Assembly: GCA_964443135.1 (NCBI GenBank)
Contig: CAYUBQ010000017.1
Coordinates: 726 to 64,725, forward strand
Length of the DNA: 64,000 nucleotides
Reading direction: 5' to 3'
From: an uncultured Desulfobacterales bacterium
Lineage (GTDB): Bacteria; Desulfobacterota; DSM-4660; Desulfatiglandales; HGW-15
A model generated the notes under the pieces. It searched no databases and was not told the origin of the DNA. It saw only the letters and a program-made list of their open reading frames with translations. The position numbers and the translations under genes were made by a program. Positions 1 to 64,000 of the stretch are shown here, in pieces (the stretch's first letter is position 1; the number at the start of each line of letters is the position of its first letter).

Positions 1-136
1 CGCCTTCCTGCGTCTCCGATCGCCCCGGCCCATCCGGCGATCCGGGACCCGCTCACCGGCAAATGAGGCCGTCCGGCCCGACCCGTCCGCCAAACCGGCT
101 TCCAGCAAAGGGAGCGGTCACAAGAGGACCCGCACG

Positions 137-1747
137 ATGAACCGCACTGAAGACCCCGCGCATCCCCCCCGGGAGGAGACGTCCGCCCGATCGCAGGGCC
201 GGGTCAAGACCGTCCGCGATCGTCGATCCGGGCTGGAGCGTCGCAGCGGCCGGGATCGGCGTTCCGGATTCGACCGCCGTCGGCAGGAGGAGGCCCACCG
301 GAGTCCGGATCGGCGCACGGGTGTGGAAAGGCGCTCCGGGCGGGAACGCCGGGAAGAAGGCGATCGCCGGGGCCGGAGCGGGCTGCGGATTCCGATTTTC
401 ATCAAGATCGCCATCATGGCCACCACCCTGATCCTGGTGGAGATCGCCGCGATCGGCTTCGTGGTGCTCGAGAGGGAAAAGAGTCAGTACGTGGAGCAGC
501 TGATCGGCCTGGGAGAGAGCATGGTTCGGATCCTCACCACCAACGTCCCGGACAAGCTTCTGGGCGAGGAGGATTTGAGCCTTTACAGGCTCATGGAGGA
601 CATGGCCAGGGACGACCAGGTGGTCTTCGCCATGGTGACGGACGTGCACAAGGTCATCCGGGCCCACAGCGATCTCGAGCGGGTCGAACGGGTTTACACC
701 GCGCCGGCCGGCCTGACCTTTCTGCGCGCGTCGGAGGGCGTCATCCTGAGCACCTTCGAGCTCGGGGGGAAGGAGGTCCTGCTCTTCGAGTCGCCCCTGA
801 CCTACCAGGGTTTGGACGTGGGCCGCGTGCGCCTGGCCCTGTCCAAGGCGCAGATCCTCGAGAGCGTCCGGGAGGGCAGATCGTTTTTCCTCTACCTGGC
901 CGGGATCATGGTCGTGGTGGGGATCCTTCTGAGCCTGGCCATCAGCCTCTACTTCTCGCGCCCCATCAACAAGCTGCGGGAGAGCGTCCTCGCCGTGGGC
1001 AAGGGGGACTTCAGCCATCGGGTCGTGCTCGACCGGAAAGACGAGCTGGGCGAGCTGGGGGAGGCCATGAACCGGATGGCCGAGGGCCTGGCCCTGAAGG
1101 AGCACATCCAGGACTCCTTCGGGAAGTACGTGGCCCCGGAGATCGTGGAGATGATCCTGGCGCATCCGGAGCGACAGTGGATGCGGGGGGCACGGGTCAA
1201 TGCATCGATCCTGTTCGTCGACATCCGAGGGTTCACCACCCTGTCCGAGGACAAGGACCCCGCCTGGATCGTGGACATGCTCAACAACTACTTCACCCGG
1301 GTGACCGACACGGTCATCAGCCACGGCGGAAGCATCAACAAGTTTCTCGGGGACGAGGCCATGGCCATTTTCGGGGCGCCGATCGCCAACCGCCACCACG
1401 CAGACTCCGCGGTTCGTGCGGCCCTCGAGATCCAGAAGTCCGTCCGGCAGATCGGTGCCGAGCAGGGGCTCGGGCGGGCCGAGATCCGGGTGGGCGTGGG
1501 CGTGAACTCGGGAAACGTCGTGGCCGGCAACCTCGGTTCCGAAAAGCGGATGGAGTACACGGTCGTCGGCGACGACGTCAACGTGGCGTCCCGCTTGACG
1601 GCCATGGCCAAGCCCGGGGAAATCCTCATCAGCAAACAGACCTACGACCAGATGCGGAACAAAAACGGTCTTCGCGTGGAAGCCCGCGGCAGCGTGGCGG
1701 TCAAGGGACGCAGGATGCAGATCTCGGTGTACAACGTGGTCGCTTGA
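137..1747 (+). CDS. Membrane class III adenylate/guanylate cyclase with HAMP linker and Arg-rich repeat N-terminus
   Basis: 536-aa ORF. Two hydrophobic segments flank a ~170-aa putative sensor region. HAMP-like SRPINKLRESVLAVGKGDFSHRV..ELGELGEAMNRM. Cyclase core ILFVDIRGFTTLSE, KFLGDEAMAIFGAP, EYTVVGDDVNVASRL. Confidence 0.85.
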   Translation: MNRTEDPAHPPREETSARSQGRVKTVRDRRSGLERRSGRDRRSGFDRRRQEEAHRSPDRRTGVERRSGRERREEGDRRGRSGLRIPIFIKIAIMATTLILVEIAAIGFVVLEREKSQYVEQLIGLGESMVRILTTNVPDKLLGEEDLSLYRLMEDMARDDQVVFAMVTDVHKVIRAHSDLERVERVYTAPAGLTFLRASEGVILSTFELGGKEVLLFESPLTYQGLDVGRVRLALSKAQILESVREGRSFFLYLAGIMVVVGILLSLAISLYFSRPINKLRESVLAVGKGDFSHRVVLDRKDELGELGEAMNRMAEGLALKEHIQDSFGKYVAPEIVEMILAHPERQWMRGARVNASILFVDIRGFTTLSEDKDPAWIVDMLNNYFTRVTDTVISHGGSINKFLGDEAMAIFGAPIANRHHADSAVRAALEIQKSVRQIGAEQGLGRAEIRVGVGVNSGNVVAGNLGSEKRMEYTVVGDDVNVASRLTAMAKPGEILISKQTYDQMRNKNGLRVEARGSVAVKGRRMQISVYNVVA

Positions 1748-1825
1748 CAGGCCCGTTTTTTGCACTCATCTGGCGGAAAAGAGCCGGCCGAACCCGCGAT
1801 TCGGCCGGCTCATGGAAGGAGACCG

Positions 1826-2878
1826 ATGAAACGCCCCCCGATAGCGGTCCCTCGTGAGTGGAGCAGGATGCTGGCGTTCTGCCTGTTCCTGTTCCCTCTC
1901 ACGCTGTTTTCCTGTGCATCGCTCGCACCGAAGCAGGAACGAGAGTCCCCTCGCGCCGAACCCGCGGTGGAGCGCAGGATCTTCAGCTCGGACCGCTACC
2001 TGGTGTGTGTCCCGGGCGAAGAGACCACGGCCGAAGCGCTGGCTGCGGAGCACCTGGACGACCCCGGGGAGGCCTGGCTCGTCGAGGAGGCCAACGACGG
2101 GGCGTCCTTCGCCGCGAGCGACGCGATCGTGATTCCCCTTCGCGAAGAGAACCCCGGAGGGTTGACCGAGGACGGGTACCAGACCGTGCCGATCCTCTGT
2201 TATCACCGCTTCGGCAGGAAAAACAACGGCCCCTTGTGCGTCTCAGAGGAGACGTTCGCACGCCAGATGGCCTTCCTGGCGGAGAACGGCTACCATGCGA
2301 TCGGGATCGAGGAGCTCCTGGGCTTTCTGAACTACCGGCGGAGCCTGCCGGAGAAATCCGTTTTGATCACCATTGACGACGGTTACCGCTCGGCCTACGA
2401 GATCGCATATCCCATTCTTCGGAGGCACGGTTACACCGCCGCCCTGTTCGTGTACACCGACTTCATCGGGTCGAGCGTCAAGTCTCTGACATGGGAGCAG
2501 CTGGAGGAAATGAAGGCCGCGGGATTCGATGTGGGCTCCCACACCCTGACCCACTGCGACCTCTCGGAGAAGAGGGCGGGAGAGGACGACAGGTCCTACC
2601 GCGAGCGCGTGAGGCGGGAGCTTCTGGTGTCCAAGCGGATTCTCGACGAACGGCTGAACCAGGACACCATCGCCCTGGCCTACCCCTATGGGAACGCGTC
2701 CCCGGAGATCCTTCCGCTCTGCCACAGCCTGGGCTACCGTCTGGGTGTGACCGTCCGGCCGGGCGCCAACCCCTTTTTCGCCGATCCCCTGGCCTTGCGC
2801 CGCGAGCAGATCGTGGGGGACCAGGGTCACGACTTCCGAGATCGGCTGAAGCATTTCGAACCCGCTTCGCTTCAGTAG
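1826..2878 (+). CDS. Polysaccharide deacetylase family lipoprotein (NodB homology, PgaB-like)
   Basis: ATG at 1826 is preceded by GGAAGGAG. Lipobox LTLFSC. NodB-type motifs VLITIDDGYRSAYE and GSHTLTHCDL. Confidence 0.8.
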   Translation: MKRPPIAVPREWSRMLAFCLFLFPLTLFSCASLAPKQERESPRAEPAVERRIFSSDRYLVCVPGEETTAEALAAEHLDDPGEAWLVEEANDGASFAASDAIVIPLREENPGGLTEDGYQTVPILCYHRFGRKNNGPLCVSEETFARQMAFLAENGYHAIGIEELLGFLNYRRSLPEKSVLITIDDGYRSAYEIAYPILRRHGYTAALFVYTDFIGSSVKSLTWEQLEEMKAAGFDVGSHTLTHCDLSEKRAGEDDRSYRERVRRELLVSKRILDERLNQDTIALAYPYGNASPEILPLCHSLGYRLGVTVRPGANPFFADPLALRREQIVGDQGHDFRDRLKHFEPASLQ

Positions 2879-2885
2879 GGGATCC

Positions 2886-4103
2886 ATGAGAAGAAGCATC
2901 CTCATCGCAGCTCTCGCCCTCTTCCTGGGGCTCACCTGGTCGGGCTGTGTGACGCCGGGCGGGGAACCGGCGGCATCCGTGTCGGCCGTGAGCTCCGAGG
3001 GAGGGATCGCCGGGGAGTTTCTCTCCCGGGCGCGCGACCTGGAGAACCGGGGATTTCCGGTGCGCGCCCTGCGCCGGTACCGGATCGCTCTTACCGTCGA
3101 CCCGGAGAACCCGGAGGCCCTCGAGGCGGCCGGCCGGCTGGAGTCCCGCCTGGACGCGCGGGCCGACGAGCACTGCCGGGTCGGCCTGGCGTTTCACAAG
3201 GAGGGAAAGTACGCGCAGGCCCGGCACGAGTTCCTCACGGCGCTCCGGCTCGACCCGGATCACCCGACAGCCGCCGGGATGCTCGTCTCGCGGGAGCGGG
3301 TGCGGAGCACGCGTTACATCGTTCATCGGGTGGTTCCCGGGGAAAGCCTGTCCGCCCTGGCACAGCGCTACTACGGGGACTACCGCATGTTTCCGGAGAT
3401 CGCACGGTACAACCAGTTGAGGGATGCGACCCGGTTGACGGTGGGGCAGGAGCTCCGGATCCCGGAGATCGAAGGGGCCCCGTTTCTCACGGGCGAGGTC
3501 CCGGTGGAGACCGAGGAGAAGGCCCCGCCCGAGTACGGTCTCTGGGAGTGGGGAGCGTACGAGGCCGCGGCCGGCCGTGAGGCGGACGAGGTCGCCGGGG
3601 AGGCGGAGGAATCGGCCCGCATCACGTCCTGCCTGGCGCACGGGATCGCCCTGTTCGATCGCAGGAAGTACCGGCAGGCCGTCGTGGAGCTCGAACGGGT
3701 CCTCCATGCGAGGCCGGGCGACGAGACCGCCCGGGACTATGCGTCCAAGGCCCACTTCCGGCTGGCCGAGGATCTGTTCGAGAAACAACAGTTCCTCGCT
3801 GCACGCGAAGGATTCATGGAAGCGCTGCGCATCCGGGGGGACTGTGCCGAGTGCCACCGGTATGCCGAGAAGAGCGAGGATCTCTACAAGGAGTCCCACT
3901 ACCGCAGGGGCATGCAGTACTACAACCAGGAAAGGCTCAGAGAGGCCATGGGGGAGTGGGAGCGTGTCCGGGCCCTCGACCCGGGCTACAAGCGGGTGGA
4001 TTACCTCATTGAAAGGTCGAGGAAAATCCTTTCGAACCTCGAGGCCTTGAAAAGACACCAGGGAAAAAGCCCTGAGGAGGACGGCGGAAGCCGTCCCGAT
4101 TGA
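2886..4103 (+). CDS. TPR-repeat / LysM-domain lipoprotein
   Basis: Signal peptide plus lipobox LTWSGC. LysM-like YIVHRVVPGESLSALAQRYYGDYRMFPEIARYNQLRDATRLTVGQELRIP. TPR-like helical repeats. The stop codon TGA (4101-4103) lies inside repeat copy A. Confidence 0.8.
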   Translation: MRRSILIAALALFLGLTWSGCVTPGGEPAASVSAVSSEGGIAGEFLSRARDLENRGFPVRALRRYRIALTVDPENPEALEAAGRLESRLDARADEHCRVGLAFHKEGKYAQARHEFLTALRLDPDHPTAAGMLVSRERVRSTRYIVHRVVPGESLSALAQRYYGDYRMFPEIARYNQLRDATRLTVGQELRIPEIEGAPFLTGEVPVETEEKAPPEYGLWEWGAYEAAAGREADEVAGEAEESARITSCLAHGIALFDRRKYRQAVVELERVLHARPGDETARDYASKAHFRLAEDLFEKQQFLAAREGFMEALRIRGDCAECHRYAEKSEDLYKESHYRRGMQYYNQERLREAMGEWERVRALDPGYKRVDYLIERSRKILSNLEALKRHQGKSPEEDGGSRPD

Positions 4104-4201
4104 CGCATTCGCAGAAACCGCTCACGCGCCGCTGGAAGCGCTGGTACCCGTTGAAAACCCACGGGCAGATCTCGAGGCTTCGGGTTTTTTGCGACGTCAT
4201 C
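4098..4201 (+). repeat. Structured interspersed element, copy A (full length)
   Basis: GATTGACGCATTCGCAGAAACCGCTCACGCGCCGCTGG..GGGCAGATCTCGAGGCTTCGGGTTTTTTGCGACGTCATC. Imperfect terminal inverted repeat. Flanked by CCCGAT at 4095-4100 and 4201-4206. Confidence 0.85.
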
Positions 4202-4206
4202 CCGAT

Positions 4207-4887
4207 TCAGCGGCCTCGCAGCAGGACGTACACCGCCCCCGCTCCCCCGTCGTAGGGTCGGGCGGTGGCGAAGGCCAGGACGATCTTGCGCACGGAGCCG
4301 CTGCTGAACCAGACGGGAAGCTGCTCCTTCAGCACCGGAAAGCTCGAAGGCGAGTTCAGCCCCCGACCGTGGATGACGAGCACGCATCGCAGGCCGAGCC
4401 GGTGGCTTTCCCGAAGGAACTCCCGCACCCGGAGCCGGGCCTCGCTCTTCGTGAGCCCGTGAAGATCCACGTGGTCCTGGATCGGAAACCTCCCCTGCTT
4501 CAAGCGCCTCATCACCTTTCTTCCGACGCCCTTCACCGAGCCCTCCATGTACTCGTCCGTGAAGCTGATGTCCATCTCCACGGACCCGTGGACCAGCCGG
4601 CTGAGGTGCTCCAGGACCTCGCGGTCCTCGTCCGGGGCCGGGTGCGCCGGCCGGGGCGAGGCGGACGGGGATCTCGGTTTCCTCTTCCGCCCTCCGCGGA
4701 GGGGTTTCACGTCGGCCACGGCCTCGAGGAACGTTCTCGTCTGCTCCGAGACCGGGTCCGATTCCGGCGTCGATTCCGGCGCATCTCCGGCCGGGGCCGG
4801 TGACGGTTCTTCCGGGGGCGGTTCGACCTTCAGGTCCCGTCCCTCGAGCACGGGATTGAACACGTTCCTGCCTCTGGACTTTTTCAT
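4207..4887 (-). CDS. Smr (MutS2 C-terminal-like) domain protein
   Basis: C-terminal Smr signature VDLHGLTKSEA..CVLVIHGRGLNS. Start chosen at MKKSRGRN (4887); the longer ORF to 5028 would overlap the divergent gene's start. Confidence 0.75.
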   Translation of the reverse strand: MKKSRGRNVFNPVLEGRDLKVEPPPEEPSPAPAGDAPESTPESDPVSEQTRTFLEAVADVKPLRGGRKRKPRSPSASPRPAHPAPDEDREVLEHLSRLVHGSVEMDISFTDEYMEGSVKGVGRKVMRRLKQGRFPIQDHVDLHGLTKSEARLRVREFLRESHRLGLRCVLVIHGRGLNSPSSFPVLKEQLPVWFSSGSVRKIVLAFATARPYDGGAGAVYVLLRGR

Positions 4888-5026
4888 GAGCTCCCCCGGC
4901 CGGCGGTTCGGGTCCGATTGCACGGCCGGTGTCCGCCTTCCCTTGATTCGACCCTGTATTTCCATTATAACAGTCCCATTTCCGTGTGTGAACCCGGAGA
5001 ACCCCCAACAGAAGCGAGGAATCATC

Positions 5027-5674
5027 ATGGCGCGAGAGGACGACTACCGGAACGCCGCGGCCATCGCAAGGTCCGACCTGGCTGAAAAGGACCCGGTCCT
5101 CCTGGCGGAGCGGTGCGGGGCCGAGATCGTGGAGGAAGGGAGCGGGGCGAGGCTCGAGCTGGGGTTTCTGGGAAGACGAGTCCAGGCGGCCTGGCCCGGT
5201 GTGGTTCTTTCCCGCCCGGATTCGGACGAGGAGGTCCCGATCCAGCAGCAGGTGCTGATCCTACACTATCTCCAGGGAGCCTGGAGGTCGAGCGGGCCCC
5301 CGGTCGCCGGGGACTGGGTGGCCTTTCAGGACGTCCCTGACGGGAAGTTCTACCAGGATGCCTTCCAGAGACGGGCCAAGCTTCCACTCCTGAAGGCGTT
5401 CGGGGAGCGTCCGGAGCTCCTGGCCGACCTGGCCCGGACCGCTTACGGCGCCGAGCGGATCGATCTGGGGGACGTGGCGGTCGCCGTGGAGGCCCTGCCC
5501 AGGATTCGCGTGGCCCTGGTGGTCTGGGCCGGGGACGAGGAGTTCCCTCCGGACGGCAACATCCTGTTCGACCGCAACATCGCTTCCTACTTCTCCGCCG
5601 AGGACATCGCCTGGCTCGCCGGAATGATCGTCTACCCCCTGATGGGGATGGCGGCGGCCTCCGCAAAGGAATGA
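5027..5674 (+). CDS. DUF3786-like protein
   Basis: ATG at 5027 within ORF 4547..5674. The sequence MAREDDYRNAAAIARSDL..FQDVPDGKFYQDAFQRR..WAGDEEFPPDGNILFD resembles the DUF3786 family as I recall it. Confidence 0.6.
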   Translation: MAREDDYRNAAAIARSDLAEKDPVLLAERCGAEIVEEGSGARLELGFLGRRVQAAWPGVVLSRPDSDEEVPIQQQVLILHYLQGAWRSSGPPVAGDWVAFQDVPDGKFYQDAFQRRAKLPLLKAFGERPELLADLARTAYGAERIDLGDVAVAVEALPRIRVALVVWAGDEEFPPDGNILFDRNIASYFSAEDIAWLAGMIVYPLMGMAAASAKE

Positions 5675-5732
5675 ACGGGGCCGGCCCCGGTCCGGCCCGC
5701 GGCCCGAACCCCCGAACGACGAGGAGACGAAC

Positions 5733-6236
5733 ATGACCGAGGAGAAGAAGCCGCTGGTGTGCGTGGCCATGGGATCCGCTTCGGATGCCGATGTGATGGG
5801 CGGGTGCACGGATACCCTGAAGGAGCTGGCCATCCCCTACGAGGTCCGGGTGATCAGCGCCCACCGGACGCCCGACCGGGCCCGCGAGGTGGCCGAGGGG
5901 GCCGCCGGCCGGGGGATCGAGGTCGTCGTGGCCGGCGCCGGCTGGGCGGCCCATCTGGCCGGTGTGATCGCCGCCCACACGCCGCTCCCCGTGATCGGCG
6001 TGCCCATCGACTCGTCGCCCCTCCAGGGGCTCGACGCGCTGCTGGCCACCGTCCAGATGCCGCCCGGCGTCCCTGTGGCCACCATGGCCCTGGGAAAAGG
6101 CGGGGCCAAGAACGCGGCGGTCATGGCCGCCCGGATCCTGGCCCTCAACCACCCCGACGTCCGGTCCCGGTTGGACGCCTATCGGGAGGAGATGACCCGC
6201 AAGGTGCTCGAGGCGGCCGAAGGACTGGAGTCCTAG
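5733..6236 (+). CDS. purE: N5-carboxyaminoimidazole ribonucleotide mutase
   Basis: 167 aa. VAMGSASDADVM, VISAHRTPDR, AGAGWAAHLAGVIAAHTPLPVIGVP and VATMALG are typical PurE motifs. Confidence 0.95.
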   Translation: MTEEKKPLVCVAMGSASDADVMGGCTDTLKELAIPYEVRVISAHRTPDRAREVAEGAAGRGIEVVVAGAGWAAHLAGVIAAHTPLPVIGVPIDSSPLQGLDALLATVQMPPGVPVATMALGKGGAKNAAVMAARILALNHPDVRSRLDAYREEMTRKVLEAAEGLES

Positions 6237-6281
6237 CGCGGTCGTGGCTCGGGGCAGGCGGGGACGGGAAGGTTGCGCGTC

Positions 6282-6929
6282 ATGGGAACGATGCTCTCCC
6301 TGGAGACCCGCGAGGAACGGGAAGCGGGACTGGCGGAGGCCTGCGAGGTCCTGAGACGGGGCGGTCTGGTGGCCTTTCCGACGGAAACCTTTTACGGCCT
6401 GGCCGCGGATCCCCGGCAGGACCACGCCCTGATGCGTCTTTTCGCCGTGAAGCGCAGGAGCCCGGAGCTTCCCCTCCTCCTCCTCCTTCCTTCGAGAGAG
6501 CGCGTCGACGGGTACGCCGCTCGGACACCGGCTTCGGCCCAACGGCTCATGGACCGGTTCTGGCCCGGGGGGCTCACCCTGGTCTTCGAGGCCCTCCCTT
6601 CGCTGAGCCCGCTGCTCACCGCGGGGACCGGAACCATCGGGCTCCGCCTCTCCAGCCGGCCCCTGGCCGTGGACCTGGCCCGGCGGTTCGGGTCCGCGGT
6701 CACCGGAACGAGCGCCAACCCCTCGGGCCTCCCCCCCGCCTGCACCGCGAGGGAGGTCGCCGCCTTCCTGTCGTGTGAACCGGCGCTGATCCTGGACGGG
6801 GGAGCCACACCGGGAGGGCCGGGCTCCACGGTCCTGGACGTCACCGTCGATCCGCCGCGGATCCTCCGGGAGGGGCAGGTCTCCAGGGACGCCCTGGCCG
6901 CCTGCCTCTCCCCGGTGGTTCCGTCCTGA
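6282..6929 (+). CDS. tsaC: L-threonylcarbamoyladenylate synthase (YrdC/Sua5 family)
   Basis: VAFPTETFYGLAADP, WPGGLTLV, GTSANPSG motifs. ATG at 6282 follows GGGAAGG. Confidence 0.85.
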   Translation: MGTMLSLETREEREAGLAEACEVLRRGGLVAFPTETFYGLAADPRQDHALMRLFAVKRRSPELPLLLLLPSRERVDGYAARTPASAQRLMDRFWPGGLTLVFEALPSLSPLLTAGTGTIGLRLSSRPLAVDLARRFGSAVTGTSANPSGLPPACTAREVAAFLSCEPALILDGGATPGGPGSTVLDVTVDPPRILREGQVSRDALAACLSPVVPS

Positions 6930-7193
6930 GCGTCACCTCCGTCAATCAGAGCCCCCTCCACTCCCTGAACGGCTCTTCGAGCAGGCCGAAGCGCAGCATG
7001 CCCTGAAATCCGGGAATCTGATCGGAGAGGCCCGCATCAGGTTTGCGACAAGCGCGGCGGGGTGCAAAACCCCGCCCTGCGAAAACACCGGTTTTCATCA
7101 GCGGGGGGGTGACCGGACGCCGGTCATGGACGTTTGGAGATTGATTCCTGTGGTGAAAAGAGGTAATGAGGGCTTGGTTCGGAAAACAGAGGA

Positions 7194-7297
7194 GATGGAG
7201 TCGAAAAAGCCACAAGCCTCGAGATCTGCCCCGGAACCGTCCGAGGGCGACACCGTTTCCAGCGGCGGGTGAGCGGGTCTTTGCGAATCCGTCAGAG
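7194..7297 (-). repeat. Structured interspersed element, copy B (full length)
   Basis: Minus-strand reading CTCTGACGGATTCGCAAAGACCCGCTCACCCGCCGCTGGAAACGG..GGGGCAGATCTCGAGGCTTGTGGCTTTTTCGACTCCATC. Flanked by GAGGAG at 7189-7194 and 7295-7300. Confidence 0.85.
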
Positions 7298-7311
7298 GAG
7301 GGATGCGCGTG

Positions 7312-7551
7312 ATGAACATTCGCTGGTCCGAGGTCATGGTCGTCTTGATGGTGGCCGCCTGCCTGGGGCTCTTCGCCCCGGCATGCTCCCCCCCGGCCCC
7401 GCCGCCCGGGGTGGAATCCGGCTCTTCGGCCGGGACCTCCGAGGAGGAGGCCCCGCTGAACCGGCCCGGTTCCGCCATGGAGCCACAGGCCGACCGGGGT
7501 GAGCCGGCGCCGGCACCACCAGAGGGGGTCCCCGACGCCCACCACAACTGA
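7312..7551 (+). CDS. Small Pro-rich putative lipoprotein
   Basis: GGAGGG RBS. Signal-like MNIRWSEVMVVLMVAACLGLFAPAC. G/C-biased third codon positions. No family recognised. Confidence 0.4.
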   Translation: MNIRWSEVMVVLMVAACLGLFAPACSPPAPPPGVESGSSAGTSEEEAPLNRPGSAMEPQADRGEPAPAPPEGVPDAHHN

Positions 7552-7709
7552 GGCCTGTCCCTGACCATCGGTTCGGAATGTGAGGAGTGACCCGCTCGAG
7601 CCTCCCCTTCCGCCGATTTCGTCCCCCCGGAGGGGGGACCGGCCGCATTCCCCTGCACCGCCCGCTTTCCGGCGTCCGGTAGGCTGCTGTTCGGCCGGCC
7701 GGGGCCGTC

Positions 7710-7883
7710 TTACTTCTTCTGCCCCTGGCGCACCCACTCCCGCAAGGCTTCCCGCTCGAAACGCCACTTGTTCAGGACCATCTTCGCCGGGATTTTTCCG
7801 GCCTTGGCCAGCTTGTACACGGACCGCTTCCCCAGACGCAGAAACTCTGCGGCCTCTTCAATGGTCAAAATGTCCTTTTCCAT
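7710..7883 (-). CDS. Excisionase/AlpA-type helix-turn-helix DNA-binding protein
   Basis: MEKDILTIEEAAEFLRLGKRSVYKLAKAGKIPAKMVLNKWRFEREALREWV. AGGAG RBS upstream of the ATG at 7883. Confidence 0.75.
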   Translation of the reverse strand: MEKDILTIEEAAEFLRLGKRSVYKLAKAGKIPAKMVLNKWRFEREALREWVRQGQKK

Positions 7884-7954
7884 CTCTTTTCTCCTTTGTA
7901 ACGGATAAGTTTGATGTCCAAACATCTACAAATATCGTGCCAAAAAAGGCGAAT

Positions 7955-8235
7955 GCAGAATCTCTCCGGCCTTGGCCAGCTTGTGCCCATCCATATACGA
8001 ACGTCGGGCATGGTTGCGTTTCCAATTCAGAAAGGAGGAATTTTTGTCAAGATCAAGGAGATCGAGAGGTGACGCGGAGGCGTACTGGAGTACGCCGCAC
8101 AAGGAACCTCGCCGATCGACGATGGGATTGGCAAAAAAGACCCTTTCTGGATGGAAACCAGCTTGTACACGGATCGCTGTCCCAGCTGAGGAGCTCCGCG
8201 GCCTCCTCGATGGTCAGGATCTCCTTGTCTGCCAT
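7955..8235 (-). pseudogene. Degraded tandem copy of the HTH gene
   Basis: The 5' part (8235-8158) reads MADKEILTIEEAAELLS and then loses 1 nt relative to the intact copy. It is interrupted by 173 bp. Only ~30 nt (7984-7955) of the downstream part remain. Confidence 0.6.
7985..8157. mobile_element. 173-bp insertion inside the HTH pseudogene, flanked by a 9-bp direct repeat
   Basis: CCAGCTTGT occurs at 7976-7984 and 8158-8166, and the intact paralog has one copy at the equivalent site. Short inverted termini (CCATCCA). Internal hairpin GGCGTACTGGAGTACGCC. Confidence 0.4.
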
Positions 8236-8255
8236 GACGCGAACCCCCCAAACTT

Positions 8256-8360
8256 GACGGCGTCGCAAAAAGCCCGAATCCTCCAGATCTGCCCCTGGGA
8301 TCTCAACGGGTGATATCGTCCCCAGCGGCGGATGAGCGGGCTTTTGCGAACCCGTCGATC
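8256..8360 (-). repeat. Structured interspersed element, copy C (full length)
   Basis: Minus-strand reading GATCGACGGGTTCGCAAAAGCCCGCTCATCCGCCGCTGGGGACGATATCACCCGTTGAGATCCCAGGGGCAGATCTGGAGGATTCGGGCTTTTTGCGACGCCGTC. Confidence 0.85.
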
Positions 8361-8707
8361 ACCCGAACGAGAACGTCGGGTGTGAACGGCTTCTCGAGAT
8401 AGTCCGACACACCGGCCCACTCGGCCTCCTCCCGGAGCCCTTCGTTCCCGTATCCCGTGATCAGCACGGTGCTCAACTCCGGCAGAAGGGCCTTGGCCTC
8501 CCGAATCAGCTGCAGGCCGTCCATCCGGGGCATCCGGAAGTCGGAGATCAGAAGACGAACGGGGTCGTTTCGGGCCACCGATTCACGGATGATTTCCATG
8601 GCGCCGCCGCCGCTCCCGGCGGCCACGATCTGGAACCCGTAACTGTGGAGTCCGATTCTCAGGGCATTGAGGGTGCCCGGATCGTCGTCCACCAGGAGGA
8701 TCTTCAT
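8303..8707 (-). CDS. Single-domain response regulator (REC)
   Basis: MKILLVDDDPGTL..LLISDFRMPRMDG..LITGYG..YLEKPF. The last ~18 codons (IDGFAKARSSAAGDDITR) and the stop codon are encoded by repeat copy C. Confidence 0.85.
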   Translation of the reverse strand: MKILLVDDDPGTLNALRIGLHSYGFQIVAAGSGGGAMEIIRESVARNDPVRLLISDFRMPRMDGLQLIREAKALLPELSTVLITGYGNEGLREEAEWAGVSDYLEKPFTPDVLVRVIDGFAKARSSAAGDDITR

Positions 8708-9056
8708 GCCGGCCCGCCTCCGGGTCGAGGGTCTGGAACAGGCGCTCTCGCGGGCAACGGTCCGCTTCCGGCGGACCGCGGAACATGGGCCGAGGTCGAT
8801 CGGTAGATCGGCCCTCCCGCATAACAAACGGAACAGAGGAGCAAGGATCGTTCCACCCGGAAGGGTGAAAGGGAGAGAACGGTTCCGGGCTTCGAACGCC
8901 AGTGGGCTCGAAGGCTTACAGGGATGCATGAAAGGGTGCCTAGGGCAACAAAGAGTTCAGGCTTCGAGTCAAAATGGCGTACTCAAATGGCCATGTGAGG
9001 ATACAGGTCCTTCACAGCCCTGCGGATGGGCCGGCGCGCCATAATGGCGGCCTACG

Positions 9057-10490
9057 TCAGTTTGGCGTATAGGATTTGAGCCGTCGCTGGAGGGTGCGGA
9101 GACCGATTCCGAGGATCCGGGCGGCTCGCGTGCGGTTCCCGCCCGTGGCCTGGAGAACCGCCTCGATGTGGCGCTTTTCCACCTCCGAGAGGGGCAGGAG
9201 GTCCGAATCCCAGGCGGCAACGGACGGGCCGTCGCTCGAGGCCTCGGTCGCCAGCGATCCGGCCGTCAGGCGCCCGCCGCTTTCGACCAGGACCGCGGAC
9301 GCCACCAGGTTTTCCAGCTCGCGGACGTTGCCCGGAAACGCATAGGAATGGAGCCTCCCGGCCGCCTCGGCGTCCAGGCCCCGGATGATCTTTCCGGTTT
9401 TCGCCGCATGCTTGGAAAGGAAATGTCTGGCCAGCGGAAGGATGTCCCGTCTCCTTTCCCGCAGGGGCGGGATGTGGATGTGGCAGACATTGAGACGATA
9501 GTAGAGATCGCTTCGAAAACGGCCCCGGCGCACCTCTTCCTGGAGGTCCCGATTGGAGGCGGCGATGATCCTCACGTCCACCTTCTTGGCCCGGGTGCTG
9601 CCGAGCCGGTACAGCTCGCGCTCCTGGATGACGCGGAGGATGGCGCCCTGCAGCCCCGGATTCAGCTCGGTGATCTCGTCCAGGAACAGGGTCCCGCCGT
9701 TGGCCTCTTCGAAGAAGCCTTTCTTCTCTCCAACCGCCCCGGTGTAGGCCCCCTTGGAGTGGCCGAAGAGATCGTTCTCGAAGAGGGTCTGGCTGAGGGC
9801 CGGCATGCTGACGGGCGTGAACGGCCCCGAGGACCTCGGGCTGAGGCGGTGGATGATGTGCGCCAGCATGTCCTTCCCGACCCCGGTTTCCCCGGTAATG
9901 ACCAGGTTGTAGTCGTTGGCGGCGTAGGTTTCGGCCTCGTGGAACACCCGGGCCATGGAGGGGTCCTCGGAGATCATGTCGGAGAAGGCCTCGGGGCGGC
10001 CGAGCTCCGAGAACAGGGGACCCCTTTCGAGCATGCTCACCTTGTGGAGGAGATCGTGTCGCTGGAGGGCGTTCTGAACGGCGATGATCAGCTTCTCCCG
10101 CTTCAGGGGCTTGACGAGATAGTCGAACGCACCGTACTTCATGGCCTCCACGGCGGTGGGGGCGTCGTCCAGGGCGGTGATCACCAGGCATTCCACATCG
10201 GGATACTCGATCTTCATCCTGCGCAGAAGCTCGATGCCTCGGGTGTCGGGCAGGATCAGGTCGAGCAGGACCAGGTGGAAGGGGTGCTCCGAGAGGAGCT
10301 CCATGACCCGGTTTCCGTCGGAGACCAGGGCCGGTTCCGGCAGCCCGGCGCTTTCCAGGACGGCGCGGGTGCTCAGCAGGAGCCCCGGATCGTCGTCCAC
10401 GATCAGGATGGGGGTGTGGGCGTCCGGTACGGACTCCAGCCCCGCACCCGCCTCTCCGGCGGCGGCCGGCATGTCGGTCCTCGCGCTCAA
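9057..10490 (-). CDS. Sigma-54-dependent response regulator (NtrC/AtoC family)
   Basis: REC domain (ILIVDDDPGLL), AAA+ activator (GETGVGKDMLA, GAYTGA loop, LFLDEI) and a C-terminal Fis-type HTH (RTRAARILGIGLRTLQRRLK). Confidence 0.9.
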   Translation of the reverse strand: MSARTDMPAAAGEAGAGLESVPDAHTPILIVDDDPGLLLSTRAVLESAGLPEPALVSDGNRVMELLSEHPFHLVLLDLILPDTRGIELLRRMKIEYPDVECLVITALDDAPTAVEAMKYGAFDYLVKPLKREKLIIAVQNALQRHDLLHKVSMLERGPLFSELGRPEAFSDMISEDPSMARVFHEAETYAANDYNLVITGETGVGKDMLAHIIHRLSPRSSGPFTPVSMPALSQTLFENDLFGHSKGAYTGAVGEKKGFFEEANGGTLFLDEITELNPGLQGAILRVIQERELYRLGSTRAKKVDVRIIAASNRDLQEEVRRGRFRSDLYYRLNVCHIHIPPLRERRRDILPLARHFLSKHAAKTGKIIRGLDAEAAGRLHSYAFPGNVRELENLVASAVLVESGGRLTAGSLATEASSDGPSVAAWDSDLLPLSEVEKRHIEAVLQATGGNRTRAARILGIGLRTLQRRLKSYTPN

Positions 10491-11752
10491 CGGTCCCGTC
10501 TCTCCAGTCGGGGGAACGAGACGTGAAAGGTCGTGCCCTCGTCCCGGCGGGACTCGAACCGGATCTCCCCGTCGTGGGCCCTCACCAGGTCGTGGGTGAC
10601 CGAAAGCCCCAGGCCGGTCCCCCCCTCTTCCTGGCGGTCCGTGACGAACGGATCGAAGATCCGATCCGCAACGGCGTCGGGGACCCCCCGGCCGGAGTCC
10701 GAGACGGAGAGGAGCAGGCGGGTGCCGTCGATGCGGGTCCGGATCCGCACCTCTCCGGTCCGGCCCTCCATGGCCTGAAGGGCGTTGAGGAGAAGGTTCA
10801 GGACGATCTGCTCGAGGTTCCGGTCGTTCCCCTCCATCAGGGGCAGGGACTCGTCGAGATCCGCCCGGAGGCTCGTCCCCGCCTTGCGGAGCGTGGTCTG
10901 GGCGAGCCGCACCGCGTTTTGGACGGCCGAGTTCAGCTGGACCGGGGCCTTGTCCTTCGGGCTCGAGTTCCGGGAGAACTGCTTGAGGTCGGAGACGATC
11001 CTGGCGATGCGGTTTGCGGCCATGTCCATGTTGGCGAGGAGCTGCGGCATGTTCTCGTGGAGGAAATCGAAGGAGAGCCCGCCGTAGGTCTCCTGCGGGT
11101 GCTCGAGGGACCAGGTCCTCAAGGCGGGCTCGAGATCCTGCCAGACCCGCTGGAGCAGCGGCGTGTTGAACATGATCTGGTTGACGGGGTTGTTGATCTC
11201 GTGGGCCACGCCGGCCACGAGGAGGCCGAGCGCCTCCATCTTCTGGGACTGCAGGAGCGCCTCCCGGCTCTTGGTGAGCGCCTTCTCCGTCTCGAGCCGG
11301 TCGGTCACCTCCCTGAGCATCAGGATCAGTCCGTCCGGCCGGGCGTCCGCGCCTCGGACCGGCACCAGGGTCCAGTCCCAGTAGGTGGGGCCTTCGCCGG
11401 CCCCTTCCGCCCCTGCCGGCGGTTGGGCGAGGACGAACCGGGGCTCCCCCGAGGCCAGGGCCTCCCTGAGGGTCTCCAGGGTCCCCGGGGCCTCCGGGAA
11501 CGCGTCGAAACCCCGCCCCTTCATCTCCGCGGGACGCAGGCCGCGGAAGGCCGCGTACGGGCCGTTGACCCGAACGTAGTTCAGGTCCCGATCGAGAAGG
11601 GCGATCTGCTGGCCGGCGTTGTCGAGAATCGTTTCCAGGAGCCGGTTCGCGTCCTGGAGAAGGTCGCCGTCGCGCCGCTTCGTGAAGGAAATCGCCTCGG
11701 GCGGCCCGGCTTCTCTCCGCGCCGCCCTGTGCTTGTGCTCTCCCGTGCCCAT
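10487..11752 (-). CDS. Cytoplasmic PAS-domain sensor histidine kinase
   Basis: H-box GVAHEINNPVN, N-box LNLLLNALQAM, G-boxes DSGRGV and GTGLGLSV. Start chosen at MGTGEHK (11752) after AGAGGAAAG. Overlaps the downstream regulator by 4 nt. Confidence 0.85.
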   Translation of the reverse strand: MGTGEHKHRAARREAGPPEAISFTKRRDGDLLQDANRLLETILDNAGQQIALLDRDLNYVRVNGPYAAFRGLRPAEMKGRGFDAFPEAPGTLETLREALASGEPRFVLAQPPAGAEGAGEGPTYWDWTLVPVRGADARPDGLILMLREVTDRLETEKALTKSREALLQSQKMEALGLLVAGVAHEINNPVNQIMFNTPLLQRVWQDLEPALRTWSLEHPQETYGGLSFDFLHENMPQLLANMDMAANRIARIVSDLKQFSRNSSPKDKAPVQLNSAVQNAVRLAQTTLRKAGTSLRADLDESLPLMEGNDRNLEQIVLNLLLNALQAMEGRTGEVRIRTRIDGTRLLLSVSDSGRGVPDAVADRIFDPFVTDRQEEGGTGLGLSVTHDLVRAHDGEIRFESRRDEGTTFHVSFPRLERRDR

Positions 11753-12191
11753 CGACTTTCCTCTACGCTTCCTTTCGGGTCCGGTATCGAGGCTTTGCCC
11801 GGCTCCACAGCCTCTTCGACCGTCGGTGTCTGCCGGTTCCACCGGTTGCCGCGTCCCGCGTTCGGCGTTCCTGAAGATCCCCCCGAGCCGGACCGGGGGT
11901 CTGCGCGGTCCGCCGGGCGGACGGGTACGGAAAAGAGACGACGGCGGGTGCATGGAATCCAAATCGTCCGGCATGAACACGACTTGCCAAAACCCGGTTG
12001 TCTTCTCCGCGGTTGTGTCGAAGTGAAGATTCGACCCAGTAGTTACCACAAGAGAGCCCCAATGTCCATGGCGATTTGGCATGGGCACCGGGAAGGGACC
12101 CGCTGCGGCGCAAAGAAAGCACACAGGACGGGAAGGGCGGAGGGGTTCGTCGATTCGGGAAAAGGGCGGCGGGGTTCCGGGTACAGGGGGG

Positions 12192-13382
12192 TCAGAGCGC
12201 CGCCAGGGTGTCCGGGAACGAGTTCAGCCGCTCCATACCCCCGGGTTCGACGACGAACGTGTTCTCCACGCCCACCACGCCTTCCCCCGGGAACACCACC
12301 TTGGGCTCGAGGGCCAGGGTCATGCCCTCCTGGAGGGAGAAGTCGGCCCGGCGGGTGATGACGGGCCATTCGTCCAGCTCCAGTCCCAGGCCGTGCCCCA
12401 CGAAAGGGACGGGACGGGGAAATCCCATGAACCCCTCGACGAGACCGGCCCGCTCCACGATACGGAGGGCCCGGTCGTAGAGATCGCCGGCCCGGACGCC
12501 GGGCCGTCCGGCCCCGGCGAGCTCGTTCTGGACCTCCACCATGACCGCGTAGGCCCGCTCCATCTTTGCGGGGAGGGGACCGATGGAGAAGACCCGCGCC
12601 TGATCGGAAAGGTATCCGTCCGCGCAGGCGGTGTAGTCCACCATGACGGGCTGTCCGGGAAGGATGGGGGTCCATCCGGCGCCCTGGCTGAACCAGGGCC
12701 CCAGGCCGGCGCCCCCCGTGGGACCCACCGTACCGCTGGGTTCGGCGCCGCCGGGGCCGGCCATGATGTGACCGTAGATGCTCTCCATGTTGAAGGCCCG
12801 GGTCCGGGACAAGCCGGGGTGCCCGTGCCTCCGGTAGAACGCCTCGGAGCGGATCGCCAGCTCGGTCTCGTTCGCGGACTCCCGAATGAACGCCGGAATC
12901 CTCTCGTAGAGCCGGTCGGCGATCCGGGCCGCCGCACGCATGCGGGAGAGCTCGTACCCGGACTTGATCATCCGGAGGTTCCGCACCATGGGCGAGGCGT
13001 CCAGAAGCTCCGCCTCGGGCAGCAGGCGTCCGTACTGCAGATAGAGCGCCGCGGGGATCACGTCCAGCTCGAGACCGACGCGCCGGGGTGGTCCCTGCGA
13101 AACCTCCTCCATCCGTTCCGGGAGCTCCCGAAGGCTCTCCAGGGGGACGATCCGATCGATCCGCGCGTCCCGCCGGGCCCGCTCCAGGCTCTTGCGCACC
13201 AGGAGAAGCGGCTCGCCGGAGACCGGCACCCAGAGGTGGGCGTCCTGGTCGGTTCCAGTGAAGTAGTACAGGTCCACCTTCTGGACCAGGAGCGCGCCGT
13301 CGGCTCCCTGCGCGGCGAGGGCGTCCCGGAGACGGGAGATCCGCCCCTGGATTTCCTCCCGGTCGGGAAGAACGGGATTCAT
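12192..13382 (-). CDS. M24-family Xaa-Pro aminopeptidase/creatinase-like peptidase
   Basis: N-terminal creatinase-like domain, then the M24 pita-bread core (VMVDYTACADGYLSDQARVF, HGLGLELDEWP, EPGGMERL). Start at MNPVLPD. Confidence 0.85.
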   Translation of the reverse strand: MNPVLPDREEIQGRISRLRDALAAQGADGALLVQKVDLYYFTGTDQDAHLWVPVSGEPLLLVRKSLERARRDARIDRIVPLESLRELPERMEEVSQGPPRRVGLELDVIPAALYLQYGRLLPEAELLDASPMVRNLRMIKSGYELSRMRAAARIADRLYERIPAFIRESANETELAIRSEAFYRRHGHPGLSRTRAFNMESIYGHIMAGPGGAEPSGTVGPTGGAGLGPWFSQGAGWTPILPGQPVMVDYTACADGYLSDQARVFSIGPLPAKMERAYAVMVEVQNELAGAGRPGVRAGDLYDRALRIVERAGLVEGFMGFPRPVPFVGHGLGLELDEWPVITRRADFSLQEGMTLALEPKVVFPGEGVVGVENTFVVEPGGMERLNSFPDTLAAL

Positions 13383-13582
13383 GCCATCGGGCTCCTTTTC
13401 CGGCCAAGCGGTTCGTGAGGGTCTCGGCGGTGCGGCTCCCGCGAGGCCGTCATTCTTATGTCCCGGGATCGTTCTGTCAAACCCTTTCTTCCCCGGCCTG
13501 GACCTCCCTTGACTTCGGGCGAAAAAACCCCTATGGGACAGGGGAGCGCCGCTGTCGCCGGAAAAGAGAGGACTGAGCCGAG

Positions 13583-14494
13583 ATGAACGATCTGCACGCA
13601 AGGATTCGAAAGCTCGTGGAGGAGCGGAACGCCGTCATCCTCGCGCACAACTACCAGGTCCCGGAGGTCCAGGACGTGGCCGACATGTGCGGGGACTCCC
13701 TCGAGCTCTCCATGAGGGCCGCCCGGACCGAGGCCGACGTGATCCTCTTCTGCGGGGTGAGGTTCATGGCGGAGACCGCCGCCGTCCTCTCCCCGGACAA
13801 GACGGTGATCCTGGCCGCGGAACAGGCGGGATGCCCCATGGCCGATATGATCAACGAGGAGGACGTGCGGCGCAGGAGGGCGGATCGGCCGGATCTCTTC
13901 GTGCTCAGCTACGTGAACACCACCGCCGAGGTGAAGGCGGAGAGCGACATGTGCTGCACCTCGGCCAACGCCGTACAGGTGGTGAGGAGCATCGATCCCG
14001 AACGGCGGATCTTCATGACCCCGGACCGCAACCTGGCCCGGTACACCATCCGAGCAACCGGCCGGGAGATGGACTACTGGGACGGGTACTGCATCGTTCA
14101 CCACAGGCTGACCGCCGATCGCGTGAAGGCGGTCAAGGCGGAACACCCGGACGGCCTGTTCGTGGCCCACCCCGAGTGTCGCCCCGAGGTCATCGACCTG
14201 GCGGATGCCGTTCACAGCACCTCGGGCATGATCGCCCTGGCCCGCGAGTCCGATCACCGAAAGTTCATCATCGGGACCGAGACCGGGCTCCTCTATCCCC
14301 TTTCCAAGGCCGCTCCCGACAAGGAGTTCGTCCCCGCCGACCCCGGCATGGTCTGCAAGAACATGAAAAAGACCGGGCTTCCCGAGGTCCTGAGCGCCCT
14401 GGAGCGGCTCTCCCCCGTCGTGTCCGTGGCCGAGGAGGTCCGGGTCCGGGCCAGGCGGGCCGTGGACCGCATGCTGGCCGTCCCCCGGGAGTGA
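13583..14494 (+). CDS. nadA: Quinolinate synthase
   Basis: VILAHNYQVPEVQDVAD..GDSLELS, VRFMAETA, SYVNTTAEVKA, CTSANA are typical NadA motifs. Confidence 0.95.
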   Translation: MNDLHARIRKLVEERNAVILAHNYQVPEVQDVADMCGDSLELSMRAARTEADVILFCGVRFMAETAAVLSPDKTVILAAEQAGCPMADMINEEDVRRRRADRPDLFVLSYVNTTAEVKAESDMCCTSANAVQVVRSIDPERRIFMTPDRNLARYTIRATGREMDYWDGYCIVHHRLTADRVKAVKAEHPDGLFVAHPECRPEVIDLADAVHSTSGMIALARESDHRKFIIGTETGLLYPLSKAAPDKEFVPADPGMVCKNMKKTGLPEVLSALERLSPVVSVAEEVRVRARRAVDRMLAVPRE

Positions 14495-14514
14495 AGGGGT
14501 GAGCGCGAATCCCC

Positions 14515-16149
14515 ATGCCTGACAGCCCCCGGGAAATCAAGGCCACCGTGGAGACCCTCCGGAAGCTGTTCATCATGCCGGACTCGCCGGACAAGTTCGT
14601 CGAGTTCGGGAACGAGCTCCTGGAGATGATCCACGACTTCTTCCGCGAGAAGGGGGGAATCCACAGCAGCGTCTCCCTGCCCGAGCTGAGCCGGATCTTC
14701 AGCCGGACCGCCGTTCCCGGCCACCCCATGCTCATCAAGGACGTCCTGGCGGAGATCAAGGACGAGGTCATCGCCCACTCCGTGAAGGTGGGGAACCCCT
14801 ACTACATCGGCCACATGATCAGTCCCGTGCCCTACTTCATGATCCTGCTCGAGATGATCATCGCCGCCCTCAACCAGAACCAGGTGAAGATCGAGACCGC
14901 CAAGGCCTCCAGCTTCGTGGAGCGGGAGCTCGTCACCTGGTTTCACCGGCTCGTGTTCGGCCGCACCGACCGCTTCTACGAGAAGAACGTGCAGAACCCC
15001 CGGGTGAGCCTGGGAAACGTGACCTCCGACGGGACCCTGGCCAACTTCACCGCCCTGGCCGTGGCCCGGGAAAAGGCCTTTCCGGCCGAGGGCGGCTTCG
15101 GCGGGGTCCGAAAGGAGGGCATGGCGCGGGCCCTCGCGCACCACCGGTGCCGCCGCGGCGTGATCCTGGTGTCGGCCCGCGGGCACTACTCCATCGCCAA
15201 GGCGGCCAACCTGCTGGGCCTGGGATCGGACAACGTGCTGAGCGTGCCCGTGGACCCGGACAACCGCATGGACCCGGCCAAGCTGAGACGCCGGGTGCGA
15301 TCCCTGGGAACGGACGAGCGGGTCGTCGCCGTCGTGGGGGTGGCCGGCACCACGGAGACCGGGAACATCGACGACCTGGAGGCGGTGGCGGAGATCGGGC
15401 GGGAGGCCGGAGCTCACGTGCACGTGGACGCCTGCTGGGGAGGAAGCGTGCTGCTCGTGGACGACTACCGGCCCCTCTTCCGGGGCGTCGAGCGGGCCGA
15501 CTCCGTGTCCATCGACGCCCACAAGCTCCTCTACTGCCCCATGGCCATGGGCATGGTCCTGTTCCGGAGCGAGCGGGACCTGAACCTCCTGAAGCACACC
15601 TCCAACTACATCATCCGCCGGAACTCCGTGGACACGGGGCGGTTCACGATCGAGGGCTCCCGCCCCTTCTCGGCGCTCAAGCCCTGGGCCTCCCTGAAGA
15701 TCCTCGGACGGCAGGGGTACCGGCTCCTGTTCGAGAGCGCCCGCAGGAACACGGAGACCCTCCGGGACCTCCTGGAGCGGGACGGAAACTTCGAGGTCAC
15801 CAACCGTCCGGAGCTCTTCATCCTGAACTACCGGTTCGTGCCCGGGACGGTGCAGGCGTTCCTGCCCGGGGCGGAGGCCGACACCCGGAAGGTCAACCGC
15901 CTGGTGAACGCCCTCAACGTCAAGCTCCACAAGGCGCTTCGAAGGGACGACACCACGTTCGTCTCCCGCACCACGCTGGAGTCCACGCGGTACCGGCCCC
16001 AGCGGATCGTGGTCCTGCGGGCCGTTCTCTCCAACCCCTTGACCGACCGGGGCGTGCTCGAGGAGATCGTCAGGACCCAGGCCCGGATCGGGCTCGAGAT
16101 CTGGCGGGAGTTCGAGCCCGCCTTCCGCAGAACTGTAATGGCGTCGTAA
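14515..16149 (+). CDS. Group II PLP-dependent decarboxylase
   Basis: 544 aa. PLP-lysine motif SIDAHKLLYCPMAMGMVLF and GNVTSDGTLANFTAL. The stop codon TAA (16147-16149) lies inside repeat copy D. Confidence 0.85.
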   Translation: MPDSPREIKATVETLRKLFIMPDSPDKFVEFGNELLEMIHDFFREKGGIHSSVSLPELSRIFSRTAVPGHPMLIKDVLAEIKDEVIAHSVKVGNPYYIGHMISPVPYFMILLEMIIAALNQNQVKIETAKASSFVERELVTWFHRLVFGRTDRFYEKNVQNPRVSLGNVTSDGTLANFTALAVAREKAFPAEGGFGGVRKEGMARALAHHRCRRGVILVSARGHYSIAKAANLLGLGSDNVLSVPVDPDNRMDPAKLRRRVRSLGTDERVVAVVGVAGTTETGNIDDLEAVAEIGREAGAHVHVDACWGGSVLLVDDYRPLFRGVERADSVSIDAHKLLYCPMAMGMVLFRSERDLNLLKHTSNYIIRRNSVDTGRFTIEGSRPFSALKPWASLKILGRQGYRLLFESARRNTETLRDLLERDGNFEVTNRPELFILNYRFVPGTVQAFLPGAEADTRKVNRLVNALNVKLHKALRRDDTTFVSRTTLESTRYRPQRIVVLRAVLSNPLTDRGVLEEIVRTQARIGLEIWREFEPAFRRTVMAS

Positions 16150-16240
16150 AAAGCCCCGAGCCTCGGGATCCGCCCCTGGGATTTCAACAGGTGATACCGC
16201 TGCCGGCGGCGCGTGAGCGGGTTCTGCGAATGCGTCAACC
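16137..16240 (-). repeat. Structured interspersed element, copy D (full length)
   Basis: Minus-strand reading GGTTGACGCATTCGCAGAACCCGCTCACGCGCCGCCGGCAGCGGTATCACCTGTTGAAATCCCAGGGGCGGATCCCGAGGCTCGGGGCTTTTTACGACGCCATT. Sits between convergent genes. Confidence 0.85.
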
Positions 16241-16251
16241 GCGGGGAGAGG

Positions 16252-17010
16252 TCAGCCGTCCCGGTCCCGCTTCTGGAGCTCCTCCAGCCGGCCGGTGTAC
16301 CAGTCGATCTGGCGGCAGACCCCCCGGATCACCCGCACCTCCCGGGCCCGGAGGGGCAGGCGGGAGAGGAACCGCCGGATGTTGAGCATCCAGTGCTCCG
16401 GGTTCTGGGGGTCCAGAAAGCCGATCTTCTGGAGGACGTCCCGGAGGTGGTCGTACATGCCCTCGAGCTCGAACCGGTCGGCAAGGCGGGGAACCGTCTT
16501 CGTGCCGGGCTCACGGCTCGCGAGGGAGATCTCGTAGCAGAAGACCAGGACCGCCTGGGCCAGGTTGAGCGAGGAAAACCCGGCCGACGGGATGGTGGCG
16601 ATGGTGTGGCAGTACCGCAGGTGCTCGTTGCTCAACCCCCGGTCCTCGGGGCCGAAGAGCAGGGCGACCCGGTTCTCCCGGGTGAGCGCGATCAGGTCGG
16701 ATGCGAGCTCCCGGGGGCTGGTGAGGGCGGGGCGGTTGGACCCGATGCGGGCGGTGGTCCCCACCACCCAGCCGTAGGGGCCGATGGCGGGCAGGAGCTC
16801 GTCGTGGACCTCCATCGCCTCCACCAGATCGATGGAGGGCCCGGTGGCCGTCTTGAGCACCCGGCTCAGGTCGCAGTTCCCGGGCCGGACCAGCGAGAGC
16901 CGCCGGATGCCCATGTTGGACATGGCGCGCGCCGCAGCCCCGATGTTCTCGGGGATCTGAGGCTCCACCAGGACGATGCCGATGTGATCGAGTAGGAGGT
17001 TGTCGGTCAT
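16252..17010 (-). CDS. trmJ: SpoU/TrmH-class tRNA 2'-O-methyltransferase
   Basis: IGIVLVEPQIPENIGAAARAMSNMG, LLFGPEDRGLSNE, IPSAGFSSLNLAQAV. Start at MTDNLLL (17010). Confidence 0.8.
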   Translation of the reverse strand: MTDNLLLDHIGIVLVEPQIPENIGAAARAMSNMGIRRLSLVRPGNCDLSRVLKTATGPSIDLVEAMEVHDELLPAIGPYGWVVGTTARIGSNRPALTSPRELASDLIALTRENRVALLFGPEDRGLSNEHLRYCHTIATIPSAGFSSLNLAQAVLVFCYEISLASREPGTKTVPRLADRFELEGMYDHLRDVLQKIGFLDPQNPEHWMLNIRRFLSRLPLRAREVRVIRGVCRQIDWYTGRLEELQKRDRDG

Positions 17011-17163
17011 CAACGAGCTCCTGAAGAGGGTTGTGCATCTCCGGTCACCTTCGCAGGCATCATAGGTCAAACGGGACGCCCCTTCAAGTCGTGTGCATGC
17101 CCCTCTTCTTCTCAACGCTTCCGGGATTCACCGTCGCTCTGGTCGTCCTGCCGCTCCCCGGGC

Positions 17164-17211
17164 GATTGCGCTGCCGGTGGCGCGTGAGCGGCTTCTTTCG
17201 AATGCCTCAAA
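17164..17211 (-). repeat. Structured interspersed element, 5'-arm fragment (copy H)
   Basis: Minus-strand reading TTTTGAGGCATTCGAAAGAAGCCGCTCACGCGCCACCGGCAGCGCAATC matches the first ~48 nt of copy D and then diverges. Confidence 0.6.
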
Positions 17212-17253
17212 ATTGTCCTTTCCAATCGGGCCGACTTCGGCTAAGTTATCCCT

Positions 17254-18537
17254 GTGAATAGTGACAACTTGAAATACGTCCTTCGCCAGTTCGCCGAGCG
17301 AAGCCTCCCCCCATGCCGTCCCCGGACTCTGGTGCTGCCCGTTGATACGGGCAAGGTGATCGGCCTGGCCGGGGTTCGGCGTTCGGGGAAGACCTTTCTC
17401 TTTTTCGATACCATCCGGCGACTGGAAGAGCAGGGCGTGGACCGACGCTCTGTGGTGTACCTCAATTTCGAGGACGACAGACTGCACCCGCTTCGCTCCG
17501 AGGAGCTGGACCTGATCCTTCGTTGTCTCGAGGAGCTGTTTCCAGAGGTGATGGGCCGGCGTGTCTACCTGTTTCTCGACGAGGTGCAGAATGTGCCGGG
17601 CTGGGAGCGCTGGGTTCGGCGGATCCACGACACCGAGGATGCCGCCGTTTTTGTGACCGGTTCTTCTTCGAAGATGCTCTTTCGGGACTTGGCCACGGCA
17701 CTTCGGGGGCGGAGCATCACCTTCGAGGTGTTTCCCCTCAGCTTCCGCGAGTCCCTGGACTTTCGAGGCATCGAAACCGTGCCATACAGTGCGGAGAACG
17801 AAAGCCTGCTGCGCCGGGCCCTGGAGGAGTACCTCGCATGGGGAGGGTTTCCCGAGATCGTGCTGGCCGAGGAGACCCTGCGCCCGCACATCCTCACGGA
17901 ATATGCCTCTCTCATGTTCTACCGGGACGTGGTGGAGCGGTATGGAGTGCGCAATGAGCCACTCATGCGCGGGCTCCTCAGGCATGCCTTCCGCAACACC
18001 GCCACCCTGATCAATGTGAGCAAGCTCCACCGTGATTTTCGTTCTCAGGGGTTCAGCATCTCCAAAAACACGCTGTTCGAGTACCTCGGGTACCTGGAGG
18101 ATGCCTTTCTCGTTTTTCCCATTCCCCGGCTCGCACAGTCACTGCGCAAGCAGGCCCACAACCCGAAGAAGCTGCATGTCATCGACCCGGGCTTGGTGTC
18201 CGCATTCAAGGCGCGCACGGGGCCGGATTCCGGACGGCGGCTCGAAACGGCCGTGTTCCTGGAGATGCGCCGTGCTCACAAGGAGCTTTTCTATCATGCC
18301 GATGGAGGCGAGATTGACCTCTGCGACGGGGAAGGCACGGTGTTCGTCAATGTCTGCTGGAGCCTGGCCGAACTCGAGACCCGGCAGAGAGAGGCCAGGC
18401 AGATGGCCCTGGGACGAAGCCTGTGGCCCCAGGCCGATGGACGCCTGGTGTTTCACGAATATGCCCCCGAGCCCCCGGATCACGGCATCCCGGGCGCCCA
18501 GCCGGCATGGCGGTTCCTGACCACTGACCCCCTTTGA
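17254..18537 (+). CDS. COG1373-type AAA ATPase with DUF4143-like C-terminal domain (paralog 1)
   Basis: GTG start. Walker A GVRRSGKT, Walker B LFLDEVQ. In the C-terminal region the EID..VNVC segment aligns with the EVD..EIK of paralog 2. Confidence 0.8.
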   Translation: MNSDNLKYVLRQFAERSLPPCRPRTLVLPVDTGKVIGLAGVRRSGKTFLFFDTIRRLEEQGVDRRSVVYLNFEDDRLHPLRSEELDLILRCLEELFPEVMGRRVYLFLDEVQNVPGWERWVRRIHDTEDAAVFVTGSSSKMLFRDLATALRGRSITFEVFPLSFRESLDFRGIETVPYSAENESLLRRALEEYLAWGGFPEIVLAEETLRPHILTEYASLMFYRDVVERYGVRNEPLMRGLLRHAFRNTATLINVSKLHRDFRSQGFSISKNTLFEYLGYLEDAFLVFPIPRLAQSLRKQAHNPKKLHVIDPGLVSAFKARTGPDSGRRLETAVFLEMRRAHKELFYHADGGEIDLCDGEGTVFVNVCWSLAELETRQREARQMALGRSLWPQADGRLVFHEYAPEPPDHGIPGAQPAWRFLTTDPL

Positions 18538-18726
18538 GGATCGCTTCATTTCAATGCGGCGACCTTCAAGACGGGCCGAAGTGGTCAAAATAGATACAGC
18601 CCTTGCGGTCATTCTCTCCTTGCGCTTGCGCGAGGAGGTCGGCCCGCGTTCATCGACGGAGTTCGGGGAAAGATTTTTTCGACTGAACATGGTGTAAAAT
18701 TTGCCACGAAACGGTCAATGATCAAC

Positions 18727-18840
18727 CCTCCATCTTCTCCAGAAGATCGAAAGAGGGGCCGGTGGCCGTCTCGAAGACCCGTCTCTCAGACCGCAGTTCC
18801 TGGGCCGGACCAGGGAGAGTCGAAGTTGTGCGCGCACGCC
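18727..18840 (-). pseudogene. Displaced fragment of the trmJ 5' region
   Basis: The nucleotide run ggccggtggccgtct..cagttcc.gggccggaccag.gagag parallels 16809-16935. It translates to ..VFETATGPSFDLLEKMEG, against trmJ ..VLKTATGPSIDLVEAMEV. Confidence 0.6.
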
Positions 18841-18874
18841 TTTCCGCGGAGGGGCTCCGAAGCGGCAAAAGCGT

Positions 18875-18903
18875 TTGACAATCCCATGGGCGGTCGATAG
18901 AAT
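18875..18903 (+). promoter_or_regulatory. Sigma-70-like promoter upstream of the lipoprotein operon
   Basis: TTGACA (18875-18880), 17-nt spacer, TAGAAT (18898-18903). Confidence 0.5.
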
Positions 18904-19057
18904 GCCCTCGATTCCGAGACCGCCTCCGCTGCAGGGACGGCCTGATCACCCCAACGCTTCCGCTCGAAGACAGGATCGAAGGAAGGCCATATCCCAACCG
19001 ACCCAAGGCATCATCATTGCCTCTCGCACGGCCATCCGGCCCAGGTGAGGATCAACC

Positions 19058-19738
19058 GTGAAATCGTCGAACTGGTTCACCGTCCTCGTGGTCGTTCTGC
19101 TCGCCGCCTGCCTGCTCGCCCCCGCGGGGAGCCGGGGCTTCTCCTTCCGGGAGAGCGAGGACCGAGAAGCCGAGGAGCGCCGCCGGTCGGCGGAGCAACG
19201 CGCCGCGGAGATCGAGCGCCTGCTCGCCGTCCCCTGCGACGAGAAGCTGAAGAAACGGAAGATCGCCCTGATCATCGGGGAGCAGGTGGAGACCCAGGGC
19301 ATCGTCTACGAGCCCGGTAAGTACGGCCCCCTGTTCCGGGAGATCAGCCGCCGCCTGAGGGATCTCGGGCTGAGGACCTACACCCGGGAGCAGATCCGGG
19401 CCCAGATCGCCGCGGAGGAGGTCAAGGCCTTCCTGAACAACGACGTGGACGCGGCGGCCACCGCGGCGCAGAGGCTCGGCGCCGGCTACTTCCTGCGCGG
19501 GATGATCCGTTCCAAGGTGCGGATGAACCCCGTGGTCCGGACCGAGGAGGTGTTCGTGACCATGGCCTTCACCCTGGTGGACGCGTCGGGCCGGACCCTC
19601 TCGACCGTGACCGCCGGAGGGGACGCCTACTCGGGTCCGGACCCCATGGAGACGGCGCTTCGCATCGTTCGAAACGAGGCCGACCTGGCCGTGGCCAGGC
19701 TCTATCACGACTTCTGCCTGAACGGGCCCAAGCGGTGA
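19058..19738 (+). CDS. Secreted protein of unknown function (first gene of envelope operon)
   Basis: GTG start. Signal-like MKSSNWFTVLVVVLLAACLLAPAG. Coding-type composition. No family recognised with confidence. Confidence 0.6.
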   Translation: MKSSNWFTVLVVVLLAACLLAPAGSRGFSFRESEDREAEERRRSAEQRAAEIERLLAVPCDEKLKKRKIALIIGEQVETQGIVYEPGKYGPLFREISRRLRDLGLRTYTREQIRAQIAAEEVKAFLNNDVDAAATAAQRLGAGYFLRGMIRSKVRMNPVVRTEEVFVTMAFTLVDASGRTLSTVTAGGDAYSGPDPMETALRIVRNEADLAVARLYHDFCLNGPKR

Positions 19739-19779
19739 GGGGCTGCGCACAGGTCAGTCCGGGAGAGACGGGAAGAACC

Positions 19780-21177
19780 ATGAGCAAAGAGACCATGACC
19801 ATGGAACAAAACGCGGCAGGCCGTCGCACCCGGGCCTTTCTCGGGATCGGCGCACTCTGCCTTGCGCTGCTCCTGTCTCCCCTGCCGGGGCGCGCGCAGC
19901 CCGAGTCGATCGTGGTGTCGGCGGAGGGGCTGGCCGATCCGGAGGCCGAGACCTACCAGCGCGACAAGGGGCTCATCCTGGACGCGCTTCGCGAGGACGC
20001 GCGGCGTCAGGTGGTCGAAAAGGCCGTGGGCACGTTCGTGGAGAGCGCCACCCTGGTCGAGAACTACGAGCTGATCCACGACCGGGTGCTCACCCGATCC
20101 AAGGGCCTCATCAAGAGAATCGTCAAGGAGAGCGATCCCTGGCTGGGGGAAGACGGCTTCATGCACATGCTCCTGAAGGCCGAGGTCTACCTGACCGGTG
20201 TCCGGGAGGCGGTCGAGACCATGAGCCGGGCCGAGCGGTTGAACCTGATCCAGGAGCACGGCAACCCCCGCATCGCCGTCTCCGTGAGCGTCCGGGACGC
20301 GGAGCGGGGCACGAACGTCCCGCCCGAGCGATCGGCCATCGCGGAGAACGTCGTCAAGGAGCGCATCTCCGGCTTCGGCTACCGGGTCTGGTCGGAGCGG
20401 GAGAAAGGGCAGGGAGAAGAGGACTTCGAGATCCACGGCGAGGTCAAGTTCATGCCCCGCAGCGTGAGGCTCGAGGCCTCCGGCCTGACCCTCACCAAGT
20501 ACGTGCTCACCTCATGGACGGTCAACTGCACGGCGAGCGACACCGGGGAGGAGATCTACTTCAACACCAAGGTCCCCAAGAGCAAGGGCTGGGCGAGCGA
20601 GGACGAGGCCCTGGAGGAGATCGGACGGCTCATCGGGCGGGAGTTCTCCCGGGAGTTCTTCGAGGACCACCTCATGCGGCCGTCCCGCATCTTCCAGCTG
20701 CAGGTGGCCGGTCTTCCCGACTACGACACGGGCATGCTTCTCAAGAAGGAGCTGATCGGGCTTCGCCCCGTCCTGAACGTGGACCTGAGAGATTTCGACG
20801 CGGACGGGCAGTCGGTGTACGAGGTGGAGTTCTCGGGAAAACGGGGGAACTTCGTACGGATCGTGAACGACACCGTGGTCAAGCCCCTGAACCTGAAGCT
20901 CGAGGCCGACGTGTTCCGTCTGACGGCGGCCCGGGGGGACTCGGTGGACCTGGCCTTCCGCCCGGAAGGGGACGTGGACGAAGTCGTCAGGAAGTTCGAG
21001 GAGATGCCCCCGGCTTCGCTCGCCGACGCTCCCGCGGGACGACTGGAGAGCCTGGATCTGGCCGAGGCCTCCATGAAGAAGGTGGCCGAGATCAACCCCG
21101 ACGCGGCCCGAAAGCTCGGCGGCGGGGAACCGGATCCGCCCGCAGCGGGCGGAATGAAAGCGGTCGAGGAGTTTTGA
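19780..21177 (+). CDS. Secreted protein with LPP20/FlgT-N-like N-terminal region
   Basis: ATG at 19780 follows GGGAGAGACGGGAAG. Signal GIGALCLALLLSPLPGRAQP. The start is uncertain; a GTG at 19735 would overlap the upstream stop. Confidence 0.6.
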   Translation: MSKETMTMEQNAAGRRTRAFLGIGALCLALLLSPLPGRAQPESIVVSAEGLADPEAETYQRDKGLILDALREDARRQVVEKAVGTFVESATLVENYELIHDRVLTRSKGLIKRIVKESDPWLGEDGFMHMLLKAEVYLTGVREAVETMSRAERLNLIQEHGNPRIAVSVSVRDAERGTNVPPERSAIAENVVKERISGFGYRVWSEREKGQGEEDFEIHGEVKFMPRSVRLEASGLTLTKYVLTSWTVNCTASDTGEEIYFNTKVPKSKGWASEDEALEEIGRLIGREFSREFFEDHLMRPSRIFQLQVAGLPDYDTGMLLKKELIGLRPVLNVDLRDFDADGQSVYEVEFSGKRGNFVRIVNDTVVKPLNLKLEADVFRLTAARGDSVDLAFRPEGDVDEVVRKFEEMPPASLADAPAGRLESLDLAEASMKKVAEINPDAARKLGGGEPDPPAAGGMKAVEEF

Positions 21178-21267
21178 GCCGCCGGCCGGGGAGACCCGGC
21201 GGGCGGGTGTCATGAGGTTTTTCCCGGACCGGTGCGTCCGGACATCTTTTCCATCGAGGAGGAGTCC

Positions 21268-22038
21268 ATGAAAGGGTTTTCCGTTTCCATTGTTCTGCTG
21301 TTCGTTGTGGGCCTGCTTGCCGGATGCACCACCACCGGCGCCGGAAGCAGCCCGTCCGCCCGGGCCAACGCCCAGGCGGACGCCGCCATGTACCAGCCGG
21401 TGGAGTACCTGAACGCCGGCGTCCAGGGTCCGCCCCTGATCGTGCTTCCAGGCCAGATCAAGAGCAACAACGCCACCTTCACCCAGCGCATCACCGCCAA
21501 CAACATCGCGGACTACGGCGAGCTCGAGCTCTCCCAGGCCAACTTCCGGGTCCTGGAGCGGACCGACCTGGGTCCCCTGCTGGACGAGGTGACCCTGGCC
21601 GCGAACATGGGGGACCCCCAGGCCCTCGAGAAGTTCAAGCGGGGCAAGTTCAAGTCCACCAAGTGGTTCGTCAAGTTCGACATCCTCAAGGCCGAGCCCG
21701 TGGCCGAGGCCCAGCGGGGCTTCGACGGCCGCGCCGCCGGCGCCATCCTGGGTACGGTGATCGGCGGCCGGAGCGGTGCGGTGACCAGAACCGGGGTCGG
21801 CTCGGTCAGCGCGGGCGAGGCCGCGGGGGTCTGGATCGTGGGGCTCCGGTACAAGGTCCTGGACGCCTCCACCACCGAGCAGATGGCCACCGGGTACTTC
21901 GAGCAGAAGATGGAGATGGGTTCCAGCGCGGGGTCGATCCTGGGCTTCTCCTCGGGCGAAAGCCACCAGATCACCCTCGACACCATGGTCCAGCGGCTCG
22001 TCCAGGAGGCCGTGCAGGAGATCGACCGGCAGAAGTAG
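21268..22038 (+). CDS. CsgG-like lipoprotein
   Basis: Lipobox LLAGC. GELELSQANFRVLERTDLGPLLDE and a Gly-rich GTVIGGRSGAVTRTGVG segment resemble the CsgG/curli-assembly family. Confidence 0.65.
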   Translation: MKGFSVSIVLLFVVGLLAGCTTTGAGSSPSARANAQADAAMYQPVEYLNAGVQGPPLIVLPGQIKSNNATFTQRITANNIADYGELELSQANFRVLERTDLGPLLDEVTLAANMGDPQALEKFKRGKFKSTKWFVKFDILKAEPVAEAQRGFDGRAAGAILGTVIGGRSGAVTRTGVGSVSAGEAAGVWIVGLRYKVLDASTTEQMATGYFEQKMEMGSSAGSILGFSSGESHQITLDTMVQRLVQEAVQEIDRQK

Positions 22039-22079
22039 CGCCGCTGGAGCAGGGACCCGGTCGACCGAAGAAAGGGAAC

Positions 22080-23171
22080 ATGGACTCAGGCGATTCCCGG
22101 CAACAAAGGCGCCGCCCGGTCTCGAGGGCGGCGCTTTTCACCGCACTGGCCGTGGCGCTCTTTGCGCTTTCCGGGCCTTCCGCGGCCCAGGAGGTGCCGT
22201 TCGAGCCCTATGTGGAGCCCCACCCGGACGGGCGGATCGACTGGGACCGCGGCCTCGTCTACGGCGTGGGCAAGGGGTACCTGCATTTGAACCGCGGTTC
22301 CAGGCCGAACGCCCTGCGCGCGGCCCGGGCCCTGGCCCTCCAGTCCATCCTCGAGACGGCCGCGGGCGTGCGGCTGGACGACCGGGACACCCTGGAGAGC
22401 CTGGGTGCCTCCGGCCGCGTGGAGATCCGGCTCGAGGCCCTGGTCCGCTACGAGGAGCACGAGACGGCCTGGGTGAAGGAGGGGGACCGGCCCCACGTCC
22501 GCGTGGTCTACCGGGCGCCCCTCAAGGGGGTCGAGGGGTTGACCCGCCGCCTGATCTCCCACCTCCGGGAGGCCCCCTCCGAGTGGGACCGTTTCCCCGT
22601 GCAGCAGCCGGCGCCCGCCGGCCCCGACCGCGCCGGCCCCTGGCTGGTGGTGGACGCCCGGGACCTCCCCTCCGGCGAGACCGTCCAGCCCGCGCTCTTT
22701 CCCCGCCTCCTCACGCCGGAAGGCGACACCCTCTACGACCTGGAATCGGTCCGCGAGGCGGCTCTGGTGGAACGCGGCATGGCCCGGTACGTCACGCTCA
22801 GCCGCGCCCACGACGAGCTTCTGGCCACGGGGGCCCGGTTCCTGGCCCGCCTGCGCAGCCTCCTCTCGGTGCGGGGGGCCTGGGCCCAGGACGGCCGGAA
22901 GCGGAAGAAGCGGGGCGCGTTCGTCATCACCAGCGCCAAGCAGGCGCAGGGGCTCGAGAAGACCAACCTGATCATCAGCGAGGAGGATGCCGGGAAGATC
23001 CGCGCCGAGGACGCCTCGAGCGACATCCTCCGGGAGTGCCGCGTCATCGTGATCGTCTCCGGCACGGTCGGAGGCATCGAAGGAAAGCTGAGGTCGATCC
23101 CGGCCTGGACGACGGCCGCGAACGAGAAGGGGGTCGACGGGAGCATCGCGAGCGCGTGGCCGGGACGTTGA
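22080..23171 (+). CDS. Secreted LPP20-like protein
   Basis: ATG at 22080 after GAAAGGGAA. Signal ALAVALFALSGPSAAQE. ALRAARALALQSILETAAGV pattern. Confidence 0.6.
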   Translation: MDSGDSRQQRRRPVSRAALFTALAVALFALSGPSAAQEVPFEPYVEPHPDGRIDWDRGLVYGVGKGYLHLNRGSRPNALRAARALALQSILETAAGVRLDDRDTLESLGASGRVEIRLEALVRYEEHETAWVKEGDRPHVRVVYRAPLKGVEGLTRRLISHLREAPSEWDRFPVQQPAPAGPDRAGPWLVVDARDLPSGETVQPALFPRLLTPEGDTLYDLESVREAALVERGMARYVTLSRAHDELLATGARFLARLRSLLSVRGAWAQDGRKRKKRGAFVITSAKQAQGLEKTNLIISEEDAGKIRAEDASSDILRECRVIVIVSGTVGGIEGKLRSIPAWTTAANEKGVDGSIASAWPGR

Positions 23172-25288
23172 AACCCCGTCAGCCGCAGAGCCGTCTCGTC
23201 CGAAACCATCTCCTCCTGTCCATCTTTCTCACCCTCCTGATCACGGCCGCAGCCGCGGCACTCTACCGCTCCAACGGTTTTCGCAGCGCCGACCAGGCCC
23301 TCTACGACGCCCACTTCCGATGGCGCGGTCCGGGAAAGGTCACCGGAAAGACGGTCCTGGTCCTCATGGACCAGGAGAGCGCGGAGCGGCTGGGACGAAA
23401 AAAGGGCTCCTGGAGCCGGTCCCACATGGCCCGCGCCCTGGAGAACCTCCGCAACGCCGGGGCCGGCGTGATCGGCCTGGACCTGGTGTTCTTCGCGCCC
23501 GGCGACGACCCGGGGACGGACCGGGCCCTCGCCGCCGCCATGGAGCGCTGCTCCAACGTGGTCCTGGCCTGGTACGTGGCCGTGGAGGGACGAAGTGAGG
23601 TCCGGCCCCTGCCCCTGTTCCGGGAGGCCATGATCGGGGACGGGTTCGTCAACATGGTGCCCGACCCGGACGGCGTGCTCCGCAAGATCCCCTTTCTGAG
23701 CATCAAACCGGTGGCGGAAGGGGTGGCGGTCTTTCCCAGCTTTTCCCTGGAGATGGTCCGGGCCTACCGCAACCTGGACTTCGCCCTCGACTTCAGCCAC
23801 CAGGACCACTTTCTCCTGGGCGGCCAGGACGAGTCCCGCCTTCGCCTGCCCTTCCCGGACCTGCGCATCAACTACGCAGGAACGGAGGATGCGTTCGACC
23901 GCCTCACCTACGCGGATGTGGTGGAGGACCGGATCGAACCGGACCGGGTGCAAGGCAAGATCGTCCTGATCGGAAGCGCCCTTCCCACGGACAAGGACTT
24001 TTTCGCCACGCCCTTCTCCGGCACCTCCGGGGTGGAGGAGCGGTACGGCGAGACCTTCGGGAAGGTGCTCACCGGCGAGTTCGAGCGGAAGACGGCCGGG
24101 GTGGCCTGCCACGCCCACGCCGTCGAGACCATCCTGATGGAGAAGCAGATCCGCCGCGCCGGATCGAGCAGCGTCCTGATCCTGATCCTGCTCTCGGGTC
24201 TGCTGGGACTGGTCTTCTACCCCCAGAGGCCGGGTGCGTTCTGGGGTCTGCTGATTCTGGCGGCGGCCTCCGGCCTCGCCCTGTTCCTGGCGCACCGGGC
24301 CTTCGCGGTGGACCGCACCTGGATCGAGATCGTGCCGGCCCTCTCGGTCCTGGGGGCCCAGTACGTGGCCGGCATCTCCGTCCAGCGGGCCTACAGCCGG
24401 AAGCGGGCCCAGGTCGTCACGGGCCTCTTCGGCAAGTACGTCTCCCGGGGGGTGGTGGACGATCTCCTCCGCGGCCGCATCGACTCCAGCCTGGAAGGGC
24501 GAAGCGTCGAGGTGACGGTCCTCTTCTCCGACCTCCGCGGCTTCACCTCCATCTCGGAGAGCCTCTCCCCCCGGGAGACCGGTCTCCTCCTGAACAGCTA
24601 CTTCGACGCCATGATCCCGACGGTCTTTCACCACGGCGGCACCCTGGACAAGCTGATCGGGGACGCGGTCATGGCCTTTTTCGGGGCCCCGGCCGAGCTC
24701 CGGGATCACCCGTCCCGGGCGGCCCTGACCGCGCTGGACATGGTGCGTTCCCTGGAGGAGCTCCGAGCGCGTTCGGACGTGCCGGGCGTGGAGCGGCTGG
24801 CCATGGGGATCGGGCTCAACACGGGGCAGGTGACGGCCGGGAACCTCGGGAGCCAGAGCTTCATGGACTACACCGTGATCGGGGACACGGTGAACCTGGC
24901 CTCCCGCCTCGAGGGATTGACCAAGCCCTACCGGACCACCGTGATCGTGAGCGGAGAGACCGCGGAGCGGCTGGACGAGCGGTTCCTGCTCCGGGAGCTG
25001 GACCGGGTGCGGGTCAAGGGCAAGGACCGTCCGGTGACCGTCCATGAGCTGGTGGGGCTGGAGGAGGAGGTGGACCCGGCCCGAAAGCAGGCCGTCCGGG
25101 TCTTTGAGGAAGGCCTTTCCTTCTACCGGAAGCAGGAGTGGGGCCACGCGGAAAAGGCATTCCAGGAGGCCCTGGCCCTGGATCCCGGCGACGGGCCGGC
25201 CGCCCTTTACCAGGAGCGCGTCAGCCGTTTTCGCAACGCTCCGCCCCCCCTGGAGTGGGAGGGCGTCACCGTGTTCGACAGCAAGTGA
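23168..25288 (+). CDS. CHASE2-domain class III adenylate/guanylate cyclase with C-terminal TPR-like tail
   Basis: No in-frame ATG is available; candidate starts are TTG 23168 (overlapping the upstream TGA) or GTG 23156. N-terminal TM plus a CHASE2-like region, three TM helices, cyclase core VLFSDLRGFTSISE, KLIGDAVMAFFGAP, DYTVIGDTVNLASRL. Confidence 0.85.
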   Translation: MKPRQPQSRLVRNHLLLSIFLTLLITAAAAALYRSNGFRSADQALYDAHFRWRGPGKVTGKTVLVLMDQESAERLGRKKGSWSRSHMARALENLRNAGAGVIGLDLVFFAPGDDPGTDRALAAAMERCSNVVLAWYVAVEGRSEVRPLPLFREAMIGDGFVNMVPDPDGVLRKIPFLSIKPVAEGVAVFPSFSLEMVRAYRNLDFALDFSHQDHFLLGGQDESRLRLPFPDLRINYAGTEDAFDRLTYADVVEDRIEPDRVQGKIVLIGSALPTDKDFFATPFSGTSGVEERYGETFGKVLTGEFERKTAGVACHAHAVETILMEKQIRRAGSSSVLILILLSGLLGLVFYPQRPGAFWGLLILAAASGLALFLAHRAFAVDRTWIEIVPALSVLGAQYVAGISVQRAYSRKRAQVVTGLFGKYVSRGVVDDLLRGRIDSSLEGRSVEVTVLFSDLRGFTSISESLSPRETGLLLNSYFDAMIPTVFHHGGTLDKLIGDAVMAFFGAPAELRDHPSRAALTALDMVRSLEELRARSDVPGVERLAMGIGLNTGQVTAGNLGSQSFMDYTVIGDTVNLASRLEGLTKPYRTTVIVSGETAERLDERFLLRELDRVRVKGKDRPVTVHELVGLEEEVDPARKQAVRVFEEGLSFYRKQEWGHAEKAFQEALALDPGDGPAALYQERVSRFRNAPPPLEWEGVTVFDSK

Positions 25289-25357
25289 TGTGCGGAAAAG
25301 CCGACTCCTTCTTGGTCCTCGCGAGGTTTTCACACCCAAGTCCTCCAGGAATTTTAT

Positions 25358-25624
25358 GTGACTGTCACGGGCAAGCTTGACGTGCCCCTGGATCCGAAAA
25401 CCGCCGAAGAGGTTGTTCGAAATTTGGCCGTTTTGCCGCTTGTACAAATCGACGCCGAAATCATTCTTGCAGCGATCGGCAGGGGTCGCCTCCTGCGGTT
25501 TTCCTTTTGGGACGCGCTCATTGTGGAAGCCGCAGTTGCCGGTGGCGCCGACCGGCTGCTTTCCGAGGATCTGCAGCACGGCCAAGTCATAGATGACCTC
25601 AAAGTTGAAAATCCTTTCATATGA
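25358..25624 (+). pseudogene. Orphan N-terminally truncated PIN-domain (VapC-like) fragment
   Basis: 88-aa GTG-start ORF carrying only distal PIN motifs (SFWDALIVEAA..LLSEDLQHGQ). No antitoxin gene nearby. Locally lower G+C. Confidence 0.5.
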
Positions 25625-25666
25625 AAATGGTTATCGACTGAGAGATGGGGGACGCCCTTCAAATTT

Positions 25667-25722
25667 GATGGAGTCGTAAATAGCCTGAATCCTGTGAGCG
25701 GGTTTTTGCGAATGCGTCAATG
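25667..25722 (-). repeat. Structured interspersed element, 56-nt internally deleted mini copy
   Basis: Minus-strand reading CATTGACGCATTCGCAAAAACCCGCTCAC|AGGATTCAGGCTATTTACGACTCCATC. Both arms are retained and the central ~48 nt are absent. Confidence 0.7.
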
Positions 25723-25829
25723 ATGGGGCCAAGACGGTCCTAGGGATCTACTCGAACAAGCTGCTGAGCCGCCTGTATTTGAAAAGCTTCATGGAGCTGC
25801 AGGCCAAGGGAGAGGATGTTTTTTTGGGC

Positions 25830-25860
25830 TTGACATGGGCGTGGGGTTCTGGGATAGATA
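25830..25860 (+). promoter_or_regulatory. Sigma-70-like promoter for the ilv leader
   Basis: TTGACA at 25830-25835, then GATAGAT/TAGATA 17-19 nt downstream. Confidence 0.45.
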
Positions 25861-25892
25861 CCCCACACTCGGAACGATAGGCGCGAGAAGAG

Positions 25893-26015
25893 ATGAAAGA
25901 CATTTTGGACAGCATCATCCGCATTACCAGCGCAGCAGGGATCCTCGCATCCTTGTTGCTCGCGGTAGTTGTACGCGTACTCGGACGCGGATCCGGGGGC
26001 CTGGCGATGACCTGA
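25893..26015 (+). CDS. Candidate ilvBNC leader peptide (40 aa, 16 Ile/Leu/Val)
   Basis: MKDILDSIIRITSAAGILASLLLAVVVRVLGRGSGGLAMT. It uses A/T-ending Val/Leu codons (GTA, GTT, TTG) that look rare here, and an intrinsic terminator follows. Too short for the ORF track. Confidence 0.5.
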   Translation: MKDILDSIIRITSAAGILASLLLAVVVRVLGRGSGGLAMT

Positions 26016-26041
26016 TCGTGCTGTAGATGTTCGACGACAAG

Positions 26042-26079
26042 ATCCGCTGCCAGGCTCCTCCCGGCAGCGGATTTTTTTT
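26042..26079 (+). terminator. Intrinsic terminator (attenuator) between leader and ilvB
   Basis: ATCCGCTGCC (26042-26051) pairs with GGCAGCGGAT (26063-26072); the run of 8 T (26072-26079) begins at the last stem base. Confidence 0.65.
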
Positions 26080-26190
26080 GCAAGGCTGCCGGCCGGCAGC
26101 CACACCGAGAGAACGCTTGCACCGGGCGACCCTTCATGGGGTGGGCCGGAACCGACCCGGAACGACCGGGTGGACGAAAGGGAGAGAAAC

Positions 26191-27969
26191 ATGAAAGCGG
26201 CAAACCCATCGATCGAGCCAGTGCGGAAGACCCAGCCTCGAATCAAACCGGCTCCCGAGGGCGCGGACATCCAGGCCGGCGCCGTCGAGGTCCCGGGCGC
26301 CCGGGTTCTGTTCGAGGTCCTGCGCGAGGAGGGCGTGGAGTGCGTCTTCGGGTACCCCGGGGGGGCGGTGATCGACATCTATCACGAGCTCGCTCGGACC
26401 GACCTGCGCCACATCCTGGCGCGGCACGAGCAGGGCGCGGTTCACGCGGCCGACGGTTACGCGCGGGCGTCGGGCAAGGTGGGCGTCTGTCTGGTGACGT
26501 CGGGTCCCGGCGCCACCAACACGGTCACGGGGATCGCCACCGCCTACATGGACTCCTCTCCGCTGGTGGTGCTCACGGGGCAGGTGCCCACGAGCCTCAT
26601 CGGGAACGACGCGTTCCAGGAGGTGGACATCGTGGGAATCACCCGGCCCTGCACCAAGCACAACTACCTGGTGAAGGACGTGCGGGACCTGGCCAGGATC
26701 CTGAGGGAGGCCTTTCACATTGCCAGGTCGGGCCGCCCCGGACCGGTGCTGGTGGACCTCCCCAAGGATTTGGTCCAGGCGACGGTCGCGTACAGGCCGG
26801 GCGAGTCGGTTCGGCTCAAGTCCTACAGCCCCACCTACGATCCCAACGTGAAGCAGCTCCAGAAAGCGGTCAAGCTGATCAAGGAGGCGGAGCGTCCGCT
26901 GGTCTTCGCCGGCGGGGGCGTGATCCTCTCGCGGGCATCCGGGGAGCTCACCCGTCTGGTGCAGACCATCCACGCCCCGGTCACGACCACCCTCATGGGG
27001 CTGGGGGCGTTTCCGGCGAGGGACCCCCGCTGGCTGGGGATGATCGGCATGCACGGGACTTACCGCGCCAACATGTCCACGGCCGAGTGCGATCTCATGG
27101 TGGCCGTGGGCGTGCGGTTCGACGACCGGGTGACCGGGAGGACCGACGCCTTCGCACCCAACGCGAAGATCGTCCACATCGACATCGATCCCACCTCCAT
27201 CCGGAAGAACATCCCCGTGGCGGTGCCCATCGTCGGGGACTGCCGCAGCACCCTCGACCGGCTGCTCGGGCTGCTGGAGAAGGAGGAGTTGGGAGACCTG
27301 GAGGCGAAGCGGAGGCCCTGGCTGGAGCGCATCGAGGGGTGGAAGGCCTCGAAGCGGCTCTCCTACGACCAGAAGGAGGTGATCAAGCCCCAGTACGTGG
27401 TGGAGACGCTCCACCGGATCACCGAAGGCGATGCGGTGGTCACCACGGAGGTGGGGCAGAACCAGATGTGGGCGGCCCAGTACTATCACCTGAACGGCCC
27501 CAACTGCTTCATCACCTCGGGGGGGCTGGGGACCATGGGCTTCGGCCTGCCTGCCGCCCTGGGCGCGCAGATCGCCCGGCCGGACAAGCTGGTGGTGGAC
27601 ATCGCGGGGGACGGGAGCATCCAGATGAACATCCAGGAGATGGCCACGGCCGTGCAGTACAACCTCCCCGTCAAGGTGGTCGTCCTGAACAACGGCTATC
27701 TGGGCATGGTGCGGCAGTGGCAGGAGCTGTTCTACGACCGCTGCTACTCCTGCACCGAGATGTCCCATGCCCCGGACTTCGTGAAGCTGGCCGAGGCCTA
27801 CGGGGCCAAGGGGTTTCGCGCAACGAGGCCCGAGGAGGTGGAGGCGGTTCTCCGGGAGGGGCTGTCTGCGGAGGGGCCCGTGATCATGGAGTTCGCGGTG
27901 GAGCCCGAGGAGAGCGTCTACCCCATGGTGCCGGCCGGCGCGCCCATCACCGAGATGCTGCTGGTGTGA
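26191..27969 (+). CDS. ilvB: Acetolactate synthase large subunit
   Basis: ATG at 26191 after AAGGGAGAG. ThDP enzyme motifs GYPGGAVIDIY, TSGPGATN, GGLGTMGFGLPAALGA, DGSIQMNIQE. Confidence 0.95.
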   Translation: MKAANPSIEPVRKTQPRIKPAPEGADIQAGAVEVPGARVLFEVLREEGVECVFGYPGGAVIDIYHELARTDLRHILARHEQGAVHAADGYARASGKVGVCLVTSGPGATNTVTGIATAYMDSSPLVVLTGQVPTSLIGNDAFQEVDIVGITRPCTKHNYLVKDVRDLARILREAFHIARSGRPGPVLVDLPKDLVQATVAYRPGESVRLKSYSPTYDPNVKQLQKAVKLIKEAERPLVFAGGGVILSRASGELTRLVQTIHAPVTTTLMGLGAFPARDPRWLGMIGMHGTYRANMSTAECDLMVAVGVRFDDRVTGRTDAFAPNAKIVHIDIDPTSIRKNIPVAVPIVGDCRSTLDRLLGLLEKEELGDLEAKRRPWLERIEGWKASKRLSYDQKEVIKPQYVVETLHRITEGDAVVTTEVGQNQMWAAQYYHLNGPNCFITSGGLGTMGFGLPAALGAQIARPDKLVVDIAGDGSIQMNIQEMATAVQYNLPVKVVVLNNGYLGMVRQWQELFYDRCYSCTEMSHAPDFVKLAEAYGAKGFRATRPEEVEAVLREGLSAEGPVIMEFAVEPEESVYPMVPAGAPITEMLLV

Positions 27970-28070
27970 CCTCTCGAGCCTCGCAAAGAAGCCCAGGCGC
28001 CACGGGGGGGAAGGAAGAAGAGCGGCCGGACCCACGAGTTCGAGCATGAGGGACTGGAAGGGACGCAAGG

Positions 28071-28583
28071 ATGAACAGCCGAAGAGAAGAGAAGCACGTG
28101 CTCAGCCTGCTGGTGCAGAACGAGCCGGGGGTCCTGTCCAGGATCTCCGGGCTCTTCAGCGGGCGGGGGTTCAACATCGAGAGCCTGGCCGTGGCCGAGA
28201 CCGAGGAGGGCGGGATCAGCCGGATCACCCTGATGACCAAGGGCGACCAGGCGATCATGGAGCAGATCAAGAAGCAGCTGAACAAGATCATCAACGTGCT
28301 CAAGGTCATCGATTTCGAGGACACCCCCTGCGTTCGCCGTGAGATGGCCCTGATCAAGGTGCGGGCCAAGCCCGAGCACCGTTCCGAGATCCACCGGATG
28401 GTGGAGGACTTCCGGGGCCGGGTGGTGGACGTGGGCCGGGACTTCTACACGATCGAGGTCACCGGGCGCGAGGACAAGATCGAGGCGTTCCTGGATTTGA
28501 TCCAGCCCCGGGGGATCAAGGAGGTCGCGAGGACCGGGGTCATCGCCCTGGGGAGGGAGGCTCGGAAGGAAAAACGGGGATAG
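28071..28583 (+). CDS. ilvN: Acetolactate synthase small (regulatory) subunit
   Basis: ACT domain HVLSLLVQNEPGVLSRISGLFSGRGFNIESL. Confidence 0.95.
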   Translation: MNSRREEKHVLSLLVQNEPGVLSRISGLFSGRGFNIESLAVAETEEGGISRITLMTKGDQAIMEQIKKQLNKIINVLKVIDFEDTPCVRREMALIKVRAKPEHRSEIHRMVEDFRGRVVDVGRDFYTIEVTGREDKIEAFLDLIQPRGIKEVARTGVIALGREARKEKRG

Positions 28584-28712
28584 GAGAGGGGGGTAAACCT
28601 TGCGGCGGCATGCAAATGCCGCCCTGCTTGGATGCGGCTTTTACGGCAGAGACCCGGAGACGAATGTTGGAGCAACCCCCACAATCAGAGACAGAGAACA
28701 ACAAAGGAGAGC

Positions 28713-29762
28713 ATGATGGCGGAGATCGATTTTGGAGGCGTGAAGGAGAACGTGGTCACGGCCGACGAGGTTTCCCTGGACAAGGCCCGGGAACTGCTCG
28801 GGGACGAGACCGTGGCGGTGCTGGGATACGGCGTGCAGGGCCCGGGCCAGGCGTTGAACATGCGGGACAACGGCATCCGGGTGATCGTGGGCCAGCGGGA
28901 GGGGGGCGAGTCGTGGGAGAAGGCCGTCCGGGACGGGTTCGTTCCGGGCGAGACCCTGTTCCCCATCGAGGAGGCCGCCCGGCGGGGGACCATCCTCCAG
29001 TTTCTCGTGTCCGACGCCGGGCAGGTGGCCTCCTGGCCGGAGGTGAAGGCCGGGCTGGCCCCGGGCGATGCGCTCTACTTCAGCCACGGGTTCGCCATCA
29101 CCTACCGGGACCAGACCGGGGTGATCCCCCCGGACGACGTGGACGTGATCCTGGTGGCGCCCAAGGGGTCGGGCCGGACGGTGCGGACCAACTTTCTGGA
29201 CGGAAGCGGCATCAACGCCAGCTACGCGGTGTTTCAGGACGCCACGGGCCGCGCCGAGGAGCGCACCCTGGCCACGGGGATCGCCATCGGATCGGGATAC
29301 CTGTTTCCCACCACCTTCGAGAAGGAGGTGTTCAGCGACCTGGTGGGGGAGCGCGGGGTGCTCATGGGGGCCCTGGCCGGCGTGATGGAGGCCCAGTACG
29401 ACCTGCTCAGGAGAAATGGGCACAGCCCGAGCGAGGCGTTCAACGAGACCGTGGAGGAGCTCACCCAGAGCCTCATCCGCCTGGTGGCCGAGAACGGCAT
29501 GGACTGGATGTACGCCAACTGCAGCACCACGGCCCAGCGGGGGGCCCTGGACTGGCGGCACCGGTTCCGTGAGGCGGTGGCGCCGGTCTTCGAGGAGCTT
29601 TACGACAGCGTGGCCTCGGGCAAGGAGACCCGCATCGTGCTCGAGGCGAACAGCGCCCCGGACTACCGGCAGCGGCTTCGCAGGGAGCTGGACGAGATCC
29701 ACGACTCGGAGATGTGGCGGGCCGGCGCGGCCGTGCGAAAGCTCCGTCCCGAGAACCGTTGA
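28713..29762 (+). CDS. ilvC: Ketol-acid reductoisomerase
   Basis: ATG at 28713 after AAAGGAGAG. GYGVQGPGQALNMRDNG, SHGFAI, LVAPKGSG, FEKEVFSDLVGERGVLMG. Confidence 0.95.
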   Translation: MMAEIDFGGVKENVVTADEVSLDKARELLGDETVAVLGYGVQGPGQALNMRDNGIRVIVGQREGGESWEKAVRDGFVPGETLFPIEEAARRGTILQFLVSDAGQVASWPEVKAGLAPGDALYFSHGFAITYRDQTGVIPPDDVDVILVAPKGSGRTVRTNFLDGSGINASYAVFQDATGRAEERTLATGIAIGSGYLFPTTFEKEVFSDLVGERGVLMGALAGVMEAQYDLLRRNGHSPSEAFNETVEELTQSLIRLVAENGMDWMYANCSTTAQRGALDWRHRFREAVAPVFEELYDSVASGKETRIVLEANSAPDYRQRLRRELDEIHDSEMWRAGAAVRKLRPENR

Positions 29763-29787
29763 AGCCCTTGTCAGACCGGGATGTTCA

Positions 29788-29892
29788 AGTTGACGCATTC
29801 GAAAAAACCCGCTCACGCGCCGCTGGGGACGATACAATCTGTTGGAATCTCAGGGGCAGATCTCGAGGCTTGGGGCTTTTGGGGACGCTATC
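29788..29892 (+). repeat. Structured interspersed element, copy E (full length)
   Basis: AGTTGACGCATTCGAAAAAACCCGCTCACGCGCCGCTGGGGACGATACAATCTGTTGGAATCTCAGGGGCAGATCTCGAGGCTTGGGGCTTTTGGGGACGCTATC. Confidence 0.85.
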
Positions 29893-29955
29893 AAAATATG
29901 ATTTGACAAAATGACCTGGTCTGGTCAGACTAAATGGATCAAGGAGGGTTGTTTT

Positions 29956-30201
29956 ATGCAAATCACCAATATTTCAGAGGCAAAGGCCCAGTTGTCCGCA
30001 CTCGTTGAACGGGTTCGGGCCGGGGAGGATATCATCATCGGAAAGGCCGGCCGGCCTGTCGCCCGGCTCGTCAAATACGAAAACAGCCGTCAGGCACGGC
30101 GGCCTGGGGCGCTGAAGGGCAGGATAAGGCTTTCAGATGATTTTGACGAGCTGCCCGAAGATCTGGCAGAAGCGTTCGGCATGGAGATGGAGAAAGAGTG
30201 A
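29956..30201 (+). CDS. Phd/YefM-family antitoxin
   Basis: MQITNISEAKAQLSALVERVRAGEDIIIGKAGRPVARLV. AAGGAGGG RBS. 4-nt overlap with the toxin gene. Confidence 0.85.
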   Translation: MQITNISEAKAQLSALVERVRAGEDIIIGKAGRPVARLVKYENSRQARRPGALKGRIRLSDDFDELPEDLAEAFGMEMEKE

Positions 30202-30575
30202 ATCTCTTCATTGACACCCACGTGCTGTTATGGTGGCTTGATGACAGCCCGAAGCTCTCCGAAGCCGGGCGAACCGCCATTTCAGATCCAGGCAATCTGA
30301 TCGTCTTGAGTGCCGTCGTGGTTTGGGAGATCCGGATCAAGCAGGCCCTGGGGAAGCTGGAAATCCCTCCGAGTTTTTACCGGGTGGTACAAGAACAGGG
30401 ATTTGAACTGTTATCGATAACGGGGGATCACGCATACGCTGTGGGTGACCTTCCCATGCACCACCGGGACCCCTTTGACAGAATGATCATTGCCCAGGCC
30501 AAACTCGAAGGCCTTACGGTGGCGACCCGCGACACTGTCTTCAACCAATACGACATCCCGGTTCTCAGGGTCTGA
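30198..30575 (+). CDS. vapC: PIN-domain toxin
   Basis: LFIDTHVLLWW, LSAVVVWEIRIK, HRDPFDRMIIAQA. Confidence 0.85.
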   Translation: MNLFIDTHVLLWWLDDSPKLSEAGRTAISDPGNLIVLSAVVVWEIRIKQALGKLEIPPSFYRVVQEQGFELLSITGDHAYAVGDLPMHHRDPFDRMIIAQAKLEGLTVATRDTVFNQYDIPVLRV

Positions 30576-30576
30576 C

Positions 30577-30594
30577 AACCCGCTCACGCGCCGC
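30577..30594 (+). repeat. 18-nt fragment of the structured element (copy I)
   Basis: AACCCGCTCACGCGCCGC is identical to 29806-29823 of copy E. It starts 2 nt after the vapC stop codon. Confidence 0.5.
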
Positions 30595-30618
30595 CATCAG
30601 GCTCCGTCCCGAGAACCG

Positions 30619-32268
30619 CTAGTAGTCCGTCCCGCCCCTGGCGATGGGATACCGCCTCCCGTACCCGAAGGCCTTGCTGGTCACCTTGAGGCCGGGCGGC
30701 GCCTGGCGGCGCTTGTACTCGTTGAGGTTCAGGCGCCGAAAGACGTCCGCCACCACGGCCGGGTCGAACCCCCGGGAGGCGATCTCCTCCTGGGACAGGT
30801 TCTTCTCCAGCGCGTCCTCCAGGATCCGGTCCAGCACGTCGTAGGGGGGGAGCGTGTCCTGGTCGGTCTGGTCGGGGCGGAGCTCCGCGGAGGGCGGCCT
30901 GGTGATGATGCGCTCGGGGATGATCGGCCCGCTTTCGTTGATCCGGTGTGCGATCCGGTAGCAGAGGGTCTTGGGCACGTCGGAGATCACCGCCAGCCCC
31001 CCGCTCATGTCGCCGTACAGGGTGCAGTATCCCATGGCCAGCTCGGACTTGTTCCCCGTGGAGAGCAGCAGGGCGCCCAGCTTGTTGGAGACGGCCATGA
31101 GGAGGGTTCCTCGAACCCGCGCCTGGATGTTCTCCTCGGTCGCGTCCTCCTCCATGTCCCGAAAGAGCGGGGCCAGCACCTCCTTGAAGCGCTCGAACAG
31201 GTCCTGGATGGGGATCTCCTCGAAGCGGATGCCGAGGTTCCCGGCCAGCCGCCGGGCGTCCTCCCGGCTCATGGCCGACGTGTACTCCGAGGGCATGGAG
31301 ATCCCGATCACGTTCTCGGGGCCCAGGGCGCGGGCCGCGATGACCGCCGCCAGGGTGCTGTCGAGCCCCCCGCTCAGCCCCACCAGGGCCTGTCTGAACC
31401 CGCACTTGCGCGTGTAGTCCCGGGTGCCCATGACCAGGCCTTTCAAGACGGACGCGGTCCGGTCCAGCCAGGGCTCGGCTACGGGCGGAGCGTCCTCCTC
31501 CGTGTCCCAGTAGAGGACGGCTTCTTCGAACTCGGGGGCGGCCTGCACCAGGCGGCCCTTCCGGTCCACGGCCATGCTGGAGCCGTCGAAGAGAAGGTCA
31601 TCGTTCCCGCCCGCCTGGTTGCAGTAGGCGATCGCGACGCGGTAGCGGGTGGAGAGCCGCTCCAGGATGCCGGCCCGGAGAGCGGGCTTTCCCATGGTGT
31701 AGGGAGAGGCGGAGATGTTCACCAGGAGGTCCATCCCCCGGGAGGCCAGATCCTCCACGGGATGGAGGTCGTAGAGGGGGAGCGGGACGCCCGCGATGTC
31801 CCCGACGTTCCAGATGTCCTCGCAGACGGTGACGGCCACCCTGAGCCCCTGGAGCTCGAAACGGAGGCTTCGGGGGGCGGGCTCGAAGTAGCGCGCCTCG
31901 TCGAAGACGTCGTAGGTCGGCAGGAGACGTTTCCCTCCGCTCTTCAGCACCCGGCCCTCCCCGAGGAGCGCGGCTCCGTTGATCAGCCGGTTCCGGCTGC
32001 GGCCCGGCTCCACGAACCCGCAGAGCACGTGGATGCCCCGCACCTCCCGTGCGAACCGTTCCAGGGCGTCTCGACTCTCCCGGACAAAGGCGGGTTTCTC
32101 GAGGAGGTCCCTGGGCGGGTAGCCGATCAGGCTCAGCTCGGGGAACACCGCGAGGGCGCATCCCTGCGCCCTGGCCTCCTCGAGCCGGCTGCGCAGCATG
32201 GCCGTGTTGTGCTCGAAGTGGCCGATGATCGGGTTGGTCTGGCAGAGGGCGATCTTCATGGGTCTCAC
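30619..32268 (-). CDS. nadE: Glutamine-dependent NAD+ synthetase
   Basis: N-terminal CN-hydrolase domain (IALCQTNP..FPELSLIGYPP) plus the NAD synthetase domain (GLSGGLDSTL, SELAMGYCTLYGD). Confidence 0.95.
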   Translation of the reverse strand: MRPMKIALCQTNPIIGHFEHNTAMLRSRLEEARAQGCALAVFPELSLIGYPPRDLLEKPAFVRESRDALERFAREVRGIHVLCGFVEPGRSRNRLINGAALLGEGRVLKSGGKRLLPTYDVFDEARYFEPAPRSLRFELQGLRVAVTVCEDIWNVGDIAGVPLPLYDLHPVEDLASRGMDLLVNISASPYTMGKPALRAGILERLSTRYRVAIAYCNQAGGNDDLLFDGSSMAVDRKGRLVQAAPEFEEAVLYWDTEEDAPPVAEPWLDRTASVLKGLVMGTRDYTRKCGFRQALVGLSGGLDSTLAAVIAARALGPENVIGISMPSEYTSAMSREDARRLAGNLGIRFEEIPIQDLFERFKEVLAPLFRDMEEDATEENIQARVRGTLLMAVSNKLGALLLSTGNKSELAMGYCTLYGDMSGGLAVISDVPKTLCYRIAHRINESGPIIPERIITRPPSAELRPDQTDQDTLPPYDVLDRILEDALEKNLSQEEIASRGFDPAVVADVFRRLNLNEYKRRQAPPGLKVTSKAFGYGRRYPIARGGTDY

Positions 32269-32310
32269 CGGGGTCGGGAAGGAGCGGGCTCGAATCGGCC
32301 GGCGCGGTGC

Positions 32311-33516
32311 TCAGAGGACCGCGCCGGCCGCTTTGTCCAGGGCTTTGATCAGGACCGGCAGCTGCTCGTCCATCTGAATCCCGATGGGCAGGGTCAGGGC
32401 GCGGGAGAGGATCCCGGCGGTCCTCGGGAGGGCCCCGGGATCGAACGCGCACCGGAGGCCGCCGTCGGGCGATCGGAACGGCCATCCGCCGGACAAGGGG
32501 GTCCGTCCCTCGAGGAGGTGCTCCCACTGCCCGTAGGCATGCCAGAGATTGTCGTGCCAGTACACCGCGCCGGCGCCTTGGTCCGACAGGACCCGGTTGA
32601 ACGCCCGAGCCTTTTCGGCGGTGGGGAGAAAGAAGACGAGAAAGGTGGCGCTGTCCCCGGCCGGGTCCGGCAGATCGCGGAAGGCGATCCCGTCGTGCTT
32701 CTGGAGGGCTTCCCTGAGAACGCGCTTGTTTTCCCGCTGCCCGGGAAGGATGACCGGCTCCAGCTTTCGCAGCTGGGCCAGGCCCAGGGCGCCCTGGAGC
32801 TCCATCATCCGGTAGTTGAAGCCGAAGAAGCGCCGCTTCTCCAGGCCCCGGCCGACGGCGGGATCGTGGTCGTGCCCGTGGTCGTGGTACTCGGAGGCCC
32901 GCAGATAGAGCTCCTCGTCGTCGGTGATCACCATGCCTCCCTCGCCCGTGGTCAGGGTCTTCACGGAGTCGAACGAGAAGGTTCCCAGGGCGCCGAAGGA
33001 GCCGAGCGCGCGCTGTCCCAGGCGGCCGCCGCAGGACTGGGCCGTGTCCTCGATCACGGGGACGCCGTGACGGCCGGCGGCCGCGACGATCTCCTCCACG
33101 CGGGCCTGACCGCCGCACATGTGAACCGGGATCACGGCCTTGGTGCGCGGCGTGATGCGCGCTTCCAGGTCGTTCGGATCGAGACAGAGGGTTTCGTCGA
33201 TCTCCGCGAACACGGGCACGGCCCCGGCGTCCAGGATCGCCTCCCAGGTGGCCACGAAGGTGAACCCCTGGGTGATCACCTCGTCGCCCGGCCCGACGCC
33301 GAGCGCGGCCAGGGCCACACGGAGCGCGGCCGTACCCGAGCTGACGGCGAGGGCTTGGCGGACCCCGCAGTACCGGGCGAACTCCCTCTCGAACGTCTCG
33401 ACCTTGTACACGCCTTCCCGCCGGTCTTCGAACTCGTAGCGGAAGAGCACCTTTCTGGACAGGACGTCCAGGATTTCCTTCTGTTCCTCTTCACCGATGA
33501 TCTCGTGTCCCGGCAT
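32311..33516 (-). CDS. DegT/DnrJ/EryC1/StrS-family sugar aminotransferase
   Basis: ALAVSSGTAALRVAL, GDEVITQGFTFVAT, FSFDSVKTLTTGEGG (PLP lysine). Start at MPGHEI (33516). Confidence 0.9.
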   Translation of the reverse strand: MPGHEIIGEEEQKEILDVLSRKVLFRYEFEDRREGVYKVETFEREFARYCGVRQALAVSSGTAALRVALAALGVGPGDEVITQGFTFVATWEAILDAGAVPVFAEIDETLCLDPNDLEARITPRTKAVIPVHMCGGQARVEEIVAAAGRHGVPVIEDTAQSCGGRLGQRALGSFGALGTFSFDSVKTLTTGEGGMVITDDEELYLRASEYHDHGHDHDPAVGRGLEKRRFFGFNYRMMELQGALGLAQLRKLEPVILPGQRENKRVLREALQKHDGIAFRDLPDPAGDSATFLVFFLPTAEKARAFNRVLSDQGAGAVYWHDNLWHAYGQWEHLLEGRTPLSGGWPFRSPDGGLRCAFDPGALPRTAGILSRALTLPIGIQMDEQLPVLIKALDKAAGAVL

Positions 33517-33590
33517 ATCCGGCTCCTCGTTTCGATGGGGTTCGACCGCCCCGGCCTCGCCGGGGTCGGCTGCATACGGCCTTGAAACCT

Positions 33591-33695
33591 GATGGGGTCG
33601 CAAAACGCCCTTGGCCTCGAGATCTGCCCTCGGAATATCGATAGATGATACCGTTTCCAGCGGCGGGTGAGCGGGTTTTTGCGAATCCGCCAAAC
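33591..33695 (-). repeat. Structured interspersed element, copy F (full length)
   Basis: Minus-strand reading GTTTGGCGGATTCGCAAAAACCCGCTCACCCGCCGCTGGAAACGGTATCATCTATCGATATTCCGAGGGCAGATCTCGAGGCCAAGGGCGTTTTGCGACCCCATC. Flanks are AACCTG and AACCTA. Confidence 0.85.
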
Positions 33696-33853
33696 CTAGC
33701 GCAGATCCGGAACATGAATCAAGGGGGAAAAGAAAGTGTCATGGATCCAACCCGCGTCAAGGGCATGACGTGTGCCGGTGGGGCCGAAGGGTCTCGATTC
33801 GCCCGGCCGGGCGCCGGATCCGGCCGCACGGGTCTCCTTTTCCGCGAGGCTTC

Positions 33854-33869
33854 AGGCACGGAATGTGCA
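33854..33869 (+). promoter_or_regulatory. Sigma-54-like promoter upstream of cheD
   Basis: AGGCACGGAATGTGCA with canonical GG/GC spacing (12 nt), ~50 nt upstream of the ATG at 33920. Confidence 0.4.
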
Positions 33870-33919
33870 AATCAGAGCCCCGACAACCGCTCACTCACTG
33901 TTCCAGGTCGTGGAAAGCC

Positions 33920-34432
33920 ATGTTCAACAAGTCGGACGTACCTGCCCCGTCGAACTACTTCCTGAAGCCCGGGTACATCTATCTCCCTTCGGAGCCCACC
34001 GTGGTGTCGACCGTGCTCGGTTCCTGCGTGGCCGTGATCCTGTGGGACAAAAAGCGCAAGGTGGGGGGAATCAACCACTTCCAGCTGCCCACCTGCAAGG
34101 ACGCCGACACGGCCACGGCGCGGTTCGGAGACGCCTCCACGGGGATGCTCATTCGAATGATGATCGAGGACGGATCGAGGAAAACGCACCTCGAGGCTCA
34201 GGTCTTCGGAGGGGCCTACAACCGCTCCGTCTCGTCCCGGAACGTGGGCGGGGAGAACATCCTCACCGCCCGGCGGGTGCTGGCCCGGCACGGCATCCGC
34301 ATCGTTTCCGAGGACGTCGGCGGAGAGCGCGGGCGCAAGATCGTCTACGACGCCGTGCTCAACGAGGTGGCGGTCCTGAAGGTGGAGAACCTCCGAAAAG
34401 GTGACTGGCACCCCTACCAGGGCGATCGATAG
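33920..34432 (+). CDS. cheD: Chemoreceptor glutamine deamidase CheD (copy 1)
   Basis: TVLGSCVAVILWD..GGINHFQLP and VFGGA..NVGGENI..EDVGGERGRKI. Confidence 0.85.
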   Translation: MFNKSDVPAPSNYFLKPGYIYLPSEPTVVSTVLGSCVAVILWDKKRKVGGINHFQLPTCKDADTATARFGDASTGMLIRMMIEDGSRKTHLEAQVFGGAYNRSVSSRNVGGENILTARRVLARHGIRIVSEDVGGERGRKIVYDAVLNEVAVLKVENLRKGDWHPYQGDR

Positions 34433-34473
34433 TCCTTCCACGGCCGCGACGTCCCCGGCGTCGTCGATGCGCC

Positions 34474-34565
34474 GATTTGACGGTTTCGCAGGAACCCGCC
34501 CACCCGCCCCCATGCCCGTCGAAACCCAGGCTCGACTTGTGGCCGGATCGCCGGAGATTCCCATC
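34474..34565 (+). repeat. Structured interspersed element, degenerate copy G
   Basis: GATTTGACGGTTTCGCAGGAACCCGCCCACCCGCC matches ~30 of 35 nt of the 5' arm. The later segments GTCGAAACCCAGG, CTCGACTTGTGGC and TCCCATC are recognisable. Confidence 0.5.
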
Positions 34566-34709
34566 ATGTGGGGCTTCTGACCGGGGCGACGGCCGCACTC
34601 CTTGCCCGCCGGGGGGGATCGGCCATGGGGGCGGACGAAAAGGGCATGAGAATTGCAGCAGCATCGCTCCACCTGATCCCGCTCGGCCGAACGGGCCGAG
34701 CGTAAACCG

Positions 34710-35594
34710 ATGGAGCAACATGTCATGAACAGATCGCACGTCCTTTGGATTCCCCAGCACGGGTCCGGAAAGGTGAGAAGCGTTCTTCTGCGGCCCGGCT
34801 ATCTTCGCGTCCTCCTCGCCGTGGTCCTCCTGTGCCTCGCTTCCATCCCCGTCCTGGAGAGCGGCGTTCTCTCTCTGGCCGAAAGGATTGGTGAGCTGGA
34901 GGAGGCCCGCGGAAAGCTCCAGGAAGAGATCTCCAGGCTCGAGTATGTCAAGCGCGAGCTCGCACGCATCACGGAGAAGGAGCAGAGACTGAAGGATTAC
35001 TTCGGCATGGCCCGCTTCCGCTCGCTCGAACAGGTGGTGGGCGGGGGACCGGACGGACCGGAGGATTTGGTGGGGAAGGCCGTGGGCCGCTCCGCCCCCG
35101 AAGGTCTTCCCGAGCGGTTGGAGACCCTGGCCGGGAACTTCGAGGCGTTCGGGGACCTGATGATCCGCCAGGCCGACGGCTGGAACGAGACGCCCAGCAT
35201 CATTCCGGTCGACCTGAAGAATCCGGTGATCTCCTCGCCCTTCGGGTGGAGGAAGAGCCCCTTCACCAACAAGCGGGAGTTCCATGCCGGCATCGACGTC
35301 ATCGGTCGCACCGGGACGCCGGTGGTGGCTCCTGCGGCGGGAGCGGTGATCAACCTCGGCCACGACCGGTGGCTGGGAAACTACGTCGTGCTCCAGCACT
35401 CGGGCGAACTGAAGACCATTTACGGTCACCTGCACGAGGTCTCGGTGAACAAGGGAGACCGCGTCGGGAGGGGCGACGTCATCGGTCAGGTGGGAAACAC
35501 CGGGCTCTCCACGAGCAGCCATCTGCACTACTCCGTGCTGGAACGAAACCGGGCCGTGAATCCCATGCAGTACATCCTGGACGTGTCCGGTTGA
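34710..35594 (+). CDS. M23-family (LytM/EnvC-like) peptidase with N-terminal TM and coiled coil
   Basis: FHAGIDVIGRTGTPVVAPAAG, VLQHSGELKTIYGHL, GNTGLSTSSHLHYS. Confidence 0.85.
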   Translation: MEQHVMNRSHVLWIPQHGSGKVRSVLLRPGYLRVLLAVVLLCLASIPVLESGVLSLAERIGELEEARGKLQEEISRLEYVKRELARITEKEQRLKDYFGMARFRSLEQVVGGGPDGPEDLVGKAVGRSAPEGLPERLETLAGNFEAFGDLMIRQADGWNETPSIIPVDLKNPVISSPFGWRKSPFTNKREFHAGIDVIGRTGTPVVAPAAGAVINLGHDRWLGNYVVLQHSGELKTIYGHLHEVSVNKGDRVGRGDVIGQVGNTGLSTSSHLHYSVLERNRAVNPMQYILDVSG

Positions 35595-35620
35595 GGCCGC
35601 GAGGCCGTCACGAGGCAGGA

Positions 35621-36292
35621 ATGAAGCGGTTCGCCCATGCCACGAGCGCGTTCGTCGGGCTCCTCCTGGTCCTCGCGCTGATCCCTGCGGGATCGGGCCG
35701 CGCCTCGTCCGCTCTTCCGGAGCTGGATCGGGCGGCGGTCTTCTGCACGTTTTACGCCTTGAGCGGAGAGCAGCCGGAGGACCGGGACATCGAGGATTTC
35801 CGCTGGAGCACGGGAAAGCCCACCTTCTCCGCCTTCAAGCCGGCGGAGATGTTCTCCCGGAAAGGGCTTCGAGAGGCAAGGCGGGAGCTCGACCGCCGCG
35901 TGGAGAGCGTCGGTCCGGACACCCTCTTCCGGTGGGCGGCCGAGGGGATCGTCGTCCCGGGGGGCGGAGGCGGCTTCTCCTTTCGCTCCGGCACGGGCCG
36001 AACGGACCTCCCCCACGCCACGCCCCTCATCCAGGCCGAAATCTCTTCTGACGGGTGGAAGCGGCTCCAGCGCGCCCTGAAGCGGCTTCCGCCCTCTTCC
36101 GAACCGAATGCCTCCGGGAAGGGACCTTCTCCCCGGATCCTTCTCGAGCCCCTGCGGGTGGAGAACCGGATGGAGCGGCGGAACATCGCGCTCGAGGAGG
36201 TGACCATCCCCGTCCGCGTGGTGGTGTTTCGGCCCGTGGCCCTCGAGACCGCGGATGCGACGGGCTGGAAGACGATTCCCGTATCTCCGTAG
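35621..36292 (+). CDS. Secreted protein of unknown function
   Basis: ATG at 35621. Signal MKRFAHATSAFVGLLLVLALIPAGSGRA. Coding-type composition. Confidence 0.5.
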   Translation: MKRFAHATSAFVGLLLVLALIPAGSGRASSALPELDRAAVFCTFYALSGEQPEDRDIEDFRWSTGKPTFSAFKPAEMFSRKGLREARRELDRRVESVGPDTLFRWAAEGIVVPGGGGGFSFRSGTGRTDLPHATPLIQAEISSDGWKRLQRALKRLPPSSEPNASGKGPSPRILLEPLRVENRMERRNIALEEVTIPVRVVVFRPVALETADATGWKTIPVSP

Positions 36293-36430
36293 CCATGGAC
36301 GCGCAGCGCGGATGTCCGGAGACCCGGGCACGTCAAAAGGATGACGGGACGGGGGCGCCTGTTCGCCCCGGGGATCTTGAAACGGTCCCGGGCCCTGTGC
36401 AGGCAAGCGGCGCGGGGCGGAATGCTTTGG

Positions 36431-36446
36431 TGGTACAACTTTTGCT
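36431..36446 (+). promoter_or_regulatory. Sigma-54 promoter upstream of the cheZ-like/cheY/cheA operon
   Basis: TGGTACAACTTTTGCT, against consensus TGGCAC-N5-TTGCW, ~60 nt upstream of the ATG at 36507. Confidence 0.55.
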
Positions 36447-36506
36447 TTGTCTCGGGGAAAAGGACAAGCCGCGTCCCGAGCGGCGCGTTGGCAAGGAGGA
36501 GGGGGT

Positions 36507-37907
36507 ATGCAGAATGCGGTCATGGGAAGCCTGGACGGAGACCTCGAAAACATCGCGTTCGACGTGACGCAGGTGAAGCGGATCCTGAACCGGGCCGGGG
36601 CCAACATCGTCAACTCGGACAACGGCGCCATATTCCTCGAGCTGGAAGGCGACGTCTACTCCGTACCGGTGGGAACGGAAAGGGACGTGAAGCCCTACTT
36701 CATCGTTCTCGACTCCGCCGAGGCCTTCAACGTGTCCGACTATCGCATGCTCTTCGACGTCCGGGATCTTCCCAACGCCCTGGTGATGGGAAAGGACATC
36801 ACGGGTAGGGAGCATCTGTGCCGGTGGCACGGCCTCTCGAGGGTGGCAGGGCCCGGTGCTGCGCCCGCAAACGACGTCTGCCTCGAAAGAATCGAGGAGA
36901 GGCTCGAGGCGCAGGACCTCTCCCAGGCCGACCTGGAAGAGGTCCGGAACATGGTCCGGAACCTCCGCAACGGCCATTTCTTCGAGGCGCTGACCAGTGA
37001 GTTCTCCAGCAAGATCAAGGAGATCGCCCTGGAGCTGATCGACTTCAGGAAGGACATCAAGAAGCGGATCGAGCCCGGCATCGTGGAGATCGCCTCGAAG
37101 GACATCCCCGAGGCGAGCAACCAGCTCGAAGGGATCAACGAGACCCTCGAGCAGAGCACCATGAAGATCATGGACATCAACGACGAGCAGATGGACCTGG
37201 CCAACAACCAGCTGGCGCAGCTCCAGGCCCTGCTTGCCGGGGACGGCGGGGGCGCGCGGGAGACGGCGTGCGAACACGCCGCATCGCTTCTGGAGCAGAT
37301 GACGAGCCTGGTGCCGGACCTCCCCGGCGAGGCTCGCCAGGTGATGGAGTTCGTCATGCCGGGCATGGTGAACGCGCGCGAGCTGGCGGCGGGGCGGGGC
37401 GAGACGGCTTCCATTCTGGAGGCGCTCAACGAGCCCATGGAGACGGTCCGTGAGCTCTGCCGGGACGTCGGGGACGGCGATCCGTGCATTCAGAGACTGA
37501 CCGGGCTTCTCGGCAAGCTCGACGAGGCGCTGGAGGCGTGCGGCGGGGCGGGAGAGACCGACGCTCCCGGACCGGAGGCGCTGGGGAAGGCCCTGGAGGG
37601 CCAGGTGGAGGCGTTGCGGTCCATGGCGGGCCTTTCCCTGAAGATGATGGAGCCGCTCAGCTTTCAGGACCTGGTGGGACAGCGAATCCAAAGTATCGTC
37701 CGGCTCGTCAAGTCCATGGAGCTGAGGATCGAGGACCTCATCATCTCGTTCGGGATCAAGATCCAGAAGCACAAGGAGGACCCGTCCCGGACGTACGAGG
37801 ATCTGTCTCAAGAGGTGGAGCACTACAAGAGCGAGCTCAAGGGCCCCCAGCTCCAGGGCGAAGGGCTCGACCAGGACGGCATCGACGACCTCCTGGCGAG
37901 CCTTTGA
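36507..37907 (+). CDS. cheZ: CheZ-like CheY-P phosphatase with ~250-aa N-terminal extension
   Basis: The catalytic-type motif LSFQDLVGQRIQ and the C-terminal QDGIDDLLASL parallel E. coli CheZ DFQDLTGQ and DDLLDSLGF. RBS AAGGAGGAGG. Confidence 0.7.
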   Translation: MQNAVMGSLDGDLENIAFDVTQVKRILNRAGANIVNSDNGAIFLELEGDVYSVPVGTERDVKPYFIVLDSAEAFNVSDYRMLFDVRDLPNALVMGKDITGREHLCRWHGLSRVAGPGAAPANDVCLERIEERLEAQDLSQADLEEVRNMVRNLRNGHFFEALTSEFSSKIKEIALELIDFRKDIKKRIEPGIVEIASKDIPEASNQLEGINETLEQSTMKIMDINDEQMDLANNQLAQLQALLAGDGGGARETACEHAASLLEQMTSLVPDLPGEARQVMEFVMPGMVNARELAAGRGETASILEALNEPMETVRELCRDVGDGDPCIQRLTGLLGKLDEALEACGGAGETDAPGPEALGKALEGQVEALRSMAGLSLKMMEPLSFQDLVGQRIQSIVRLVKSMELRIEDLIISFGIKIQKHKEDPSRTYEDLSQEVEHYKSELKGPQLQGEGLDQDGIDDLLASL

Positions 37908-37979
37908 CGGTGCGCGGGGCGCCGCTCCGGCGGCGAGGACAACTCGAGCGATACGAACGAACCAAAGGAGGATGGACGG

Positions 37980-38360
37980 ATGGCCATCGACACATCAATG
38001 AAGGTCCTCGTGGTGGACGACTTCGCCACCATGCGGCGGATCGTCAAGGGCGTCCTGAAACAGCTCGGTTTCAGCAACATCGTGGAGGCCGAGGACGGTA
38101 CCGCGGCCCTGGACGTTCTGAAGAAGGAAAAGGTCGGCTTGATCGTCTCCGACTGGAACATGCCCAAGATGACGGGGCTGGACCTGCTCAAGGCCGTCCG
38201 GTCGGACGAAGGCCTCCAGGGGACGCCGTTCATCATGGTGACCGCCGAAGGGCAGAAGGAAAACGTCATCGAGGCCGTCAAGGCCGGGGTCAGCAACTAC
38301 ATCGTGAAGCCCTTTACACCCGAGACCTTCAGCGAAAAGCTCGAGAAGGTCTTCGACTGA
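37980..38360 (+). CDS. cheY: Chemotaxis response regulator CheY
   Basis: KVLVVDDFATMRRI, LIVSDWNMPKMTG, YIVKPFT. Confidence 0.95.
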   Translation: MAIDTSMKVLVVDDFATMRRIVKGVLKQLGFSNIVEAEDGTAALDVLKKEKVGLIVSDWNMPKMTGLDLLKAVRSDEGLQGTPFIMVTAEGQKENVIEAVKAGVSNYIVKPFTPETFSEKLEKVFD

Positions 38361-38475
38361 TCCACCGGACCCCCGGTCCGGCCGGAGGAGACCGGGTCGC
38401 ATCGGGCCTGAACGAACGACGGCTTCACTGTGAGCCTCCGGGTCAACAGCACATCGAGTTCGGGAGAATGAAGAC

Positions 38476-40740
38476 ATGTCGGAGCGGATCGAGCGAATCG
38501 GAGAGCGTCTGGAGGGGATCGCCCTGGAGGCGGTGACCCTGGAGGCGGGAGACATCCCTGCACTGGGGAACCTGATGAACGGGCTCGAGGCGCTGGGGGC
38601 GGATGCAGAGGATCTGAGCGACCCCCGCTTCCAGCAGATCGCCCGTGCGGTCAAAACCTACCTGGAGAGGCTGATCCTTGCGGAGTCCACGGACCTCGGT
38701 CCCCTGGAGGAAGGCGTCACCGTCCTCCAGAGCCTCCAAAGGGACCTGGCCAACGGGTCGACGCCCCAGCTGGAGGTGGGCGGCCTGCTCCAGAAGCTCG
38801 GCGCGGAGGAAGGCCGGGGCGATGCGCCCGCCGGGGACCCAGCCTGTCCGCAGGGGGCTTCCGATGAGGCCGGGGACGATTCCCCCGCGCCCGGAGCCGT
38901 GAGCTCCGAGGGCCTGGAAGAAGCGGCTGAGGCGTCCCTTTCGGCCGCCGACCTTTCGGAGGAGGATCGGCAGATCCTCCAGGACTTCGTGGGAGAGTCC
39001 AAGGAGAACCTGGGGACCATCGAGGTCAACCTGGTCAACCTGGAGCAGGACCCCGGCGACCTGGAGACCGTGAACTCCATCTTCAGGCCCTTTCACACCA
39101 TCAAGGGCGTGAGCGGGTTCCTCGACCTCGAGCAGATCAACCGGCTTTCCCACAGCGCGGAAAACCTCCTGGACAAGGCCCGCAACGGGGACCTCCAGGT
39201 GGGCGAGGGCATCATCGATCTCGTGCTCGAGTCGGTGGACACCTTGAAACGAATGATCGACGGGGTGCAGGAGGGCCTGGACAACAACGGCCCGCTGACG
39301 TCCGGGGTGGACATCGGGCCCCTGGTCCAGAAGCTCGACCTGGTGAACGAGGAGCAGGAGAAGTGGGGCGACAGCCGGGTGGGCGAGATCCTGATGCGAA
39401 AGGGCGCCATCACCCAGGAGGACCTGGACAAAGGCCTCGAGAAGCAGAAGTCCCAGCCGGACCGGAAGCTGGGCGAGATCCTCCTGGAGGAGAAGAAGAC
39501 CGAGTCCAAGGAGGTCATCTCCGCGCTCCGGGACCAGAGGAAGTACGGCAAGGGCCACGTGGACCTCCAGGTGAAGGTGGACACGGTCAAGCTGGACAAC
39601 ATGGTGGATCTGACCGGCGAGCTCGTCATCGCCCAGTCCATGCTGCGGCAGAACCCCTACATCACCAGCAGCAACGACCAGAAGCTCTACCACAACCTGG
39701 GGCAGCTGAACCAGATCACCTCGGGGCTTCAGCGGACCGCCATGTCCATGCGGATGGTCCCCATCAAGAGCACCTTTCAGAAGATGGTGCGGCTGGTTCG
39801 CGATCTCGCCAAGAACTCCCAGAAGGAGGTCGGGCTGGAGATGTCGGGAGAGGACACCGAGATCGACCGGAACGTGGTCGACGAGCTGTACGAACCCATG
39901 GTCCACATGATTCGGAACGCCGTGGACCACGGGCTGGAACCCCCGGACGAGCGGGAGGCCGCCGGCAAGGAGCGCCGGGGCTCCGTTCTGCTGCGCGCAT
40001 TTCACCGCGGCGGCAACATCGTGATCGAGATCGAGGACGACGGGCGGGGATTGAACCGCGAGGCGATCCTCGAGAAGGCCGTGTCCCGCGAGCTGATCCC
40101 GGAGGACCACAATCTCACGGACGCCGAGATCTGCAACCTGATCTTTCACCCGGGCTTCTCCACGGCCAAGCGGGTCACGGACGTCTCCGGCCGCGGCGTG
40201 GGCATGGACGTGGTGAAAAAGGCGATCGAGAAGCTTCGGGGACGTGTGGAGATCAACACGAGGCCGGGACAGGGCTCCACGTTCGTGATCAGTCTGCCCC
40301 TCACCCTGGCCATCATCGAGGGAATGCTGGTGCGCGTCGGCCGGGAGCGCTACATCATTCCCGCGCTGGCCATCCTGGAGTCGTTCCGCCCGTCCAGGGA
40401 GCAGTACTCCACCGTGGAGGGCAAGGGCGAACTGATCCGGACCCGGGGCAGCCTGGTCCCTCTCGTGCGTCTGCACAAGATCTTCGAGGTGGAGAGCGAC
40501 TTCGAGCAGCCCTGGGAGGGGCTGGTGGTGGCCGTGGAGCACGAGGACAAGAAGATGTGCCTCCTGCTGGACGAGCTTCTCGGAAAAGAGGAGGTCGTGA
40601 TCAAGAGCCTCGGGGGCGGGCTCAGGAACATCAAGGGGATCGCGGGAGGGGCCATTCTGGGCGACGGCCGCGTGGGCCTCATTCTCGACATGTCGGGCAT
40701 CTTCGACGTGGCCAGGGGGAACGGTCGTCCGTCCCACTGA
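38476..40740 (+). CDS. cheA: Chemotaxis histidine kinase CheA
   Basis: Hpt FRPFHTIKGVSGF, dimerisation/HATPase HMIRNAVDHG, DDGRGL, GRGVGMDVV, and a C-terminal CheW-like domain. Confidence 0.95.
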   Translation: MSERIERIGERLEGIALEAVTLEAGDIPALGNLMNGLEALGADAEDLSDPRFQQIARAVKTYLERLILAESTDLGPLEEGVTVLQSLQRDLANGSTPQLEVGGLLQKLGAEEGRGDAPAGDPACPQGASDEAGDDSPAPGAVSSEGLEEAAEASLSAADLSEEDRQILQDFVGESKENLGTIEVNLVNLEQDPGDLETVNSIFRPFHTIKGVSGFLDLEQINRLSHSAENLLDKARNGDLQVGEGIIDLVLESVDTLKRMIDGVQEGLDNNGPLTSGVDIGPLVQKLDLVNEEQEKWGDSRVGEILMRKGAITQEDLDKGLEKQKSQPDRKLGEILLEEKKTESKEVISALRDQRKYGKGHVDLQVKVDTVKLDNMVDLTGELVIAQSMLRQNPYITSSNDQKLYHNLGQLNQITSGLQRTAMSMRMVPIKSTFQKMVRLVRDLAKNSQKEVGLEMSGEDTEIDRNVVDELYEPMVHMIRNAVDHGLEPPDEREAAGKERRGSVLLRAFHRGGNIVIEIEDDGRGLNREAILEKAVSRELIPEDHNLTDAEICNLIFHPGFSTAKRVTDVSGRGVGMDVVKKAIEKLRGRVEINTRPGQGSTFVISLPLTLAIIEGMLVRVGRERYIIPALAILESFRPSREQYSTVEGKGELIRTRGSLVPLVRLHKIFEVESDFEQPWEGLVVAVEHEDKKMCLLLDELLGKEEVVIKSLGGGLRNIKGIAGGAILGDGRVGLILDMSGIFDVARGNGRPSH

Positions 40741-40809
40741 AGCCCGGCGCTTCGTCTTCATGAACCTCTTCCCCGTCAGGGGCCGCTGCAAGAGAATGGA
40801 ACGACTGCC

Positions 40810-41289
40810 GTGAAAATCATCGTGGGTGTCGCGGACATGAAGGTGAGCAACGATCCCCAGGCGACGCTCGTCACCTACTCGCTCGGCTCGTGCATCGGGA
40901 TCGCCGTGTACGATCCGGCGGCCCGGGTCGCGGGCATTCTCCACTTCATGCTTCCGGACTCCTCGCTGGATCCGGCCAAGGCCAAGTCAAAACCCTTCAT
41001 GTTCGCCGACACGGGCATCCCGCCCCTGTTCAAGGAGGCCTACCGGCTGGGGGCCAATAAGCAGCGGATGCGGATCGTCGTCGTCGGGGGGGCGCAGGTC
41101 CTGGACCAGCAGGGGTTCTTCAACATCGGGAAGAGGAACCACATGGCCGTGAGAAAGATCTTCTGGAAGAACAAGGCCATGGTGAGCTACGAAGACGTGG
41201 GTGGGAACGTGAATCGAACCGTCAAGCTGGCCGTGAAGGACGGATCCTGTCTGCTGAAGGTGTCCGGGAAGGGGGAGTTCCTGGTATGA
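40810..41289 (+). CDS. cheD: Chemoreceptor glutamine deamidase CheD (copy 2)
   Basis: GTG start. TYSLGSCIGIAVYD..AGILHFMLP and VVGGAQ..NIGKRN. Confidence 0.85.
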   Translation: MKIIVGVADMKVSNDPQATLVTYSLGSCIGIAVYDPAARVAGILHFMLPDSSLDPAKAKSKPFMFADTGIPPLFKEAYRLGANKQRMRIVVVGGAQVLDQQGFFNIGKRNHMAVRKIFWKNKAMVSYEDVGGNVNRTVKLAVKDGSCLLKVSGKGEFLV

Positions 41290-42134
41290 AAAAGGACATC
41301 GGCGACATCCTGGCCCGGATCGACACCCTGAAACCCGTCCCGCAGGTGGCCAACAAGGTCATGGCCGTCTCCAGGGACCCGCAGAGCTCCATGGGCATGC
41401 TCTCCGAGATCATCCAGTACGATCAGGCCCTGACCGCAAACCTGCTGAAGGCCGCCAACTCCGCCTACTTCGGGCTGAGCAAGAAGGTGGACTCCCTCCA
41501 CCAGGCGATCGTCTACCTGGGCATGGACCGGGTGGTGGACCTCGTGCTGCTGGGAGCGAGCGGCGAGAACTTCGGCCAGGCCCAGGAAGGCTACGACCTG
41601 GACAGCGGCGAGCTCTGGCGCTACTCGGTCTCCTCGGCGCTGATCGCGAGGGACCTGGCCGAAAAAAAGAAGATCGACGACACCCATGCCGTCTTCACGG
41701 CGGCCCTGGTCAAGGACATCGGCAAGGTGGTGCTGAGCCAGTACGTGGCCGAGTCGTTCGACAAGATCAACTTCCTCGTGTCCGGGCACGGGTTCAGCTT
41801 TCGGGAGGCCGAGAAAGGCGTCCTGGGGATCGACCACGCCGAGCTGGGGGGTATGATCGCCCAGCGGTGGAAGTTCAGCGAGAAGATGGTCGACATCATC
41901 GAGCACCACCATCTCCCCATGCAGGCCCGGTTCGAGACCGAGGCCGCCATCGTCTACCTCGCAGACACCCTGTGCATGACCATGGGGATCGGCGTGGGCT
42001 CGGACGGGCTGGCCTACCGTTTTCAAAAGGACGCCCTGAACGGGCTGGGTTTCACCGACCGGGACTTCCAGGAGGTGATCGCAGGGTTCGGGGAGCAGAT
42101 CTCCCACGTGGAGGATCTCATCGGTGCAACCTGA
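41286..42134 (+). CDS. HDOD-domain signalling protein
   Basis: LKPVPQVANKVMAVSRDPQSS..IIQYDQALTANLLK and GIDHAELGGMIAQRWKF are typical of HDOD. Confidence 0.8.
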   Translation: MKKDIGDILARIDTLKPVPQVANKVMAVSRDPQSSMGMLSEIIQYDQALTANLLKAANSAYFGLSKKVDSLHQAIVYLGMDRVVDLVLLGASGENFGQAQEGYDLDSGELWRYSVSSALIARDLAEKKKIDDTHAVFTAALVKDIGKVVLSQYVAESFDKINFLVSGHGFSFREAEKGVLGIDHAELGGMIAQRWKFSEKMVDIIEHHHLPMQARFETEAAIVYLADTLCMTMGIGVGSDGLAYRFQKDALNGLGFTDRDFQEVIAGFGEQISHVEDLIGAT

Positions 42135-42557
42135 TCGTCGCCGGCAAAGAAGCACAACGCTGAGGGGTTGAAAAGATGGCCTACAACATTCTGATCGTGG
42201 ACGACTCCCCTCCCATGAGGGCCGTCATCAAGAAGACCGTCAAGGTCTCCGGCTTCAATGTGGGACAGGTCTTCGAGGCCTCCAACGGCAGGGAGGCGCT
42301 GGACGTCCTGCGGCGGGAGTGGATGGACCTGGTGGTCTCCGACCACAACATGCCGGAGATGAACGGCCTCGAGATGCTCGAGGAGATGAAGAAGGACGAG
42401 CTGCTCCGATCCGTGCCCGTGGTCATGGTCACGACCGAAGGCAGCCGTGAGCGGGTCGAGACGTTCCGCAGCATGGGGATCGCCGACTACATCAAGAAGC
42501 CGTTCACCCCCGAGGAGATTCGTTCCAAGCTGAACCGCATCATGGGAGAGGAGGAAC

Positions 42558-44152
<1,595 letters not shown>

Positions 44153-44356
44153 TTCCTTCCGGCACCGGTTTCCCCCTCGGCGGAAAAAAGTTCCCCGACC
44201 CCTCCCGAGTCCGGCGGACCCGGACAATGCCCCGGCCGTTTTCCGGAGCCGCCGAGCCGGGAGCCCCCACGGGCGGCCATGAAAAAACCAGTGTAAACGA
44301 AAGGATGCAAGGCTGAGACTGGAAACATCACGCCTTCGGCCCCGTGAACGGGCTCA

Positions 44357-44372
44357 TGGCAGCCATTTTGCA
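44357..44372 (+). promoter_or_regulatory. Sigma-54 promoter
   Basis: TGGCAGCCATTTTGCA, ~57 nt upstream of the ATG at 44429. Confidence 0.55.
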
Positions 44373-44428
44373 TCGACCGGGGGCAGAACGACGCTGGTGA
44401 AAAACCAAGCCTCCAAGGAGATCCGAGC

Positions 44429-44905
44429 ATGAAGATCACCGACACACAGCAGAGCCGGGTTCCGGGCCCGGTCAACGACAAGACCACCCGGCGGGGCGAG
44501 GAGGGCGGGTTTCAGAAGATCATGGAGCAGGCGGCGCAGAAGGATCGCGCCGGCGGTCCCGGTGTGCCGGGTGCGGCCGGCGCGCCCCCACCGGACGGGG
44601 TGCAGATCGTTCCCGGTCTGGAGAAGGCCGACGGTGTGCATCCCGGAGGACCCAAGGAGATGCTCCTGGCGGAAATCCGCGAGACGCTGGACGTGATCGA
44701 TCACTACGCGACCGACCTCGGCGACAGGAACCTGTCCACCGCGGAGATGAGGCCGCTGGTGGAGCATCTGGAAGGGCGGCTCGAGGGTCTTCGGCGGATG
44801 GAAGAGAACGCGGAGCTTCCGGAACCCGTTCGAGACGTGGTCTCCGACCTGGTGATCACGATCGGGACGGAAGTGGCCAAGTTCGGCCGGGGGGACTACG
44901 AGTAG
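44429..44905 (+). CDS. Hypothetical protein (probable flagellar/chemotaxis accessory)
   Basis: 158 aa with AAGGAG RBS. The N-terminus MKITDTQQS resembles that of ORF 55735. Function unknown. Confidence 0.5.
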   Translation: MKITDTQQSRVPGPVNDKTTRRGEEGGFQKIMEQAAQKDRAGGPGVPGAAGAPPPDGVQIVPGLEKADGVHPGGPKEMLLAEIRETLDVIDHYATDLGDRNLSTAEMRPLVEHLEGRLEGLRRMEENAELPEPVRDVVSDLVITIGTEVAKFGRGDYE

Positions 44906-44946
44906 GGCGGGGTTTCCACCCCACCGAGACCCCGCCTCCACCGGGG

Positions 44947-45669
44947 CTACCCCAGCACCAGACGAATCCGGGTGCCCTCCGCTCCCGCTTCCACCCCGGG
45001 CGAAATGCCGGCGCGCGACAGCATCAGGGCGGCATGGGCGGCCGTCATCCGGTCCGCCGAAATCCTTCGCGGTTCTTCCTTCGCGGCCGCCCGACTCAGC
45101 TCCTCGAGGAGCGTCTCGGACAGAAATCCTTTCCCCGCAGTGACCTCGATCAGGACGCCCGACCCGCCGGCCGCGGCCTTCAGGCCGAACAGGGTCATCT
45201 CCCGCCTTTCCAGGTCTTCCATCACGGCATTCAGAAGGCTCCGCAGCCCTTCGGGCACGCTGTCGGGCAAGGTCTTCAGCTCGGGAAGCCCCTCCTCCAG
45301 GTCGACGGTCTTCTCCACGTGGTGCTTGAAGTAGAGGTTGGACTGGAGGAAGGTCACCTCCCGATCGAGAAAGTCGCCCAGGGAGAGGAAGGCCTGGTCC
45401 GCGTCCGGCGCGGCCCTCGAGGCGGCGATTCGAATCAGCCGGTTGATCTGCTCGAACTCCTCCTCCATCCTGGCGATGCGGGTCCTGAGCTCCTCCCGGA
45501 GCTCCTGCACCGACCCCTCCCCCGTTTCCAGGGAGTACCCGATCATGTCCATGTCCATGCCCAGGTTCTGCAGGGGGCCGTTCAGGTTGTGAATCAGCCC
45601 CTGGACCAGCCTGCCGACGGACATCAGCCGGTGGGCTTCGGCGAAGTCGTCTGCAGAGAGCTCGATCAT
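44947..45669 (-). CDS. Histidine-kinase-like protein lacking recognisable G-boxes
   Basis: H-box-like GLIHNLNGPLQNL and N-box-like LRSLLNAVMEDL, but no DxGxG or GxGLG. Start at MIELSADD, overlapping the upstream PilZ stop codon (ATGA). Confidence 0.6.
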   Translation of the reverse strand: MIELSADDFAEAHRLMSVGRLVQGLIHNLNGPLQNLGMDMDMIGYSLETGEGSVQELREELRTRIARMEEEFEQINRLIRIAASRAAPDADQAFLSLGDFLDREVTFLQSNLYFKHHVEKTVDLEEGLPELKTLPDSVPEGLRSLLNAVMEDLERREMTLFGLKAAAGGSGVLIEVTAGKGFLSETLLEELSRAAAKEEPRRISADRMTAAHAALMLSRAGISPGVEAGAEGTRIRLVLG

Positions 45670-46235
45670 GATCCTTCTCCGTCCTGGGAGCCCCGGTCCT
45701 TTCGGATCTCCTGACGCTGCTTCTTGAACACGGCCTGGACGATCGCGTCTCGAAACTCCTCGTCGATGGCCACGATGCCGGCCGCGACCTGGGACCGGTC
45801 CTCCGCTTCCTCCACCCGGACCACCTCGGCAAGGAGCTCCATCCGGTAGTGGAAGCTCTCGGGCACCAGGAGATCCATCCTGAGGAGATCGCCCACCGAG
45901 AGCGGCTCGCCGGTGATGAACTTCAGCCCCGATCCGCTGATCTCGATCACGTCGTCGAGGCACCGCTCCTCCTCGGATCGGTTCACCATCCGGTCGATGA
46001 CGAAATCGAGCTTGTTGTTGACCAGCTGAAGGCACCGGTAGATGCGCTTCTCCTCCGACCCCGGCTCCGCCTGGGAGAGGTACTCGTCAATGGGGCTCAC
46101 CAAACCGCCCTTTTTCAAGAGACTGGACCCCTGTCCCTGCTCCACCAGGTCCTTGGCATCCCGGTCCAGACGCTCCCAGCTCACCGGCAGAACGATTCTC
46201 GCCCGGTAATACTTTCTGCGGTTTCCCGACTCCAT
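45666..46235 (-). CDS. PilZ-domain protein
   Basis: RRKYYR (RxxxR) at the N-terminus and EISGSGL (D/NxSxxG-like) about 100 residues later. Confidence 0.7.
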   Translation of the reverse strand: MESGNRRKYYRARIVLPVSWERLDRDAKDLVEQGQGSSLLKKGGLVSPIDEYLSQAEPGSEEKRIYRCLQLVNNKLDFVIDRMVNRSEEERCLDDVIEISGSGLKFITGEPLSVGDLLRMDLLVPESFHYRMELLAEVVRVEEAEDRSQVAAGIVAIDEEFRDAIVQAVFKKQRQEIRKDRGSQDGEGS

Positions 46236-46361
46236 GGGCCTGCCTCCTGCCCGCTTGATGTTGCACGGGAACGGGTGGGGATCCAGCACCGTCGTATTGG
46301 GTAATGAAGCACAAATGCCGGGCTTTTGCAATCGGTTCGAGCGTTGCGACCGGGTGGGCCT

Positions 46362-47864
46362 TCAGACCCCCAGCACCGGAAGCGCGGCCTCGACCACGCG
46401 GGGGTCGAACTGGGAGCCGCTGTTGTCGCGAAGCTCGCGCAGGCAGACCTCCAGGGACAGGGCGCTTCGGTAGGCCCGGTCCGAGCTCATGGCGTCGAAG
46501 GAGTCGGCCACGGCCAGGATGCGCGCCTGCAGGGAAATCTCCTCGCCCCTCAGGCCGTCCGGGTAGCCCCGCCCGTCCCACCGCTCGTGATGGTTCCGGA
46601 TGATGCAGAGCTCCTGCTCCTCCAGCCCCAGGGGGGCGACGATGTTCACCCCGATGAGGGGATGGGCCCGGATCATGTCGAACTCCTCGTCGGTCAGGCG
46701 GCCCGGCTTGTTCAGGACGTTGTCCTGGATCCCGATCTTGCCGATGTCGTGAAGCGGCCCGCTCGACTTGAGCATCTCGAGCTCCTCGTCGCTGCAGCCC
46801 ATCCGGTCGGCGATGCGGACCGCGTAGTCGGTGACGCGGGTCGAGTGCTGCTGGGTGTAGGCGTCCTTGGCCTCGATGGCGCTGACCAGGGAGAGGAGCG
46901 TGGCGATGAAGCTCTGCTTCAGGTTGTCGTAAAGGGCGATGTTTTCGACGTTCAAGGCGGTCTTCTCGGCCAGAAACCCGAGGACGAACCGGTCCTCCGG
47001 GTCGAAGGGCGCGGACCCGGCCTTGTCCCCCACGATGAGCAGGCCGAAGGGCTCGCTGCGGATCCGGAACGGCACCACGACCAGGCCGGGATGGTGCGTG
47101 ACCCGGTCCAGGGCGATCCCCTTGCCGTTGGGGGTCCCGAAGTGGCGGTGGAGGAACCGGCTGTCGAGGGTGGGCCGCCCGTCCTCGCCGAGGACCAGGC
47201 CCGCCTGGGTCCCGGGGCGCAGGCCGTTCATCCCGTGCTGGGCGAGGACCAGGAACAGCGGGCTCGCGTCGTCGTAGAACAAAAAGCAGGATTTGGAGGC
47301 GCTGCAGGACTCGGCCGCCTTCTGTGCCAGGAACTGGTAGAGGTCCTCGGAGCGGTTGATCTTGGAGAGCGAGTCGATGATGTTGTAGAGGAGCGCCTGG
47401 TGCTTGATCCGCTTTTCCAGCTGCCGGTTGAGCTCCTCCACCTCCTTCTTCTTCTCCAGCTCCTGGTGGAGCTCCCAGTTCCGCTTCATCAGGGAGTGAA
47501 GGCGTTGGATCCGGTTGAGCGTCAGCTTGATGTCCTGGAACCCGAAGGGCTTGACCAGGAAGTCCGACGCCCCGTGGTGCATGGCGTCGATGGCGATCTC
47601 CATGGAAGGGTAGCCGGTCATGATGATCACGTTGACCAGCTTCTGCCAGCCCTGGAGCGTCTTGAGCACGTCCATCCCGGTCATCCCGGGCAGCATGATG
47701 TCCAGGAACACGTAGTCGTAATGCCGCTTTTCGAGCTTGTCGAGGGCGGAACGGCCGTCATTGGCGGAATCCGTGCCCTCGACACCCAGATGCTGGAAGT
47801 AGAGCTGGAGGGTCTCGCAGATCGTGGGCTCGTCGTCCACCACCAGGATGCTCAGGGACTCCAT
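46362..47864 (-). CDS. REC-GAF-HD-GYP response regulator (c-di-GMP phosphodiesterase type)
   Basis: ILVVDDEPTI..FLDIMLPGMTG. HD-GYP core HSTRV..PLHDIGKIGI..HHERWDGRGYPDGL. Start at MESLSI (47864). Confidence 0.85.
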   Translation of the reverse strand: MESLSILVVDDEPTICETLQLYFQHLGVEGTDSANDGRSALDKLEKRHYDYVFLDIMLPGMTGMDVLKTLQGWQKLVNVIIMTGYPSMEIAIDAMHHGASDFLVKPFGFQDIKLTLNRIQRLHSLMKRNWELHQELEKKKEVEELNRQLEKRIKHQALLYNIIDSLSKINRSEDLYQFLAQKAAESCSASKSCFLFYDDASPLFLVLAQHGMNGLRPGTQAGLVLGEDGRPTLDSRFLHRHFGTPNGKGIALDRVTHHPGLVVVPFRIRSEPFGLLIVGDKAGSAPFDPEDRFVLGFLAEKTALNVENIALYDNLKQSFIATLLSLVSAIEAKDAYTQQHSTRVTDYAVRIADRMGCSDEELEMLKSSGPLHDIGKIGIQDNVLNKPGRLTDEEFDMIRAHPLIGVNIVAPLGLEEQELCIIRNHHERWDGRGYPDGLRGEEISLQARILAVADSFDAMSSDRAYRSALSLEVCLRELRDNSGSQFDPRVVEAALPVLGV

Positions 47865-47878
47865 CTCGTCCCCCGGTG

Positions 47879-48580
47879 TCACCGCCTCGAGTTTTTGAGC
47901 AGCCGTTTCTTGCATAGCTCGAATTCGTCTTCCGAGAGAAATCCCTTTTGTCTCAATGACGCGATCCGCTCGAGGTCGGAGGTGAGGGCCTCGCCGCCCC
48001 CGAAGCCGCTCTCGACATAGGAGTGGGGCAGCAGGCTGCCGGCGATCAGGGGGCCGTTCCGGGAGGGGTCCGCAGCCGTCCCGTTCGACTCGTCCGGGAC
48101 TCCGGGCTCGGCGCCCATGATCTTCTTGACGATGCGGATCTGCTCGTAGGCCTCCTGCAGCTCGCCCAGGAGCCGCTGGTTCTCCCGGAGGAGCCGGATC
48201 TGCTCGCCCGCGTTCCGGACGACGATCTTCATCTCCTCCATCTTGAACGGCTTGGTGATGTAGTCGTACGCGCCCTCGCGAATGGCCTGGATGGCGGTCT
48301 CCAGGGAGGCGAAGCCCGTGATGAGCACCACGAGCGTCTCGGGGTGGGCCTGCCGGCAGGCCTTGAGCACGTCGATGCCGCTCGCCCCGGGCATCATCAG
48401 GTCGGTGATGACCATGTCGAAGGCGGTCTCCCCGCACCGGGATATCGCCTCCAGCCCGTCCGCGCAGACGGTCGCCGCGTGCCCCTCCTCGGCCAGCAGG
48501 CTCTTGAGGACGGACCGCATCCGCTTGTCGTCGTCGACGACGAGGATCTGCAGCCCGGTTTCTTGACCCTGCTCGGCCAT
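47879..48580 (-). CDS. Response regulator with C-terminal SHOCT-like motif
   Basis: ILVVDDDKRMR, VITDLMMPGASG, YITKPF. C-terminus LERIASLRQKGFLSEDEFELCKKRLL. Confidence 0.8.
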   Translation of the reverse strand: MAEQGQETGLQILVVDDDKRMRSVLKSLLAEEGHAATVCADGLEAISRCGETAFDMVITDLMMPGASGIDVLKACRQAHPETLVVLITGFASLETAIQAIREGAYDYITKPFKMEEMKIVVRNAGEQIRLLRENQRLLGELQEAYEQIRIVKKIMGAEPGVPDESNGTAADPSRNGPLIAGSLLPHSYVESGFGGGEALTSDLERIASLRQKGFLSEDEFELCKKRLLKNSRR

Positions 48581-48597
48581 GGACCCCCCGGCGTGCG

Positions 48598-48993
48598 TCA
48601 CACGCTTTTGCGGAAGAGCACGCCGGCCATCTCTTCCATTTTCACGGCGAGGTCCAGCATCTCCTCGGGCGGGATCTCACGGATGACCTCGCCGGTTTCC
48701 TGGGAGACCACCTTGATCAGGATGCGTCCGGTCCCCTCGTGGATCTTGATCTCCAGATCGTGCTGGGTGGATCGAACGTAGTTGTCCATGGCCTCGGCCA
48801 CCCGCTTCATCATGCCCTCGGTGGACTGGGCCTTGGCCTGAAGTTTTTCGGCCTTCTCCAAGGATCCCATGGAGTCCGTTCGAGGGACGGACTCCACGGC
48901 CGCGCCCTTTCGTCCGGACGAGGCCTTGGCCGAGCCCGCCTCCGAGGTTGGGCTTTGCACGTGTTGAATTTGGATCGAGTTCAAGGCTTCCAT
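48598..48993 (-). CDS. flaG: Flagellar protein FlaG
   Basis: DLEIKIHEGTGRILIKVVSQETGEVIREIPPEEMLDL is typical of FlaG. Confidence 0.85.
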   Translation of the reverse strand: MEALNSIQIQHVQSPTSEAGSAKASSGRKGAAVESVPRTDSMGSLEKAEKLQAKAQSTEGMMKRVAEAMDNYVRSTQHDLEIKIHEGTGRILIKVVSQETGEVIREIPPEEMLDLAVKMEEMAGVLFRKSV

Positions 48994-49075
48994 GCCTGTT
49001 TACCTCCTTTTTGTAGTTTTTTCGCATCCTTGCGAAATGGCGGAAAGGGGTGCAGCGGACTTACCTTCATCCCTT

Positions 49076-49103
49076 GAATCGGCAGACAAACGGAAGAACT
49101 TGA
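49076..49103 (-). promoter_or_regulatory. Sigma-28 (FliA)-type promoter for flaG
   Basis: Minus-strand reading TCAAGTTC-N12-GCCGATTC, ~80 nt upstream of the flaG ATG. Confidence 0.55.
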
Positions 49104-49254
49104 ATCGAACGCGGGTTTTCCCGGAAAAAGGTGTGATCGCCTCAATCGCGTCCGGGGCCGATCCAGGCGCAGTCGTGCCGGATGCGGGCCGCAGCGGCGG
49201 GCTCTCGGCCCGTGAGGCCGACAGGCTGGGAATCGAACGCGACCGGAACCGGGG

Positions 49255-49575
49255 TCACCGCCGGGAACCGTAGACCCGGTGAACCTTCCGCCGGGTGTTG
49301 AGGGTGTGAAGCTCCTCGGCCAGTTCGTTCCGGTTTTGTTCGAGGCGGCCACGGGTCTCCCGGATCCGATCCACGACCTCCTTCAAGCGACCCTGCGCCT
49401 GGGGGTCGATTCGTGGTGGAAGGGTTTCCGCGCCCAGGGCCGTGGAGATCCGGCGGTTCTCCGCGGACAGGTCGTCCAGGGCGTCCAGGTTTCCCGCTTC
49501 GAGCGCCGCGCAGACCCTCTCGTTCACGTCGAGAAGCTCGTGAATCAGGCTTTCGTACCGCTCAGACAGCGGCAT
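49255..49575 (-). CDS. Small helical protein, possible FliT/FlgN-like flagellar chaperone
   Basis: It sits downstream of fliS and overlaps it. 106 aa and coiled-coil-like. The family assignment is positional only. Confidence 0.4.
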   Translation of the reverse strand: MPLSERYESLIHELLDVNERVCAALEAGNLDALDDLSAENRRISTALGAETLPPRIDPQAQGRLKEVVDRIRETRGRLEQNRNELAEELHTLNTRRKVHRVYGSRR

Positions 49576-50026
49576 GGAAACCTCCTTCGGCCGCGGCCCG
49601 CGGCTCGGCCGGTTCCAGTCCCGCTTTCTCCGCACCCGAAGCAACCCTGCGCACCTGCTCCGCGGCCCCCTGGAAGGCCTCCTGGAGGTCCTTGAGCAAG
49701 GGCGGCACCGTGTCCAGGACGGCCGTGTCGTTCTTGACGCTGGCCGTGGTGAGCTGCCGGATCATGTACCCGTAAAGATCGGAGAGCTGGTCCACCAGGG
49801 GGAGCTCCCGGGTCCGGTCCAGGCCGCAGTCCAGCTCCGTGAGGATGGCAATGGCCTTGGAGACGTGCTCCCCGCGCGTCTTGGGATCGCCCCTTTCGAT
49901 CCCCTCGCGGGCTTCTTCCACGTGCCGGACCACGGCGTCGAGCAGCAGGAGCAGGATGTCCTCCTTCTGCTCGGTGGACTGCATCTGGACGCGATTGTAG
50001 GCGGTTGCGTAAGTTCCCAAGGGCAT
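49562..50026 (-). CDS. fliS: Flagellin-specific chaperone FliS
   Basis: AYNRVQMQSTEQKEDILLLLLDAVVRHV and KAIAILTELDCGLD. Confidence 0.9.
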   Translation of the reverse strand: MPLGTYATAYNRVQMQSTEQKEDILLLLLDAVVRHVEEAREGIERGDPKTRGEHVSKAIAILTELDCGLDRTRELPLVDQLSDLYGYMIRQLTTASVKNDTAVLDTVPPLLKDLQEAFQGAAEQVRRVASGAEKAGLEPAEPRAAAEGGFHAAV

Positions 50027-50038
50027 ACGGGTTTTCTC

Positions 50039-51457
50039 CTATTTGCTCGAGATGGAATTGTTCAAGTTCTCCAGCGAGCTGAGCTGCTGCGTGAGCATGC
50101 TCTCCGTGGTCTGATACTCGGCAAGCAGCACCTCCAGCGACTCGAACTGGTTTCTGAGGTTCTCCTCCCGCTGGACAAAGCGGGCCTCCTTGCTCTCGAT
50201 CTGGTCCTCGATGTCGTCCACCGAGCTCTGAAGGCCGTCTGTTTTGGTTTCGATGATCCCGCCGGTCTTGACGTATCCATCCACGGTCTCGTGGAGCTGA
50301 ACGGCAAGGCCCTGTTTCCCCTCCTCGTCCTGGCTGAAAAAGGCCAGCACGTCGTCCCGGTGCTCGTCCAGGGCCTGGGTGAGGACGTCCTGGTCCACGC
50401 TCAGATGCCCGTCCTGGTCCACGGTGATCCCCAGCCGGCTGAGCCCGTTCACCTCGCCGGCGACCCCGTCCACCTGCTCCGAGAGCAAGCGTCTGAGACT
50501 GGACCGCAGCATGGTCGTGGTCCGATCCCCCAGGAGAAGGCCGGCCTCCTCGCTTTCCGAGTCGTAGGACTGGAGGCCCTTGAAGGTGTCCACGACGGCG
50601 TTGTAGGTCGTCACAAATCCCTGGATCCTTTTCACGGCGCTGTTCGCGTTCTCGGCCACGTCCACGGTGACCGGGCTCCCGGGGGCGGCCTCGTTCAGGG
50701 TGAAGCTCAGGCCCTCCACCACGTCCTCCACCGTGTTGGAGGCCCGCTCCACGGGCATGCCGTTCACGGTCAGCTGGGCGTTCCGGGCCTCCTGGGTCTC
50801 GGTGAGGGCTTGCGTGGCCGGGTCCGTGTACAGGCTCGAGAGCCCGCTGGCATCGTCGTTCACCCCGTCGTCGTCGGCCATGGTGAGCGTGATCGTGTTG
50901 TCCGAGCCGGTCTCCCGGCTGAAAAGGGTGAGGTAGGCGTTCCCGGCGCCGTCGTCCATCACCTGAGCCGTGACCCCGGCATCGGCGTCGTTGATGGCTT
51001 GGGCAATGCCGGAGAGGGTGTCGCTGTCCGCGTCGATCGCGATGTCCGTGCTGGCGTCGCCCACCTCCAGGGTGAGCGTGCCGGTCCCCACGGCGGCGTC
51101 CCCGCTACCGAAGGCGGCGCTTCGGACCTGCTGGGCCTGGGCGAGCTGGGTCACCTCGACCCGGTAGGTCCCGGCCGCGGGCTCTCCGGAGACAGCCGCG
51201 GACAGGGCGTCCTCGTTGCTGGAGGTCACGCCGTAGGACAGGAGGTTGCCCTCCTCCTTGAGGGCCCCTGCCGCCCCCTGGAGCTCGGACAGGGCCGACT
51301 TCAGGGTCCCGAACGCGGAGATCTCCGCGAGGTGGTCCGCTTCCCGCTGTTGCAGGAGCCGGACCGGGCGCTTCTCCAAATCCATGAGCTGGCTGATGAG
51401 GGACTCCGTGTCCATGCCGGACATCAGGCCCCCTGTGGTGATCGACCCGACAGCCAT
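50039..51457 (-). CDS. fliD: Flagellar filament cap protein FliD
   Basis: N-terminus GLMSGMDTESLISQLMDLEKRPV and the C-terminal heptad region RFVQREENLRNQFESLE. Confidence 0.9.
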   Translation of the reverse strand: MAVGSITTGGLMSGMDTESLISQLMDLEKRPVRLLQQREADHLAEISAFGTLKSALSELQGAAGALKEEGNLLSYGVTSSNEDALSAAVSGEPAAGTYRVEVTQLAQAQQVRSAAFGSGDAAVGTGTLTLEVGDASTDIAIDADSDTLSGIAQAINDADAGVTAQVMDDGAGNAYLTLFSRETGSDNTITLTMADDDGVNDDASGLSSLYTDPATQALTETQEARNAQLTVNGMPVERASNTVEDVVEGLSFTLNEAAPGSPVTVDVAENANSAVKRIQGFVTTYNAVVDTFKGLQSYDSESEEAGLLLGDRTTTMLRSSLRRLLSEQVDGVAGEVNGLSRLGITVDQDGHLSVDQDVLTQALDEHRDDVLAFFSQDEEGKQGLAVQLHETVDGYVKTGGIIETKTDGLQSSVDDIEDQIESKEARFVQREENLRNQFESLEVLLAEYQTTESMLTQQLSSLENLNNSISSK

Positions 51458-51539
51458 GACGTAACCTCACGCAAAGGAAGTGGTCTTGAAGCCGTCCCGG
51501 GCGGGGACGGCAAACGGTCCTCGAGGCGGTGTTGAGAAT

Positions 51540-51573
51540 CCGGGGACCCCGCCGAACTCAGCAGGGTCCCCGG
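51540..51573 (-). terminator. Hairpin downstream of the flagellin gene
   Basis: CCGGGGACCC (51540-51549) pairs with GGGTCCCCGG (51564-51573). No strong T-run follows, so its function as a terminator is uncertain. Confidence 0.35.
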
Positions 51574-51590
51574 GGCAAAGGGTGATCGAA

Positions 51591-53852
51591 TCAGCCCTGG
51601 AGCAGGGTGAGCGCCGCCTGCGGCAGGGTGTTGGCCTGGGCCAGCATGGCGGTTCCGGCCTGCTGCAGGATCTGGGCCTTGGTCATGGATGCGACCTCCG
51701 CGGCGTAGTCCGCATCCAGGATGCGGGATCGCGCTGCAGAGATGTTCTCCGCGACGTTGCCCAGGTTGGCGATGGTGGACTCGAACCGGTTCTGGACCGC
51801 ACCCAGGTCGCCTCGAATGGAGTCGATCTGGCCGATCGCGCCGTCAATGACATCAATGGCATCGTTGGCGCCTTCCTGGCTGCTGATGTCGATCTGGTTC
51901 ACGCTGGAGAGCTCCGAAGCGTTCGCAGCGCCGGCATCCGCGTTGAACAGGGAGGAACCGGCGGAGGCGTCCCCATCCACGCTAGAGGTGATGTTGAAGG
52001 TGTCCTGGGAGTCGAACTTGACCTCGCCCCCCACCACCGTGGAGTCGGCACCGTTTCGGTCCCCGCCGTCGTAGAGCTTGACCGTGGTCGTGGCCGTGTC
52101 GTTGTCCGCGCCCACGTCCCCGCCGGTCACGCTGATGGAGACCTCGTTCTCGGGCACAATCGTGGATCCGTCACCAGATACTTTGTTTGTAGATGACACA
52201 TCGGTTTGATAATCGACTGCAGCGCTGTGCTGGAAGCCGGAGATCTTGATGTCTGCCCCTTCACTGTGCTCCAGCACGATCTCCGAGGTGCTGCTGCCGA
52301 TCTTGGCCGTGATGCCCGTGTTGCCGGAGAGATCGTTGATGGCGTCCACCAAGGCGCCCAAATCATTGCTCGTCACCGTGGCTTCCACCGACACCGCCTC
52401 GGCGTTGTCGCCCCGCAGGCCGAAACTGACCGTCCCGTCCTCACTCAGGCCGGAGAGGGTCACTTCGGTGGAGGCCGTGGCGCTGACGCCCGTGGAACCT
52501 TCCACTGCGTTCACCGCCTTAGCGATGCTTTCGGCTGAATCTCCCGCCGCGACCTCCACGGTTTCGGTGCCCATGGAGCCGACGATGGTCAAATCCTGCT
52601 TTTCCACGCCGTTGTTGGTTGCAGCGGTTTGTCCAACAACAGACGTGATGCTAGTATCACTTTCATTCTGAAAAATTGTATCGTTGGCATCATCAATAGT
52701 GTATCCTTCTTGTAGATACACTTCGACGCGTCCACCGAAAGTTAACTGGCTTTCATTACCATCATCCAAAAGTTCAGAGTCTCCTTTAAGTCCAGTAATT
52801 GTGAAGCCATCATCTTCAGTACCTGCTGTTGATACCTCAAAATACAGATCTCGTCCATCCAAAGCGTGTACATCAACAGTGCCACTATCATTCACAGTAG
52901 CATATATTCCTGCATCAGCTAGAGTGTCATTGTTATTGATATTTTCAGCAACCTTGCTCAATGTAAAATCAGAACCATCAGCGGTTTCATCAAAAACATT
53001 TTGTCCTTCAAGTTGAATTATAGTATCTGAAGTAGTATCATCAAGTTTAAGGTTGCTTAATGTGACTTTATTATAGGCAGTTGCTGACTCTACACCACTG
53101 GTGCCGGTCAGGGCGGTAGCGATATCTGATGCCTGATCGCTTCCATCGACAGCCACATCATTCGAATCAGTTACACCAGCCTTAGTAGTGCCGCTAATAG
53201 TCAATGTGGTTGCTGTATAACCGTTATCATCAGCTGCTGCAGAAACCTGTCCAACCTCGGTACCTTGATTTCCACTTCCAAGAAACGTCCGGCTAGTCGC
53301 CGCCTCGATGCCGTTGTCATTGTCCGTACGCACCGTGTTGGTCCCCAGGGCCGTGGACTGGGCATCGTCGATGGAAACGCCAATGGTCTCGTTCGCATTG
53401 GCGCCGACCTGGAACAGGGCGTTGCTCAGGCTGCCGTCCAGAATCTTCTGGCCGTTGAAGGTCGTGCTGGTGGCGATGCGCTGGATCTCCTGCTTGAGCA
53501 GATTGACCTCGGCCTGCAGGGAGGCCCGGTCGGAGGCGCTGTTCGTGTCGTTGGCCGACTGGACGGACAGCTCGCGCATGCGCTGGAGCAGGTTCGTGGT
53601 CTCCTGCAAAGCGCCTTCCGCGGTCTGGGCCATGGAGATGCCGTCGTTGGCGTTCCGCGATGCCTGGTTCAGGCCGCGGATCTGGGCGGTCATCCGGTCG
53701 GAGATGGCCAGGCCGGCCGCGTCGTCCTTGGCGCTGTTGACCCGCAGGCCCGATGAAAGCCTCTGAAGAGAGGTGTTCAGGGTCCCCTGGGACTTGGTAA
53801 GGTTTCTCTGGGCGTTCAGTGCCGCGATGTTCGTGTTGATTGAAATAGCCAT
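51591..53852 (-). CDS. fliC: Flagellin (753 aa) with large central variable region
   Basis: N-terminus [43 protein letters not shown]-terminus [34 protein letters not shown]. Confidence 0.95.
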
Positions 53853-53979
53853 GGTTGTATCCTCCTTGATGTTGTTCTCTAGGCGTCAATGCCCGGATTC
53901 GATGTCGTTTCTTCCGATCTGGACCTGTCGTTCGTTTCCCTCCTTTCCCGGCCCGGCTTTTCCAGCATGGTTACCCCTC

Positions 53980-54006
53980 TCATCGGCATGGGGGCGGGGA
54001 ACTTGA
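53980..54006 (-). promoter_or_regulatory. Sigma-28 (FliA)-type promoter for flagellin
   Basis: Minus-strand reading TCAAGTTC-N11-GCCGATGA, against the E. coli-type consensus TAAAGTTT-N11-GCCGATAA. ~128 nt upstream of the ATG. Confidence 0.65.
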
Positions 54007-54087
54007 AGGGAAAAGCGGAGGGGAAATGGAAACGGGCAAGGAAACCCGGGAGCGCCGGCCGGGAGAACAGGCCGTCCTGTCGCCTGT

Positions 54088-55449
54088 TCAGAGCCGGGCA
54101 AGGAGCGCCGCGTGGGCAAGGTCCTGCATGCCCTGCTCGGACAGGGTCTGCTCCAGGTCGGGCAGGAAGCGTTTGTTGTGCTCGATGCCGCGGGCCAAAC
54201 GGAACACGGAGTCGACCAGGGCCCGGGTCACCAGCTCCTCCGGATCCTCCTGGTCCTTACCCCCTTCGCCCCCTGCGCTCTCGCCTGACGACAGGATGGG
54301 ACTCACCAGGGGGTGGCTCACGAACAGAAACTTGACCAGAGCGGTTTGCAGGATCAATCGGTGGACGTAGTTCAAGAGGTTCGGGAAGTCCATGTACACC
54401 TTGGTAAACACGAACTGCCTGGCGTAGTTCCCCATGCACCCGTCGATTTGCGGCTGGAAGCGGTCGAACAGGTGGTCGCGACGGGTGCGGTACCCGGCCA
54501 CGATGTTGTCGCAGGCCAGGGTGACCGCGTCTTCGCCCTGCTGGGTGGACAGGAAGGCGCGCTCCGCGCTCTCGCCGGTGTACGCGGACCAAGCCGGGAA
54601 GAGAAGGGCGCGGAGCTCCGGGACAGACCTGCGAAACGCGCTCAGGAACAGGGCCTGCACCACGGTCATGGGGAGGGCCAGGGGCACCTCCATCCCTTGG
54701 ATGGACTCGGCCCAGGCCGTCTCGTAGACGCGGTCCGCGGCCTTGTCCACCTCCAGGGCCAATCGGTCCTCGCTGAAGTCTTTCGTTCCCTTGAAAAAGA
54801 AGGGGGCCGTGTTCCCGGCAAACGAGGCCAGGCTGAACAGGCGGGCCTCCAGGGGAAACCGGTCCCTGGCCAGGATGGTGAGGAGGATGTCCCGGATGGT
54901 GTCCGCATAGGTGTAGTAGGGGTCCGAGGCCTCCTGAAGCTCTCTTTTGAACCGGTGCCCCACGTACCCGGCGTTTTCGTAAAGGGAGGGGTCGAGGGCG
55001 ACCAGGGTGGCGCCTTCCGGGTCCAGGAGGCAGCGCCGGGCCGCCTCGGGGCAGGACAGGGTGCCGCTCACTTCCAAACGGCGGCCGTGCCAGGCCAGGA
55101 GCCGGGGGTAGGTGCGGCAGACCTGGCTGAGCATGGACTCCCCGAACCGGCGCTGGATTTCGCACAGGCCACCGGGCTCCAGAAAGGGGCAGTGGCCGTT
55201 CTCGAGAACCATCTGGGCAAAAGAATAATCGGACCGCTCTTCGGTGCGGTTGCGGCGGAGGGCGTGGCGAAAGCGCTCCCGGTCCGCGCGGGAGTGGCTC
55301 ATGGCCTCCTTGAGCCGGGTATAGTGTTTCTTGTCCATAGCAATGGTCCAGTTGGCGCAGCAGTTCGCCTCGCACCGGTCCCCGATGCAGGAGAACCCGG
55401 TCATGTACTTGAGGGCGATTCCCTGCCGCTCGAGCGGGCCTTGATCCAT
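54088..55449 (-). CDS. fliB: Flagellin lysine-N-methylase-like protein
   Basis: FSCIGDRCEANCCANWTIAMDK, GHCPFLEPGGLCEIQRRFGESMLSQVCRTYPR and LSCPEAARRCLLDPEGA parallel Salmonella FliB motifs as I recall them. Start at MDQGPL (55449). Confidence 0.75.
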   Translation of the reverse strand: MDQGPLERQGIALKYMTGFSCIGDRCEANCCANWTIAMDKKHYTRLKEAMSHSRADRERFRHALRRNRTEERSDYSFAQMVLENGHCPFLEPGGLCEIQRRFGESMLSQVCRTYPRLLAWHGRRLEVSGTLSCPEAARRCLLDPEGATLVALDPSLYENAGYVGHRFKRELQEASDPYYTYADTIRDILLTILARDRFPLEARLFSLASFAGNTAPFFFKGTKDFSEDRLALEVDKAADRVYETAWAESIQGMEVPLALPMTVVQALFLSAFRRSVPELRALLFPAWSAYTGESAERAFLSTQQGEDAVTLACDNIVAGYRTRRDHLFDRFQPQIDGCMGNYARQFVFTKVYMDFPNLLNYVHRLILQTALVKFLFVSHPLVSPILSSGESAGGEGGKDQEDPEELVTRALVDSVFRLARGIEHNKRFLPDLEQTLSEQGMQDLAHAALLARL

Positions 55450-55611
55450 GGTGAACTCCTTTGGGTGCACGTTTCTCGAGGACAAAAGCGGTTCCGTTGC
55501 CGTTGAATACTCATGCAATTCATGTACCGGGAGGACCGTGAGGGTCCAGAGAACCCGGGGCCGGCCCGGCGCGGGGGCCTGTCCAGCTTGTCGGATTTTC
55601 AGCAGAGGTCC

Positions 55612-55639
55612 TCATGCTCTCGTCGGAAACGGCCGATGG
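55612..55639 (+). promoter_or_regulatory. Sigma-28-like promoter
   Basis: TCATGCTC-N12-GCCGATGG, ~96 nt upstream of the ATG at 55735. Confidence 0.4.
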
Positions 55640-55734
55640 AGGGAACAGGTTGCGGGTCTTGAACGGATGGGGCAAGACCGGACCCATCCGTCCAGGGAAG
55701 GGCGGAGGCAAGAGAAAACGGAGGTTCTGGACCC

Positions 55735-56745
55735 ATGAAGATCACGGATTCGCAGGTGGCGATGACGGCCGCCTGGAGCAAGACCGAAACGCTCGAGGAG
55801 AAGGAGTCGCTTCAGATCCTTGTGAGACCGCCCGCACGGCAGGGGGATCGCGTGGAGATCTCGCAGGAACCACGACTCGAGCCCGGGTACAAGCTCGGGA
55901 AGCGGACTCGAGGCTTTCATGGAGAGATGCGCCACACGCTCAAGGCCTTGATCGTGGAGATGCTCACGGGGCGCAGGGTCGAGACCGTGGACCCTTCCTC
56001 TCTGGAAGGGTGCCCGGGGGAGGGGGCCTCTGAAGCCCCTGCCGGGGAGGCCTCTCAGACGAAACCCCGGGAAGGATCCGGCTGGGGCCTGGTCTACGAG
56101 CAGTCCCGGACCTACACCGAGCAACAGGAGGTCGCCGTGGCCGGTGCGGGCTTGGTGCGGACGGCCGACGGCCGGGAGATCGCGTTTCAGGTGGAATTGA
56201 GCATGAGCCGGGAGTTCGTGGAGCATCACCGTCTGACGGTTCGGGCCGGGGATCCGGCCCTGACCGATCCGTTGGTGTTGAACTTCGGCGGGAAGGCGGC
56301 GGAGCTCTCGGACGTCCGGTTCGCCTTCGACCTGGACGGCGACGGGACCGATGACGACATGCCCGGCCTGGCCCCGGGGAGCGGGTACCTGGCCCTGGAC
56401 CGGGACGGGAACGGCGAGATCGACGACGGGAGCGAGCTTTTCGGGCCGGAGACGGGGAGCGGGTTTCAGGAGCTCGCCGCGCACGACGAGGACGGAAACG
56501 GCTGGATCGACGAGGGGGACGGGATCTTCGAGCGGCTCAGCCTGTGGGAGGTGGACGCGCAGGGCGAGCGGTTGAGCTCCCTCTCGGATCGGGGCGTGGG
56601 GGCGATCTTTCTGGGCAGCCTGGACGCGCCCTTTGACCTCAAGGACGAGGAAAACGCGTTGGAGGGCCGCATTGCCCGGCACGGGCTGTTCCTGGGGGAG
56701 GACGGCAGCGCGGGTTCGGTGCAGGAGCTGGACCTGAAGGTGTGA
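55735..56745 (+). CDS. Hypothetical protein with three EF-hand-like Asp/Gly loops
   Basis: DLDGDGTDDD, DRDGNGEIDDGSELFG, DEDGNGWIDEGD. N-terminus MKITDSQ. Confidence 0.6.
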   Translation: MKITDSQVAMTAAWSKTETLEEKESLQILVRPPARQGDRVEISQEPRLEPGYKLGKRTRGFHGEMRHTLKALIVEMLTGRRVETVDPSSLEGCPGEGASEAPAGEASQTKPREGSGWGLVYEQSRTYTEQQEVAVAGAGLVRTADGREIAFQVELSMSREFVEHHRLTVRAGDPALTDPLVLNFGGKAAELSDVRFAFDLDGDGTDDDMPGLAPGSGYLALDRDGNGEIDDGSELFGPETGSGFQELAAHDEDGNGWIDEGDGIFERLSLWEVDAQGERLSSLSDRGVGAIFLGSLDAPFDLKDEENALEGRIARHGLFLGEDGSAGSVQELDLKV

Positions 56746-56819
56746 GGGGGAGACGGCCTCAGGCGTGGACTTCCCCAAGGACCTGATCAATGGCCAATCA
56801 GCCTGAGGTTTGCCTGCCC

Positions 56820-56848
56820 TTGACAGAAAGGAATTCCGATTGTAAGAT
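56820..56848 (+). promoter_or_regulatory. Sigma-70-like promoter of the AbrB/PIN module
   Basis: TTGACA, 17-nt spacer, TAAGAT. Confidence 0.45.
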
Positions 56849-56881
56849 TTCCTTGTTTTCTGTTAAAAAGGAGGCCGCCTT

Positions 56882-57109
56882 ATGCTGACCAAGCTCACGA
56901 GTAAAAATCAAATCACGATCCCCAAAGCCATTCTGTCCAAGGTGCCGGAGACCACCCATTTTGATGTCACCCTTGAGGACGGGACCATCATCCTGAAACC
57001 GGTCCGCGTCTCGGAAGTTGATCTCGAGGGCGTTCGACAAAAGATGAAATCCTTGGGGCTTGATGAGGATTCCGTGTCCGAGGCCGTTCGATGGGCACGG
57101 GAACGTTAG
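56882..57109 (+). CDS. AbrB/SpoVT-fold antitoxin
   Basis: MLTKLTSKNQITIPKAILSKV. RBS AAAGGAGG. Confidence 0.8.
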   Translation: MLTKLTSKNQITIPKAILSKVPETTHFDVTLEDGTIILKPVRVSEVDLEGVRQKMKSLGLDEDSVSEAVRWARER

Positions 57110-57511
57110 ATGAAACGGGTCGTCCTCGACACCAATGTCGTGGTGAGCGGCCTCCTGTTCGGCGGACGTCCCGGAGAACCGGTCTCCCTGTGGAAAAAGG
57201 GTCACATGCTTCCCTTGTGCTCCAAGCCCATGGTGCAAGAGATCCTGCGGGTGCTTGCCTACCCCAAGTTTCAACTCTCCGAACGGGAAATCCAATCGCT
57301 TCTCTTTCAGGAGATTCTGCCCTGGTTCGAGACCGTTCCGTTTGAACCCGGCAAGGCGTATGTGCGGGATGCCCCTGCGGACGACAAGTTCATCTGGTGC
57401 GCGCTTTCGGGCCAAGCCGAGGCCATCGTCTCAGGAGACACCCACCTCCTCTCCCTTCCCAATCCACCTGTCCCCATCCTCACCGTACAGGCCTATCTGG
57501 ATGCTTTATGA
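57110..57511 (+). CDS. PIN-domain toxin
   Basis: RVVLDTNVVVSGLLF and DDKFIWCALSGQAEAIVSGDTHLL. Confidence 0.85.
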   Translation: MKRVVLDTNVVVSGLLFGGRPGEPVSLWKKGHMLPLCSKPMVQEILRVLAYPKFQLSEREIQSLLFQEILPWFETVPFEPGKAYVRDAPADDKFIWCALSGQAEAIVSGDTHLLSLPNPPVPILTVQAYLDAL

Positions 57512-57531
57512 GGCGTGTGAAATCGCTATTC

Positions 57532-57612
57532 GGAATCCTGCACCACGATGTGGAAGACCTCCGGGGCTTCGCCCGGGAGATCCTGGATCGTCTCCCCCAC
57601 ATCGCTTCTCGA
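57532..57612 (+). pseudogene. 3' remnant of a DUF86/HEPN toxin gene
   Basis: Near-identical to 63454-63534 (..ILHHDVEDLRGFAREILDRLPHIAS). The stop codon is mutated (TGA to CGA). Confidence 0.65.
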
Positions 57613-57615
57613 GCG

Positions 57616-58416
57616 CTATCTTTTTCGAGGAATGCGCAAGGCCGTCCTCGAGCTCTCGCGCCACGGCGGCAGGCTGATGCCGAAGGACCTGTGGATTCGT
57701 GCACAGCTCAGGACCGAGTAGGGGGGCCGTGCGGCCGGGGTGGGGTAGTCCTCGGTGGAAATGGGGTGAACGTTTTGAACCCGCAGGGCCAGAGCCTGCG
57801 GGGCCAGCTCGAAGATGCCTTCGGCAAAGCCGTACCAGGTGGTTTGCCCCTGATTGGAGCAGTGATAGGTCCCCCAAGGGGAGGGGGTTCGGGGCAGGGC
57901 CTCTGCGATTTGGAGGATCGCCCGGGCGAGGTCTCTTGCCCAAGTGGGGCAGCCCACCTGGTCGTTCACCACGGAGAGGGTGTCGCGCTCCCGCCCCAGG
58001 CGGAGCATGGTGGTGAGGAAGTTGCGGCCGTAGGCGTTCAGGGGGGAGACCGGGTCCTCTTCTCGGTAGGGCCGCGTGCCCCGGCCGTCGAACACGTAGT
58101 CCGTGGAGACGTGGATCAGGGGAACGTTCGCTTGTGAGCAGGCCGCGGCCAGGTTCTCGGCGCCGTCCCGGTTCACGGCAAAGGCGAGGCCGGGTTCGGA
58201 CTCGGCCCGGTCCACGTCGGTGTAGGCCGCTGCGTTGACGAGGATGTCGGGTTTTTGACGGGTGAGGGCCTGCCGGACCGCCTCGGGGTCGGTGATGTCC
58301 AGGTCGGTCCGGGTGAGGGGGAGGACGGTCACGTCCGAGCCGGGACGGGATCCGGCCTCTTGGATCTCCCTTCCCAGCTGCCCGCCCGCCCCGGTCAGGA
58401 GGAGGCGCAGGGTCAT
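57616..58416 (-). pseudogene. rfbD: dTDP-4-dehydrorhamnose reductase with in-frame internal deletion
   Basis: N-terminus LLLTGAGGQLG. The sequence reads ..PLNAYG|RNFLTTML.., whereas copy 2 reads ..ILRTSWLYATHGRNFLTTML. About 30 residues are missing, including the Lys of the YxxxK motif. Confidence 0.65.
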
Positions 58417-58790
58417 GGCGTCTTTTCCGCGTACACGGGCAGTTGATCCGCGGGAACGTCCCTCAGCCGGGGGAGGTCCCGGTCCTTGGGGGAGAGGAGC
58501 GGGTCGTCCACGGGCCAGTCGATGCCGAGGTCCGGATCGGACCAGAGGATGCCCGCGTCGCAGTCGGGCGCGTAGACGTCGCTGCACTTGTAGAGCACCA
58601 GCGCCTCCTCGGTCAGGGCGCAGAACCCGTGGGCGAACCCCTCGGGGACAAAGAGCTGGCAAGGGTCTTGGGCGGAGAGCCGCATCCCGAACCAGCGGCG
58701 GAAGGTGGGGGAGCCCAGCCGGATGTCCACGCAGACGTCGAAGACCTCTCCCTGAATCGCCTGGATCAGCTTGGCCTGGGGGCTCAGCCC
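58413..58790 (-). pseudogene. rfbC: dTDP-4-dehydrorhamnose 3,5-epimerase lacking ~65 N-terminal codons
   Basis: The frame is open only from 58790 ([30 protein letters not shown]..). The first canonical start is a GTG at 58730. The fragment abuts the rfbA stop codon. Confidence 0.7.
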
Positions 58791-59671
58791 TCATCCGGCG
58801 GACCTCCGTCTCTCAGAAGGCCCAGCAGGTAGCGGCCGTAGTCGTTTTTCTCCAGGGGCCGGGCGAGCCGCTCCACCTGCTCATCGTCGATGTACCCCAT
58901 GCGCCAGGCGATCTCCTCCACGCAGGCCACGCGCAGGCCCTGGCGCTCCTGGATGACCTGGATGAAGTGGGCCGCCTGGAGGAGGCTCTCGTGGGTGCCC
59001 GTGTCCAGCCAGGCGATGCCCCGGCCGAGCTTCTCCACGGCCAGCTCCCCGCGCTCCAGGTAGGCGCGGTTGACGTCCGTGATCTCCAGCTCCCCCCGGG
59101 GGGAGGGCTCGAGCCCGGCCGCGATCTCCAGCACCCGGTTGTCGTAGAAGTAGAGGCCGGTGACGGCCCAGTTGGAGGGGGCCTTTTGGGGCTTCTCCTA
59201 AATGCCCACGGGCCGGTCCTTCGGGTCGAAGGCCACCACGCCGTAGCGCTCGGGGTCGCGCACCCAGTAGCCGAAGACCGTGGCGCCGGTGGTCCTTCGG
59301 GCCGCCCGGTTCAGGAACCCGGGCAGGCCGTGGCCGAAGAAGATGTTGTCCCCGAGGATCATGCAGACCCGGTCCTCCCCCACGAAGTCCCGGCCGATGA
59401 GGAAGGCCTGGGCCAGCCCCTCGGGCCGGGGCTGCTCGGCGTAGGCGAACCGGAGGCCCCACTGGGAGCCGTCCTGGAGCAGGTCCTGGAACCGGGGGAG
59501 GTCCACCGGGGTGGAGATCACCAGGATCTCCCGGATGCCCGCCAGCATGAGGACGCTGAGCGGGTAGTAGATCATGGGCTTGTCGTAGACCGGGAGCATC
59601 TGCTTGCTCACCCCCTGGGTGATGGGGTAGAGCCGGGTGCCCGATCCGCCGGCCAGGATGATGCCTTTCAC
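58784..59671 (-). pseudogene. rfbA: Glucose-1-phosphate thymidylyltransferase interrupted by an in-frame TAG
   Basis: GTG start at 59671 ([18 protein letters not shown]). TAG at 59198-59200 falls within ..[26 protein letters not shown].. The same frame continues to 58784. Confidence 0.75.
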
Positions 59672-59769
59672 GGGTTCTTCCTCTTTTCCACCATTGCTTC
59701 GTTCGATTCTATCCTGTCGTCGCGAGTACCATAGCAAGCATCGACATCGAGGACCACAGCTGCCGCTGA

Positions 59770-60174
59770 TCAGGAAACGGGTAGCCGCGGTGCAGGCCGA
59801 ACATCGGTCTTGGAGAAATCGTCGCCTTTGAACAGGAGCGGTTCGCCGCTGTATACGGAAAGGGCGTACGCACAGCAATCGCCGATGTTCAGGGAGGCCG
59901 GGTGTCTGCCTTTGCCGTATTTTCTCCAGGCGGTCCTGGCCAGCTCATACTGGCGGAGGTCCATGGGCACAATATCAATGGTGGAGTGGTGGAGAAGAAG
60001 GTCGAGCTCACGTCCCCCAGGTTCGCCTTTCTTGGCCTCAATGACGATGCCGGCCTCGAGCGCGGAGAATGCGCTCAGGAGCCTCTTGGGGTCTGCGGCA
60101 ATGGTTCGAGCGAATGATTCTGCATCGGCTTCGCCGAGCAGAATGGCCATCAGCGCGGACGTGTCGATGACCAT
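59770..60174 (-). CDS. vapC: PIN-domain toxin
   Basis: [15 protein letters not shown] and [11 protein letters not shown]. Confidence 0.85.
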
Positions 60175-60428
60175 CAGGCGGGCGCTCCATCCCTGTCGTA
60201 GCCCAGGATGGTATCAGCGGAGCGGGGGTCGATGTCGGGGAGGTTCCGGCAGCGCAAGGAAATGGCCATGATCTCGTCGACAGTGTTTTGAGGGGTTCGC
60301 CGGCCGCGTAGGCGCTCCAGCCTTTCCTCCAGGGCATGTATCACGGCCTGTGTCAGGTTCTCGCCGCTTTCCTCGGCCACCTCCCTTGCCAGCTTCTCGG
60401 CTCGTTCATTTCGAATGCTGAGCGCCAT
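60174..60428 (-). CDS. vapB: VapB-type antitoxin
   Basis: MALSIRNERAEKLAREVAEESGENLTQAVIHALEERLER. Its stop codon abuts the vapC start. Confidence 0.8.
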   Translation of the reverse strand: MALSIRNERAEKLAREVAEESGENLTQAVIHALEERLERLRGRRTPQNTVDEIMAISLRCRNLPDIDPRSADTILGYDRDGAPA

Positions 60429-60555
60429 GGTTTTTCTCCAGAAATGTATTGAATATATCAAAAAATATAGAATACAGAAAGCTGTCCGTCAAGGGGAAAA
60501 ACTTCAAGAGTTGCAGGATGGACTGGACCGCCGGCAACCGGGAAAGGTGTTGTCG

Positions 60556-60915
60556 CTATGGAAGCGTCCAGGAGAGTCCCATGACCCAGCCGACACTCTC
60601 CACGATCTCCCGGGTCCTCCGGGGGGAGAGGGTGCCGATTTTCTCGAGCAGGCGGTTCTTGTCGATGACCATGACATGGGTTCCCCTTGCCAGACTGGGC
60701 CTGGGGAGGTTCGCTTCCCCTTTCTCGAGCAGGACGTTTCCGGGAAGCGCGGCATGATGGGTGCTTTTCGTCAGAGGAACCACCAGGACCGTGCGAAAGC
60801 GGCTTCGGTTGATGGCATTCCTCTGCACGACCACCATGGGTCGATTGTAGGCCGGCTCTGAGCCGGTATTTGCAGCAAGGCTTCCACAGAAGACGTCCCC
60901 CTGCTGGATCACCAT
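60556..60915 (-). CDS. mazF: MazF/PemK-family endoribonuclease toxin
   Basis: MVIQQGDVF..NRPMVVVQRNAINRSRFRTVLVVPLT..LPGNVLL..VMVIDKNRL. Confidence 0.85.
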   Translation of the reverse strand: MVIQQGDVFCGSLAANTGSEPAYNRPMVVVQRNAINRSRFRTVLVVPLTKSTHHAALPGNVLLEKGEANLPRPSLARGTHVMVIDKNRLLEKIGTLSPRRTREIVESVGWVMGLSWTLP

Positions 60916-61163
60916 GACTCCTCCGGCTCGCCCGCGATGCCCAGCATCTCCTCGGCCAGGTCCTGGTCGTAGGCCGCGGTGCCTGGATCCGAACACACCT
61001 CATTGAATTGTCGGGTGATTTCCTCTTCCTCGAGCCTCTCGATCTGTTGCGCCACGGCCTGGACGACAAAGCGGCTCCTGGAGATGCCCTGCTTTTTGGC
61101 CCATGCATCCAGCTTCTCGAGGCATGGAGGGGGGATGGTGATCGCAATTCGCTGTGCTGACAT
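60909..61163 (-). CDS. Ribbon-helix-helix (CopG-like) antitoxin
   Basis: RIAITIPPPCLEKLDAWAKKQGISRSRFVVQAV. Overlaps mazF by 7 nt. Confidence 0.8.
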   Translation of the reverse strand: MSAQRIAITIPPPCLEKLDAWAKKQGISRSRFVVQAVAQQIERLEEEEITRQFNEVCSDPGTAAYDQDLAEEMLGIAGEPEESW

Positions 61164-61290
61164 GAGACGCTCCTATGTCCATGATCAGTATGATCAATCG
61201 TAATCGGGTAGAATCTCCAAGTCAAGCAGGGGATCCTGATCGCAGGTTGGGGTTGACATCGCTCCAATTTTACCGTACAAATTTGGAGTC

Positions 61291-62487
61291 ATGTTCTCGA
61301 GGCAGATCCAGCCTGTTGCGACGAAGAGCTTTTTCCTGTTCGGCCCTCGGCAGACCGGGAAGAGCACCTATGTTCGTTCGTTGTTGTCCTCCGAGGACCT
61401 GTACATCGATCTGTTGCCCCAGCGGAGCTACCTGGACTATGTCCGAAATCCCGGTAGCGTGCGGGAAGAGATTCTGGCCCATCTGGATCGGCATCCCGGG
61501 GCGATGTGTGTCATTGACGAGATCCAAAAGATCCCCGCGCTTTTGGACGAGGTACACGAGCTGATCGAGTCGCGGGGGGCCAGGTTCATTCTCACCGGGT
61601 CCAGCGCCAGGAAGCTTCGCAGGGGCGCTGCCAACCTTCTGGCGGGGAGGGCCTATACCTATCGCCTCTTTCCCCTGACCTTGCTGGAGCTGGGAGAGCG
61701 TTTCGATCTGGACCGGGCCCTCCGGGTCGGGACCCTTCCCGTGTTGTGGGGGGATGACCGCGAGGACCCTGCCGAGTTCCTGCGATCGTATGCCGAGACC
61801 TACCTGAAGGAAGAGGTGGCGGCCGAGGGCCTGGTACGGGATATCGGCCCTTTTGCGCAGTTCCTCGACATGGCTGCCGCCAATGACGGGGAGACCGTCA
61901 ACTTCAGCAACATGGCCCGAGAGTGCTCGGTGTCCAGCAAGACGGTGCAGCAGTACTATCAGATCCTTGAGGACACCTTTCTGGCCGTGAAGCTCTCGGC
62001 ATGGAGGCGCAGTGCCCGAAGGCGTCTCGTTTCCAACCCCCGGTACTACCTCTTTGACCCCGGCGTGACCAATGCCCTTGCCCACACCCTGACAGACCGG
62101 ATGGGGGGAAGCCTTCTCGGCCGGCGCTTCGAGCAGTTCGTCATCGGCCAGCTGACGGCCGCCATCCATTACCAGCGGCTGGACTACACCCTGCACTACT
62201 GGCGCACGAACCACGGCGCGGAGGTGGATGTCCTGCTCTGCGCCGGGAACCGCATCGTCTGCGCGCTCGAAATCAAGGCCTCCCGGCGAATCGCCTCGGA
62301 GTCCCTGACGGGGCTCAAGAGCTTTCTGGAGGACAACCCTGAGGTTGCCGCCTATGTTCTCGGGATCCAGCAGAAAAGGCGTAAGCTGGCCAACGGTGTC
62401 ACCGTGATGGACTGGAAGGACTTCATTGCGGAGCATTTGGAATCCGAGGGAGGTGGTCTTCAGACTCGGAGTTCACGAAGGACCTGA
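61291..62487 (+). CDS. COG1373-type AAA ATPase with DUF4143-like C-terminal domain (paralog 2)
   Basis: Walker A GPRQTGKS, Walker B CVIDEIQ. C-terminus HYWRTNHGAEVDVLL..ALEIKAS (D..ExK-like). Promoter TTGACA-N17-TACAAA at ~61254. Confidence 0.85.
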   Translation: MFSRQIQPVATKSFFLFGPRQTGKSTYVRSLLSSEDLYIDLLPQRSYLDYVRNPGSVREEILAHLDRHPGAMCVIDEIQKIPALLDEVHELIESRGARFILTGSSARKLRRGAANLLAGRAYTYRLFPLTLLELGERFDLDRALRVGTLPVLWGDDREDPAEFLRSYAETYLKEEVAAEGLVRDIGPFAQFLDMAAANDGETVNFSNMARECSVSSKTVQQYYQILEDTFLAVKLSAWRRSARRRLVSNPRYYLFDPGVTNALAHTLTDRMGGSLLGRRFEQFVIGQLTAAIHYQRLDYTLHYWRTNHGAEVDVLLCAGNRIVCALEIKASRRIASESLTGLKSFLEDNPEVAAYVLGIQQKRRKLANGVTVMDWKDFIAEHLESEGGGLQTRSSRRT

Positions 62488-62580
62488 TCAATGGACTCGA
62501 CGAATGCATCGACCTCATATTGGAGCTCTGGCATCTGATTGGCGAGGCGGGAGCAGGACGTTTCCGGGAAGCGCGGCATG

Positions 62581-62615
62581 CGGCGCATGAGCGGGTTTTT
62601 GCGAATGCGTCAATC
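62581..62615 (-). repeat. Structured interspersed element, 5'-arm fragment (copy J)
   Basis: Minus-strand reading GATTGACGCATTCGCAAAAACCCGCTCATGCGCCG, joined directly to a 30-nt mazF-derived segment. Confidence 0.65.
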
Positions 62616-62690
62616 GTCTGGCTCGGAAGGCGTTTCCGTGTGGGAGGGGAATGTGGTATATTCTTTCACGTCGTGATCAGGAGGGCGATC

Positions 62691-63113
62691 TTGCTGTCTG
62701 AGGAGCAAAAAAGGAAGGCATCGAGGTTTCTTGAGGGCTTCGACGCCATTGCTTCGGCCTACCTTTTTGGGTCCACAAGCGTGGGATGCGCTCGAAGCGG
62801 CAGCGACATCGATATTGCCGTCCGTGTTCGGAACGGGGTTCCTTCGGAAGAGCGGTTCGAGATCAGGATGGCGTTGCTTTCCGACCTGGAGCCGCTGTTC
62901 GATGCCCCTGTGGACGTTCTGGTGATGAACGATGCCTCCCTGGCCATCCTCCACCAGGTCCTTTCCTACGGCGTTCCCCTTTTCATCCGAGACCCCGAGG
63001 AAGAGGAACAGTTCCGGGTGAATCGGCTCAAGGCGTTTTTCGATTTCCGTTACTACCTCGACAGGGATTTTGACGAAACGGAACGGTTCTTCAGGAAGGC
63101 GAGTCATGGTTGA
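62691..63113 (+). CDS. Minimal nucleotidyltransferase (MNT) antitoxin
   Basis: TTG start after AGGAGGG. AYLFGSTSVGCARSGSDIDIAV motif (GS..DxD). Confidence 0.8.
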   Translation: MLSEEQKRKASRFLEGFDAIASAYLFGSTSVGCARSGSDIDIAVRVRNGVPSEERFEIRMALLSDLEPLFDAPVDVLVMNDASLAILHQVLSYGVPLFIRDPEEEEQFRVNRLKAFFDFRYYLDRDFDETERFFRKASHG

Positions 63114-63534
63114 TGCGGATGTGATCCAATCCAAGCTGCGGTTCCTGCGCGAGTACCTCCAGGATCTGGACGAGTACCGGCAGATCACGACGGCGGATTA
63201 TATCAGACAGAAAAAGGATCAGCGTTTCATCGAGCGGACCCTCCATCTGGCCTGCGAGTGCTGCATCGACATCGCGGCACACGTGATATCCAGAAAAAAC
63301 CTTCGGCCCCCCAAGGACAACAAAGACCTTTTCCTCATTCTCTACGAGAACGGCCTCATTTCAGGATCCATGGAATCCGCAATGCGTAAGATGGTGCAGT
63401 TCAGAAACATCGTGGTTCACGACTATGCCCGCATCGATCCGGAGATCGTCGTAGGAATTCTGCACCACGATGTGGAAGACCTCCGGGGCTTCGCCCGGGA
63501 GATCCTGGATCGTCTCCCCCACATCGCTTCTTGA
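63106..63534 (+). CDS. HEPN/DUF86 toxin
   Basis: Rx4-6H motif FRNIVVHDY. Its ATG overlaps the MNT stop codon. Confidence 0.85.
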   Translation: MVDADVIQSKLRFLREYLQDLDEYRQITTADYIRQKKDQRFIERTLHLACECCIDIAAHVISRKNLRPPKDNKDLFLILYENGLISGSMESAMRKMVQFRNIVVHDYARIDPEIVVGILHHDVEDLRGFAREILDRLPHIAS

Positions 63535-63537
63535 GCG

Positions 63538-64000
63538 CTATCTTTTTCGAGAAATGCGCAAGGCCGTCTTCAGGCTCTCGCGCCATGGGGGCAGGCTGAT
63601 GCCGAAGGTCCTGTGAATTCGTGCACAGTCCAGGACCGAGGAACGGGGCCGCTCGGCCGGGGTGGGGTAGTCCTCGGTGGGGATGGGGTGAATTTCTTGA
63701 ACCCGAAGCCCCTGATCCTGCGGGGCCAGCTCGAAGATGGACTCGGCGAAGCCGTACCAGGTGGTCTCCCCCCGGTTGGAGCAGTGATAGGTCCCCCAGG
63801 GGGAGGGGGTTCGGAAAAGGGCCGCGGCGATGTGCAGGATCGCCCCGGCCAGGTCCCCGGCCCAGGTGGGGCAGCCCGACTGGTCGTTCACCACGGAGAG
63901 GGACTCACGCTCGCGTCCCAGACGGAGCATGGTGGTGAGGAAGTTGCGGCCGTGGGTGGCGTAGAGCCAGGAGGTGCGGAGGATCACGTGCTCCGGGTGG
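63538..64000 (-). CDS. rfbD: dTDP-4-dehydrorhamnose reductase, copy 2 (partial, runs off the window)
   Basis: ..ILRTSWLYATHGRNFLTTMLRLGRERESLSVVNDQSGCPTW..YHCSNRGETTWYGFAE. Unlike copy 1, the segment around TSWLY is intact. Confidence 0.85.
   Translation of the reverse strand, partial: HPEHVILRTSWLYATHGRNFLTTMLRLGRERESLSVVNDQSGCPTWAGDLAGAILHIAAALFRTPSPWGTYHCSNRGETTWYGFAESIFELAPQDQGLRVQEIHPIPTEDYPTPAERPRSSVLDCARIHRTFGISLPPWRESLKTALRISRKR

Follow-up and report, generated by a model that had tools for sequence, protein, structure and literature searches.

A 30-nucleotide direct repeat around an AAA_14/DUF4143 ATPase gene, best read as a recombination scar at a toxin-antitoxin locus

Does a pair of identical direct repeats around an accessory gene record how that gene arrived? 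The question is raised by a locus in the draft genome of an uncultured Desulfobacterales bacterium (GCA_964443135.1), in which a 30-mer within a mazF toxin gene recurs beyond a neighboring ATPase gene. We refer to the whole 64,000-nt stretch that was analyzed (contig CAYUBQ010000017.1, positions 726 to 64,725) as the window and count coordinates from its first letter. A first-pass annotation of this DNA had proposed that a duplicated piece of a neighboring gene bounds an accessory cassette. The ATPase gene does lie between identical 30-mers; as a signature of arrival, the proposal is not supported by the evidence of two related genomes (G003 and G006) and of a HEPN gene fossil beside the second copy. 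We favor reading the pair as the scar of a past recombination, with the second 30-mer being what is left of another mazF copy or, at lower probability, a short templated patch; the pair has no demonstrated role.

The repeat pair and the genes between its copies

The 30-mer GAGCAGGACGTTTCCGGGAAGCGCGGCATG has exactly two matches in the window with up to three mismatches allowed, both on the plus strand, at 60727-60756 (site 1) and 62551-62580 (site 2); two matches were obtained in 0 of 100 dinucleotide shuffles. Across the whole assembly (184 contigs, 4.55 Mb) there are two forward copies and no reverse copy, bearing out the annotated identity between a stretch of mazF and a second site. The copies lie 1824 nt apart from start to start, with 1794 nt of intervening DNA. 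As originally described, and as ORF and Pfam analyses support, this DNA holds the 5' part of mazF, an RHH gene and the gene for a 398-aa ATPase.

The mazF/PemK-type toxin gene (60556..60915, minus strand) is an intact 360-nt ORF of 119 aa that matches Pfam PF02452 (PemK_toxin; E 1.9e-19, scored on the longer ORF 60556-60996 and covering profile positions 2-105 of 109). Site 1 corresponds to mazF nt 160-189 on the minus strand (codons H54-L63, HAALPGNVLL). With a full-length PF02452 match, an open frame and an upstream RHH gene overlapping its start, this gene belongs to the MazF/PemK family, and full-length orthologues occur in L020 (97% aa identity), G006 (85%) and G008 (74%). The RHH (CopG-like) antitoxin gene upstream of mazF (60909..61163, minus strand; Pfam RHH_5/RHH_1) is itself preceded by a promoter-like site at 61225-61197 on the minus strand, detected in a promoter scan. 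The ATPase gene (61291..62487, plus strand; COG1373) encodes AAA_14 and DUF4143 domains (PF13173, PF13635), the latter placed in the PD-(D/E)XK superfamily by a family listing in PMC3424549. Its product matches seven models of PDC-S01, a candidate defence family in PADLOC (best E 2.9e-64).

The repeated part of mazF is not unusually conserved, with 22 of 30 positions retained in G008. Exceptional conservation was rejected on a four-gene alignment as well, whose best 30-nt windows fall at nt 110-149, as against nt 160-189 for the 30-mer. The match between the two sites is therefore not convergent.

Nor is the pair an assembly artefact. Chimeric joining, or the collapse or duplication of a segment, might be suspected because the metagenome-assembled genome is a 184-contig draft and because hard-to-assemble paralogous segments lie nearby (88-99.6% identity). 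Against this, contigs of four runs from four studies cover parts of the stretch, including both 30-mer sites in runs X1 and X4 and site 1 in X5; the assembly duplication that the first-pass annotation had flagged as a possible source of the second copy is thus not borne out. Logan contigs of X1 span 59644-61083 and 61054-62609 with 0 differences, those of X4, from another study, span 60434-60885 and 62209-62609, and an X5 contig spans 60578-61412 with 1 difference. X1 depth is flat (~27-45) over the listed X1 contigs, in copy-specific and shared sequence alike. The pieces also recur in two independent assemblies, as site 2 in G003 and as mazF-RHH-ATPase in L020, and contigs of the focal assembly overlap by 55 nt, which exceeds the length of the 30-nt repeat. 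An artefact is extremely unlikely on these grounds. No Logan contig extends 31 nt beyond 62580; the contigs stop near this point because the core of the repeat element that begins there is a high-copy k-mer. Continuity from there into the MNT gene is accordingly based on the focal assembly itself and on the independent assembly of G003. Loose contig ends before 62580 that carry full-element sequence were found in 17-25 contigs in each of four runs. The joint that would link 60756 to 62581 if the repeats had recombined does not appear in the list of 15 joints, beyond which there are 23 more.

Gene scraps and a truncated repeat element at the second site

Both 30-mers have sharp borders, and on neither side are their flanking sequences related to each other. 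At site 2, ten mazF codons survive on the minus strand without a start, a stop or a partner, wedged between the 3'-end scrap of a HEPN gene and the last 34 nt of a repeat element. Alignment of mazF with this site extends over 32 aa at 43.75% identity and gives an E value of just 1.3, so that site 2 is not a MazF/PemK member gene. The annotated continuation of the mazF frame past site 2, followed by decay, could not be confirmed: similarity to mazF is absent on either side, and the frame beyond the 30-mer stays open for 11 codons (PPRQSDARAPI) and then meets a stop.

The HEPN scrap (h', 62460..62549, minus strand) was recognized from peptide matches as the last ~29-30 codons plus the stop of the toxin gene of an MNT-HEPN module, oriented convergently with the ATPase gene. 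Its 30-aa peptide aligns with the C-terminus of a 156-aa ORF in G007 at 61% identity (E 8.6e-7), and that ORF is a Pfam HEPN protein (PF05168, E 1.1e-11); the same fossil in G003 matches at E 7.2e-14. Within its own genome the best non-self match (E 0.27) is to the C-terminus of a HEPN gene located farther downstream on the contig. Compared partly by eye over their final 25-30 residues, the mazF-associated HEPN genes of G006 and of the window's own contig are ~40-45% identical to h' in aa sequence. The ATPase stretch common to G006 (61252-62451, by blast) ends short of the stop codon, and the last ~12 ATPase codons extend into the HEPN fossil.

On the other side of site 2, a truncated element copy is fused to the 30-mer, as had been noted, with element similarity starting at 62580. 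This fragment (J, 62580..62613, plus strand) is the 3'-terminal 34 nt of a ~105-nt dispersed palindromic repeat, defined by alignment of ten window copies, whose 5' ~70 nt are missing; it begins at the final base of the site-2 30-mer, and ~200 genome matches to the element all begin at 62580 or at most 10 nt upstream. The genome holds 215-218 core copies of this ~105-nt element with inverted ends, some of them in tandem arrays with a ~107-nt period. Of three full copies that were folded, one is much more stable than its shuffles (z -4.5) and two are not. None of the 215 core copies shows a recurrent truncation point matching the 5' end of J; a crude threshold called 49 of the 215 "solo," but by eye most of these are diverged full copies, with about ten truly truncated, at differing positions. 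An integron/attC reading of the element, for which attC core motifs were compared informally, was rejected, with copies in both orientations and no integrase among 65 window ORFs scanned.

Downstream of J lies an MNT-HepT toxin-antitoxin pair (MNT, 62691-63113; HepT, 63106-63534; both plus strand; Pfam Polbeta/NTP_transf_2 and HepT-like), the MNT gene of which matches PADLOC PDC-S09. The HepT 3' end and rfbD-rfbC-rfbA are present in a second, degraded copy (57532..59685, minus strand; blast, alignment and Pfam fragments). This copy is paralogous to 63454-65882, a segment that extends partly beyond the window, and is missing 90 nt and 185 nt that are present there. The paralogous blast segments are 88.5%, 96.1% and 99.6% identical, at offsets of 5922, 6012 and 6197. 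Among the ORFs of 59770-63534, Pfam detected only PIN, Rv0623-like, PemK, RHH, AAA_14/DUF4143, nucleotidyltransferase and HepT domains.

A further scrap adjoins mazF itself. In relatives, an MNT-type antitoxin gene comes after mazF; here, its place is taken by a 35-36-nt fossil (n', 60513..60548, minus strand) that is 94% identical to the MNT' gene of G003. The fossil is flanked by a deletion of ~150 nt, visible by alignment with L020, G006 and G003, and by the vapB promoter region. At the same locus there is also a state in which mazF is deleted and the RHH gene is fused in frame to the last ~23 MNT' codons.

The two sites in relatives and the origin of the second copy

Comparing mazF loci among relatives, as the first-pass annotation had suggested, separates the two copies: G003 has the site-2 copy alone and G006 the mazF copy alone. 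Eight genomes from this genus were compared, together with a single metagenome contig. G003, a congeneric species, carries RHH-ATPase-h'-30-mer-J-MNT-HepT-rfbD at 92.8% overall identity. Its only 30-mer genome-wide is the one at the site-2 junction (30/30), which sits in the best-conserved block of the alignment with the focal genome (98-99% in bins 62300-62699). It shares the locus from 60900 onward without site 1, and no mazF stands beside its RHH gene, where ~10 nt of the mazF start are left; the scar is conserved in a sister species lacking that mazF copy. G006 has the ATPase gene at 87% DNA identity and the 30-mer (29/30) only inside mazF, with no second copy. Up to three mismatches being allowed, the 30-mer is absent from G008, G002 and G004. 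A metagenome scan with a 24-nt part of it returned one contig (L020, from a JGI metagenome), which includes site 1 but stops short of site 2.

The four-gene module RHH-mazF-MNT-HEPN is intact in G006 and L020. Two contigs of G006 (C375 and C430, with a 55-nt overlap) give the order ATPase(+), vapC scrap, HEPN(-), MNT(-), mazF(-), RHH(-), rfbD(-), with the full module convergent with the ATPase 3' end, and L020 has HEPN-MNT-mazF-RHH and then a divergent ATPase gene. An MNT-HEPN pair, consisting of a Polbeta/NTP_transf_2 gene followed by a HEPN gene (PF05168), is present in G007 and G006; the window keeps scraps of it.

These arrangements suggest that the second 30-mer is probably a non-functional fossil of mazF from a decayed copy of the RHH-mazF-MNT-HEPN module. 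An ancestor would have carried this module 3' of the ATPase gene and convergent with it, along with a second module copy on the 5' side. Illegitimate recombination may then have deleted nearly all of the 3'-side copy, leaving, from 5' to 3' on the minus strand, J, 30 nt of mid-mazF and the last ~29 HEPN codons, while the 5'-side copy would have retained an intact RHH gene and mazF. Because mazF stayed intact on that side, the gene and its 30-nt fossil would appear as direct repeats 1.8 kb apart. The two scraps match the module in order and strand, with the HEPN scrap downstream of the mazF scrap, and the second copy thus looks like decayed-module debris. In addition, n' and the in-frame RHH-MNT' fusion at the same locus indicate that piecemeal decay of the module is recurrent here. 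We infer the order of the deletions, and also the former residence of a full module at exactly site 2, the latter because none of the eight genus genomes or the metagenome contig retains a longer piece of mazF there, as an intermediate would. The DNA directly 3' of the ATPase gene in G006 differs (a vapC scrap, then HEPN), so that the 3' flanks are not demonstrably orthologous. Counting against a fossil is the need for two breakpoints just 30 nt apart within mazF.

The scrap is perfectly identical to the neighboring mazF, whereas h' has diverged strongly from even the closest full-length homologues; this contrast is explained at least as well by recent copying from that mazF. In this scenario, a HEPN 3' end was joined to the truncated element, and repair switched template and copied 30 nt from mazF, 1.8 kb away, as a microhomology-mediated filler in direct orientation; the 30-mer would never have been part of a resident site-2 gene. 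Sharp borders and at most 1 nt in common at the J junction are in keeping with such a patch, and n', a second small island (35-36 nt) between two junctions in the same locus, would suit serial template switching. A patch could, however, come from any nearby source in any orientation, whereas a decayed module would, with no extra assumptions, leave mazF sequence upstream of a HEPN scrap and on its strand. Moreover, at the J junction, the only one of the two with a known parental sequence, microhomology does not exceed 1 nt. We regard a templated patch as the less likely origin, doubtful but deserving some weight. Far less probable is an insertion signature, in which the 30-mers would be a target-site duplication, an att core, or the homology of a Campbell-type integration of a circle with the mazF 5' part, the RHH gene and the ATPase gene. 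Exact, sharp-bordered direct repeats do flank a 1.8-kb segment with an accessory gene, and one crossover within the 30-mer would formally give this structure. Exact flanking repeats of at least 25 nt are also rare in the genome, at 8 of 1275 random 1.2-kb segments, including one N run and two element copies. Yet G003 has the ATPase gene and the site-2 junction without site 1, G006 has the ATPase gene and mazF without site 2, and the three genomes with neither copy complete a pattern in which the repeats do not travel together with the cassette. The unit common to genomes (61252-62451) lies well inside the repeats, which do not bound it, and neither a gene for an integrase, transposase or recombinase nor bounding inverted repeats occur between or beside the 30-mers. 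Target duplications are usually far shorter than 30 nt. The genome encodes eight ATPase paralogues, and a search for duplicated flanks at further copies, proposed by the first-pass annotation, found none comparable at the other seven (flanks incomplete for 4/8): exact flanking repeats of at least 20 nt occur only at the focal gene and at one on contig C59, where four collinear matches 3734 nt apart are, as we read them, probably a diverged duplicated segment. The pair did not arise by insertion of the ATPase gene, and as a leftover toxin-gene scrap at a strongly rearranged toxin-antitoxin hot spot the second 30-mer is uninformative on how that gene arrived. The element core lies within 100 nt of two of the eight paralogues and at 104 nt from a third, compared with 6% of random 1.2-kb segments, a weak association.

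As a functional alternative, the ATPase transcript might run through the 30-mer into a J hairpin, so that a 3' UTR with 30 nt of perfect complementarity to mazF mRNA dampens toxin expression. The plus-strand 30-mer lies 64 nt past the ATPase stop with no terminator-like site called between them, J alone can form a small hairpin, and the 62300-62699 block is the one best conserved between the focal genome and G003. But G003 retains the 30-mer despite having no mazF target, the conserved block extends over 400 nt, with the 30-mer off-center in it, and the fold of 62551-62625 is no better than shuffles (z -0.13). Antisense control, as deduced from the sequence, is accordingly very improbable. We speculate, and hold it highly doubtful, that the scar was co-opted, the candidate defence ATPase coupling its own expression to mazF silencing through a 30-nt antisense 3' UTR. 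In a weaker version, recombination between the repeats could possibly provide a safe exit that removes the antitoxin gene and truncates the toxin gene together.

Implications and comparison with known systems

The finding is a fairly ordinary one, in that it introduces no new mechanism and answers no long-standing question. Its value is in part cautionary: exact direct repeats around an accessory gene in toxin-antitoxin (TA) hot spots can be left over from the decay of a paralogous module rather than recording how the gene arrived, and comparison with relatives is required to distinguish the two. In addition, the locus offers a compact, reconstructable decay series of an RHH-mazF-MNT-HEPN module that lies within an rfb (dTDP-rhamnose) operon, with states that include the intact module, a toxin-deleted in-frame fusion, a 35-nt scrap, a 30-nt scrap and a 3'-end scrap. 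Such a series could aid the study of how TA modules are lost without cell killing.

Several known systems bear partial resemblance to the locus. In common with MazEF/PemIK, the site-1 gene is a full-length PemK/MazF ORF that follows a small RHH gene, the stop of which overlaps the mazF start. The predicted antitoxin here is of the RHH type; the difference is that site 2 is not a gene. PADLOC PDC-S01, a single-gene AAA_14 + DUF4143 ATPase and putative defence system, is matched by the gene between the repeats and not by the repeat. Target-site duplications and att cores share with the pair the property of identical direct repeats around an accessory-gene segment, but here mobility genes and terminal repeats are absent, the copies miss the shared unit, and relatives carry either copy independently. 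The dispersed element resembles REP/BIME-like repeats, associated with Y1 RAYT/IS200-type proteins, in its high copy number and inverted ends. The genome contains Y1_Tnp-family genes (four PF01797 matches above the cut-off), their link to the repeat being putative, while J is merely a 34-nt end piece. A search of the whole window at Rfam gathering thresholds gave 0 matches, so neither the element nor the junction is a described RNA family.

In FoSTeS/MMBIR-type template switching, templated insertions arise at rearrangement junctions. The likeness here is a short, nearby-derived stretch in direct orientation exactly at a junction of unrelated sequences; wherever microhomology could be assessed, however, it does not exceed 1 nt, and the source gene and orientation would be expected of a decayed resident module as well. 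With decayed type II TA remnants, finally, the locus shares short non-coding TA pieces beside intact paralogues, sharp junctions and several remnants per hot spot, here the site-2 mazF scrap, h', n' and the RHH-MNT' fusion, with the surviving pieces varying among relatives. It departs from typical remnants in that a scrap of just 30 nt is nevertheless 100% identical to the neighboring gene, and in that the resulting direct repeat around an accessory gene mimics an insertion.

The duplicated 30-mer and its setting

Even with three mismatches allowed, the window contains the 30-mer GAGCAGGACGTTTCCGGGAAGCGCGGCATG just twice, each time on the plus strand: site 1 at 60727-60756 and site 2 at 62551-62580. 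These are the only copies in the whole assembly (184 contigs, 4.55 Mb), in which the window spans C17:726-64725, and two matches occurred in 0 of 100 shuffles of the window. Site 1 lies within the minus-strand mazF ORF (60556-60915, 360 nt; Pfam PemK_toxin) and corresponds to mazF nucleotides 160-189, codons H54-L63; the pair is confirmed as the first-pass annotation described it. Exact flanking repeats of at least 25 nt are rare in this genome (8 of 1275 random 1.2-kb segments, including one N-run and two copies of a dispersed element), so the pair is not a chance match but homologous sequence. Their flanks are unrelated to each other, left and right alike. The annotation also had the mazF frame continuing past site 2 before decaying. 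This is not borne out, as the alignment of mazF to site 2 (32 aa, 43.75% identity) reaches only E 1.3, with no mazF similarity detectable beyond the 30-mer; the frame stays open for 11 further codons that are unrelated to mazF.

Between and around the sites, Pfam identifies an RHH gene (60909-61163, minus strand), an ATPase gene with AAA_14 and DUF4143 domains (61291-62487, plus strand), and plus-strand nucleotidyltransferase (MNT, ~62691-63113) and HepT (63106-63534) genes. The ATPase matches PADLOC candidate family PDC-S01 (E 2.9e-64), and PMC3424549 counts DUF4143 (COG1373) among PD-(D/E)XK superfamily members. The neighbourhood as a whole is duplicated: a block comprising the HepT 3' end, rfbD, rfbC and rfbA (57532-59685) is paralogous to 63454-65882, the latter reaching C17:66607 on the window's contig. 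The two blocks are separated by 5.9-6.2 kb, and identity changes along them from 88.5% through 96.1% to 99.6%; the first is missing 90 nt of rfbD and 185 nt from the rfbC/rfbA region. In either copy the rfbA frame is broken into two ORFs.

The genome is metagenome-derived. Logan contigs from one run span 59644-61083 and 61054-62609 with 0 differences, at a depth of ~27-45; a separate study contributes contigs over 60434-60885, with 5 differences, and 62209-62609, with 10, and a third run covers 60578-61412 (1 difference). None of the Logan contigs extends 31 nt beyond 62580, because the element core there is a repeated k-mer; the join from site 2 onward to MNT is supported by the genome's own assembly and the independent assembly of a congener, G003. 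We regard an assembly artefact as very unlikely.

Gene and element fragments at site 2

The reported fusion of the site-2 30-mer to an element fragment holds: the fragment, J (62580-62613), starts at the 30-mer's last base. Aligning the ten window copies of this element defines a ~105-nt unit with inverted ends, of which J is the final 34 nt; the others lie at 4097-4213, 7204-7294, 8254-8357, 16125-16241, 17164-17209, 25674-25720, 29790-29894, 30556-30600 and 33583-33693. About 200 genome BLAST matches start at 62580 or at most 10 nt upstream, and in each of four metagenome runs 17-25 contigs depart before 62580 into the element's normal upstream part, which makes J a copy truncated at its 5' end. 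Pattern counting puts the number of element cores in the 4.55 Mb at 215-218. Judged by eye, ~10 of them are truncated, with breaks at varying points, so the J break is not a natural element boundary.

The element is palindromic, some copies form tandem arrays with a ~107-nt period, many contig ends fall inside it, and related copies are present in other genomes of the genus. Of three full copies, only one has a fold far better than that of its shuffles (z -4.5); Rfam has no match anywhere in the window. The genome holds four Y1_Tnp matches above cut-off. In another genome, G007, the ORF preceding an MNT-HEPN pair (2366-3082 of L023, a stretch of C170; minus strand) contains …YIHLNPLRAG…, which we take to resemble a REP-associated/IS200-like Y1 transposase.

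Left of the site-2 30-mer, 90 nt of the minus strand encode SRLANQMPELQYEVDAFVESIDQVLRELRV and finish at a stop codon. Within the same genome the peptide's best non-self match (E 0.27) is to the C-terminal end of a 156-aa ORF located farther down the contig. Among 61 family genomes, the significant matches come from this genome, from G003, which has the corresponding scrap (E 7.2e-14), and from G007, where the peptide is 61% identical to the C-terminus of a 156-aa ORF (E 8.6e-7). Pfam assigns HEPN to both the G007 ORF (E 1.1e-11) and the window-contig ORF (E 4.9e-9), and a complete or partial nucleotidyltransferase gene precedes each. These matches identify 62460-62549 (minus strand) as the 3'-terminal part of a HEPN toxin gene. 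The minus-strand order is thus J, the mazF scrap, the HEPN scrap and then the convergent ATPase 3' end. A putative 42-codon chimeric ORF (62460-62588, minus strand) begins in J, reads through the 30-mer in a frame other than that of mazF and terminates with the HEPN C-terminus; its counterpart is open in G003 too, the matched 30 residues being 97% identical.

The segment 62460-62494 also forms a 35-nt direct repeat with 56759-56793 (83% identity, 17-nt exact core). The latter encodes a HEPN-type C-terminal end (…IDQVLGEVHA, stop) just past a 336-aa ORF (55735-56745) that has no Pfam match, and is probably another remnant of a HEPN 3' end.

The toxin module in relatives and its debris

When 41 genomes (this one and 40 relatives) were searched at the DNA level, 11 gave matches. 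In the congener G006, the end of contig C375 overlaps the reverse complement of C430 by 55 nt, and the joined sequence holds, in order, ATPase(+), a vapC scrap of 80 nt, HEPN(-), MNT(-), mazF(-), RHH(-) and rfbD-rfbC-rfbA(-): a complete RHH-mazF-MNT-HEPN module convergent with the ATPase 3' end. The G006 genome has one copy of the 30-mer, within mazF, with 1 mismatch. The sole JGI metagenome contig carrying the 30-mer (91.7% identity to the window) has the order HEPN-MNT-mazF-RHH, with a divergent ATPase gene next.

G003 C171:423-5434 aligns at 92.8% identity with 60900 to 65913, an end past the window in C17, in the order RHH, ATPase, HEPN scrap, 30-mer (30/30), J, MNT, HepT and rfbD. The four 100-nt bins of 62300-62699 are 98-99% identical, versus 71-99% across all 51 bins. 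The G003 genome has a single 30-mer, at the site-2 position only; beside its RHH gene ~10 nt of the mazF start are left, with an MNT-type gene directly after. The site-2 scar is therefore older than the split between this genome and G003, and it needs no partner 30-mer.

Module debris occurs elsewhere on the contig. A 35-36-nt island (60513-60548) of MNT', the MNT-type antitoxin gene that follows mazF in relatives, lies next to the mazF stop codon. One of its borders is a ~150-nt deletion, the other the vapB promoter region. Like the 30-mer, to which it is close in size, it is a short scrap with a junction at each end. At the contig's end (L003:3073-3267), continuing at the start of C86 (L004:3-~150), the RHH2 gene fuses an RHH domain in frame to the ~23 final codons of MNT', with mazF and the MNT catalytic part deleted. 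An intact minus-strand HEPN gene (156 aa, L003:2648-3118) follows. If its product is still toxic, the RHH2 chimera, or nothing, must neutralise it.

Origin of the scar

That the repeats mark the ATPase cassette's arrival, the sense hinted at by the first-pass annotation, we consider highly improbable. The unit common to the genomes (61252-62451, by comparison with G006) is not bounded by the 30-mers, G003 and G006 each have just one of the two copies, and Pfam finds no mobility gene. Nor do the other ATPase copies point that way: of eight AAA_14/DUF4143 paralogues in the genome (flanks incomplete for four), two have exact flanking repeats of at least 20 nt, the focal gene and one on C59, whose four collinear matches, 3734 nt apart, we read as a diverged duplicated segment. 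An element core lies upstream of two other AAA_14/DUF4143 starts, by 46 nt (17164-17209 and 17254-18537) and 81 nt (C59:22020-22043 and 22124-23110). Cores are that close in 6% of random 1.2-kb segments, a weak hint that element repeats mark recombination-prone borders of these genes.

The simplest account of site 2, which we hold at somewhat better than even, is a decayed two-copy module. In the ancestor of this genome and G003, module copies would have flanked the ATPase gene on both sides; illegitimate recombination would then have destroyed the 3'-side copy, leaving the mazF and HEPN scraps in native order, and the 5'-side copy would persist here as RHH-mazF. The main rival is a single rearrangement in which a patch of 30 nt was copied in from the mazF gene nearby. 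It better explains why the mazF scrap is 30/30 identical while the HEPN scrap has strongly diverged from its homologues; it explains less well why the patch should be mazF, on the correct strand and the correct side of the HEPN scrap, and we think it unlikely. Pairing of the site-2 30-mer, in the ATPase 3' untranslated region, with mazF mRNA is a conceivable function, but G003 retains the 30-mer without a mazF target, which speaks against it. Under the decayed-module and the patch account alike, the repeat is a recombination scar; with a little weight added for scars of other histories, an inert scar is very probable. The feature is real and was correctly observed, but it is of an ordinary kind, a fossil gene piece among the remains of toxin-antitoxin loci.
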